From assembly GCA_030157755.1 (NCBI GenBank), contig JAOAUD010000148.1:1-42779 (forward strand): a stretch of 42,779 bases of DNA, given 5' to 3'. A program made the position numbers and the translations under genes. The notes under the pieces are model-generated. The model searched no databases, was not told the DNA's origin, and worked only from the letters and a program-made list of their open reading frames with translations. Numbering within the stretch: position 1 is the stretch's first letter; the number at the start of each line of letters is the position of its first letter. Shown in pieces: positions 1 through 42,779 of this stretch. The DNA comes from Candidatus Nanopelagicales bacterium (lineage in GTDB: Bacteria; Actinomycetota; Actinomycetes; S36-B12; UBA10799).

Positions 1-184
1 CCGTGCCGCGGACCATCTGATCGGCCTTGCGGGGATCAACACCCACTCGCATGGCGACCTCAACCGTTGCGTCGAACTTCGACGGGTTGGTGTCCTTGAC
101 CAGCGTCATCGCCTCGGCGGGCGCGTACAGGTGGTCGGCTTCAATTTTGGCCTCGGCGGCCTTGTATCCCTTGCTGCGCTTCAT
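1..184 (-). CDS. rplA: 50S ribosomal protein L1, N-terminal part only (the gene runs off the left edge)
   Basis: The reverse complement from the ATG at 182-184 reads [62 protein letters not shown], a typical L1 N-terminus. It lies downstream of rplK as in the conserved rplKA operon, with a GAAGGGAAG Shine-Dalgarno about 6 nt upstream. Confidence 0.9.
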
Positions 185-403
185 CGCGCTTCCCTTCTCT
201 CGCCCCATCGCCACGTTGGCGTGAGGTTGTGGTGCGGACCGGGAAGGTCCTCCCACGTGGAATCAATCCGAGCCAACTTGGCCCGACTGACTTACTTGAC
301 CGATTGACTTATTTAACGGTACTTGGTTGTCAAACAAGCCTGCGCTCGCTACACCTCGCTGCCTTCACAACGTTCAGGCGACGCTCGGCTTCGCTCACTT
401 GGC

Positions 404-829
404 TTATTTGACGGTAATCCCCATCGAGCGGGCAGTGCCCTCGATGATCTTCATCGCCGCGTCGACGTCATTCGCATTCAGGTCGACCATCTTGCCTTCG
501 GCGATCTCCTTGACCTGCGCCTTGGTGATCGAAGCAACCGGCTTAAGCGGGTTACCCGAGCCCTTCGGCACTCCGGCAGCCTTCAAGATGAGCTTGGCCG
601 CAGGTGGGGTCTTGGTGATGAATGTGAACGAACGGTCTTCGTACACAGTGATTTCAACTGGGATGACCTGCCCACGCTGACCTTCGGTAGCGGCGTTGTA
701 CGCCTTGCAGAACTCCATGATGTTCACGCCGTGCTGACCCAACGCGGGTCCAACGGGCGGCGCTGGGTTGGCCTGGCCTGCTTGGATTTGCAGCTTGATA
801 AGGCCAGCGACCTTCTTCTTCGGTGCCAT
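404..829 (-). CDS. rplK: 50S ribosomal protein L11
   Basis: 141-aa ORF starting [45 protein letters not shown], the hallmark L11 N-terminal domain. It sits between nusG and rplA. Confidence 0.97.
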
Positions 830-895
830 TTCGTGCCTGTCCTCTTCTTGCGCGGTATGCGCGATTGTTGCGTTGCGAGTGCGGTGCGCGACTCG

Positions 896-2227
896 CTAAT
901 TCTTTTGGATCTGGTTGAAGCCAAGTTCGACTGGAGTCTCTCGTCCGAAGATCTCCACCAGTCCGGTGATCTTCTGTGCGTCAACGTTGATCTCTGAAAT
1001 GGTCGCATGCAGGGTTGCAAACGGTCCATCGATCACCGTGACAGAGTCGCCAATGGAGACATCAATCTCAGCTGGCGCGGACTTCTCTTGCTCAACACCC
1101 TTGCCACCTGCGGCAACTGGTCCGGCGGGCTTCTCTGGCTCCGGTGCCAGAATCCGAACAACTTCGTCGAGCGTCAGCGGGATTGGATCGTGCGCTTGCC
1201 CGACGAATCCTGTGACGCCCGGAGTGTGCCGAACGGTTCCCCACGCGTCCACCGACTTATCAGTCAGATCCATGCGGACGAGGACGTAGCCAGGGAACTT
1301 GTTGCGCTTGACCGTCTTGCGCTGGCCCTGCTTGATCTCGACAACTTCTTCGATCGGAACCTCGACCTGGAAGATGTAGTCCTCCATGTCCAAGGTGCGC
1401 GCACGGCTCTCGATGTTCGCCTTCACCTTGTTTTCGTAACCTGCGTAAGAGTGGATCACGTACCAGTCACCAGGAGCATTACGAACGGCTTCGCGGAACT
1501 CCTCGACAACATCAACTTCCGCAGCTTCGGCTTCTTCAGCCTCTGCGACGATTTCATCAGCCTCCGCGACGACCGCAGCGGCATCCGCCTCACGCTCAGC
1601 CTCCTGGGCGACCTGGTCGGCTGCAACTTGGTCGGTAATCGCGTCAGCAACGATTTCTTCTGCTACTGCCTCAGCGACGGCTTCCTCAGCGACCGCTTCT
1701 TCGACAATTTCCTCGGCCACTGCGAAGGCGACAGCTTCTTCGACGATTGCCTCTTCAATGATCTCGGCCGCAACTTCCTCGGCGATCAACTCTTCGGCGA
1801 CGGCCTCAGCAACGAACTCTTCAACGATGGCCTCATCAACGCCCGCTTCAAGCGCTTCGGCAGCGACTTCTTCAGCGATGGCCTCGTTGATGACTGCCTC
1901 AATGACGATCTCTTCAGCGACGGCCTCAGCGATCGCCTCTCGGGCAACCGCTTCCTCAACGATTTCTTCGGCGACCGCGATTGCAACGGCTTCTTCGGCG
2001 ACAGCATCCTCGACGATTTCTTCGGCCAGCTCTTCGGCGAATTCTTCATCGGCGGCCGCAGCAACTGCCGCAACCTCGGCTTCAAGCTCAACTTCAGCTG
2101 CTGCTTGCGCGAGCTCGGCGTCGGAGACACCCTCAAGCACGGACGCAGTCAGCGCGTCGGCAGCATCTTCGATCGCAGCGTCTGCATCAGCAGCCAGCTC
2201 GTCGTCGTTTGGCAGATTATCGGACAC
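896..2227 (-). CDS. nusG: Transcription termination/antitermination factor NusG with a roughly 250-aa acidic Ala/Glu/Val-rich N-terminal repeat extension
   Basis: The C-terminal ~190 aa ([21 protein letters not shown]...[11 protein letters not shown]...[43 protein letters not shown]) form the NGN plus KOW core of NusG. The position secE-nusG-rplK is canonical. Confidence 0.93.
1477..2227 (-). repeat. Imperfect in-frame tandem repeats encoding the acidic NusG N-terminal extension ([12 protein letters not shown]-like units)
   Basis: Protein residues 1-250 are almost entirely A/E/V/I/D. A ~29-aa block AVA(I/F)[12 protein letters not shown](R/E)EA(I/V)AEAVAEEIV occurs twice, about 85 aa apart (DNA about 1649-1735 and 1904-1990). 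The repeat also creates a long spurious ORF on the opposite strand (1007-2386). Confidence 0.85.
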
Positions 2228-2286
2228 TTCAGCCCTCGCTCGTCAGTTTCTTGTTCATGGTGCAGATCGGAGTATTCGTTCGTCGT

Positions 2287-2655
2287 CTATCCGAAGACGA
2301 ACAGCACTCCCTTGGTAAATATGAAGTCCAGCACCCCGATGTATGCGCCCATGATCAGGACAAAAATGAGCACGATCCAGGTGTAGCTCAGCAGCTCCTT
2401 GCGAGTAGGCCAAATGACCTTGCGCAGTTCTGCAACGACTTGCCGGAAGAAGAGCGCCATCCGCTTAAAGACACCCTTGTATGTGCCGTCAGCCTTCTGT
2501 TGCTTCTTCAGTTCTTTCTTCGCGAGCTTGTCGGCCTTGTATTCGGCCTTCTGAGCTTCACGTTCAGCCTTGCGCTCGGCACGGGCAATCGCTCGCGGTG
2601 ACTCGGTCTGACTTTCGTCAGATTCGAGTTCCGGCGTTTTGTCGTCGTCGCTCAC
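2287..2655 (-). CDS. secE: Preprotein translocase subunit SecE
   Basis: The C-terminal KVIWPTRKELLSYTWIVLIFVLIMGAYIGVLDFIF is the conserved SecE transmembrane helix, preceded by a Lys/Glu-rich N-terminus as in actinobacterial SecE. I chose the GTG at 2653-2655 (GGAGG 5 nt upstream) as the start, because the longer track ORF would overlap tRNA-Trp. Confidence 0.85.
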   Translation of the reverse strand: MSDDDKTPELESDESQTESPRAIARAERKAEREAQKAEYKADKLAKKELKKQQKADGTYKGVFKRMALFFRQVVAELRKVIWPTRKELLSYTWIVLIFVLIMGAYIGVLDFIFTKGVLFVFG

Positions 2656-2721
2656 GCTTACCTCCGCTCGCAATTCGCTTCTAGCATCGTCGTCGTACAG
2701 CAGCCATAGGTAACTGCTTTG

Positions 2722-2794
2722 CAGGGCAGGAGGGACTCGAACCCCCAACCACCGGTTTTGGAGACCGGGACTCTACCAATTGAGCTACTGCCCT
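2722..2794 (-). tRNA. tRNA-Trp (anticodon CCA)
   Basis: The reverse complement AGGGCAGTAGCTCAATTGGTAGAGTCCCGGTCTCCAAAACCGGTGGTTGGGGGTTCGAGTCCCTCCTGCCCTG folds as a cloverleaf: acceptor AGGGCAG/CTGCCCT, anticodon loop CTCCAAA, T-loop GGTTCGAGTCC. tRNA-Trp upstream of secE is a conserved arrangement. Confidence 0.9.
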
Positions 2795-3061
2795 AGGCCC
2801 GTGAAATGGTGCAAACCGGCACGGCTTCGCCGGCGAAATCAGCTTGTGCTGACCCGCCAGTGATGCTGTTGAGGACACCGGGTGAACTTTCGTACCCGAG
2901 ACCGCTGCTGGCCTACGCCCAGGTGACACGCCACCAAGGAGCCGCCAGTCTACGCCAGGAGCCCTTGACATGCCCCTCACCGGGTCAATCTCTGGCCGTT
3001 CTGCTGCCAATTGGTTGGAATCGACCTTCCACAACTCAGCAAGGTAGGTAAGGATTAGCAC

Positions 3062-4267
3062 ATGAGCCTTCCGCGGATCTCCGCTCGCATTGGATCAATT
3101 ACCGAATCTGCCACTCTGGCGGTGGATGCCAAGGCCAAGGCGCTCAAGGCCGCCGGGCGACCCGTCATCGGGTTTGGCGCTGGTGAGCCCGACTTCCCGA
3201 CGCCTGACTACATCGTCGAAGCTGCTGCGGCGGCCTGCTACGAACCCAAGTGGCACCGCTACACACCCGCCGGCGGAATCCCTGCCCTGAAAGAGGCGAT
3301 CGCAGCCAAGACGCTGCGCGATTCGGGCTACGAGGTTGCAGCGGGCCAGGTCCTCGTCACCAACGGCGGCAAGCAAGCGCTTTACAACACATTCGCCACC
3401 TTGCTCGATCCGGGCGATGAAGCCATTCTTCCGGCGCCCTACTGGACCACCTACCCGGAATCCATCCGTCTCGCTGGCGGAGTCCCAGTCATCGTCGACA
3501 CGGATGAATCAACGGGTTACCTGGCCAGCATCGAGCAGCTCGAAGCCGCACGGACCCCGAAGACGAAGTTGCTGGTCTTCGTTTCGCCGTCCAACCCGAC
3601 CGGCGCGGTGTATCCGCCGGAACAGGTCAAGGCCATCGGTGAATGGGCTCTCGAGCACGGAATCTGGGTCGTTACCGACGAGATCTACGAACACCTGGTC
3701 TACGGCGATGCCGAGTTCAGCTCGATCGTCACCCAAGTTCCTGAGCTCGCCGACACCTGTGTCGTCGTCAACGGGGTCGCCAAGACCTACGCCATGACCG
3801 GTTGGCGTGTGGGCTGGATGATCGGACCTGCCGACGTCGTGAAAGCCGCAACGAACCTGCAATCGCATGCCACCTCGAACGTCGCGAACGTGTCGCAGGT
3901 TGCCGCCCTCGCGGCGGTGAGCGGTGACTTGTCCGCTGTTGACCAGATGCGGACGGCGTTTGACCGCAGGCGCCTGACCATCGTCGAGATGCTCAACTCG
4001 ATTCCCGGCGTGAGCTGCCCCGAACCGCAGGGCGCGTTCTACGCGTATCCAAGCGTTAAGGGGCTGTTCGGAAAGTCGATCAAGGGCACGGTGATTAACA
4101 GTTCCGCAGATCTCGCTGGGGTCATCCTGGACGAGGTCGAGGTTGCCGTGGTTCCAGGCGAAGCGTTCGGCACCAATGGCTACCTGCGGCTGTCGTACGC
4201 GCTGAGCGACGCCGACCTGGTGGAGGGCGTGGACCGCATCAAGGGGCTCCTCGAGACGGCTGATTAG
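3062..4267 (+). CDS. aspC: Class I pyridoxal-phosphate-dependent aminotransferase (aspartate aminotransferase type)
   Basis: 401-aa ORF with [20 protein letters not shown], the PLP-lysine context [16 protein letters not shown] and C-terminal LRLSYA. There is an AAGGA Shine-Dalgarno upstream of the ATG. Confidence 0.9.
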
Positions 4268-4316
4268 CTCCTGCGATCAACGTCGGCGCTTCGTCGACCG
4301 CCATTTGCATCCGGCG

Positions 4317-5387
4317 TTAGATGCTGCACCCGATGAGGCTTGGTTCGGGATGCAGACTGATGCCGAATCTGGCTTCCACCCCGTCGCGCACGCTTCGCGC
4401 GACTGCAACTACGTCATCAGCCGACGCTTGCCCACGGTTGGTGATCGCCAACGTGTGTTTGTGGGACAGTGACGCCGGTGCATCCGGTCTGATCGACCAT
4501 CCGCGGCTGAAGCCCGCTTGTTCGATCAGCCAGGCCGCACTGAGCTTGACCTGACCGTCATCGGTCGGCCAACGGGGAGCGTCGCCGGGGAGAGACGCCG
4601 CGACGTCCGGGGCAACGATTGGGTTGGTGAAGAACGAGCCGGCGCTCCACGAATCATGGTCATCAATGTCCAAGACCATGCCCTTGTGGCGCCGGACGTT
4701 GAGCACGGCTCGACGAACCTGAATCGGCTTCGTTGAGTCGCCCGGCGCAATACCAAGGTTCTTTGCAAGTTCGGCATATCGAATCGGAACAGAGTCCGCG
4801 CGCTGCGCCAGTCGGAACGTGACGGCCAAGATCAACCAGCGAGTGGGGTCCTTCTTGAAGATGCTTGACCGGTAGCCGAAACCGCAGTCTGCGGCGGCAA
4901 GGAGCTTCGCCTCGCGCGTGTGCCGATCGAAGACCTCTACTGATTCGATGACCTCGGCAACCTCGTTGCCGTATGCACCAACGTTCTGCACGGGCGTCGC
5001 CCCGACAGAACCTGGGATTCCCGAGAGGGTTTCAATTCCGGAGTAGCCGTCAGAAACCATCTGTGCGACGAAGTGGTCCCAGTTCTCACCCGCGGCTACG
5101 CGCGCCAAGACTTGCACGCCGTCCGGCGCGTCTGCGGGTTCCAGGTCGACCCCGCGGGTCGCCACGTGAACCGTCAGACCTGGGAATCCTTCATCTCCAA
5201 TTACCAAGTTGCTTCCACCGGCGATCAACAGCACGGGGGATCCGCGATCATCTGCACCCGCCACGGCTGAGATGAATTCGGCATCAGTCGTGACCTCTTG
5301 AAAGGTCCTCGCAGGACCTCCGACTCGGAGCGTCGTGTACGGCGCTAACCGGACATTCGAGGCGAGCTCCGAGGATGTTTCAGGCAC
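4317..5387 (-). CDS. murB: UDP-N-acetylenolpyruvoylglucosamine reductase
   Basis: 356-aa ORF with the LAPYTTLRVGGPA N-terminus, the FAD-binding segment IAGGSNLV, and a C-terminal MurB domain (SAGSFFTNP...AAWLIEQAGF). Confidence 0.93.
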   Translation of the reverse strand: MPETSSELASNVRLAPYTTLRVGGPARTFQEVTTDAEFISAVAGADDRGSPVLLIAGGSNLVIGDEGFPGLTVHVATRGVDLEPADAPDGVQVLARVAAGENWDHFVAQMVSDGYSGIETLSGIPGSVGATPVQNVGAYGNEVAEVIESVEVFDRHTREAKLLAAADCGFGYRSSIFKKDPTRWLILAVTFRLAQRADSVPIRYAELAKNLGIAPGDSTKPIQVRRAVLNVRRHKGMVLDIDDHDSWSAGSFFTNPIVAPDVAASLPGDAPRWPTDDGQVKLSAAWLIEQAGFSRGWSIRPDAPASLSHKHTLAITNRGQASADDVVAVARSVRDGVEARFGISLHPEPSLIGCSI

Positions 5388-5398
5388 CTAGGCAGACT

Positions 5399-5436
5399 AA
5401 CGGCCACCCCGGCATTCTCATGCGAGGGTGGCCGTT
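5399..5436 (-). terminator. Stem-loop between the dehydratase operon and murB (candidate intrinsic terminator without a U-tract)
   Basis: Perfect 11-bp inverted repeat AACGGCCACCC (5399-5409) / GGGTGGCCGTT (5426-5436), with an inner GCAT/ATGC pairing. It lies 15 nt downstream of the stop of the 5451-5891 gene. Confidence 0.55.
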
Positions 5437-5450
5437 AGTTGTGACTGTGG

Positions 5451-5891
5451 TTAGTCGCCCAAGCGGACGATTCCGCGAGCCTTGCCCAAGACATCAACAC
5501 CGTTTGCGGTTGCGTTGAGGTCCACGACGATTGTTCCGTCGTCGCGCTTCTCGCTGATGGTCCCGGTGACTTCGACAGCCGTTCCGATGTCGTCGTCGGG
5601 CACGGGAACAGGCTTGGTGAAGCGAACGCCGTAGTCGATAACGCGGGAAGGATCACCCACGAAGTCGGTCAGTACCCGGGCTGCCTGCGCCATCGTGAAC
5701 ATCCCGTGCGCAATCACGTTCGGGAGTCCGACTGCGGTCGCGATGCGCTCATTCCAGTGAATGACGTTGAAATCACCAGACGCCCCGCAATACATGACGA
5801 GGTTGATGCGTTGAATGGGGAACGTCGCCGGGCCGATCTTGTCGCCAACGTTCACCGAGTCGAAGCTTGGAACTGAAACTGCTGCAGCCAT
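5451..5891 (-). CDS. MaoC-like (R)-specific enoyl hydratase/dehydratase, catalytic subunit (HadB-like)
   Basis: 146 aa. The hydratase-2 motif GASGDFNVIHWNERIA is present (SGDxNxxH type), and the fold is hotdog size. It pairs with the upstream non-catalytic hotdog gene, as in the actinobacterial hadA/hadB arrangement near rpmG-secE. Confidence 0.85.
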   Translation of the reverse strand: MAAAVSVPSFDSVNVGDKIGPATFPIQRINLVMYCGASGDFNVIHWNERIATAVGLPNVIAHGMFTMAQAARVLTDFVGDPSRVIDYGVRFTKPVPVPDDDIGTAVEVTGTISEKRDDGTIVVDLNATANGVDVLGKARGIVRLGD

Positions 5892-5894
5892 CGA

Positions 5895-6353
5895 TCAGCC
5901 CTCCTGCGGTGCGGTGCCGCGCGAAACGGTCACGTTCTTTGTGGTCACGATCAGTTCACCGTCGAGCGTCTTGACGTGCTGTTCCATCGTCAACAACTCG
6001 TTGCGACCGATCACAGAGATGTCAGCTACGACCGAATCCACCACAACCTCGTCACCGGCATATAGCGGACGCGAGTAGGTGAATTTCTGTTCACCATGAA
6101 CCACCATCGCGTAGTTGAGGTTCAGCTCGGGATCCCCCATCGCGCCGATCATGGCCCGGTAAGTGATCACAAACGGAAACGTCGGAGGGGCAATCAGGTC
6201 GCGGTGTCCGGCGGCCTGAGCGGCTTCAACATTGTGGTAGAGCGGGTTCTGATCACCGATCGCCGTGGCGAATTCGCGAACCTTCTCGCGACCCACCTGA
6301 TAGGGAGTTTCAAACTCGTAAGTGCGACCGATGAAGTCGCGATTGATCGCCAT
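5895..6353 (-). CDS. MaoC/FAS1-like dehydratase N-terminal-type hotdog protein (HadA-like non-catalytic partner)
   Basis: 152 aa starting MAINRDFIGRTYEFETPYQVGREKVREFATAIGD, typical of the substrate-binding subunit of heterodimeric (3R)-hydroxyacyl dehydratases. It lacks the hydratase motif and lies 3 nt upstream of the catalytic partner. Confidence 0.8.
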   Translation of the reverse strand: MAINRDFIGRTYEFETPYQVGREKVREFATAIGDQNPLYHNVEAAQAAGHRDLIAPPTFPFVITYRAMIGAMGDPELNLNYAMVVHGEQKFTYSRPLYAGDEVVVDSVVADISVIGRNELLTMEQHVKTLDGELIVTTKNVTVSRGTAPQEG

Positions 6354-6356
6354 GAA

Positions 6357-7166
6357 CTACATACCTCCGAGTTGTCCGCCAGTGACGGGAATCGTCACGC
6401 CGGAGACAAAGTCCGAATCCGACGACACCAAGAATGCCGTGACATTGGCGATGTCCTCAGGTTGACCGAGCCGTCCGAGTGAAATCATCATCTTGGCCAT
6501 CTGCCGCATTTCCTCGGGAATCCCAAGATCCTTGCCCGGCTCCTTCGCGGCCGTCAGGCGCGTCTCGACGAAGCCTGGAGCAACCGCATTGACGTTGATT
6601 CCGAATGCTCCTAGTTCGCGAGCAAGCGTCTTGGTCGTCGCGATGACCGCACCCTTGGCGGCGGTGTAGTTGTACTGGCCAGGGTTGCCCATAAGCGCAG
6701 CGACACTTGAGGTGAAGACAATCTTTCGGTTGTACGCAACCTTGCCGTTCTCGGCGATCTCCTTCTTGGCGACCTCACGCAGGTATGGCATCGCGGCGAG
6801 TGTCGTGTGGAAACCGGTCTTCAAGTTGGCGTCAAAGACGAAGTCGAACTGGGCATCGTCGAGGCCGTGGAACATCTTGTCGCGGGTCACACCTGCGTTG
6901 TTGACGATGATGTCGATCTTGCCGTAGGCATCAACGGCAGCCTGAACGAGTCGCTCCGCCTGAGCCATCTCGACTGTATTGGCAACACACGCGATCGCCT
7001 TGCCACCAGCGGCCTCAATGAGCGCGACCGTCTCGTTGGCGGGAGCATCGTCGATGTCATTCACCACAACTGACGCCCCGTCAGCAGCAAGCCTCAACGA
7101 CGTTGCTTGGCCAATCCCGCGACCGCCGCCGGTAACGATTGCCACTCGATCATCTAGCCGACCCAT
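6357..7166 (-). CDS. Short-chain dehydrogenase/reductase, 3-oxoacyl-(ACP/CoA) reductase-like (FabG family)
   Basis: VAIVTGGGRGIGQA cofactor motif, NNAG, and catalytic S...YxxxK (YNYTAAKGAV). I chose the ATG at 7164-7166 (GGAAGAGGGAG upstream) rather than the TTG at 7187. Confidence 0.88.
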   Translation of the reverse strand: MGRLDDRVAIVTGGGRGIGQATSLRLAADGASVVVNDIDDAPANETVALIEAAGGKAIACVANTVEMAQAERLVQAAVDAYGKIDIIVNNAGVTRDKMFHGLDDAQFDFVFDANLKTGFHTTLAAMPYLREVAKKEIAENGKVAYNRKIVFTSSVAALMGNPGQYNYTAAKGAVIATTKTLARELGAFGINVNAVAPGFVETRLTAAKEPGKDLGIPEEMRQMAKMMISLGRLGQPEDIANVTAFLVSSDSDFVSGVTIPVTGGQLGGM

Positions 7167-7354
7167 ACTCGATACTCCCTCTTCCAAGTTGACCTGCTCG
7201 CAATTTGAGTTGTTCGCTCAACGACCGCGAACGGTGTTCGGTGCAGGTTGCCGAGAGCGAACGATTGCGAAGGTGCGCACTGATGTGAGACGCACCTACG
7301 TGCCGCCGACAAGCCCATCGCCAAGACGCTACCCAATGGGCCACAACGCAGTTT

Positions 7355-7388
7355 GCCCGCCCCATTAACGAGCGTTAATGGGGCGGGT
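7355..7388 (-). terminator. Strong GC-rich hairpin about 80 nt downstream of rpmG (candidate terminator)
   Basis: GCCCGCCCCATTAACG (7355-7370) pairs with CGTTAATGGGGCGGG(T) (7373-7388), giving a stem of about 14-15 bp. There is no clear U-tract. Confidence 0.5.
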
Positions 7389-7466
7389 CTGGGTACAGCG
7401 TGTTGACGAGTGCGAGCAGCACGGAACGGCTGCGGCAATACCTCGCGAGGTAAGGCTGGAGAACCC

Positions 7467-7634
7467 TTAGCGGGTTTCTTTGTGCGCGGTGTGCTTACCG
7501 CACCTCGGGCAGAACTTGTTCAGCTCGATGCGATCTGGGTCGTTGCGGCGGTTCTTCTTGGTGATGTAGTTGCGTTCTTTGCAGTCAGCGCATGCAAGCG
7601 TGATCTTGGGTCGAACGTCGGACGCCTTGGCCAC
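7467..7634 (-). CDS. rpmG: 50S ribosomal protein L33 (zinc-ribbon type)
   Basis: (V)[54 protein letters not shown], 55 aa with CxxC...CxxC. I chose the GTG start at 7632-7634; the longer track ORF has an implausible N-terminus. Confidence 0.92.
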
Positions 7635-7673
7635 GGCGGTGCCTTTCGTAGTGTGTTGCGTATTTCGGTTGAG

Positions 7674-7747
7674 TAGCGAGGGCCGGACTTGAACCGGCGA
7701 CACAGCGATTATGAGCCGCTTGCTCTACCAGGCTGAGCTACCCCGCC
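7674..7747 (-). tRNA. tRNA-Met (anticodon CAT)
   Basis: The reverse complement GGCGGGGTAGCTCAGCCTGGTAGAGCAAGCGGCTCATAATCGCTGTGTCGCCGGTTCAAGTCCGGCCCTCGCTA folds as a cloverleaf, with anticodon loop CTCATAA and T-arm GCCGG/CCGGC. I cannot tell from sequence alone whether it is elongator Met or a lysidine-modified Ile tRNA. The thrT-metT-rpmG order matches other actinobacteria. Confidence 0.85.
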
Positions 7748-7772
7748 AAGCTATGAGGCTTTCGCCTCATCG

Positions 7773-7845
7773 AGCCCCTTTACGGAATCGAACCGTAGAC
7801 CTTCTCCTTACCATGGAGACGCTCTACCGACTGAGCTAAAGGGGC
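7773..7845 (-). tRNA. tRNA-Thr (anticodon GGT)
   Basis: The reverse complement GCCCCTTTAGCTCAGTCGGTAGAGCGTCTCCATGGTAAGGAGAAGGTCTACGGTTCGATTCCGTAAAGGGGCT has acceptor GCCCCTT/AAGGGGC and anticodon stem-loop TCTCC-ATGGTAA-GGAGA. Confidence 0.88.
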
Positions 7846-7950
7846 AGGTTTTCACGCTTTCCAAGCGCGACTGTCAAGGGTACAGGGGTCCCGATGTTAC
7901 GCGCACCCCGGATCCACCTGAAACACATCGCGGCCCGAAATGCCCAGATA

Positions 7951-7975
7951 GCTGACCACCGGAAAGGTGGCCAGC
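7951..7975 (-). terminator. Hairpin 23 nt downstream of the secreted-protein gene (candidate terminator)
   Basis: GCTGACCACC-GGAAA-GGTGGCCAGC, with 9 of 10 stem positions pairing. Confidence 0.45.
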
Positions 7976-7997
7976 CATCTGGGGGTGTCGGGGACAA

Positions 7998-8588
7998 TTA
8001 CTTCACGTTGATGTGGAAATCCTTGCCACCGGTGACGTCGCTGGTGCGCTTGACCGTGAAATCGTGACCCGCTTGGGTGAAGTTGTGGGTCTCGTCCTCG
8101 CTGAACCGCTGCCAGTTGGGTCCGTCCCCAAACCCGACGCTCGGGTAGCCGAACTCAGGGTTATAGCCCCAGAAGTAGACGACTGAGCCGCTGGCGTACC
8201 TGATGGAGCCGTTCACGTCCTGGCCTGAGGCCAGCGTGTGACCTGCAGCGCGTAGGGACTCACCAGGTGCGAGGTCCTTCGAGACAACTCCCGAGATCGA
8301 CTTTCCGTTCATTGTCACGTGGATGTTCTGGTCAGTGGTGTTCTTAACGTTGAGGATGACCCGTCCCTGGAACGATTTCACCGGATCATTGACTTCCCGA
8401 ACCTGCGCGGCGGGTGCCGCGGCAGCAGCGGGGGCGGCGGCAGCTGCTGGTGCAGCAATAGCGGCAGCGGGGGCGGCCGGGGCGGGGGCGGCCATGGCCG
8501 GAGCCGCGACACCTGCAACAACGGCACAACCAACAATGGCGGCCGAAGCGAGCCCGATGCGGCGGGTGAAGTTCTTCATGTCAGTCAT
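7998..8588 (-). CDS. Secreted protein of unknown function: twin-arginine-type signal peptide, Ala/Pro linker, ~135-aa C-terminal domain
   Basis: The N-terminus MTDMKNFTRRIGLASAAIVGCAVVAGVAAPAMA has an RR motif, a hydrophobic core and an AxA cleavage site. It is followed by APAPAAPAAAIAAPAAAAAPAAAAAPAA, then a domain rich in beta-prone residues (VILNVKNTTDQNIHVTMNG...YFWGYNPEFGYPSVGFGDGPNW...) that I do not recognise. Confidence 0.75.
   Translation of the reverse strand: MTDMKNFTRRIGLASAAIVGCAVVAGVAAPAMAAPAPAAPAAAIAAPAAAAAPAAAAAPAAQVREVNDPVKSFQGRVILNVKNTTDQNIHVTMNGKSISGVVSKDLAPGESLRAAGHTLASGQDVNGSIRYASGSVVYFWGYNPEFGYPSVGFGDGPNWQRFSEDETHNFTQAGHDFTVKRTSDVTGGKDFHINVK
8403..8489 (-). repeat. GC-rich low-complexity repeat encoding the Ala/Pro linker
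   Basis: Reiterated GCGGCAGC(A/G)GGGGCGGC-type units on the plus strand. They also generate spurious Gly/Ala ORFs on the opposite strand (8319-8636, 8323-8595). Confidence 0.8.
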
Positions 8589-8656
8589 GCGCTAACTCCT
8601 ATCTTGTTGTCCGGTCCGAGTGACCGGCTGCGATGAGGGGAGTTTGCCCAGACACC

Positions 8657-8693
8657 GTCCGAAATAAACCAGAAGCAAGCAAATAGTTTCGGC
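8657..8693. promoter_or_regulatory. Candidate operator: inverted half-sites GTCCGAAATA ... TAGTTTCGGC upstream of the secreted-protein gene
   Basis: GTCCGAAATA (8657-8666) and the reverse complement of TAGTTTCGGC (8684-8693, i.e. GCCGAAACTA) match at 8 of 10 positions. The same half-site recurs upstream of the TetR gene. Confidence 0.35.
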
Positions 8694-8729
8694 GGAACTA
8701 ATTCGCTCCTCGTTCAGCCAAACTGGTCG

Positions 8730-9329
8730 CTACTTTGCTGGGCGACCCAAGTCGGCAATCATCGCGGTGATGACCTGCTCGACCAGAGCTGGCGGAGCTG
8801 TCTTGGGGTCTGTGAGGCTCTGCAGTGACAGCCCGTCTATAACTGCGTGGAACTTCGCAGCTTCCTCGTCGAGGTCGCGTGAGGCCGCGACAAAGCCATT
8901 CGCTGCAAGGGCCGCGAGCACTGTGCGCACCCCTGATCGAACTTCCCGATTGAGGTCCGTCAGGGTCTGTGAAATCTCTGGACTTGTCCCGTGTTGTTCA
9001 AGAAGCGCGAGCCAGACCTGTGATTGCCGCCGCTGCCGCGCAGTGGTGGGGATTGCCAGCTGCATCGCCCGCAACGCCACCGCCGGTGTGCACTTCGAAA
9101 CGTCGAGTGAGTTCAATTCCTCCGTCGTGGCCTCTATCTGCTGAGCAACGGCCAAAGCGAGGATCTGGTCCTGACTCCCGAAGTAGTGGGCAATCGTGCT
9201 CTTGGACAACCCGACCTCGGCCGCCACGGAACGGACCGACACCGCCTGGAAACCGTCCCGCTGAACGATCTTCCACATGCCATTGACTATCGCCTGTCGA
9301 CGCTCCTCGTGATCAACAACTTTCGGCAT
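8730..9329 (-). CDS. TetR/AcrR family transcriptional regulator
   Basis: N-terminal HTH (RRQAIVNGMWKIVQRDGFQAVSVRSVAAEVGLSKSTIAHYF) and an all-helical C-terminal ligand domain. I prefer the ATG at 9327-9329 (GGAGAG 6 nt upstream) to the ATG at 9341. Confidence 0.85.
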   Translation of the reverse strand: MPKVVDHEERRQAIVNGMWKIVQRDGFQAVSVRSVAAEVGLSKSTIAHYFGSQDQILALAVAQQIEATTEELNSLDVSKCTPAVALRAMQLAIPTTARQRRQSQVWLALLEQHGTSPEISQTLTDLNREVRSGVRTVLAALAANGFVAASRDLDEEAAKFHAVIDGLSLQSLTDPKTAPPALVEQVITAMIADLGRPAK

Positions 9330-9376
9330 CGCGCTCTCCATGTGGGCAACTAGTTGGCTCAGCCCATTTCAGCAGG

Positions 9377-9398
9377 TATTTCGGCACGTGTCCAAATA
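9377..9398. promoter_or_regulatory. Candidate TetR auto-operator: TATTTCGGC-ACGT-GTCCAAATA palindrome
   Basis: Imperfect 22-bp palindrome, 36-57 bp upstream of the 9341 ATG and 48-69 bp upstream of the preferred 9329 start. Its half-sites, read as G(C/T)C(C/G)AAATA, resemble those at 8657-8693. Confidence 0.35.
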
Positions 9399-9444
9399 AA
9401 ACCGAGCGCCGCCTGCGCACCCCCAACGGACAGCGGGCGTGAAC

Positions 9445-10539
9445 TCAGCGCCGGGAAGCGAGACCGTCTGCCGCCTTGATCCCATCGGCAATCAGGTCGG
9501 CAGTCACCGGGAAGGGTTCGTGGTGCGCAGTTTCGCCTGGCGCGACGGTGAGTTCGGCAATGCGAAAGATCGTTTCTTCATCGATGTCACCGAGCCCGAG
9601 ATCCACCAAGCGGGTAGGCAAACCAACGGCTCGACAGAAGGCTCGGACCTGCTCGAACTCCTCCGCAGGCCTTCCTTCGACCACTAACTGCACAAGAAGT
9701 CCGAAGGCAACCTTCTCGCCGTGCAGATAATCGTGAGTCGGTGGCGCCGCCGTCAGCCCGTTGTGCACCGAGTGCGCGATCGCTAGTCCTCCGGATTCGA
9801 ATCCCAACCCCGACAGCAGCGTGTTCGCCTCGACGATGCGGTCCAGCGCGGGTGTCACCGCATTGGCATCAACCGCCGTCGCGGCGTCCAAGCCATCGGC
9901 GTAGAGCGTCTCGCAACACAGCTTGGCCAACGCCTGCGCCGCCATTGTTGTTGCTCCCCCAAGTTGGTTCGGACTTCGCGCCTCAATCACCGTTCGCGCC
10001 TCATACCATGTTGCGAGGGCATCGCCCATCCCCGACACCAAGAACCTGCGCGGAGCCTGCGCAACCACAGACGTATCGACCAAAACCAGGTCCGGGTTCC
10101 GCGGATAGAAAATGAGCCTTTCGAATACTCCATCCGGGGTATACGCCACAGATAGCGCACTGCAGGGGGCGTCACTCGACGCGAGAGTCGGACAGTTCAC
10201 GATGGGCAGGCCGAGCTCACTTGAGATCGCCCGCGCAGTGTCGAGCGCCTTCCCACCACCAGCCCCGATGACCAGCGCTGACCCGGCGTTTCTCGCAGCC
10301 TCGATGCCGGAATCTATCTCGAGCTGCGAACACTCCCCGCCGAACTGGTGAACGGTGAAGTCGATGCCATGCGGTGTGAGGCCCGCTTGCCAATGATCTT
10401 TCAGCATTGCCGTGACCGAGGCGCTAGCAACTATCAAGGCCGGCCCAGACAGCCCCAGATGGGCGATCTGCTCTCCGAGACTCGCTGTGGCATCGCGGCC
10501 CTGGACGTAACGAGCGGGGGAACAAAACACTGACAACAT
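9445..10539 (-). CDS. gldA: Glycerol dehydrogenase (iron-containing alcohol dehydrogenase family, Zn-dependent GldA type)
   Basis: 364 aa. [11 protein letters not shown]...L N-terminus, [13 protein letters not shown] nucleotide loop, and metal ligands in the D...H...H context ([28 protein letters not shown]). Confidence 0.87.
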
Positions 10540-10647
10540 GTGCCCACGTTAGTCCCGTTCCGGGCCCTCACGGAAGTCCTCAGGATGGGCCAAACTGGTC
10601 AACGAACCGCTGAAGCCCCGGACCAAGGGTCCAGGGCTTCAGTTCGG

Positions 10648-10728
10648 TGGCGGGTGAAGGATTCGAACCTTCGAAGCTTTCGCGACGGATTTACAGTCCG
10701 CTCCCATTGGCCGCTCGGGCAACCCGCC
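10648..10728 (-). tRNA. tRNA-Tyr (anticodon GTA), long variable arm
   Basis: The reverse complement GGCGGGTTGCCCGAGCGGCCAATGGGAGCGGACTGTAAATCCGTCGCGAAAGCTTCGAAGGTTCGAATCCTTCACCCGCCA has acceptor GGCGGGT/ACCCGCC, anticodon loop CTGTAAA and a type II variable arm. Confidence 0.88.
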
Positions 10729-10833
10729 AATTTCGCCAGTAGGCGGCTGTCAGGATACAGACACTTGCTGCGCCGTGCACAACGCCATGGTTGGCTATGC
10801 CCAACGTCCGAATGTCACACGAAGGAGAACACC

Positions 10834-11325
10834 GTGGCCGATAGCAGTTTCGACATCGTCAGCAAGGTTGATCGACAGGAAGTTGACAACGCCCTCAATC
10901 AAGCCGCCAAGGAGCTCTCCCAACGCTTCGACTTCCGGAATACGGGCGCACAGATCGAATGGAATGGCGAGCTCGGTGTCGAATTGACGGCCAACACCGA
11001 AGAGCGCGTCAGCGCCGCTCTCGAGGTATTCAGAGACAAGCTCGTCAAGCGCAAGATCTCTCTCAAGGCTCTCGAAGTCGACGAACCAAGGCTATCTGGG
11101 AAGGAGAGCAAGATTTCGGCGAGATTCCAGGCCGGGATCACTCAGGAACAAGCCAAGAAACTCGGCAAGATGATCCGCGACGACGGCCCCAAGGGTGTCA
11201 AGGTGCAGATTCAAGGCGACGAATTGCGAGTTTCCTCGAAGTCCCGCGACGATCTGCAGGCCGTTCAGCAACAACTGCGCGAGGCGGACCTGGATTTTGC
11301 GGTCCAGTTCGTCAACTATCGCTAG
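10834..11325 (+). CDS. yajQ: YajQ family (UPF0234) nucleotide / cyclic-di-GMP-binding protein
   Basis: (V)[36 protein letters not shown]...[25 protein letters not shown] is the characteristic ~163-aa YajQ sequence. GTG start at 10834 with GAAGGAG 7 nt upstream. The longer track ORF would read through tRNA-Tyr. Confidence 0.88.
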
Positions 11326-11336
11326 CACCTGAAGCC

Positions 11337-11759
11337 ATGAACTCCCAACTGGTAGTGGCTGCGGCCATCGTCGACGACTTGGACGCACCCAGACACTTGC
11401 TGGCCGCAAGGCGGTCGGCGCCGTCGAAGTACGCAGGTCTGTGGGAATTCCCAGGCGGCAAAGTCGAACCAGGCGAGGAACCCATGGCAGCTCTGCATCG
11501 GGAACTCGGTGAAGAGCTTGAGGTGAGCGTCCTACTAGGCCCCGAGATCATCAACGAAGAAGCAGCTTCGTGGCCGGCCGCGGACGGAATCGAGATCCGG
11601 CTGTGGCTCGCTCAGGTGACCACCGGGAAACCAACCGCAGGCGTTGCCCACGATGAAGTCCGCTGGCTAGGCAGGCACGAGTGGGCCGACGTGGCATGGC
11701 TGCGTCCCGATCTCCCGATGCTCGATGCGTTGGCAGCAAGCGGCCGATTCGGCGACTAG
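11337..11759 (+). CDS. mutT: Nudix hydrolase, MutT-like (8-oxo-dGTP diphosphatase family)
   Basis: 140 aa with the Nudix box GGKVEPGEEPMAALHRELGEELEV. ATG at 11337, just after the yajQ stop. Confidence 0.83.
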   Translation: MNSQLVVAAAIVDDLDAPRHLLAARRSAPSKYAGLWEFPGGKVEPGEEPMAALHRELGEELEVSVLLGPEIINEEAASWPAADGIEIRLWLAQVTTGKPTAGVAHDEVRWLGRHEWADVAWLRPDLPMLDALAASGRFGD

Positions 11760-12067
11760 ACCAAGTCAGTGTTGAGGGTCGACGCAGCGGCGGCCGAGCT
11801 CACACTGACGGGCAGCCAGGCAAGCGCATCCGTGGGGCAGACGTCGATGCAGATGCCGCAATCCATGCACAGGCCGTAGTCGATGCGGAAGTCGGTCAAC
11901 TCCAGCGTCGATCTTCCGCGCGGGCCAGCGTTCGGATCGTGCGTCTTGTCAGCCACTAGTTCGATGCACCACACCGGGCATTCACGAACGCAGATCATGC
12001 AGCTAGTGCACTTCGCCGCGTCAAGCTCAATGGACCCCCGACGCCGACGTGGCGCACCCGCGGTCAT
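11756..12067 (-). CDS. NuoI-like 2x[4Fe-4S] ferredoxin-type protein (stand-alone paralog)
   Basis: Two CxxCxxCxxxCP motifs (CTSCMICVRECP and CMDCGICIDVCP), spaced as in NuoI/HycF-type subunits. The ATG at 12065-12067 overlaps the upstream stop (ATGA) and is preceded by GGAGG. Confidence 0.8.
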   Translation of the reverse strand: MTAGAPRRRRGSIELDAAKCTSCMICVRECPVWCIELVADKTHDPNAGPRGRSTLELTDFRIDYGLCMDCGICIDVCPTDALAWLPVSVSSAAAASTLNTDLV

Positions 12068-12546
12068 TGTCGGCCTCCATTGATCCACTCTTCGTTTACT
12101 CCTGGCACCGGCTTGGGTCGGCGGCGACGCGTCGCTCCGCTAACGGCACCCGGTTCGTAGAGGCCAGGCCACGCTTTGTCGACCCGTGGCTCGAGCGCTG
12201 CGCTGCGCTGCAACGGCGGTGGGTCAGCGGCAGTGATCAGCACCCGAAGATCGCCATTCCCAGCGAATTCGACACCGTTCTCGTCGTGCGCCTCACGCTC
12301 ATGCCAGGCAGCCGCCGGGAACACCTCCACCAACGATGGAATGCGTTCCTCTCGCCGGACTTCAATCCGCGACATGGCCCGCCTTGTCGCATCAGCGGAC
12401 ATGACATGAGTCACAACCTCCGTAACCTGGTCGCCGAGATCTACAGCAACCAGCAGGTCGAAGAAGCGTAGGCCTGAATCACGCAGGTAGCGGTGTTGTG
12501 AGACCCATTCGTCAGCAGCAACGGTTGTTGTTTCGGGCAAGATCAT
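12064..12546 (-). CDS. NuoC-like (complex I 30-kDa subunit family) protein (stand-alone paralog)
   Basis: 160 aa. The core FPAAAWHEREAHDENGVEFAG aligns with the canonical NuoC in this window ([21 protein letters not shown]). Its ATG overlaps the upstream stop (ATGA at 12543-12546). Confidence 0.72.
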   Translation of the reverse strand: MILPETTTVAADEWVSQHRYLRDSGLRFFDLLVAVDLGDQVTEVVTHVMSADATRRAMSRIEVRREERIPSLVEVFPAAAWHEREAHDENGVEFAGNGDLRVLITAADPPPLQRSAALEPRVDKAWPGLYEPGAVSGATRRRRPKPVPGVNEEWINGGRQ

Positions 12547-12926
12547 GCGTTGACCCGGAGCGCAAGTGAATTCAGTGCCTCAGCAACATCCTGAGGTTGA
12601 GGTGGGCAGCCGGGAACCATGACGTCTACTGGGATGAGGTCCGCGATTCCCGGAACGACTGAATATGAATCCCAATACGGTCCACCGGAAATCGTGCACA
12701 CACCGAACGCGACGACGGCTCGCGGAGTGGGCAATTCCTCGTAAGACCGGCGAACAAGGTCCGCATTGGCCTTCGTCACGGTTCCAGCGACCACCAGAAC
12801 GTGCAGCGTGGGTTCCACGGCCAAGGCAGCAGCCACGAATTCCGGTTTTACTCGCCAGAGATGAACCCCTTCGGCAGCCTCCACGGCGCAGCATGCGAGA
12901 TTCAACTCGGTGACAGACATACCCAC
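12543..12926 (-). CDS. NuoB-like (NADH:quinone oxidoreductase 20-kDa / hydrogenase small-subunit family) FeS protein, N-terminally short (stand-alone paralog)
   Basis: 127 aa. LACCAVE, VVAGTV, FGVCTISGGPY and VPGCPPQP align with [23 protein letters not shown] and LPGCPPRP of the canonical NuoB at 34995-35549. All four cluster-N2-type cysteines are retained. Confidence 0.8.
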   Translation of the reverse strand: MGMSVTELNLACCAVEAAEGVHLWRVKPEFVAAALAVEPTLHVLVVAGTVTKANADLVRRSYEELPTPRAVVAFGVCTISGGPYWDSYSVVPGIADLIPVDVMVPGCPPQPQDVAEALNSLALRVNA

Positions 12927-13007
12927 GCGGGCAACATTACGCCTGATACCTACCCGCCACGCACCCCGCGCGTTTGGAATTACGCAACCTGACGGACACT
13001 ATTAGGC

Positions 13008-14870
13008 GTGCCCAAAGAGACTGTTCAGCTTGACCAGGTGATCATCCGATTTGCCGGGGACAGCGGCGATGGCATGCAGTTGACTGGCGACCGCTTCACC
13101 GCTGAGACGGCGACGTTCGGTAACGACCTCTCCACACTGCCTGACTTCCCCGCAGAGATCCGCGCACCAGCAGGGACTTTGCCTGGCGTATCTGCGTTCC
13201 AGCTCCACTTTGCGGATCACGACATCATGACCCCCGGCGACGCTCCCAACGTACTCGTAGCGATGAATCCGGCGGCTCTCAAGGCGAACCTCAAGGATCT
13301 GCCACGCGGCGGCGATCTCATCGTCAACACAGATGAGTTCACCAGTCGGAATCTGTCGAAGGTCGGCTATGCCGACAACCCAATCGAAGACGGGTCCCTC
13401 GAGTCCTACAACGTGCATCCCATCGCGCTGACTTCTTTGACAGTCCAGTCATTGAAGGACTTCGACCTGACCAAAAAAGAGGCGGAGCGCGCGAAGAACA
13501 TGTTCGCCCTCGGCCTGCTGTCGTGGCTCTACGAGCGGCCCACCGATGGCACCGAGCGCTTTCTGCACGAGAAGTTTGAACGTAAGCCGGAGATCCTCAA
13601 GGCGAACCTGGCGGCGCTACAGGCTGGCTGGAACTACGGCGAAACGACTGAAGACTTCTCGGTTCGCTACGAGATCAAGCCGGCCCCACTTGCCGAAGGC
13701 ACCTACCGCAACATCAGCGGAAACCTCGCTCTCGCGTATGGCCTAGTGGCGGCGGGTCAACAAACCAAGTTGCCGGTATATCTCGGCACCTACCCGATCA
13801 CTCCAGCCAGCGACATCCTGCATGAACTGAGCAAGCACAAGAAATTTGGCGTGCGCACATTCCAGGCCGAAGACGAAATCGCCGGTATCGGTGCGGCGAT
13901 CGGTGCTTCATACGGCGGTTCGCTCGGTGTGACAACAACGTCAGGCCCTGGGGTCGCATTGAAGTCCGAAGCGATCGGTCTAGCGGTAGCGCTTGAATTG
14001 CCACTGATAGTTGTTGACGTGCAGCGCGGTGGCCCATCGACCGGGCTGCCCACCAAGACCGAACAGGCAGACTTGTTGCAGGCCATGTTCGGACGCAACG
14101 GCGAAGCACCCGTTCCGATCATTGCGCCGCAGTCACCGTCCGACTGCTTCGACGCCGCCCTGGAGGCTGCTCGGATCGCTACCACGTACCGGACGCCGGT
14201 ATTCCTGCTATCGGACGGCTACCTGGCGAACGGTTCCGAACCGTGGCAAGTCCCCAACGTCAGCGAACTGCCAGATTTGACGGTCACGTTCACGACTGAA
14301 AACAACTGGACGAACGAGGACGGATCGACTGAGTTCATGCCGTTCGCGCGTGACCCGGAAACGCTCGCTCGACCGTGGGCGATCCCTGGAACCCCAGGAC
14401 TCGAGCACCGCATCGGTGGCATTGAGAAGGCCGACATCACTGGCCACATCTCGTATGACCCCGACAACCACGACAAGATGGTCCGGCTGCGCCAGGCGAA
14501 GGTCGACGGCATCGCCAAGACGATTCCAGACCTCGAGGTCGACGATCCGACCGGCGACGCGAAGGTGTTGGTCATCGGCTGGGGTTCGACCTTCGGGCCC
14601 ATCGGGGCAGCCTGTCGGCTCGTCCGTGACGGTGGCGGAAAGGTTGCGCAGGCACACCTACGGCACCTCAATCCGTTCCCTGCCAACACCGGCGACATCT
14701 TGAAGCGGTACGACCGCGTGATCGTTCCGGAAATGAACCTTGGGCAGCTCTGCATGTTGCTGCGCGCGAAGTTCTTGGTCGACGCCATCAGCTACAACCA
14801 AGTCCGTGGAATGCCGTTCAAGTCGCACGAACTCGAAGCCGTCATCAAGGACGTGATTTCCAATGTCTGA
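13008..14870 (+). CDS. korA: 2-oxoglutarate:ferredoxin oxidoreductase, alpha subunit
   Basis: 620 aa. The N-terminus VIIRFAGDSGDGMQLTG is typical of KorA, followed by the pyruvate-ferredoxin oxidoreductase core domain (TYPITPASDILHEL...). The 8-nt overlap with korB suggests an operon. Confidence 0.92.
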   Translation: MPKETVQLDQVIIRFAGDSGDGMQLTGDRFTAETATFGNDLSTLPDFPAEIRAPAGTLPGVSAFQLHFADHDIMTPGDAPNVLVAMNPAALKANLKDLPRGGDLIVNTDEFTSRNLSKVGYADNPIEDGSLESYNVHPIALTSLTVQSLKDFDLTKKEAERAKNMFALGLLSWLYERPTDGTERFLHEKFERKPEILKANLAALQAGWNYGETTEDFSVRYEIKPAPLAEGTYRNISGNLALAYGLVAAGQQTKLPVYLGTYPITPASDILHELSKHKKFGVRTFQAEDEIAGIGAAIGASYGGSLGVTTTSGPGVALKSEAIGLAVALELPLIVVDVQRGGPSTGLPTKTEQADLLQAMFGRNGEAPVPIIAPQSPSDCFDAALEAARIATTYRTPVFLLSDGYLANGSEPWQVPNVSELPDLTVTFTTENNWTNEDGSTEFMPFARDPETLARPWAIPGTPGLEHRIGGIEKADITGHISYDPDNHDKMVRLRQAKVDGIAKTIPDLEVDDPTGDAKVLVIGWGSTFGPIGAACRLVRDGGGKVAQAHLRHLNPFPANTGDILKRYDRVIVPEMNLGQLCMLLRAKFLVDAISYNQVRGMPFKSHELEAVIKDVISNV

Positions 14871-15888
14871 TACCGCCGTCCCCATCGCACTGAAGGCGAA
14901 GGACTTCAAGAGCGACCAAGAGGTCCGCTGGTGCCCCGGCTGCGGCGACTACGCAATTCTGGCTGCAGTCCAGTCGTTCCTGCCGGAACTCGGAATTCCC
15001 AAGGAAAACATCTGCTTCGTATCAGGCATTGGGTGTTCGTCCCGATTCCCGTACTACCTCACGACCTACGGAATGCACTCAATCCACGGGCGTGCACCAA
15101 CAATCGCCACCGGCCTGGCGACGTCACGACCAGACCTCTCGGTGTGGGTCGTGACGGGTGACGGAGACGCGCTGTCCATCGGTGGTAACCATCTGATCCA
15201 CGCTCTGCGTCGCAATGTCAACCTGAAAATCCTGCTATTCAACAACCGTATCTACGGGCTCACCAAGGGGCAGTACTCGCCGACATCCGAGATCGGCAAG
15301 ATCACGAAGTCGACCCCGATGGGTTCACTCGACTACCCGTTCAATCCGCTGTCGTTGGCCTTGGGTGCAGAGGCAACCTTCGTCGCCCGGACGATCGATT
15401 CCGACCGTAAGCACCTCACGGACGTGCTGCGCGCAGCTGCCGAGCATGAGGGCTCAGCGTTGGTTGAGATCTACCAGAACTGCAACATCTTCAACGACGG
15501 CGCATTCGACCTTCTCAAGGATGCCGATAGCCGCGACGACGAGTTGATTCGCCTTGTTGATGGTGAACCGATCGTGTTCGGCGCCGAAGGACAGCACGCA
15601 GTTGTGCGCAATGCTCACGGCGGGCTGAAGATCGTGCCGACCGACTCGGTGGACGCCAGCGAGATCGTCACCCACGATGCTCATTCATCCGACACGACGA
15701 CGGCCTTTGCGCTCACGCGCTTGTCGGACCCTGAGACTCTGCACCACACGCCGATCGGTGTGCTGCGCCACGTTGAGCGCCCAAGCTACGACCGCCTGAT
15801 GGCAGAGCAGATGACCATCGCGGCCGAAAATGGGGTCGGTGACCTGCAGTCTCTGCTCAAGGGCTCAGACACCTGGACGATCGACTAG
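14863..15888 (+). CDS. korB: 2-oxoglutarate:ferredoxin oxidoreductase, beta subunit (TPP-binding)
   Basis: 341 aa. WCPGCGDY motif, GIGCSSRF, and the TPP motif GDGDALSIGGNHLIHALRRNVNLKILLFNNRIYGLTKGQ. Confidence 0.92.
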   Translation: MSDTAVPIALKAKDFKSDQEVRWCPGCGDYAILAAVQSFLPELGIPKENICFVSGIGCSSRFPYYLTTYGMHSIHGRAPTIATGLATSRPDLSVWVVTGDGDALSIGGNHLIHALRRNVNLKILLFNNRIYGLTKGQYSPTSEIGKITKSTPMGSLDYPFNPLSLALGAEATFVARTIDSDRKHLTDVLRAAAEHEGSALVEIYQNCNIFNDGAFDLLKDADSRDDELIRLVDGEPIVFGAEGQHAVVRNAHGGLKIVPTDSVDASEIVTHDAHSSDTTTAFALTRLSDPETLHHTPIGVLRHVERPSYDRLMAEQMTIAAENGVGDLQSLLKGSDTWTID

Positions 15889-15981
15889 TCGGCACCCCGT
15901 TTCGCCCAGCAACGTGGCGGTTAGCTGCCTTCCAACAACCACAACTCCACCCATTGCAGGGGCTCGGCGTAGCCTAGGCGG

Positions 15982-16677
15982 ATGGAACTGCTTGAGGTTG
16001 CCCCAGCGCGTGTACTGGCCGTCGTTGCTCACCCCGACGACATTGAGTACGGAGCGGCCGCAGCGGTCGCGCAGTGGTCCGCCAACGGCGCCGACTGCCG
16101 CTACCTGCTTGCAACTCGGGGTGAAGCAGGAATCGACGCGATCGATCCCGCTGATGCGGCACCACTGCGCGAGGCCGAACAACGCGCAGGCGCTGCAGTC
16201 CTAGGCGTAGACGTGGTCGAGTTCCTCGACTATCCGGACGGGGTGATCGAGTACAGCATCGCGTTGCGCCGCGACATCGCCGAAGCCATTCGGCGCCATC
16301 GGCCCGACACAGTCCTGCTGTTCAACCATCGCGAGAATTGGGGCCCCGGGGCACGCAACAGTGCCGACCACCAGGCCGTCGGTCGCGCCGCACTCGATGC
16401 GATCGCGGATGCTGGGAACCGCTGGATTTTTCCCGGAACAGAACCTCACAGCGTCAAGCGCGCCTTCGTCGCCGGGTCACCTGAGTCGACCCACGCGATC
16501 GACGTATCTGCTGGAGTTGACCTCGCCGTCGCTTCGTTGTCCGAACATCGCGCCTACCTCGAAGGCCTTGGCGAACACCCGATGGCAGATCCCGAATTCC
16601 TTCGAGGATTCCTAGAACAGACGGGCTTCGCGGTAGGAGTGCCAGCTGCGCTGGCGGTCGAGGTCTGGAACTTCTGA
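15982..16677 (+). CDS. PIG-L/LmbE family N-acetylglucosaminyl deacetylase
   Basis: 231 aa. VLAVVAHPDDIEYG zinc-binding motif and a downstream HxDH-type motif (SADHQAVG). Several mycothiol-related paralogs exist, so I give no symbol. Confidence 0.82.
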   Translation: MELLEVAPARVLAVVAHPDDIEYGAAAAVAQWSANGADCRYLLATRGEAGIDAIDPADAAPLREAEQRAGAAVLGVDVVEFLDYPDGVIEYSIALRRDIAEAIRRHRPDTVLLFNHRENWGPGARNSADHQAVGRAALDAIADAGNRWIFPGTEPHSVKRAFVAGSPESTHAIDVSAGVDLAVASLSEHRAYLEGLGEHPMADPEFLRGFLEQTGFAVGVPAALAVEVWNF

Positions 16678-16683
16678 ACTCGA

Positions 16684-16713
16684 ACTTGACGCCCTCGTCA
16701 GGTTGGGTCAAGT
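16684..16713. promoter_or_regulatory. 7-bp perfect inverted repeat ACTTGAC-N16-GTCAAGT between the deacetylase and the acyl-CoA dehydrogenase (terminator or operator)
   Basis: ACTTGAC at 16684-16690 and GTCAAGT at 16707-16713. It lies 7 nt after the upstream stop and 40 nt before the acyl-CoA dehydrogenase ATG. Confidence 0.3.
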
Positions 16714-16752
16714 GGACGCTCGGCCCCGCGATTCCCGAGTACGTTCTCAGTC

Positions 16753-17934
16753 ATGACCAACGATCCATTCTCAACGGACGAGAGACGGGCTCTCGCGGCG
16801 TTGACGGCCGATTTCACCGCGAAGGAAATCGCGCCGAACCTCAATGACTGGGAAGACGCTGAACTGATCCCACGCGAAGTCCACAAGGCACTCGGCGATG
16901 CAGGGCTTTTGGGCATCGGCTACGCCGAGGAGGTGGGCGGATCCGGTGGCGACAGCATTGACGTCACTGTCCTGACTGAGAGCTTGCTGGGCGCCGGAGC
17001 CTCTGGCGGAGCATTCGCCTCACTGTTTAGTCACGGCATCGCGATCCCCCACATGATCGACGCAGCGAATCGCCGCCAAGTCGCGGGCGATGACGTCGGT
17101 GCGGATTGGCTGCTCGACGAAAACATTCGCCCCGTGCTCGCGGGTGACAAGATCGCCGCGCTCGGTGTCACGGAGCCCGACGGTGGTTCTGACGTGGTTC
17201 ACCTTCGCACGCGAGCAATCCCCGATGGCGATGACTGGATCATCAACGGCGCCAAGACCTACATCACCTCGGGGGTGCGCGCTGATGTCGTCGTGGTCGC
17301 GGCGCGCACTGCTGACTCGGGTGCATCGGGCGTCAGCCTGTTCGCGGTGGATACTTCGCTGCCCGGATTCGAGGTCACTCGAAAACTTCGGAAGATGGGC
17401 TGGGATTGCAGCGACACCGCCGAGCTGGCGTTTGTTGACCTTCGGGTTCCATCGCATGCCCTGCTGACACCTGAACCGGGTGGTGGATTCGCATCGCTAT
17501 CCCGCCACTTTGCAGTCGAACGCCTGTCTCTTGCGACCCTTGCGTATGCGACTGCTCAACGTTGCATCGACCTCACAGTTGAGTGGACACAACAGCGTCA
17601 GACGTTCGGACGGCCACTGATTTCCCGTCAGGTTGTCCGCCACGACCTCGTCGAGATGATTCGCAGAACGGACGTCGCTCGGGTCTACGCGCGCAACGTC
17701 GCAATTCGGCACGCCGCAGGCGAAGCCGTTCTCCTTGAAGCTGTCCTCGCGAAGAACACAGCCGTCGAGGCCTGCAACTGGGTCGTTGACCGCGCGGTCC
17801 AGCTACACGGTGGCCTCGGCTACATGCGCGGCACCGAAGTAGAACGCCATTACCGTGATGCGCGCATTATTGGCATCGGTGGCGGCGCTACGGAGGTCAT
17901 GACGGACCTGGCAGCAAAGCTGCTCGGATGGTGA
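16753..17934 (+). CDS. Acyl-CoA dehydrogenase
   Basis: 393 aa with the three-domain ACAD pattern (N-terminal helical domain, GVTEPDGGSDV middle domain, C-terminal QLHGGLGYMRGTEVERHYRDARIIGIGGGATEV). Confidence 0.9.
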   Translation: MTNDPFSTDERRALAALTADFTAKEIAPNLNDWEDAELIPREVHKALGDAGLLGIGYAEEVGGSGGDSIDVTVLTESLLGAGASGGAFASLFSHGIAIPHMIDAANRRQVAGDDVGADWLLDENIRPVLAGDKIAALGVTEPDGGSDVVHLRTRAIPDGDDWIINGAKTYITSGVRADVVVVAARTADSGASGVSLFAVDTSLPGFEVTRKLRKMGWDCSDTAELAFVDLRVPSHALLTPEPGGGFASLSRHFAVERLSLATLAYATAQRCIDLTVEWTQQRQTFGRPLISRQVVRHDLVEMIRRTDVARVYARNVAIRHAAGEAVLLEAVLAKNTAVEACNWVVDRAVQLHGGLGYMRGTEVERHYRDARIIGIGGGATEVMTDLAAKLLGW

Positions 17935-17957
17935 CGAGGCAAGGTGAATTCCAACAG

Positions 17958-18770
17958 ATGAAGCGTCTTGTCGGCACCTGCGCCGCGATCATCAGCGTCG
18001 TCGCACTAGCCGCCTGCGGGAGTGGCAATGTTGGTGCAGGCCCGACTGCCGGCGCCCCCGTGGGCACTGTCAACGGTGAACCGGCCCAACCTGGCCAGTT
18101 TCCTTGGATGGCATCAACCCAACTCGGTGACGGGGCACCCTGCGGTGGAGCGCTGATCGCGCCAACCTGGGTGTTGACAGGCAAGCACTGCCATGGCAAC
18201 GCGCTGACCGATAACCCTGAGCGGTGGCAGGTCCGCGTTGGCTCTGTTGATCGAACTCAGGGTGGGGAACTCGTTGATGTGCGCGACTTCGTCGACTACC
18301 CGGACGACAATGTCGACCTCGCGTTGATTCAGCTTGACCGGCCCGTATCGGTCGTGCCATTGGCGGTGATCGCAGCGGATGAAAGAGCGCCGTTCCAGGT
18401 CGGGGCATCTGCCATTACCCTCGGATGGGGAACCAATGGTCAAAGTAAGCGCGCTGCCAAGACTCTTGACTGGACTCCGGAAGTCACGGCTGACAATGCC
18501 ACGTGCGAGGGCGGCGAAGACGGCGTGTTCTGTGGTGGACGGCCGGGCAACCAAGGATCTGGCACCTGCATGTTCGACAGCGGGGCACCGTATGTCTGGG
18601 CGCAGAAAGGCTTTGCCTCCGACGGGACGCCGTTGTCGACGCCATACGTCGCGGGCACTCTACGAGGGCTCAACAATGAGACGTGCGGTATCGCCGGGCA
18701 GAACGATGACTGGCAGTCCGTTGGCGGCAGGTACGGCGACTGGATTCGCACGCAGATCGGCAGCAGTTGA
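17958..18770 (+). CDS. Trypsin-like (S1 family) serine protease, probable lipoprotein
   Basis: MKRLVGTCAAIISVVALAACGSG has a lipobox-like LAAC. The catalytic triad contexts are WVLTGKHC (His), DLALIQL (Asp) and TCMFDSGAP (Ser). I chose the ATG at 17958 rather than 17928, which would overlap the ACAD gene. Confidence 0.78.
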   Translation: MKRLVGTCAAIISVVALAACGSGNVGAGPTAGAPVGTVNGEPAQPGQFPWMASTQLGDGAPCGGALIAPTWVLTGKHCHGNALTDNPERWQVRVGSVDRTQGGELVDVRDFVDYPDDNVDLALIQLDRPVSVVPLAVIAADERAPFQVGASAITLGWGTNGQSKRAAKTLDWTPEVTADNATCEGGEDGVFCGGRPGNQGSGTCMFDSGAPYVWAQKGFASDGTPLSTPYVAGTLRGLNNETCGIAGQNDDWQSVGGRYGDWIRTQIGSS

Positions 18771-18994
18771 ACGTTACGTGCTGGCTAGTCGCCTTCGTCA
18801 GCGCAATGGTGATCGCGGCGTGGGTATCCGCAATCCACTGATAGACCGGGCCTTCGAACGCTCTATGGTCAGCCAGGAAATCGGCGTAAGAACCTGGAAC
18901 GAATTGGTCGCACCCGCATAAGTGCCCAAACTCAGGGCATCTGCGGAAGATTCTGACTCGTACCCATCTCGGGAACGTGCAGTCCTCATGACGT

Positions 18995-19990
18995 CTAGCC
19001 GGTGCGGGTGACCACGTAGTCGCACAATGCCTCAAGCGCGCCGCGTACCGGTCCCTCGTCCAGCACTGAGATGGATTCGCGGGCGTCGTCGGCCCAACTC
19101 CGGGCAACCGCGCGAGCCTCTTCGAAAGCTGGGTGTTGAGCAAGTAGTTCGATGGCTTCGATGTGCTCTGCGTCGTCGGGAAGCGGGCGTGACAGCAGGT
19201 CCTGCAATCGAGCATCAGCTGGGTCAGTCGAGCGCATTGCGATCAATGCGGGAAGTGTTTGAATTCCTTCGCGCAAGTCCGTTCCCTGCGTCTTCCCCGA
19301 GGTATCGCCGTCACTGGCGACGTCGACGAGGTCGTCGGCAAGCTGGAACGCGACGCCGATCCGTTCGCCGTACCGCGTCATAACTTCGATCGTCGCGTCG
19401 TCGCAACCGGCGAACATCGCCCCGAATCGACCAGAGGTGGCGATCAAGGATCCCGTCTTGTCCGCAAGAACCTGCAGGTGATGTTCGACTGGATCTTCTC
19501 CAGGAACCGGACCGACCGTCTCGTGGATCTGCCCCGTGACCAGCCGTTCGAACGTGCGCGCTTGGATCCGCACGGCCTCAGGACCAAGATCGGCCAGCAT
19601 GTCCGAGGCCCGCGCGAAAAGGAAGTCTCCGGTCAAGATCGCGACGGTATTTCCCCACCTCGCGTTGGCTGAGTCTGTGCCTCTCCGACGAGGAGCTTCA
19701 TCCATCACGTCATCGTGGTAGAGGGTTGCGAGGTGGGTGAGTTCCACGACGACGGCAGAGTCGGTTACCCCAGGAGCACCCGGATCGCCGAGGTTCGCAG
19801 CCAGCACAGCGAGCAATGGCCGGAACCTCTTGCCCCCGGCGTCAACGAGATGTTTGGCAGCAGCGGAAATGAAGTCATCGTCACTCTTGACGGCTTGAGC
19901 AAGGCGCACTTCGACGTCGGCGAGACCGGCTGCGATATCTGCGTTGAGGCGCTCGTCACCGAGGTCGTAACTGTTGACTGCGCTCACCAC
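18995..19990 (-). CDS. Polyprenyl diphosphate synthase (trans-isoprenyl diphosphate synthase, GrcC1/HepT-like, menaquinone side chain)
   Basis: 331 aa with the first DDxxD motif in LYHDDVMDEA and the second in AFQLADDLVD. It lies immediately downstream of nuoN. Confidence 0.9.
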   Translation of the reverse strand: MVSAVNSYDLGDERLNADIAAGLADVEVRLAQAVKSDDDFISAAAKHLVDAGGKRFRPLLAVLAANLGDPGAPGVTDSAVVVELTHLATLYHDDVMDEAPRRRGTDSANARWGNTVAILTGDFLFARASDMLADLGPEAVRIQARTFERLVTGQIHETVGPVPGEDPVEHHLQVLADKTGSLIATSGRFGAMFAGCDDATIEVMTRYGERIGVAFQLADDLVDVASDGDTSGKTQGTDLREGIQTLPALIAMRSTDPADARLQDLLSRPLPDDAEHIEAIELLAQHPAFEEARAVARSWADDARESISVLDEGPVRGALEALCDYVVTRTG

Positions 19991-20013
19991 TGCTCCAGTA
20001 TGTCTTAGACCAG

Positions 20014-21576
20014 CTAGCGAACGAAGATCGATGCCTTTTCAGCCAGATCAAGGAACGGCTGGGGGATGATTCCCAGAACGATCGTCAGTGCCAGTCCAGC
20101 CGCGATCGCGATCGCGGTGAACGAGCTCGGGATGACGACCGTCGGACCGTCAGCCTGCGGCTCCGTGAAGAACATGATCACGATGACACGACCGTAGAAG
20201 AACACCGCGATTGCGCTGGCGATCACCGCGACGACAACAAGCCATCCGGCGCCGCCGGCGACACCCGCTTCAAACACCGCAAACTTCCCAATGAATCCAG
20301 CAGTTAGCGGGATGCCCGCGAAGCTCAATAGGAAGATGGTGAAGGCGCCAGCAACCCAAGGGGACCGCTTACCGAGGCCAGCCCAGGACGACAGGTGCGT
20401 TGCCTCGCCGGTGGAGTCTCGAACGAGCGAAACCACCCCGAATGCACCGATCGTTGCGACGCCGTAGGCGAGCAGGTAGAACATCGCTCCACCAATGCCC
20501 TGCTCGTTGGTCGCGATGACGGCGATCAAGAGGAACCCAGCATGTGCGATGGACGAGTACGCGAGCATCCGCTTCACGTCGGTTTGCGTCAACGCGATGA
20601 TCACGCCCACGAACATCGTCAGGATTGCAATCACCCAGAACATGGGGCGCCAATCCCAACGCAGGCCACCAAGCGCGACGTACATGATGCGAAGCATGGC
20701 GCCGAACGCGGCGAGCTTCACACACGCAGCCATGAAGCTGGTGATCGACGTTGGCGAACCCTGGTAGACGTCTGGCGCCCACTGATGGAACGGCACAGCC
20801 GCGACCTTAAAGAACAGGCCCACCGAAATGAGTGCCATGCCTGCAATCAGCAAGCCGTTCTGACCGGCGTTGGCGTTAACTGCATCAGCGATTCCGCCAA
20901 GGTCAACAGTCCCTGCAAAGCCGTAGAGCATCGCTGCTCCGTAAAGGAAGAAACCTGAGCTGAAGGCTCCAAGCAGGAAGTACTTCATCGCAGCTTCTTG
21001 GCTGAGCAGACGACGACGTCGAGCCATGCCGGCTAGCAGGTAGAGCGGCAGCGACATGATTTCGAGCCCGACGAACAGGATCAGCAAATCGCTGCCTGTA
21101 ACGAAGAGCAACATGCCACCGACACTGAACAGGAACAGTGGCCAAATCTCAGTGGTCAACCAACCGCGCTTGGTGAACTCTCGTTCATCGACGCTGCCTG
21201 GCAGTGCGTTGGCTCGCGCGGCGAAAGCGTCCCCGGCCGAGTCAACTCCCTTTTCAGCCACCAGCAAAGCGGCCATGATCGCAAGGATCAGCAGGCTGCC
21301 TTGCAGGAACAATGAAGGTCCGTCGACCGCAACGGCACCGGCAGCTGCCAATGCACGCTGACCGGCCAGCGAAACGACCAGGATGAAGGCGACGATCAAG
21401 GTTGCGAACGTCAGGACCAACTGGACATTGCGGCGTGCTTCGCGCGGAACAAATGCCTCCACGAGCACCGACACAACAGCCATCCCCAGCACAACCAGGA
21501 TTGGCGCGATCTGGTGGTAATCGATCGACGGCATTTCAAACGTTTGATTGGCGGCTGCCCCAAGTAACTGAATCAT
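20014..21576 (-). CDS. nuoN: NADH-quinone oxidoreductase subunit N
   Basis: 520-aa polytopic membrane protein of the Mrp-antiporter-like family. It is the last gene of the nuo operon, and its ATG overlaps the nuoM stop (ATGA at 21573-21576). Confidence 0.92.
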   Translation of the reverse strand: MIQLLGAAANQTFEMPSIDYHQIAPILVVLGMAVVSVLVEAFVPREARRNVQLVLTFATLIVAFILVVSLAGQRALAAAGAVAVDGPSLFLQGSLLILAIMAALLVAEKGVDSAGDAFAARANALPGSVDEREFTKRGWLTTEIWPLFLFSVGGMLLFVTGSDLLILFVGLEIMSLPLYLLAGMARRRRLLSQEAAMKYFLLGAFSSGFFLYGAAMLYGFAGTVDLGGIADAVNANAGQNGLLIAGMALISVGLFFKVAAVPFHQWAPDVYQGSPTSITSFMAACVKLAAFGAMLRIMYVALGGLRWDWRPMFWVIAILTMFVGVIIALTQTDVKRMLAYSSIAHAGFLLIAVIATNEQGIGGAMFYLLAYGVATIGAFGVVSLVRDSTGEATHLSSWAGLGKRSPWVAGAFTIFLLSFAGIPLTAGFIGKFAVFEAGVAGGAGWLVVVAVIASAIAVFFYGRVIVIMFFTEPQADGPTVVIPSSFTAIAIAAGLALTIVLGIIPQPFLDLAEKASIFVR

Positions 21577-23168
21577 CGGGCACCTCCCTCAACCGTGCCA
21601 ACAACTCTTTGCGCTTCTTGCTTGGCAGGTCCTGATTCAGCGAGCGGTTTCACCGCAGGTTCAGGGTCTCGTTGACCTGTCTGCAACATGACTCGGTCGA
21701 CAGCAGGGTTGATCACGTCGAGAACCGGCTTCGGGTAGACACCAAGCGCTACCAGGAGCACCAACATCGGAATGATCGCCAATGCCTCGCGGCCCTTGAT
21801 GTCGGTCATCTTCTCGCAGCCCGCTTTGACCGGTCCGGTCATCGTGCGCTGGTACAAGTACAGGATGTAGATCGCGGCCAGGACGATTCCGAGCGTCGCA
21901 ATGACTGCGGCCACTGTGTACTTCTCGAAGGTTCCGACCAGCACGAGGAACTCGCTGACGAAGCTGCTCAGACCTGGCAGCGACAGCGAACTCAGGCCAG
22001 CGATCAGGAACAGACCGGCCAGCACGGGGGCAACCCGGTAGACGCCTCCGTAGTCAGCGACGAGTCGCGATCCGCGCCGTGTCATCAAGAAGCCTGCGAT
22101 CAGGAACAACGCGCCAGTCGAGAAGCCGTGGTTCAACATGTAGAACGTCGAACCTGACTGCCCCTGGGTTGTCATCGCGAAGATTCCGAGACCGATGAAA
22201 CCGAAGTGCGAGATCGAGGTGTAGGCGATAAGTCGCTTGAGGTCGGTCTGACCAATTGCCAACAACGCGCCGTAGAGGATTCCGACGACACACAACACGA
22301 TGATCACCGGTGCATAGAACGCCGAGGCCGCCGGGAAGATCGGTAGGCAAAGCTTGATCATTCCGAAGGTACCGACTTTGTCGAGCACACCGACGAGGAG
22401 CACAGCCGTGCCAGGAGTCGACGCTGCCGCCGCATCAGGTAACCACGTGTGGAATGGCACCAATGGAGCCTTTATCGCGAAGGCAATGAAGAAGCCGAGG
22501 AACAGCAGCTTCTGAGTGCCTGGATCGATGTTCAGGTTCGTCAGGGTCGTGAAGTCGAACGTTCCGGTTCCCAGTTCTTGGGCGCTGACGACATAGAGGC
22601 CGATGAGTGCGGCCAACATGAGCAGTCCGCCGACCAAGCTGTAGAGCAGGAACTTGACTGCCGCGTACTGGCGTCCAGGTCCGCCGTAGCGGCCGATCAG
22701 GAAGTACACCGGGATCAGCATTGCCTCGAAGAAGACGTAGAACAGGAACACGTCTGTCGCTGCGAATACGCCGACCATGAATGTCTCGAGGATCAGCAGC
22801 AGTGCGAAGTAACCCTTGACGCTGCCCATCGCGTCGTCGGCGTCATTCCACGCGGCCAGGATGACCAGCGGCACAAGAATTACCGACAGCGCGATCAGGA
22901 CGAGCGAGATTCCGTCTACTCCGACCGAATACGAGATGCCGAAGCTGCGAATCCAGGAGTGGGATTCCACAAACTGGAATTCCGCAGTTGAGTCTGCATC
23001 AAATTGCAGCGCCATCGCGATCACGAGAATCAGCGGGATAACGCTGAAGACCACGGCCAAGCGCTTGGCGAGTTCGTTTGATGCCTTCGGCAACAGCATG
23101 ATGACAAAGGCGCCAATAAGCGGGATGACACCAATTGTGGTGAGCCATGGGAACGACATATCGGTCAC
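21573..23168 (-). CDS. nuoM: NADH-quinone oxidoreductase subunit M
   Basis: 531-aa antiporter-like membrane subunit ([12 protein letters not shown] motif). Its GTG overlaps the nuoL stop; an alternative ATG lies at 23159. Confidence 0.92.
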
Positions 23169-25126
23169 GTCCTCACCAGAATCAGGGCAGCGATCACAAG
23201 GACCGCGCCTCCCAGCATGGACAGGGCGTAGGAGCGAGCAAATCCTGTTTGGATCCGACGCATCCGACCCGACAAGCCGCCGAGTGCAGCAGCAATCCCA
23301 TTCACCAGACCATCAATTCCACGATTGTCGAAGAACACCAGTGAGCGAGTCAGCCACTGGCCGGGGCGCATGAAGACTTCTTCGTTGAAGGCGTCGCCAT
23401 AGAGGTCGTGGCGAGCGGCAACTGTCAGCGGTGATACGTGCTGTGGGGCAACCAGCGGAACATCGCGGCGGTACTGCAGATACGCGATGGTGGCACCGAT
23501 GATCACCAGTGCGAGGCTCGCGGCCTCCATCACCAGCGAACTCACAGCGAGTTCGGTTTCCTCGAACCCAGTGACTGGAGCCAGCCAGGTTTCGATCGCT
23601 CCGGCGAGCATGAATCCCGCGACCACAGAAAGGAACGCGAGGATCGCCATCGGGATCCACATGACCGAAGAAGACTCGTGCGGATGCTTGTTGTCCTCGG
23701 TCCAGCGACTCTTGCCAGTGAACGTCATCGTCCACAGTCGAGTCATGTAGAACGCCGTGATTCCAGCGCCGAGCAGCGCCACAGCGCCGACGATCCAGTT
23801 CACGCCGAACGCGGCCTCGATGATCTTGTCTTTGGAGTAGAAGCCAGCGAACGGTGGGACACCCATGATCGCCAGCCAGCCACAGCTGAAGGTGATGAAG
23901 GTGATGACCATGACTTTTCGCAGTGCCCCGAATCTGCGCATGTCGAGTTGGTCGTTCATCCCGTGCATGACAGACCCGGCGCCAAGGAACATGTTGGCCT
24001 TGAAGAAGCCGTGGGTCACAAGGTGGAAGATCGCGAAGACGTATCCGACTGGTCCGAGACCTGCCGCCAGGATCATGTATCCGATCTGACTCATCGTGGA
24101 GCCAGCCAGAGCTTTCTTGATGTCATCCTTCGCGCAACCGATGATTGCACCAAACATCAACGTGATAGCTCCGACGATCATGACGACAGTTCTCGCTGTC
24201 GGGGTGGCGTCGAATATTGGCCCGCTTCGGACGATGAGGTACACGCCCGCGGTCACCATGGTTGCCGCATGGATGAGCGCCGAGACAGGCGTCGGACCTT
24301 CCATCGCGTCGAGCAGCCATGACTGCAACGGGAACTGGGCGGACTTACCGCAAGCTGCGAGCAGCAGCATGAGGCCGATCCACGTCATCGTTGTGGGATT
24401 GCCTTCGGCGGCGTTGTTCAGAACGCCAGGGAAGGTGACGGACCCGAAAGTCACGAACATGAGCATGATCGCGATCGACAGTCCGACGTCACCAACGCGG
24501 TTGACGACGAAGGCCTTCTTGGCTGCTGTGGCGGCGGTCGGCTTGTACATCCAGAAACCGATCAGCAGGTACGACGCCAGACCGACGCCTTCCCAGCCGA
24601 CGTACAGCAGCAAGTAGCTGTCCGCTGTGACGAGCAACAACATCGCCGCAACGAACAAGTTCAGGTAAGCGAAGAACTTCCGCTTTTCCGGGTCGTGCTT
24701 CATGTACCCGAGTGAGTAAATGTGGATCAGTGATCCCACGAAGGTAATGAGGAGCACGAAGACGATGGACAGCTGATCAAGCTGCATTCCAAGTGGAGCT
24801 TGGAACCTGCCGACTATGACCCAGTCCCAGATATGGAGATTGACGGGTCGATCGTTCGCCGGAAGTCCTAGCATCTTGAGGTACATGATCGCGCCGACGA
24901 CAAAGGCGCCACATGACATCGCGATCGCGAAGTACGGGCCCCACTTGTCGGTGCGCTTGCCGCCGATCAGCAGCAGGGCGGCTCCAAGCAAAGGCAGAGC
25001 GAGGAGAAGCCACATGTAGGAGAACGCACCTGTGGCAACCGCCGGGTTGTTCACGGTGGGCTCGATGTTGTTGGCATCAATCTGGCTCGATGCAACAACG
25101 GATGCAAATGTCTGAGTCAAGTTCAT
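23165..25126 (-). CDS. nuoL: NADH-quinone oxidoreductase subunit L
   Basis: 653-aa antiporter-like subunit ([38 protein letters not shown]) with a C-terminal extension consistent with the lateral helix. Confidence 0.93.
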
Positions 25127-25137
25127 TTCGCCGCCCC

Positions 25138-25437
25138 CTAGTACTTCAGCAAGCTAGGTTCGTCGACCGAAGCCGAGCGGCGGGTGCGGTAGATGGTCAC
25201 GATGATCGCGAGCCCCACGACGACCTCAGCGGCCGCAACAACCATGACGAAGAAGGCGATCGTCTGCCCATACAGGTTGCCGTTCTGTTGGGCGAACGCA
25301 ACGAATGCCAGGTTCGAGGCATTAAGCATCATTTCCACGCACATGAACACGATCAGGGCGTTTCGACGGACCAAGACTCCAAGGACACCGAGCGAGAACA
25401 GGATCGCTGAGAGAACCAGGTAGTGCGTTGTACTCAT
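25138..25437 (-). CDS. nuoK: NADH-quinone oxidoreductase subunit K
   Basis: 99 aa with three TM helices, [25 protein letters not shown] signature. Confidence 0.93.
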
Positions 25438-26276
25438 CGCTGCTCACCTGCCTCATCGTCATCGACAGTCACAACCGTGTGTCCCTCCGAAATTTCGTCG
25501 ACTTCGACCTCAGCGGCGACATCTACGGGGCGCACGTTGCCGCGCTCCTGCAGTGGGCCTGGGACCGATTCAGGAACGACCGATCCGTCTGGTGCCAAAG
25601 CAGGAGTATCAATGGCGTTGTGCCGGGCGTAGGTACCGGCCGGTGGCAGGTTTCCTGGCAGTTCGCCGGTCGCCGCGTAGCGTGCAAAACGAGCGATCGA
25701 GCGTTGTTCCTGCGTTGGCTTCGGCGTGTGACGCTCGCGGTGTGCCAGCAACATAGCGCCGAGTGCAGCGATGATCAGCAGCGCCGAAGTGACTTCGAAC
25801 GCCACGATGTAGTCAGTGAAGATGATCTTCGCGATTCCTTGCAGGTTGCCGCCATACTGCGAGTTGGCTGCTTCGAGCGATGGCTCCGGAACTCCAGACA
25901 AGCCGTTAACGATCGCTCCGATCAACAGACCGGCGAACGCGAGAACCAAGATGATCGCGGCCCATCGCTGCCCGCGGATCGTTTCGATCAATGAATCTGA
26001 TGCATCAACGCCGACGATCATCATGACGAAGACGAACAACATCATGACTGCGCCGGTGTAGACGATGATCTGCACCATCCCGAGGAACGGGGCCTGCAGT
26101 GCCACGTAAAGAATCGCGAGGTTGATCATCGTCAGGGCGACGAAGAGTGCGCTGTGCACCGGCTTGCGGCTCAGCAGCATCCCGAGTGCCCCGATAACGC
26201 AGAGGGTGGCGCACACCCAGAAGACAATCTCGGCGCCGACGTCAGTGCCGGAGGCGAGAAGCGAAGTTGCGCTCAC
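25434..26276 (-). CDS. nuoJ: NADH-quinone oxidoreductase subunit J (with a hydrophilic C-terminal tail)
   Basis: 280 aa. The N-terminal ~170 aa form the NuoJ membrane core ([42 protein letters not shown]). The gene overlaps nuoI and nuoK by 4 nt at each end. Confidence 0.9.
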
Positions 26277-26986
26277 TGCGCTCCTCCCTTTTTCTCATCC
26301 GCTGCAAGGTCGGCAAGAACTTCTTCGCGATCGTTGGCAACACGCTCTTGCGCGACCTTGATCGCGGCTTCCTCATTCGCAGCGGCATCTGCCAGGCGTT
26401 CGTCAGCGGTCGCTGCCTGGGCCGAAACCTTCTCGACTTCGCGGGCTGCGACCTCGTCTGCCTGAGCTGGTGTGGAGCCGGTGACCTTGCCGTCGTAGTA
26501 GTCCTTGGCCGTCGTACCAGCAACCATCGAATGTGGCGGCGGAACCATGCCTGGCATCAGCGGGGCAAGGAGATCATCTTTCTCGTAGATAAGCTTCTCG
26601 CGACTGTTGTCGGCTAGTTCGTACTCGTTCGTCATGGTCAAAGCCCGTGTTGGACATGCCTCAATGCAGAGCCCACACAGAATGCAGCGAAGGTAGTTGA
26701 TTTGGTAGACCGCGCCGTAACGCTCGCCCGGTGAGTGACGCTCGCCCTCTTCGTTGTCCGCACCTTCGACGTAGATCGCATCGGCTGGGCAGGCCCAGGC
26801 ACACAGCTCGCAGCCCACGCACTTTTCCAGCCCATCTGGATGCCGGTTGAGTTGATGGCGACCGTGGAAGGCGGGCTTGGGCGGGTACTTGTCCTTGTCT
26901 TCGGGGTACTGCTCGGTATTGACCTTGCGGAACATGGTGAAGAAGGTCGTCGAGAAGCCGCGTACGGCTTGAGGTAGTTCAGCCAC
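26273..26986 (-). CDS. nuoI: NADH-quinone oxidoreductase subunit I, with a ~65-aa Ala/Glu-rich C-terminal extension
   Basis: [12 protein letters not shown] and [12 protein letters not shown] 4Fe-4S motifs. I chose the GTG at 26984-26986 ([11 protein letters not shown]...), which overlaps the nuoH stop by 8 nt; the track start at 27022 is also possible. Confidence 0.9.
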
Positions 26987-28346
26987 CGTGCACCTCCTCG
27001 GACGAAATCGTCTTTGATCCACCGTCGCCGGTTGTTGCCCCTACATCTGCCACCACAGTCCGGCGGGCAGGACGGTACTCCTGTCCGGGTAGTGGAGGCA
27101 CCGGGAAACCGCCGCGGTTCGGCTTGAATTTCTCTGGGATCACGTTCTCCGCCAGGTTTTTCGCTCTGCGCTTCTTGACATTTGCCCCAAGAATCCACAG
27201 GACGGCCACCGTGAGGATGATTCCAGCGGTAATGGAAAGCGGTGTCGGAGTGAGTCCTTGCTCCTGGCTGACACCCCGGATGATGGCGATGATCAAGATC
27301 CACAATACGGAGATCGGGATCAGGACCTTCCAACCAAATCGCATGAACTGGTCGTAGCGGAAGCGAGGCAACGTACCGCGCAGCCAGATGAAGATGAAGA
27401 TGAAGATGAAGACCTTCAAGAAGAACCAGATCATCGGGTACCAGCCCTCGTTGGCACCACTCCAGATCGAGATGGGCCATGGGGCTCGCCAGCCACCGAG
27501 GAACAACGTGACCGCGACCGCTGAAACCGTCACCATGTTGATGTACTCAGCCAAGAAGAACAGAGCGAACTTCATCGTTGAGTACTCGGTGTGGAAGCCA
27601 CCGACGAGCTCCGATTCGGCCTCAGGAAGGTCGAACGGTGCCCGGTTGGTTTCGCCGACCATCGCCGTGGCGTAGATCAAGAAGCTCGGCAACACGAGCA
27701 ATCCGAACCACAAGTCGGTTTGGCCGTTGACGATGCTCGAGGTGGACATGGTTCCGGCGAAAAGGAACACGGCAACGAAGCTCAGGCCCATCGCAATTTC
27801 GTAGGAAATCATCTGGGCACTCGAACGCAGACCACCAAGCAGCGGATACGTCGAGCCAGATGCCCAACCGGAAAGCACCACACCGTAGATGCCGATGGAG
27901 GCAATCGCCAGGATATAGAGCACGGCCACCGGGAAGTCTGTGAGCTGCAGTGGTGTCGTGTGACCAAAGATCGAGACCTCGGGTCCGAACGGAATAACGG
28001 CCCACGCCAGGTACGCGGGAACCACAGAGAGGATCGGCGCAAGGATGAAGACTGCCTTGTCTGCCGCAGTTGGGAAGATCTCTTCCTTGAACGCGAGCTT
28101 CATACCGTCCATAAGGGACTGAAGCAGACCAAACGGTCCGGTTCGGTTCGGGCCAATGCGCTGCTGCATGCGAGCAACAACGCGTCGTTCGAACCAAATC
28201 GTGAAGAGCACGACAACAACAAGAATGACGAAGATGCCGATCACCTTGAGGATGATCAGCCACACCGGGTCGAGCCCGAACCAGAGCAGGGTCTGCTCAT
28301 TGGAAGTAATCGGACTGCCAGCGGTCACGGGTGCTTGTTCGTTCAT
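26979..28346 (-). CDS. nuoH: NADH-quinone oxidoreductase subunit H
   Basis: 455 aa. [39 protein letters not shown] and [11 protein letters not shown] signatures. Its ATG overlaps the nuoG stop. Confidence 0.94.
27387..27412 (-). repeat. Hexanucleotide tandem repeat (GATGAA)x4.3 inside nuoH, encoding FIFIFIFI
   Basis: Plus strand gatgaagatgaagatgaagatgaaga. On the coding strand it reads (TTCATC)n = (Phe-Ile)4, just upstream of the conserved [13 protein letters not shown]. Confidence 0.9.
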
Positions 28347-30952
28347 GCTTGACCCCCACGGGCAATCGACACAACGGTTCCGGGCACGACGCTCAGCGAT
28401 GCGTTAACCGCAGATCCGGGTGAGTTCCCGGGAACCCACACGACGCCGTCGGGCATGTCAGTAATGACAAGTGGCAGCGTGATAGATCCGGACTCAGAAC
28501 TGACAGTTACGTCTTCGGCATCGGAGACCCCGATTCCTGCGGCAGTGGCGGCCGACAGTCGCACGACCGATGGACGCTGTGTCGCAGCAAGGTATTGCTC
28601 GCCTGCCTGCAAGATGCCCAGATCGAGCAAGTGCCGCCAACTCGCGAGCAGTGCCTGCCCGGATCCCGGCGTTGCGGCAACGGGTGCAGTTACTGCTGGC
28701 GGCACTGGTCGAGTCCCGGAGTAGAACCCGAGCCCGTCGATCTCGCGACGGATTGCATTGGAATCCTCGGTTGCGATCGGGCGGTCGAGTTCGTCGGCGA
28801 TCATGGCAAGAACACGGCCGTCAGTCAGCGTGGTTGCGTCCCGCAGCACCTTGCCGAAGGGTCGGATTCGACCCTCCCAGTTCACGTATGAACCGCTGCG
28901 TTCAGTGTCGACCGAAACCGGGAAGACGACGTCAGCGTAGGCATCGACGCCCGCCAGACGAGTCTCCAAGCTGATGACAACGTCGGCTTCCTTCAGTGCC
29001 AGCCGGAACGCTTCCGGATCCGGCATGTCGTTGATCTCGACGCCGCCAATGACCAGGCCGGAGATTCTCGGTTCCGGCTCCTCAATGATGGCTTCAAAGT
29101 TCGGATCCTCGGCGGCTGCATCTGCCGCGTCGCCGGGCTCATCGTCGGCCGCTGCTGCAGACTCGACGGCGGTCTCAGCGATGATGAGCGCGTCGTCTTC
29201 CTCAGTCCCCGGTGCAGGCTCTTCGTCGACAACCGGAGGCGTCAGAAGTGCTTCGATGATGCCCGCGGCCTGCAATCCAGGTTCGGCAGGCAGATCGGCT
29301 TCATCGATGCCCCATGCTGCGGCAACCTCGGCACGCGCGCCTGAATCGGTGATCGGGCGACCTCCGGGCAGGACGCCAGCGAGCGCTCCTGCATCCAAGG
29401 CTCCCCGTTCCCCGGCCCGACGTGGAATCCAACTGAGCGAGGCGCCAGTTTCCCCAGCGAGCTTGACCGCCGCAGAAATCCCACCCAAGTTCGCTGCCAG
29501 CCGCTCTCCCACGAGGATGACCGCACCCGGCTCGCGCAGGGCGTCAGCGACAGATGCCGCTGCTTCGGAAAGTGATCCAGCCTTTGCCCCGAGCGCGGCG
29601 AGCACTTCAGCCTCAGCGCCAGGTGCGGCGGCCAGGACGGTTCCGCCGGTCTTTGCAAATCCGGGGCTCGCCCACGACGAAATCGCCGCAACCTTGGCGG
29701 TACCCGCCAAGACAGCCTTGCGCAGCCTCAGGAAAACAATGGGCGACTCTTCTTCTGGTTCGATTCCGACCAGCAGAACGATTGGCGCCTTCTCGATGTC
29801 CGCGTAGCTCAGCCCAAGGCCGGTACCAGCAACGTGGGCGGCGAGGAATTCGGCTTCTTCGGTCGACGCTGCGCGAGCCCGGAAGTCGATGTCGTCGCTG
29901 CCAAGTGCAACCCGCGCGAACTTCGCGTAGGCGTAGGCATCCTCACGCGTCAGGCGACCGCCGGTGAGCACGCCCACCTTGCCATGGACTTCGGCCAGCT
30001 TGGCGGCAGCGAAGTTGATCGCCTCCGGCCAGCTGGCAGGAACCAAGTCGCCTTCTTCGTCGCGAATCAGCGGGTGGGTGAGGCGATCGTCTGTCAGGTA
30101 GCGGAAGGCAAAGCGACCCTTGTCGCAGTTCCAATCCTCGTTGACCTCGTAGTCCTCAAGTGCCAAGCGACGCTGGACCTTGTTACGACGATCGTCGGTT
30201 CGCAATCCACAGCCTGAGGCGCAGTGCTCACAGGTCGTCGGCGTCGAAACCAAGTCAAATGGCCGCGCCTTGAACCGGTAATCCGCACTCGTCAACGCGC
30301 CGACTGGGCAGATCTGAACGGTGTTGCCGGAGAAGTAGGAATCGAACGGTTGATCCTCGGCGGTTCCCACCTGCTGCTTGGCTCCGCGTTCGAGCAATTC
30401 GATGAAGGGATCACCGGCGATCTCGTCAGCGAACCGGGTGCAGCGGGCACAGGAGACGCAGCGCTCTCGGTCCAGCAGGATCTGGGCGGAAACATTGATC
30501 GGCTTGGGGAACGTTCGCTTGACGCCCTCAAACCGCGATTCCGCGTGTCCAGCGGTCATTGCCTGGTTCTGCAACGGGCATTCGCCGCCCTTGTCACAGA
30601 CGGGGCAGTCGAGTGGGTGGTTGATGAGGAGGAACTCCATGACACCGCGCTGAGCGGTATCGGCAACCTCGGATGTCATCTGAGTCTTGATGATCATTTT
30701 GTCGCCAACGGCGACGGCACACGCAGGCTGAGGCTTCGGCTGCCCCTCGATCTCCACGAGGCACATCCGGCACGCGGCAACCGGGCTCAACAGCGGGTGG
30801 TCGCAGAAGCGAGGCACCTCGATGCCGAGCTGCTCAGCGGCGCGAATGATCAGCGTTCCCTTCGGAACACTCACGTCGATACCGTCGATCGTGCACGTCA
30901 CAAGTTCAACGGGAGGCGAGGCCTGCCCACTTGCTGTCGTGGTCACGGTCAT
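28343..30952 (-). CDS. nuoG: NADH-quinone oxidoreductase subunit G (75-kDa FeS / molybdopterin-like subunit)
   Basis: 869 aa. N-terminal 2Fe-2S and 4Fe-4S cysteine patterns (CRMCLVEIEG, HPLDCPVCDKGGECPLQ, CVSCARCTRF), then a molybdopterin-oxidoreductase-like domain. Confidence 0.94.
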   Translation of the reverse strand: MTVTTTASGQASPPVELVTCTIDGIDVSVPKGTLIIRAAEQLGIEVPRFCDHPLLSPVAACRMCLVEIEGQPKPQPACAVAVGDKMIIKTQMTSEVADTAQRGVMEFLLINHPLDCPVCDKGGECPLQNQAMTAGHAESRFEGVKRTFPKPINVSAQILLDRERCVSCARCTRFADEIAGDPFIELLERGAKQQVGTAEDQPFDSYFSGNTVQICPVGALTSADYRFKARPFDLVSTPTTCEHCASGCGLRTDDRRNKVQRRLALEDYEVNEDWNCDKGRFAFRYLTDDRLTHPLIRDEEGDLVPASWPEAINFAAAKLAEVHGKVGVLTGGRLTREDAYAYAKFARVALGSDDIDFRARAASTEEAEFLAAHVAGTGLGLSYADIEKAPIVLLVGIEPEEESPIVFLRLRKAVLAGTAKVAAISSWASPGFAKTGGTVLAAAPGAEAEVLAALGAKAGSLSEAAASVADALREPGAVILVGERLAANLGGISAAVKLAGETGASLSWIPRRAGERGALDAGALAGVLPGGRPITDSGARAEVAAAWGIDEADLPAEPGLQAAGIIEALLTPPVVDEEPAPGTEEDDALIIAETAVESAAAADDEPGDAADAAAEDPNFEAIIEEPEPRISGLVIGGVEINDMPDPEAFRLALKEADVVISLETRLAGVDAYADVVFPVSVDTERSGSYVNWEGRIRPFGKVLRDATTLTDGRVLAMIADELDRPIATEDSNAIRREIDGLGFYSGTRPVPPAVTAPVAATPGSGQALLASWRHLLDLGILQAGEQYLAATQRPSVVRLSAATAAGIGVSDAEDVTVSSESGSITLPLVITDMPDGVVWVPGNSPGSAVNASLSVVPGTVVSIARGGQA

Positions 30953-32253
30953 GAGGTCTTCACCCCCGAGAACACAACTGATGCGGCTGGATCGAATAGG
31001 TCGTCGGCGGCAGTGTGCGTGCCCGCCTCGAACTCACTGCGGAAGAGGTTGAGCGCCTGCGGGTATGGCGTTGCGGCAGCATCGCCAAGCGCGCAGAAGG
31101 AACGGCCGAGGATCTGGGCGCACAACTCGTTGAGAGTCGCGAGGTCTTCGGTCTTGCCCGTGCCGGACTTGAGGTTGTGCAACAGCTGGTCGATCCACCA
31201 CGTGCCTTCCCGGCACGGCGTGCACTTGCCGCAGGATTCGTGCTTGTAGAAATCAAGCCAGCCGGTGATTGCGCGAACCACTGAGACGGTCTCGTCGAAC
31301 ACCATCGGCGTCGCAGTTCCCAGCATCGTGCCGACGGCTTCCATGCCTTCGTACGAAAGCTCTGCGTCGAGGTGGTCTTCGGTCAGCATCGGAACAGACG
31401 ATCCGCCAACCACGAAGAACTTCAAGTTGTGGCCATCGCGGATTCCGCCGGCGTAACCGAGCAGTTCGCGCATGGTGATGCCCAGCGGCGCTTCGAAGAT
31501 TCCGGGGTTGTTCACGTGACCGGAGACCGCAAACACCTTGATGCCCTTGGACTTTTCGGTGCCGTACGAGGCGTACCAATCGCCACCGTTGCGAATGATC
31601 GCTGGAACGCTCGCGATGGTCTCAACGTTGTTGACGACGGTCGGGCAGGCATACAAACCGGCCACTGCGGGGAATGGCGGCTTCAGACGTGGCTGCCCGC
31701 GCATGCCTTCGAGCGAACTGAGCAGCGCGGTTTCTTCACCACAGATGTACGCACCAGCACCACCGTGCACGGTGATGTCGAGGTCGAATCCTGAGCCGAG
31801 GATGTTCTTGCCGAGGTAACCGTTGTCGTACGCATCGCGAACTGCAGCGTGCATGCGTCGAATGACGTGCGGGACTTCACCGCGAATGTAGACGAAAGCG
31901 TGATTTGCGCGAATCGCATACGACGCAATGATCATGCCTTCAATCAGGTGCTGCGAGCTCGCGAGCATCAGCGGGATGTCCTTGCAGGCACCCGGCTCAG
32001 ACTCATCAGCGTTCACAACCAAGTAGTGCGGCTTGCCGTCACCTTGCGGAACGAAGCTCCACTTCATGCCAGTGGGGAATCCAGCGCCACCACGGCCACG
32101 CAGCCCAGACTCTTTGAGCTCGCCAATGATTGCGTCGGGATCCATCTCCAGCGCCTTGCGAAGTGCCTGGTATCCGTAGTGCCGCTCGTAACCGGCGACG
32201 GTGTAGGAGTCCGGCTCATCCCAGTGGGCGGTGAGGTTCGGGGTCAGTGCCAT
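30949..32253 (-). CDS. nuoF: NADH-quinone oxidoreductase subunit F (NADH/FMN-binding)
   Basis: 434 aa. GLRGRGGAGFPTGMKW, ESEPG, and N3 cluster cysteines ESCGKCTPCREG. Confidence 0.95.
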   Translation of the reverse strand: MALTPNLTAHWDEPDSYTVAGYERHYGYQALRKALEMDPDAIIGELKESGLRGRGGAGFPTGMKWSFVPQGDGKPHYLVVNADESEPGACKDIPLMLASSQHLIEGMIIASYAIRANHAFVYIRGEVPHVIRRMHAAVRDAYDNGYLGKNILGSGFDLDITVHGGAGAYICGEETALLSSLEGMRGQPRLKPPFPAVAGLYACPTVVNNVETIASVPAIIRNGGDWYASYGTEKSKGIKVFAVSGHVNNPGIFEAPLGITMRELLGYAGGIRDGHNLKFFVVGGSSVPMLTEDHLDAELSYEGMEAVGTMLGTATPMVFDETVSVVRAITGWLDFYKHESCGKCTPCREGTWWIDQLLHNLKSGTGKTEDLATLNELCAQILGRSFCALGDAAATPYPQALNLFRSEFEAGTHTAADDLFDPAASVVFSGVKTS

Positions 32254-32906
32254 TACTTGCCACCCCCATCAACTGCAGGCATCCCTTGTTCCTTCGCAAC
32301 AGTGAGGCCGCGCAACATGACGGCATCTGCGTTGTTGGAGCCGGATTCAGCGAGCCCGTCATCCATACCGGCGATCGCGCGCTCTGACGCACGGAATCCC
32401 TGAACTTCGGGGCCACGCGTTGACTTCACGGGCTCGCCCTTGCGCAGTTTGTCGACGACGTCGCGCATCTTGTCGACCGTCATGTCATCCATGAACTCCC
32501 AGTCAACCGTGGTCGATGGGGCGTAGGTACATGCTGCCTGGCATTCGATGCGTTCGATGGTGATCTTGCCGTCTTCGGTGGTTTCGTCGTTACCAATGCC
32601 GAGGTCGTTGGACAAGGCATCGAAGATCGCTTCTCCACCGAGGATGCCGCACTGCGGGTTCACACAAACACCGATGTGGTGCTGGCCAACCGGACGACGC
32701 TTGTACATCGTGTAGAAGCTCGCGACCCCGGCAACCTCTGCGGGACTGAGCCCGACGATCTCAGCGCACAGTTCGATGCCCTCGGGGGAAACGTAACCCT
32801 CTTCCGACTGCACCAAGTGCAGCATCGGGTTGAGCGCAGAGCGCGGCTGCGGGTACCGCTTCACGATCTCTTCAAGCTCGGCTCGGGTTGATTCCGTTAG
32901 CGCCAT
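32253..32906 (-). CDS. nuoE: NADH-quinone oxidoreductase subunit E (2Fe-2S)
   Basis: 217 aa. YPQPRSALNPMLHLVQ, with Cys ligands in the GVCVNPQCGILGG and IECQAACTYAP contexts. Confidence 0.93.
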   Translation of the reverse strand: MALTESTRAELEEIVKRYPQPRSALNPMLHLVQSEEGYVSPEGIELCAEIVGLSPAEVAGVASFYTMYKRRPVGQHHIGVCVNPQCGILGGEAIFDALSNDLGIGNDETTEDGKITIERIECQAACTYAPSTTVDWEFMDDMTVDKMRDVVDKLRKGEPVKSTRGPEVQGFRASERAIAGMDDGLAESGSNNADAVMLRGLTVAKEQGMPAVDGGGK

Positions 32907-34264
32907 CAGCGATCCACCCCGCCCATCACTGGGTCAATACTCGAGATTGCCGCGACGACGTCACTGAGCAGTCCGCCCTCGGTCATCGCTGCAATCGACT
33001 GCAGGTTCGTGAAGCTTGGGTCGCGCATGTGCGCGCGGTAGGGCCGAGTACCGCCGTCACTGACCAAGTGCATTCCGAGCTCACCCTTGGCGGACTCGAC
33101 TGCTGCGTAGACCTGGCCCTGCGGAACCTGGAAGCCTTCGGTCACCAACTTGAAATGATGGATCAAGGCCTCCATCGAGGTGCCCATGATCTCCTTGATG
33201 TGCTCTGGGCTGTTGCCCTGGCCATCTGGACCAATCGTCAACCGAGCCGGCCAGGCGATCTTCTTGTCCTCAATAAAGACCGGACCCGGCTCCAACTTGT
33301 CGAGACACTGCTCGACGATGTTGATCGACTGTTCGATTTCGGCGAGCCGGATCAGGAAGCGGCCGTACACATCGCACGTGGTTGCTGTTGGAATGTCGAA
33401 TTCGTAGTTCTCGAATCCGCAGTAGGGGTCGGCCTTGCGCAGATCCCACGGCAATCCGGTCGAGCGCAAGATCGGGCCAGTGATTCCCAGCGCCATACAT
33501 CCAGCCAGGTCGAGGTAGCCGACGCCCTGCGTGCGGCCCAACCAGATCGCGTTGTCGACGAGCAGGTTGTGCACATCAGAGGCACGTTCCCGAAGGATCT
33601 TGATCGCTGCGACGATGTCCTTCTCGATGCCCTTGGGCAAGTCGTGCGAAATACCGCCGGGTCGGATGTACGCGTGGTTCATGCGAACGCCGGTGATCGA
33701 CTCGAACAAGTCCAACACGAACTCGCGGTCGCGGAATCCGATGGTCATACCGGTCAAAGCGCCCAGTTCCATACCGCCGGTGGCGATGGCAACCATGTGT
33801 GACGAGATCCGGGAAAGTTCCGACATCATCACGCGAATGACGTTGGCGCGGTCGGTGATCTGATCCTCGATGCCGAGCAACTTCTCAACGCCGAGTGCGT
33901 AGACCAACTCGTTGTGCAGTCCGGCCACGTAATCCATGCGGGTAACGAAGGTCGAGCCCTGGGTCCAGGTCCGGTATTCCATGTTCTTCTCGATACCGGT
34001 GTGCAGGTAGCCGATGGCGGCCCGCACGCTTTCGACAGCTTCTCCGTCAAGCTCAACGATCAGGCGCAGCACTCCGTGGGTGGAGGGGTGCTGCGGGCCC
34101 ATGTTGACGATCAGGCGGTCCTTCTCGCCTTCCGGCGGCGCGAGGACGGTGTCCCAGTCATTGCCCTGGACGTTGTAGACCGTGTCGCCCTCACTCGTCC
34201 GGTACGGATCTGACTGAATGTCCTCAGATTCGTCGGCAGTGCTGGTGTATGTGGTGTCGCTCAT
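32906..34264 (-). CDS. nuoD: NADH-quinone oxidoreductase subunit D
   Basis: [14 protein letters not shown] and a C-terminal [18 protein letters not shown] signature. The ATG at 34262-34264 overlaps the nuoC TAA by 1 nt; an alternative GTG lies at 34276. Confidence 0.94.
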
Positions 34265-34998
34265 TAGCTGTACCACCTTCGTTCATCTGGTGGCGGCGTT
34301 ACCGCGCCCTTGTATTCGACTGGAATCCCGCCGAGCGGGTAGTCCTTGCGCTGCGGATGCCCCGGCCAATCGTCGGGCATCTGGATCCGTGTCAGGTAAG
34401 GGTGACCGTCGAAGATCACGCCGAAGAAGTCGAATGCCTCACGCTCGTGCCAGTCATTCGTCGGGTAGACCGAGGTCGCCGACGGCACGTGCGGATCCGA
34501 GTCTGGACAGGTCGTTTCGAGCGTGACGAACCTGTTGTGGGTCAAGGAACGCAGGTGATACACGACGTGGAGTTCGCGCCCGGCGTCGCCTGGCCAGTGA
34601 ACTCCCGAACAGCCCAGCGACATCTCGAATCGCAGCATCGGATCGTCGCGCAGCGCCTGGCACACGCTGACGAGGTGCTCGCGCTTGACATGAATAGTGA
34701 GTTGACCGCGATCGACCACGATCTTTTCGATCGCATCATTGAAGTCGGCGCCGAGTGCTGCTTGGAGGTCATCGGCGACCTCGTCGAAGTAGCCGCCGTA
34801 CGGGCGCTCGGAGGCACCTGGCAGGACAACCGTGGTGACAAGTCCGCCGTAGCCCGACACGTCGGGGCTGCCGTGCACACCGAACTGACCGAGGCGATGT
34901 TCGACGACCTCGGGAGGTGCGCTGATGTCCATGACAGGCAACTCAACAGCGGCCTCGGGAACAACGGGTTCTGATTCGGGGGTGGTTTCGTCGCTCAC
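34264..34998 (-). CDS. nuoC: NADH-quinone oxidoreductase subunit C
   Basis: 244 aa with a [23 protein letters not shown] core. It overlaps the nuoB stop by 4 nt. Confidence 0.93.
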
Positions 34999-35549
34999 CG
35001 CAGCAGACCCTTCATCTCGATCAGGGGCTCAGCCGTCAATGCCTTCTGCTCTGCGTCAGCGTCCGAAATGATGCGGTCCTTGCCGATCTTGGTGTGCTGG
35101 ATCTGGTTGTGCAGCTTGATGATCGCGTCAAGGAGCATCTCTGGCCGCGGCGGACAACCCGGAAGGTAGATGTCGACGGGCACGATGTGGTCGACGCCCT
35201 GGACGATCGCGTAGTTGTTGAACATTCCGCCCGACGATGCACACACACCCATCGAGATAACCCACTTCGGGCCAGGCATTTGGTCGTACACCTGGCGCAG
35301 GATTGGGGCCATCTTCTGGCTCACGCGGCCGGCGACGATCATGAGGTCGGCCTGGCGCGGCGAAGGTCGGAAGACCTCCATGCCGAAGCGGGCGAGGTCA
35401 TAACGACCGGCCCCAGTAGCCATCATCTCGATCGCGCAACACGCAAGTCCGAAGGTGACAGGCCACAGCGAACTCTTGGCCGCGTAGCCGTGAAATGCCT
35501 CGACGCTTGTCAGGAGGAATCCGCTCGGGATGTGCTCTTCTAAGCCCAT
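34995..35549 (-). CDS. nuoB: NADH-quinone oxidoreductase subunit B
   Basis: 184 aa. [19 protein letters not shown] and LPGCPPRPE (cluster N2 ligands). Confidence 0.95.
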
Positions 35550-35584
35550 GTCATGCCTGCTTTCAGCTGGTTCATTTCAGCCAC

Positions 35585-35950
35585 TCAGTCCCACTCAAGT
35601 CCGCCGCGGCGCCACACAAACGCGTAGACGCACAGCACGGTGACGATGAACAGAATCACTTCGACGACGGCGAAAAGTCCGAGGGCTTCGAATGAGACTG
35701 CCCACGGGTAGAGAAACACGATTTCGATGTCGAAAACGATGAACAACATCGCGGTCAAGTAGTACTTGATCGTGAAGTGACCGCCGCCGATCGGCTGGGG
35801 CGTCGGATCAATTCCACACTCATAGGCATCGCGCTTGGCGCGGTTGTAACGCTTCGGGCCGATGAGAGTCGCGAGCGTCACTGAAACGCAAGCGAAGAGG
35901 AAGGCCAGCAAACCGAGCGCAAAGATCGGTAAGTACGGGTTAGGCAGCAC
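35585..35950 (-). CDS. nuoA: NADH-quinone oxidoreductase subunit A
   Basis: 121 aa with three TM helices and YECG(I)DP / FDIEIVFLYPWA signatures. GTG start with GGACAGGAGG upstream. Confidence 0.93.
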   Translation of the reverse strand: MLPNPYLPIFALGLLAFLFACVSVTLATLIGPKRYNRAKRDAYECGIDPTPQPIGGGHFTIKYYLTAMLFIVFDIEIVFLYPWAVSFEALGLFAVVEVILFIVTVLCVYAFVWRRGGLEWD

Positions 35951-36061
35951 GTGAAGCCTCCTGTCCTTCCGATCCGATGGTTACGCGCTGGGATGCGCTG
36001 GCAATAGTAGGGAAGCCTCGGCGGTTTCTCCCGCTGGCAAGTGCGACTGTCACCCGAGAAT

Positions 36062-37363
36062 TCATGCGGACGGCGCAACCTTTGCTAGGGCGTTGATGAC
36101 GCGGTCTGTTGCGTCGCCCCCTCGTGGATCGGTCAGGTTCGCCAATAGCTTCAGCACGATCTTCATCAGGTTGGTATGCGGCAGGCCCTTCTGAGCGGCA
36201 ATTTGCATGACCCGTGGGTCACCGATCAGCTTCACGAAGTACCGACCGAGCGTGTAGTAGCCGCCGTAGGTGTCCTTGAGGATGCGCGGGTAGTCGAGCA
36301 GCGCGAGCTCACGTTGTGAGGCGGTATCGCGGGCAAGTGCCTGCACAATCACCTCTGCGGCGATCGAGGATGACTCCATCGCGTAGGCGATGCCCTCACC
36401 ATTGAAGGGGTTAACCATTCCGCCAGCGTCGCCAACAAGCAGCATCCCGCGCGTGTAGTGAGGCTGCCGGTTGAAGCCCATCGGAAGTGCTGCACCGCGA
36501 ATCGGCTGGGTCATGTTCTCGTCGACGAACCCACGCTCCGGCGGCAGTTGGGCGAGCCACCGGCGCAAGACATCCTTGTAGTCAACGTTTCCGAAGGACT
36601 TCGACGTGTTGAGCATGCCGAGCCCGACGTTGGACGTGCCGTCGCCCATGCCGAAAATCCACCCATAGCCGGGCAGCAGGTTCTCGCCGTCCCACAGCTC
36701 CAGCCAAGATTCCAGCCAGTCATCGTTGCTGTTCGGGTTCTTGTAGTAGGTCCGCACGGCTACACCCATCGGGCGGTCGTCGCGTTTGCCGAGTCCCATC
36801 GCCAGGCTCAAGCGCGTCGAATTCCCGTCGGCGGCGATTACCAAGCGTGACCGATATGAGACCTCGTCCCCGGATTGGCGGCCGCGTTCATCGACAGGTT
36901 TGGCTGTGACCCCGAGAATCCGGCCGCTTCGCTCATCGAGGATCGGGCCCGTGACATTCGTTCGTTCGCGAAGGTGTGCGCCAGCCTTAACGGCCTGGTT
37001 CGCGAGGATTTGGTCGAAGTCACTGCGGGGACGAACGAGCCCGTAGTCGGGGAAGCTCGATAGTTCCGGCCAGTGCAATTGCAGTTCGTGCCCGGCACCC
37101 ATGATTCGAAGGCCCTTGTTGTGCAGCCAACCGGCCTCGGTGGACACATCAATGCCCATATTCACGAGTTGTTTCACGGCGCGTGGGGTCAATCCGTCGC
37201 CGCACACCTTGTCGCGGGGGAACTCCGTCTTTTCCAGCAGGAGGACGTCGAGCCCGGCTTGCGCCAAGTGATACGCAGCGGTGGAGCCACCAGGCCCGGC
37301 GCCAACGATGATGACGTCTGCCTCAGCAGACGTCGGTGGTGCGGTAGCTGGGGTGGTAGTCAC
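36062..37363 (-). CDS. menJ: Geranylgeranyl reductase family flavoprotein (MenJ-like menaquinone side-chain reductase)
   Basis: 433 aa. VIIVGAGPGGSTAAY FAD motif and the GGR-family core (LVGDAGGMVNPFNGEGI). It sits between menG and nuoA, as mycobacterial menJ sits near menG and grcC1. The symbol is assigned by family and synteny only. Confidence 0.82.
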   Translation of the reverse strand: MTTTPATAPPTSAEADVIIVGAGPGGSTAAYHLAQAGLDVLLLEKTEFPRDKVCGDGLTPRAVKQLVNMGIDVSTEAGWLHNKGLRIMGAGHELQLHWPELSSFPDYGLVRPRSDFDQILANQAVKAGAHLRERTNVTGPILDERSGRILGVTAKPVDERGRQSGDEVSYRSRLVIAADGNSTRLSLAMGLGKRDDRPMGVAVRTYYKNPNSNDDWLESWLELWDGENLLPGYGWIFGMGDGTSNVGLGMLNTSKSFGNVDYKDVLRRWLAQLPPERGFVDENMTQPIRGAALPMGFNRQPHYTRGMLLVGDAGGMVNPFNGEGIAYAMESSSIAAEVIVQALARDTASQRELALLDYPRILKDTYGGYYTLGRYFVKLIGDPRVMQIAAQKGLPHTNLMKIVLKLLANLTDPRGGDATDRVINALAKVAPSA

Positions 37364-37405
37364 GGGCTTTCCTTAGTCGCTTTCGTGAGGTGAACTCGGC
37401 GGGGA

Positions 37406-37434
37406 AAACTACTCACTTCGTGCGCTTGTGAAAA
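37406..37434 (-). promoter_or_regulatory. Putative promoter of menJ (and possibly nuo): -10 TAGTTT, -35-like TTTTCA
   Basis: On the minus strand, TAGTTT (37411-37406) fits the TAnnnT form. TTTTCA lies 17 nt upstream (37434-37429). The -35 falls inside the Rex-like palindrome. This is inferred from sequence only. Confidence 0.3.
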
Positions 37435-37443
37435 CTTTCACGA
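37426..37443. promoter_or_regulatory. Rex (redox-sensing repressor) operator-like palindrome TTGTGAA-AACT-TTCACGA
   Basis: It matches the published Rex consensus TTGTGAA-N4-TTCACAA at 13 of 14 defined positions. It lies 63-80 bp upstream of the menJ start codon. Confidence 0.55.
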
Positions 37444-37543
37444 AGTCGTTTTGCGGGAGTCTACGCCCGGCAAGGCTTGTCGTCATTTCAGGCGTCCCCC
37501 GGTCTGCATTCGACATGCGACGAGGTCTGAATTGACCTGGAAG

Positions 37544-38236
37544 CTACAGCCGCACGGCACGGTGCAGCGCCACGATTCCACCGGTCAGATTGCGCCATTG
37601 GACATCGACCCATCCTGCACGCGCAATGATGTGCGACAGCTCCTCCTGGTCTGGCCATTCACGAATTGACTCGGCGAGATACACGTAGGCCTCGGGGTTA
37701 GACGCCACCTTTTCAGCGACCTGCGGCAGGTACTTCATCAGGTACTCGAGGTAGACGGTTCGGAACAGTTCATGTGACGGGCGGCTGAATTCACAGATCA
37801 CGAGTCGACCGCCAGGGCGGGTGACTCGGCGCATCTCGCGAAGTGCGGCTTCGGTATCAACCACATTGCGCAGGCCAAACGAAATCGTGACGGCGTCGAA
37901 CGTGTCGTCGGCAAACGGCAAGTGCAGCGCGTCACCGGCAGTAAATGGCAGCTCTGGCAATCGGCGGCGGCCCTCGGTGAGCATCCCGATGCTGAAGTCG
38001 CATGGGACTGCAAAGGCGCCCGCTTGTTCAAACGGAAGGGTGCTCGACCCGGTTCCGGCGGCGAGGTCGAGGATTCGATCATCCGGATTGGGCTCGAGTG
38101 CCCGCACGGTGGCCTTGCGCCAAGCGCGCGTCTGGCCGAACGCAAGCACGTCGTTGGTGATGTCGTAACGAGCAGCGACCTGGTCAAACATGGAGGCGAC
38201 CTGGCTCGGTTGTTTGTGCAAATCTGCGCGTGTCAC
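37544..38236 (-). CDS. menG: Demethylmenaquinone methyltransferase (UbiE/MenG family)
   Basis: 230 aa. The [25 protein letters not shown]-terminus is characteristic of UbiE/MenG. SAM motif ILDLAAGTG. Confidence 0.9.
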
Positions 38237-38326
38237 GCGCCAAACCTACGCCGAAGCGATGCGTGAGCTCGACGTGGGGAAACTCTTGCGGGGAAACGTC
38301 GACACCCACCGCGTAACCTTGGGGCC

Positions 38327-39613
38327 GTGAGCGCTGACCCGACGTCCCCATTGCGCTCGGACGACGACCACGGTGTGACGGGTCAACTTCGCGTCCGAAC
38401 GATTCCGATCCCTGAAGTCGATGACCTGCTGGCATTGCTGCCGAGCCACGATGCGGTGTCCTGGGTACGCGAGGGCGAGGGGCTGGTCGGGTGGGGCGAG
38501 GCAGCTCGCTTCGAGGTTGACGGCGCTGAACGCTTCAGCCGGGCAAGTCGGTGGTGGGCCCGCACGTGTTCCGAAGCATCAGTTGATGACTCCGTGATGC
38601 GCCCTGGTTCAGGTCCGGTTGTGTTTGCTTCGTTCGCATTTGACTCACGCCCCGGCAGCAGTGTGTTGGTTGTTCCGAATGTTGTTGTCGGGATGCGGGA
38701 TGGCAAAGCCTGGCTGACGGTGATGTCGACCGACGGCGAGCCCGTTGATGTCGACGTCACAGCGACACCGACTCCGCCAACTCCAGGCCACGTGAGTTCC
38801 GATGTCGCGGGCCGTCAAATCGGGCAGTGGAAGGCAAGCGTCACCGAGGCCATCGCTCGGATCAACGCCGGTGAACTCGACAAGGTTGTGCTCGCCCGCG
38901 ACGTCGTGGTGACGAGCGAAAGGCCACTTGATCCGCGGCACCTCTTGAACCGACTGTCCGCCGCGTTCCCCGGATGCTGGGCATTCTGCGTCGATGGTTT
39001 GGTTGGCGCCACTCCGGAACTCCTGGTCCGCCGCGAAGGTGACCAGATCACCAGCCGGGTGTTGGCCGGCACCGTGCGATCCGACGAGGACAGCGGCGAG
39101 GACGGTCGGCTTGCTCAGGAACTCCTCGGCTCGGACAAGGACCAGGAGGAACATTCCTACGCCGTGACATCTGTCGCCGCAGCTTTGTCCGCTCACTGCG
39201 CGGATCTTGTTGTGCCGATCAGGCCGAGCGTTCTGCGACTGGCAAACGTTCAGCACCTCGCAACCGACGTTTCCGGACTGCTCGTCGATGACACCCCGGT
39301 TCTCGCCCTCGCCGCTTCGTTGCATCCGACGGCTGCCGTCTGTGGGACCCCGACCGAGCGTGCGTTCAGCCTCATTCGCCGCATCGAACAACTCGACCGT
39401 GGCCGCTATGCCGGTCCGGTCGGCTGGATGGATGCACATGGCGATGGCGAATTTGGAATTGCGTTGCGCTGTGGAGCGATCGAAAAGGCCGCGCCGAACC
39501 GAATCCGGTTATTCGCCGGATGCGGGATTGTTGCGGGTTCAGATCCAGCTGCCGAGGTCGAGGAGTCCGAGGCGAAGCTGCTCGCGATGCGCCACGCGCT
39601 GAGTTCCGACTGA
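38327..39613 (+). CDS. menF: Isochorismate synthase (menaquinone-specific)
   Basis: 428 aa chorismate-binding enzyme: KVVLARD, ATPELLVRR, HPTAAVCGTP, RGRYAGPVGW, IALRCG, AGCGIVAGSDP. GTG start at 38327. Confidence 0.87.
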   Translation: MSADPTSPLRSDDDHGVTGQLRVRTIPIPEVDDLLALLPSHDAVSWVREGEGLVGWGEAARFEVDGAERFSRASRWWARTCSEASVDDSVMRPGSGPVVFASFAFDSRPGSSVLVVPNVVVGMRDGKAWLTVMSTDGEPVDVDVTATPTPPTPGHVSSDVAGRQIGQWKASVTEAIARINAGELDKVVLARDVVVTSERPLDPRHLLNRLSAAFPGCWAFCVDGLVGATPELLVRREGDQITSRVLAGTVRSDEDSGEDGRLAQELLGSDKDQEEHSYAVTSVAAALSAHCADLVVPIRPSVLRLANVQHLATDVSGLLVDDTPVLALAASLHPTAAVCGTPTERAFSLIRRIEQLDRGRYAGPVGWMDAHGDGEFGIALRCGAIEKAAPNRIRLFAGCGIVAGSDPAAEVEESEAKLLAMRHALSSD

Positions 39614-39631
39614 CCCAAGCTGTATGCGCCG

Positions 39632-40768
39632 TCAGCCTTGCTGGGCAGCGAGGATGCGTCGAGCCGAATCGATCGCCTGTTCGCGAGGCAACCGCCCAGT
39701 TTCGATCGCACGGCTGATCGCATTGCGAATCTTGAGCGGATTGCCGGATTGAATCAGGGCGAGGTCAGCGCCATTTATCAACGCTCGCACAGCGGCCTGG
39801 GACTGTGACTGTTCCATCACTGTCGTAACCGCCGCCATTGCGAGCGAGTCCGTAATGATCAACGTTTTGTCGCCAGCCTGGCTGCGCAATACTGAAAGCG
39901 CTGCCCGCGACTGGGTACCTGGAATTCCTCCGGTGAGGCCTGGGATCACGGCGTGGCTGACCATCACACCACCGACGCCTGCCGCGAACGCTGTTTGGAA
40001 GGGGACGAGGTCGCGCTTCTTCAACTTCGACCAACGTGGGGTCTTGCCTCCGGCAACGTGGGTGTCAGTGACGGCCCCACCACCTGGCCAGTGCTTGACG
40101 GTGGCCATGACGCCTGCGTCCTTGAGGCCAGCAGCGAACGCGCTCACGTACACGCCGTTGCGCTTCGGATTCGACTTGAAGGCGCGGCCGTCTGTGTCAG
40201 TCCACGATCCCGGGTAAGAAAGATCCGCGACCGGCGCAAGATCCGTGCCGATGCCGATCTTCTTCATTCGCTTGCCGAACTTGAACGCCAGTGCCCGCGT
40301 TTGCTCAGGTGTCTTGGTTTGGCCAATCGTCTTGGCGCTTGGCATCTTGCCGATCAGAGTTGCCATTCGTTGAACATTGCCACCCTCTTCGTCACTGGAA
40401 ACCAGCAACCGCCCGCCCGGGGCAACGGCGCGCAGGCCAGCGATCTTCTTCGCCAGATTCGCCGGTGGCGTGCCGAACAACACGATGCCACCGATTCCCT
40501 CAGCGACCGCGGGTTTGACCTTCTTCAGTTGGGTGGAGGTGGCGCCAACCAGGAGCAGCTGCGCAGCCAATTGTTGATCGGTCCAGGTTGCAGGGTCGCC
40601 CAGATCTCCGGGGCGCGTTTGCGGTTGCTCTGCCACCGATGTGGTGACTGCCGCCAAGGCATCGACCGGGTCCGCACTAGCCGGGGCCGGAATCCCGATC
40701 AGGGCAACACCTACCGCAGCGCCTAGCGAACACACAGCAACATACTTAAAGTCAGACAAAATCCCCAC
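39632..40768 (-). CDS. Glycoside hydrolase family 3 N-terminal-domain protein (NagZ/LpqI-like beta-N-acetylhexosaminidase), secreted or lipoprotein
   Basis: 378 aa. N-terminal signal sequence (GILSDFKYVAVCSLGAAVGVALIGIPAPASA) and GH3 signatures (VSSDEEGGNVQR, ATVKHWPGGG, VITDSLAM). Confidence 0.83.
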   Translation of the reverse strand: MGILSDFKYVAVCSLGAAVGVALIGIPAPASADPVDALAAVTTSVAEQPQTRPGDLGDPATWTDQQLAAQLLLVGATSTQLKKVKPAVAEGIGGIVLFGTPPANLAKKIAGLRAVAPGGRLLVSSDEEGGNVQRMATLIGKMPSAKTIGQTKTPEQTRALAFKFGKRMKKIGIGTDLAPVADLSYPGSWTDTDGRAFKSNPKRNGVYVSAFAAGLKDAGVMATVKHWPGGGAVTDTHVAGGKTPRWSKLKKRDLVPFQTAFAAGVGGVMVSHAVIPGLTGGIPGTQSRAALSVLRSQAGDKTLIITDSLAMAAVTTVMEQSQSQAAVRALINGADLALIQSGNPLKIRNAISRAIETGRLPREQAIDSARRILAAQQG

Positions 40769-40842
40769 CGCATGAGGGTACGCAAGCTACCGCCTGCAAC
40801 GTCACCTGGCGGGGGCAATAGCCGCGATTAACAACCGCAAAG

Positions 40843-42567
40843 TCAGTGTCCCCTGAGCAGAGCCGCCCATTGGGCTTGTTCATCGTCACGAGCGACTGTG
40901 TTCGCGATGATGATGTCTACCCCCACAGAAGGTTCGTCGAGGGCGGCAGTCAACTCTTGCGCGTCTTGAACGACAGTGGTGGAAATCCCGGTCGCGCGCG
41001 CAATTTCCTCAAGATCGAGATCATGTGGCGTCCCGAAAACTCGCTCGAAGTCAGAAGCGAATGCCGAATCACCTTGTTCCAACGACGAGAAGATCCCACC
41101 GCCGTTGTTGTCGGCCACAACAATCGTCAAGTTCGGTCGTTCCTCCGCTGCCGGAGCCAACAGCCCATTGTGATCGTGCAGGAATGCGAGGTCACCAAGG
41201 ATTGCGACCGTCCGCCCATCCGGGGATCGCCGCTGATGTGCCAACGCCGCACCCCAGGCCGTGGATATCAATCCGTCAATTCCGGACGTCCCCCGGTTTC
41301 CCAGGACCCAAGGTGGGAAATGGCGAGAGGTCATCGTCGCCTCCAGGTTTCGGACTGTCCGACTTGCCGCAGCGAAGAGCAGGTCATCAGATTCGGTGGC
41401 TGCCCAGCAGGTTGAGGTGACCGCCAGACCGCTGAAGGGACCAGTCGCGATTGCCGCCGCAATACGCTCTTGGGTGGCTGCGGACTTGATGAGCCAGTCG
41501 CGAAGCCATTGGTCGTCGCGCGATGCCGTCCCAATCACTGGATCACCATCTGGTGGCCGCGGGACGCCCGGCAAGATCGCTGCCGCAGTCCGCAGCGGAT
41601 CCGGTCGATCCTTGCCACCGACGGCAACTGCCAGATGGTGATTGGCCGATGCGACGAGCCTCATTATCGGGCGACTGATTCCAAATCGACCGATGGACAA
41701 GAGGAAGTCGGGCGCGTGAGAAGTCCGGAATTCTTCGTCGGCCAAGAGGACCGACGCAGCGGGTATTCCGGTCGCCCCTGCTAGCGCATTGCCGCTGGGC
41801 TCGCTGATGACCGGCCAGCCACACGCATCTGCCAGTTCCATCGCCTGCTGCGCGATCTGAGGATTCGGAACATCCCCGACGAGAACGACACCACGCGCTG
41901 GGACCTCAGCAAGCCCAAGGTCGCCGACGGCAAAGTTGATCGGTTCGCGCAGCACGCCCGGCGCTTGCAGCTCCGAGGTCTCGGCGGAATCAATCGAAAT
42001 CTGGTCGACCCCAGGATCGGGAACCAACGGTTCTCGAAGGCCGACGTTCAACTGCACCGGAGCTGGTCCTGGATGACCGATTCCGATGGCGTCGCGGACA
42101 ACGCGGTCAGTCACCTTTCGCCACGTGGACTCCGGATCGGCATCCTGTCCGAGCGCAAACAGGTCGACCGCCGTCCGTACCTGCTGACCGAAGAATCCCA
42201 CCTGATCAATCGTCTGGTTCGCGCCCACTCCGCGAAGCTCCGGTGGGCGGTCTGCCGTGATCACGATGAGTGGCAGGCCCGAGTAGGCGGCCTCTACTAC
42301 TGCCGGAGCCAGGTTGGCGACAGCGGTTCCGCTCGTGCACACCACAGCAACGGGTTGACCCGACACCTTGGCGATGCCCACCGCCAAGAAGGCGGCACTG
42401 CGTTCGTCGATCCGGACGTGCAGCCGAATGGCGCCTACCCGTTCAGCCGCGGCCAGTCGCAGCGCCAGTGGTGTTGATCGTGAACCTGGAGCCAGCACCA
42501 CATCTGTGACCCCATGTGCCAGCAGGCGGTCGATCACCACCCCGGCAATGGCAGTCGACTCGTTCAC
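40843..42567 (-). CDS. menD: 2-succinyl-5-enolpyruvyl-6-hydroxy-3-cyclohexene-1-carboxylate (SEPHCHC) synthase
   Basis: 574 aa TPP enzyme. N-terminal VLAPGSRSTPL and ERSAAFLAVG, C-terminal TPP motif ILGDLAFLHDHNGL...VVADNNGGGIF. Confidence 0.92.
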   Translation of the reverse strand: MNESTAIAGVVIDRLLAHGVTDVVLAPGSRSTPLALRLAAAERVGAIRLHVRIDERSAAFLAVGIAKVSGQPVAVVCTSGTAVANLAPAVVEAAYSGLPLIVITADRPPELRGVGANQTIDQVGFFGQQVRTAVDLFALGQDADPESTWRKVTDRVVRDAIGIGHPGPAPVQLNVGLREPLVPDPGVDQISIDSAETSELQAPGVLREPINFAVGDLGLAEVPARGVVLVGDVPNPQIAQQAMELADACGWPVISEPSGNALAGATGIPAASVLLADEEFRTSHAPDFLLSIGRFGISRPIMRLVASANHHLAVAVGGKDRPDPLRTAAAILPGVPRPPDGDPVIGTASRDDQWLRDWLIKSAATQERIAAAIATGPFSGLAVTSTCWAATESDDLLFAAASRTVRNLEATMTSRHFPPWVLGNRGTSGIDGLISTAWGAALAHQRRSPDGRTVAILGDLAFLHDHNGLLAPAAEERPNLTIVVADNNGGGIFSSLEQGDSAFASDFERVFGTPHDLDLEEIARATGISTTVVQDAQELTAALDEPSVGVDIIIANTVARDDEQAQWAALLRGH

Positions 42568-42779
42568 GGGTGCGAGTCTGCCGCCATTCGGTGAGATTGG
42601 CTAACTGAGGCGCCGAATCCACCGAATGGCGCTGATCGCGTCGGAAATCAGCCGATCCACGAGCCAGCGAGCTGGTTGGCGCCCGCCTCCCATGCCCTCG
42701 CCAACCGGTCGAGCCACCAAGCGCGCCGCTGCTGGCTGGGGTCTGCCCCCTGTGCTGGTCGTGGGCAGGCGTCTCCCTT

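What the first reader, a model, noticed from the sequence alone, without database searches (positions are those of the whole stretch)
11756..12926. Orphan NuoB-like / NuoC-like / NuoI-like iron-sulfur triad with no NuoD-type or membrane partner, divergent from korAB
Seen in sequence:
- Three ORFs are translationally coupled by ATGA start/stop overlaps (12543-12546 and 12064-12067).
- Their products align with the canonical NuoB, NuoC and NuoI encoded about 20 kb away in this same window.
- The NuoB-like protein keeps all four N2-type cysteines (LACCAVE, GVCTISGG, PGCPP) but lacks roughly the first 45 residues of NuoB.
- The NuoC-like protein keeps the WHERE..D..G core and has a divergent Arg-rich tail.
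- The NuoI-like protein keeps both CxxCxxCxxxCP motifs.
- No NuoD/[NiFe]-large-subunit homolog and no NuoH/L/M/N- or Mrp-type membrane gene is adjacent. The triad is bounded by a convergent mutT (the stop codons overlap) and by the divergent korAB.

Established knowledge: in complex I and in the group-4 hydrogenase relatives (Ech, Mbh/Mbx, Hyc/Hyf, Fpo), the NuoB-type cluster sits at the interface with the NuoD-type subunit. A B/C/I set without D is therefore not a recognised architecture. Two-subunit actinobacterial KorAB also lacks a built-in ferredoxin subunit and needs an external acceptor.

Inference: this may be a soluble three-cluster electron-transfer module dedicated to KOR. It could act as an acceptor or donor, or as an adaptor feeding complex I or menaquinone. 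Alternatively it is a relic of a degraded hydrogenase-like operon.
Basis: partly seen in the sequence, partly recalled or inferred. Interest (0 to 1): 0.75.

Follow-up and report, generated by a model that had tools for sequence, protein, structure and literature searches.

The report
Membrane-less remnant of second complex I
Three small iron-sulfur genes beside the 2-oxoglutarate oxidoreductase genes of a freshwater actinobacterium are the conserved, still-functional leftover of a second complex-I-like operon that lost all its membrane subunits, and they may be an electron partner of that enzyme.

Summary
Three translationally coupled minus-strand genes (11756-12926) encode a short NuoB-like, a NuoC-like and a NuoI-like protein. 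All 12 cluster cysteines are present, and the genes lie 81 bp from divergent korAB.

The triad is not an unrecognised architecture. It sits where most Actinomycetes carry the "nuo2" operon (nuoA2-B2-C2-H2-I2-J2-K2-L2-M2-N2). That operon has no D, E, F or G genes, is annotated in Streptomyces as SCO4599-4608, and its function is called unclear. It also usually lies divergent from korAB.

In this Candidatus Nanopelagicales lineage, and in Raineyella and many MAGs, all seven membrane genes are gone. B has lost its N-terminus and quinone-cavity loop, and I has lost both termini. The remnant is nevertheless old and well supported as a clade. It is intact, under purifying selection, and widespread (at least 120 short-B clusters).

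I read it as a soluble three-[4Fe-4S] module. KorAB is its most likely partner here, but that link is unproven. About 10 of roughly 40 triad-only loci lack adjacent korAB, and the conserved NuoC-like subunit hints at an unseen NuoD-type partner.

Verdict: new variant of a known but uncharacterised system; moderate interest.

The parts
12543..12926 (-). triB: short NuoB/PSST-like protein (127 aa). It has the four N2-type cysteines (CC at residues 12-13, C77, C107). It lacks the N-terminal segment, the quinone-cavity loop and the C-terminal extension.
   Evidence: Pfam PF01058 at 9e-21. Below the NCBIfam NuoB cut-offs. Alignments. AF2 model has pLDDT 94.8 and matches NuoB chains at TM about 0.75.
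12064..12546 (-). triC: NuoC/30-kDa-like protein (160 aa). It carries the WHERE motif and a conserved Arg-rich tail, WPGLYEPG..TRRRRPKPVPGVNEEW.
   Evidence: Pfam PF00329 at 7.6e-20. The tail is shared with NuoC2 of nuo2 operons but not with canonical NuoC. In the AF2 model residues 1-100 have pLDDT above 90 and a NuoC fold. The tail (101-160) has pLDDT about 55 and almost no secondary structure.
11756..12067 (-). triI: NuoI-like 2x[4Fe-4S] protein (103 aa from the ATG at 12067). It lacks the N- and C-terminal extensions of NuoI and NuoI2.
   Evidence: Fer4 dicluster Pfam hits. The best NCBIfam hit is NuoI at 5.6e-15, below the cut-off. Both CxxCxxCxxxCP motifs are present. The protein is 100% identical to P0217, 'MAG: 4Fe-4S binding protein [Candidatus Nanopelagicales bacterium]'.
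12927..13007 (.). 81-bp divergent control region shared by triB and korA. It contains the direct repeat ATTACGC (12936-12942 and 12979-12985). It also contains a 10-nt inverted repeat (12939-12948 / 13000-13009).
   Evidence: The region is nearly identical in the window, L002 and L007, although triB is only 70-85% identical between them. Repeats. The consensus scan found no sigma-70-like promoter or terminator.
13008..14870 (+). korA, the alpha/gamma subunit of the two-subunit 2-oxoacid:ferredoxin oxidoreductase.
   Evidence: ORF. Orthologs carry PF01558 and PF01855. 64-98% identical in related loci.
14863..15888 (+). korB, the beta subunit (TPP and a single [4Fe-4S] cluster).
   Evidence: ORF. 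Orthologs carry PF02775.
11337..11759 (+). NUDIX (MutT-like) gene, convergent with triI. Synteny neighbour only.
   Evidence: Pfam PF00293 at 3.6e-15. Present in only some related loci.
10834..11325 (+). yajQ (DUF520). It marks the downstream end of both triad and full nuo2 loci.
   Evidence: Pfam PF04461 at 3e-56. Found downstream of the triad or of nuoN2 in most loci.
20014..35950 (-). Canonical nuoA-N operon (14 genes, including nuoD 32906-34276). It is the only NuoD-type gene in the window and part of the same conserved synteny block.
   Evidence: ORFs. The same order (canonical nuo, then polyprenyl synthase, then korAB, then triad) is seen in L089, L105, L115 and L118.

Best explanation
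The triad is the peripheral iron-sulfur core (NuoB2-NuoC2-NuoI2) of the actinobacterial second complex-I-like system, 'nuo2'.

Shown:
- In most Actinomycetes nuo2 is a ten-gene operon, A2-B2-C2-H2-I2-J2-K2-L2-M2-N2. It has no D, E, F or G genes. It lies between korAB (divergent) and yajQ, downstream of the canonical nuo operon.
- In this Candidatus Nanopelagicales lineage all seven membrane genes are gone.
- B has lost its N-terminus and the RFG...PRQ(A/S)D loop. I has lost both terminal extensions.
- The three genes remain intact, translationally coupled and under purifying selection.
- They share a highly conserved 81-bp control region with korAB.

Inferred:
- The products form a soluble complex of about 43 kDa. 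It would carry three [4Fe-4S] clusters: two in I and one N2-type cluster in B. C would act as scaffold, and its extended Arg-rich tail would bind a partner.
- The module can no longer reduce quinone or pump protons. It would work as a dedicated low-potential electron wire.
- In this organism its most likely partner is KorAB. KorAB is a two-subunit enzyme with a single cluster and no ferredoxin-like delta subunit, and its physiological acceptor is unknown in Actinobacteria.
- Electrons from 2-oxoglutarate oxidation would enter through the NuoI-like clusters and leave from the N2-like cluster. The acceptor is unidentified; it could be the canonical NuoD or complex I, or a soluble carrier.
For: Origin from nuo2:
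- The triC-based genome scan plus ORF/blastp typing gave 48 full nuo2 loci with korAB within 10 kb and 20 without. None had a NuoD hit.
- Intermediate forms exist: L019 has only A-B-C-H-I, and L135 is triad-only with an untrimmed B.
- The window is colinear with S. coelicolor: SCO4562-75 (nuo), SCO4594/95 (KOR) and SCO4599-4608 (nuo2) (PMC8981147, PMC9739823).
- The C tail is shared only with NuoC2, and triI is closer to NuoI2 (47-54% identity) than to NuoI (35%).

Signs of function:
- 15 of 15 triad B proteins keep CCxxE, and 14 of 15 triad I proteins keep both cysteine motifs.
- 81 of 89 short-I clusters keep both motifs.
- dN/dS against L002 is 0.036 for B, 0.119 for C and 0.080 for I.
- The triad-only clade is monophyletic in 98-100 of 100 bootstraps.
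- At least 120 short-B clusters exist.
- A cultured isolate, Raineyella sp. LH-20, has the same layout.

Loss of the quinone and membrane interface:
- 0 of 15 triad B proteins have RFG or PRQ[AS]D, against 66 of 67 NuoB2 proteins with PRQ[AS]D.
- The truncations are visible in the alignments.
- triB still folds as a compact NuoB domain (pLDDT 94.8).

Link to KOR:
- korAB is divergent and within 400 bp in about 21 triad-only loci. It is within 3 kb in about 30.
- The intergenic region is conserved.
- The acceptor of mycobacterial KOR is unidentified, and a membrane redox partner has been suggested (PMC2773412).
Against: - About 10 intact triad-only loci have no korAB within at least 2.5 kb upstream (about 2.1 kb for L148). 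They are L091-93, L116, L117, L124-126, L138 and L148. They occur at four or more places in the tree. The module therefore persists without the linkage.
- The synteny could simply be inherited. The block nuo - korAB - nuo2 - yajQ is ancestral.
- The triad evolves much faster than korAB: 68-85% against 98% identity between the window and L002.
- NuoC is known as a NuoD-binding subunit (fused to NuoD in E. coli). Its conservation and its disordered tail point to a NuoD-type partner that I could not look for genome-wide.
- From my own knowledge, M. tuberculosis has KOR but no nuo2. I did not test this.
- There is no expression or biochemical evidence for the triad itself.
- dS is saturated, so the dN/dS values are rough.
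Confidence: 0.55

Rival explanations
1. The triad works with the canonical complex I, or with a NuoD-type protein, independently of KorAB. For example, B-C-I plus canonical NuoD (or a NuoD2 encoded elsewhere) could form an alternative or auxiliary Q-module-like subcomplex. It could also be a hybrid or isoform set, or an assembly or repair factor for complex I.
For: - Nanopelagicales-type triad loci with enough upstream sequence show the canonical nuo operon a few kb upstream. In korAB-less loci the triad follows nuoN and polyprenyl synthase directly.
- The NuoC-like subunit is conserved and has an extended, disordered tail typical of a partner-binding arm.
- Streptomyces has a separate nuoD2 (PMC8388888). 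A hybrid nuo/nuo2 machinery has been proposed (PMC9239103).
Against: - B lacks the N-terminus and the loop that line the NuoD/NuoH quinone cavity. I lacks the terminal segments present in NuoI and NuoI2.
- The B, C and I positions in complex I are already filled by canonical subunits encoded in the same genome.
- No NuoD paralog lies within 10 kb in any of about 170 loci, apart from the unrelated clusters L153 and L156.
Confidence: 0.25
2. The triad is a non-functional relic of the degraded nuo2 operon, on its way to being lost.
For: - It is clearly a product of gene loss.
- It evolves faster than its neighbours.
- One locus, L072, has lost the first cysteine motif of I.
Against: - The reading frames are intact and the start/stop overlaps are kept.
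- All 12 cysteines are conserved across a deep clade, down to about 40% identity.
- dN/dS is well below 1.
- The family is retained in genome-streamlined freshwater lineages with 43-50% GC.
- At least 120 B clusters and 89 I clusters exist.
Confidence: 0.04
3. The triad is a general soluble multi-cluster ferredoxin. It serves several low-potential enzymes rather than one dedicated partner, and korAB is only one neighbour among several.
For: - It persists without adjacent korAB.
- In L091 it is coupled to an upstream EamA gene instead.
- The NuoI-like subunit also resembles PorD/KorD and other 8Fe ferredoxins.
Against: A simple ferredoxin role would not need three subunits, an N2-type tandem-cysteine cluster or a NuoC scaffold. 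All three genes are always kept together.
Confidence: 0.12

Closest known systems
Actinobacterial nuo2 cluster (Streptomyces coelicolor SCO4599-4608; nuoA2, B2, H2, I2, J2-N2)
   Same: - Same chromosomal position: canonical nuo ... korAB <> nuo2 ... yajQ.
- B, C and I cluster with NuoB2, NuoC2 and NuoI2.
- The NuoC tail motif is shared.
- There are no D, E, F or G genes.
- The function is unknown ('unclear', PMC9239103).
   Different: - All seven membrane-subunit genes are absent.
- B lacks the N-terminus and the PRQ(A/S)D loop that NuoB2 keeps.
- I lacks both terminal extensions.
- The sequences are much more diverged.
- The NuoC-like gene of nuo2 is not recognised in the papers I read, which say that C is missing.
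Q-module of respiratory complex I (NuoB/Nqo6, NuoC/Nqo5, NuoD/Nqo4, NuoI/Nqo9)
   Same: - Same three folds and the same cluster ligands (N2, N6a, N6b).
- Same B then C gene order.
- AF2 models superpose on NuoB (TM about 0.75) and on the N-terminal domain of NuoC (rmsd about 2 A).
   Different: - There is no NuoD, so no quinone site.
- The membrane-contact segments are missing.
- All three proteins score below the curated NCBIfam cut-offs.
Complex-I relatives without the NADH module: ferredoxin-dependent photosynthetic NDH-1, and Campylobacter complex I fed through flavodoxin by 2-oxoglutarate:acceptor oxidoreductase (my own knowledge)
   Same: - The NuoE/F/G input module is missing.
- A low-potential donor would plausibly enter at the NuoI end.
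- There is a metabolic link to a 2-oxoacid oxidoreductase.
- The top PDB sequence hits of triB include NdhK.
   Different: Those systems keep NuoD/NdhH and the whole membrane arm, and they reduce quinone. The triad cannot.
Delta (ferredoxin-like) subunit of four-subunit 2-oxoacid:ferredoxin oxidoreductases (PorD/KorD)
   Same: - It is a 2x[4Fe-4S] protein encoded next to the oxidoreductase genes.
- It could play the same relay role for a KorAB that lacks a delta subunit.
   Different: - triI scores 42 bits against a 60-bit cut-off for TIGR02179.
- It descends from NuoI2.
- It is transcribed divergently from korAB.
- It always comes with B and C.
Small-subunit modules of group-4 [NiFe] hydrogenases (MbhJ, HycG, EchC)
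   Same: Homologous NuoB-type fold and proximal cluster.
   Different: - The similarity is much weaker: E about 1e-14 against 1e-21 for NuoB and NdhK.
- There is no large subunit and there are no Mrp-type genes.
- The ancestry traces to nuo2, not to a hydrogenase.

Membership tests
NuoB / PSST (complex I 20-kDa subunit) | Oxidored_q6 domain with the four N2 cysteines (CCxxE ... C ... CPP) | tested here: met
   PF01058 at 9e-21. The cysteines are conserved in 15 of 15 triad B proteins for CCxxE and in 14 of 15 for PGCPP.
NuoB / PSST (complex I 20-kDa subunit) | Scores above the curated family cut-off (NCBIfam NF005012 / TIGR01957) | tested here: not met
   107.6 bits against 116, and 101.9 bits against 142.7.
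NuoB / PSST (complex I 20-kDa subunit) | N-terminal segment and the quinone-cavity loop (R-F-G ... S/G-P-R-Q-A/S-D) that face NuoD, NuoH and NuoA | tested here: not met
   0 of 15 triad B proteins carry RFG or PRQ[AS]D, against 66 of 67 NuoB2 proteins with PRQ[AS]D. Alignments. That this loop lines the quinone cavity is my own knowledge of complex I structures.
NuoC / 30-kDa subunit | Complex1_30kDa domain and fold | tested here: met
   PF00329 at 7.6e-20. The AF2 N-terminal domain superposes on NuoC/NDUFS3 chains over 105 residues at rmsd about 2 A.
NuoC / 30-kDa subunit | Curated cut-off (TIGR01961), and encoded next to or fused with NuoD | tested here: not met
   59.5 bits against 122.45. 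There is no NuoD gene in the locus or in any related nuo2 or triad locus.
NuoI / TYKY | Two CxxCxxCxxxCP motifs | tested here: met
   Both motifs are present. They are kept in 14 of 15 triad loci and in 81 of 89 clusters.
NuoI / TYKY | Curated cut-off (TIGR01971) and the N- and C-terminal extensions | tested here: not met
   55 bits against 113. The extensions present in NuoI and NuoI2 are absent.
Actinobacterial nuo2 system | Position between korAB (divergent) and yajQ, downstream of canonical nuo. B, C and I are closest to NuoB2, NuoC2 and NuoI2. | tested here: met
   Synteny. Trees. Shared C tail. Literature coordinates in PMC8981147 and PMC9739823.
Actinobacterial nuo2 system | Membrane subunits A2, H2, J2, K2, L2, M2 and N2 encoded in the cluster | tested here: not met
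   No such ORFs lie between korA and yajQ in the window or in about 40 triad-only loci.
2-oxoacid:ferredoxin oxidoreductase delta subunit (PorD/KorD) | TIGR02179 membership and co-transcription with the alpha, beta and gamma genes | tested here: not met
   42.1 bits against 60.05. The gene is transcribed divergently from korAB.
Group-4 [NiFe] hydrogenase module | [NiFe] large subunit (NuoD homolog) and Mrp/NuoL-type membrane genes alongside the small subunit | tested here: not met
   Neither is found in any locus. The PDB hits to MbhJ and HycG are weaker than those to NuoB.
Functional Fe-S electron-transfer complex | The three proteins assemble, and the clusters lie within electron-tunnelling distance | not testable with these tools
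No multimer predictor was available.

The most novel reading that the evidence does not exclude
Nuo2 is the long-sought physiological acceptor system of actinobacterial KorAB. In most Actinomycetes KorAB would dock on the NuoI2/NuoB2 cluster chain of a NuoEFG-less complex I. That would form a proton-pumping 2-oxoglutarate:menaquinone oxidoreductase. In Nanopelagicales and Raineyella this has been pared down to a soluble three-cluster adaptor. It would hand KOR's low-potential electrons to another acceptor, and the NuoC tail would act as the docking arm.
Probability: 0.25. Interest if true: 0.8.

Novelty: new variant of a known kind. Interest (0 to 1): 0.55.

Why it matters
- The physiological electron acceptor of the aerotolerant actinobacterial KOR has been open since 2009. 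The authors of PMC2773412 could not identify it and suggested a membrane redox partner.
- The function of the Streptomyces nuo2 cluster is still described as unclear (PMC9239103).
- The recurrent korAB <> nuo2 / triad arrangement links these two unknowns into one testable hypothesis.
- The triad-only form is a natural minimal construct: three small soluble proteins, present in a cultured isolate (Raineyella sp. LH-20). That makes it well suited to biochemistry.
- It shows that a NuoB-NuoC-NuoI subcomplex can be kept for a long time without NuoD or a membrane arm. This bears on how complex I modules evolve and are re-used.
- The family is common in Nanopelagicales, an abundant group of freshwater bacteria.

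Tried and rejected
- **Exact-protein lookup of triB.** It found nothing, because the gene call on record uses a different start.
- **Search for a NuoD-like gene inside nuo2 gaps and long NuoC2 proteins.** The gaps hold ORFs without Pfam hits, or DUF2252, GST and SnoaL genes. The long NuoC2 proteins have only disordered low-complexity tails.
- **Hydrogenase-relic reading.** Rejected on ancestry and on the weak hits to MbhJ and HycG.
- **Promoter and terminator consensus scan of 11200-13300.** It found nothing.
- **Rfam scan.** It found only four tRNAs.
- **Literature searches** for a described B/C/I triad, for a KOR-nuo2 link, and for KOR in acI/Nanopelagicales genomes. None found anything specific.
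- **First bootstrap script.** It timed out and was redone with a faster distance measure.
- **Genome-wide questions.** I could not check whether triad-bearing genomes encode a second NuoD, or korAB elsewhere. No tool reads whole genomes.
Full report
**1. The observation**

On the minus strand of the window lie three ORFs:
- triB, 12543-12926, 127 aa.
- triC, 12064-12546, 160 aa.
- triI, 11756-12067, 103 aa from the ATG. An upstream GTG at 12088 would give 110 aa.

They are linked by ATGA start/stop overlaps at 12546-12543 and 12067-12064. The triI stop shares the palindrome CTAG (11756-11759) with the stop of a convergent NUDIX gene. korA starts 81 bp upstream of triB on the other strand (13008), and korB follows at 14863-15888.

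Pfam assigns Oxidored_q6 (9e-21), Complex1_30kDa (7.6e-20) and dicluster Fer4 families. NCBIfam's best matches are NuoB, NuoC and NuoI, but all fall below the curated cut-offs. Identity to the canonical NuoB, NuoC and NuoI of the nuoA-N operon in the same window (20014-35950) is 31%, 30% and 35%. All quoted cysteine motifs are present.

One correction concerns the B protein. Its N-terminal deficit is about 25 residues against the in-window NuoB, and about 33 against Thermus Nqo6. It also lacks about 33 C-terminal residues and an internal loop (see section 4).

**2. Organism and abundance**

- triI is 100% identical to a protein named 'MAG: 4Fe-4S binding protein [Candidatus Nanopelagicales bacterium]', seen on 363 contigs.
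- The triC cluster contains a member seen on 339 contigs, the longest 2.94 Mb, with the same organism name.
- The short B-like family has at least 120 clusters (at 90% identity) that are at least 50% identical to triB. Those that carry a source name are mostly from Actinobacteria or Nanopelagicales MAGs.
- The short I-like family has 89 clusters.
- A profile search with the C-like family finds 106 representatives (at 50% identity) at E ≤ 1e-30.

**3. What the relatives look like**

I scanned species-representative genomes with a triC alignment. I then typed the ORFs of every locus by blastp against the window's own proteins.

In Streptosporangiales, Micromonosporales, Glycomycetales, a member of Streptomycetaceae and many MAGs, the triC homolog lies in a large cluster: nuoA2-B2-C2-H2-I2-J2-K2-L2-M2-N2. 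Of these loci, 48 have korAB divergent within 10 kb and 20 do not. None contains a NuoD hit. yajQ often closes the cluster, as it closes the triad here.

I checked other places where a NuoD might hide:
- Gaps inside some clusters hold unrelated genes (DUF2252, GST-like, SnoaL) or ORFs without Pfam hits.
- Unusually long NuoC2 proteins carry only disordered low-complexity tails.

This is the 'nuo2' cluster already annotated in Streptomyces:
- S. ambofaciens has nuoA2, B2, H2, I2, (J), K2-N2 in one operon and a separate nuoD2 (PMC8388888).
- In S. coelicolor it is SCO4599-4608, next to SCO4596-98 (PMC9739823).
- The KOR genes are SCO4594/95 and the canonical nuo is SCO4562-75 (PMC8981147).
- Its function is described as unclear, and a hybrid with the canonical enzyme has been suggested (PMC9239103). 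That paper lists NuoC as missing. The Pfam hit on the gene between B2 and H2 shows that a NuoC-like gene is in fact present.

The window is therefore colinear with this conserved block. The triad sits exactly where nuo2 should be.

**4. The triad-only form is a conserved derivative, not a one-off fragment**

The same layout (korBA <> B-C-I, then yajQ) occurs in:
- other Nanopelagicales MAGs (L001, L084, L089);
- unnamed metagenome contigs (L002, L005, L007);
- 'uncultured Actinomycetes' MAGs (L008, L011, L017, L025, L047);
- a Frankiaceae MAG (L077);
- the cultured Raineyella sp. LH-20, complete genome CP137003.1 (L087).

A metagenome scan with a short-B alignment added about 40 more loci.

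In a concatenated B+C+I neighbour-joining analysis (393 columns, 68 taxa, canonical NuoB/C/I as outgroup), the results over 100 bootstraps were as follows:
- The main triad-only group was monophyletic in 100.
- All triad-only loci together were monophyletic in 98.
- The full-nuo2 loci were monophyletic in only 7.

This fits a derivation of the triad from within or beside nuo2. Long-branch attraction is a caveat. Intermediates exist: L019 keeps only A-B-C-H-I, and L135 is triad-only with a B that still has a canonical-type N-terminus and loop.

Sequence anatomy:
- **Triad B.** It keeps CCxxE (15 of 15), the third cysteine and PGCPP (14 of 15). None of the 15 has RFG or PRQ[AS]D, whereas 66 of 67 NuoB2 proteins and the canonical NuoB have PRQ[AS]D. 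That stretch, together with the missing N-terminus, is the part of PSST/NuoB that lines the quinone cavity and contacts NuoD, NuoH and NuoA. This assignment rests on my own knowledge of complex I structures.
- **Triad I.** It keeps both CxxCxxCxxxCP motifs (14 of 15 loci; 81 of 89 clusters, the exceptions being mostly fragments). It lacks the N-terminal 'QYP' segment and the C-terminal extension of NuoI and NuoI2.
- **Triad C.** It keeps WHERE and a tail, WPGxxEPG...RRRRxKxVPGVxxEW. NuoC2 has a related tail (WPGAKEPGE...RRxxxPPGVP..W). Canonical NuoC does not.

dN/dS between the window and L002 is 0.036 for B, 0.119 for C and 0.080 for I, against 0.017 for korA and korB. dS is saturated, so these are rough values, but they clearly indicate purifying selection. 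The triad nevertheless evolves much faster than korAB.

Structure predictions:
- triB is predicted as a compact, confident domain (pLDDT 94.8). It superposes on NuoB chains at TM about 0.75. Two helices (residues 14-35) stand where the canonical loop would be.
- triC has a confident NuoC-type N-terminal domain (residues 1-100, pLDDT above 90, rmsd about 2 A to NDUFS3/NuoC).
- Its tail (residues 101-160) has pLDDT about 55 and almost no regular structure. That is what one expects of an arm that folds on a partner.

**5. How firm is the link to KOR?**

For the link:
- Among triad-only loci with enough upstream sequence, about 21 have korA within 400 bp, divergently. About 30 have it within 3 kb (L017 and L047 were corrected by hand).
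- The 81-bp korA-triB spacer is almost invariant between the window, L002 and L007, although triB itself is only 70-85% identical between them. It contains a repeated ATTACGC and a 10-nt inverted repeat. This suggests a shared operator.
- Two-subunit KorAB has a single [4Fe-4S] cluster and no ferredoxin-like delta subunit (my own knowledge).
- The physiological acceptor of mycobacterial KOR was not identified, and a membrane-associated partner was proposed (PMC2773412).

Against the link:
- About 10 intact triad-only loci have no korAB upstream. They are L091-L093, L116, L124 and L125 (GC 47-50%), and L117, L126, L138 and L148 (GC 66-72%).
- In nearly all of them the triad follows canonical nuoN after about 2 kb, with polyprenyl synthase annotated in between in L091 and L092. 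In L091 it overlaps an upstream EamA gene.
- These loci sit at four or more separate places in the triad tree. They keep all cluster cysteines.
- I could not determine whether those genomes encode korAB elsewhere.
- The linkage may also be partly historical, because the whole block is ancestral.

**6. Mechanism I consider most likely**

Shown:
- The triad is a reduced nuo2.
- It retains the ligands for three [4Fe-4S] clusters.
- It has lost the genes and the protein segments needed for a membrane arm and a quinone site.
- It is maintained by selection.
- In this organism it shares a conserved control region with korAB.

Inferred:
- B, C and I form a soluble complex. The two NuoI-type clusters and the N2-type cluster would form a short wire, as they do in complex I.
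- The complex exchanges low-potential electrons with a partner. In this genome the best candidate is KorAB.
- The exit partner is unknown.
- The conserved NuoC-like subunit and its tail argue that a further protein binds. That protein might be a NuoD-type subunit (the canonical NuoD or an unlinked paralog such as Streptomyces nuoD2) or KorAB itself.

My confidence by step is about 0.9 for the origin from nuo2, about 0.75 for a functional soluble Fe-S module, and about 0.4-0.5 for KorAB as the partner.

**7. Comparison with known systems, and novelty**

The triad works like the B-C-I part of the complex I Q-module. It fails the membership tests for bona fide NuoB, NuoC and NuoI on three counts: the curated cut-offs, the quinone-site loop, and the NuoD and membrane context. 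It also fails the test for the full nuo2 system because it has no membrane genes.

It is not a hydrogenase relic. PDB hits to MbhJ and HycG are much weaker than hits to NuoB, and its ancestry traces to nuo2. It is not a PorD/KorD delta subunit either.

Functionally, the nearest analogies are complex-I relatives that take electrons from ferredoxin or flavodoxin instead of NADH. Examples are photosynthetic NDH-1, and Campylobacter complex I fed by 2-oxoglutarate:acceptor oxidoreductase (my own knowledge). Those keep NuoD and the membrane arm.

I found no paper describing the triad or the korAB-nuo2 association in the library searched. I therefore rate it a new variant of a known but uncharacterised kind.

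**8. Verdict**

The finding is real and more interesting than a stray fragment, but less exotic than proposed. Its main value is twofold. It offers a tractable minimal form of nuo2. It also ties nuo2 to the unanswered question of how actinobacterial KOR is re-oxidised. Interest 0.55.

Noticed in passing
window 12927-13007: The 81-bp korA-triB spacer is more conserved than the flanking triB coding sequence across the window, L002 and L007. It carries a direct repeat ATTACGC (12936 and 12979) and a 10-nt inverted repeat (12939-12948 / 13000-13009). It is probably a shared operator. No sigma-70-like consensus was found.
   Followed up: partly
L091, L092, L093, L116, L124, L125, L117, L126, L138, L148: These are intact triad-only loci without adjacent korAB. 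In most of them the triad follows the canonical nuoN after about 2 kb (polyprenyl synthase lies between them in L091 and L092). In L091 it overlaps an upstream EamA transporter gene. In the low-GC group NuoC has FHERE instead of WHERE. The NuoI-like protein there ends in a conserved ...PPSGRRKK tail, which the low-GC korAB-linked loci (L105, L115, L129) also carry.
   Followed up: partly
L019 (Streptosporangiaceae MAG) 7605-12581; L135 7770-9524: These are intermediate reduction states. L019 keeps nuoA2-B2-C2-H2-I2 and then yajQ, with no J2-N2. L135 is triad-only, but its B still has the canonical-type N-terminus and a PRRAD loop.
   Followed up: partly
L072 10450-10973: In this triad-only locus the NuoI-like gene has lost its first CxxCxxCxxxCP motif and appears as two overlapping ORFs. 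This could be decay or an assembly error.
   Followed up: no
P0038, P0051 (Streptomyces-type NuoC2): Some NuoC2 proteins are 400-518 aa long. They have Pro/Ala/Gly-rich disordered C-terminal tails that carry repeated 'RRTRTAAEGSASQ'-like motifs and no Pfam domain.
   Followed up: partly
L010 11435-14475; L035 7352-9725 and 11661-14289: Some nuo2 clusters are interrupted. In Micromonospora (L035) unrelated genes are inserted: DUF2252 between B2 and C2, and GST-like and SnoaL-like genes between H2 and I2. In Microbispora (L010) the H2-I2 gap holds only ORFs without Pfam hits. The cluster is therefore unlikely to be a single transcription unit there.
   Followed up: partly
L153 6960-10503; L156: A different second nuo cluster, nuoA-B-C-D-H with a NuoD, lies directly after a canonical-type nuoI-N run in L153. 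L156 is a short contig holding only nuoA-B-C-D. Both come from other, unidentified metagenomic lineages and are not the nuo2 type.
   Followed up: no
window 36062-42567 and 18995-19990: Probable menaquinone-pathway genes flank the canonical nuo operon. They are a geranylgeranyl-reductase-like FAD protein, a UbiE/MenG methyltransferase, an isochorismate-synthase-type gene, a MenD-like TPP enzyme and a polyprenyl synthase.
   Followed up: partly
window 7998-8588 (-): A 196-aa ORF has an Ala/Pro-rich, signal-like N-terminus and no Pfam hit. A counterpart of similar size (191 aa, also without a Pfam hit) lies in the same position in L002.
   Followed up: no
window 2722-2794, 7674-7747, 7773-7845, 10648-10728 (all -): Four tRNA genes. 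One of them lies between the Fe-ADH gene and yajQ.
   Followed up: no
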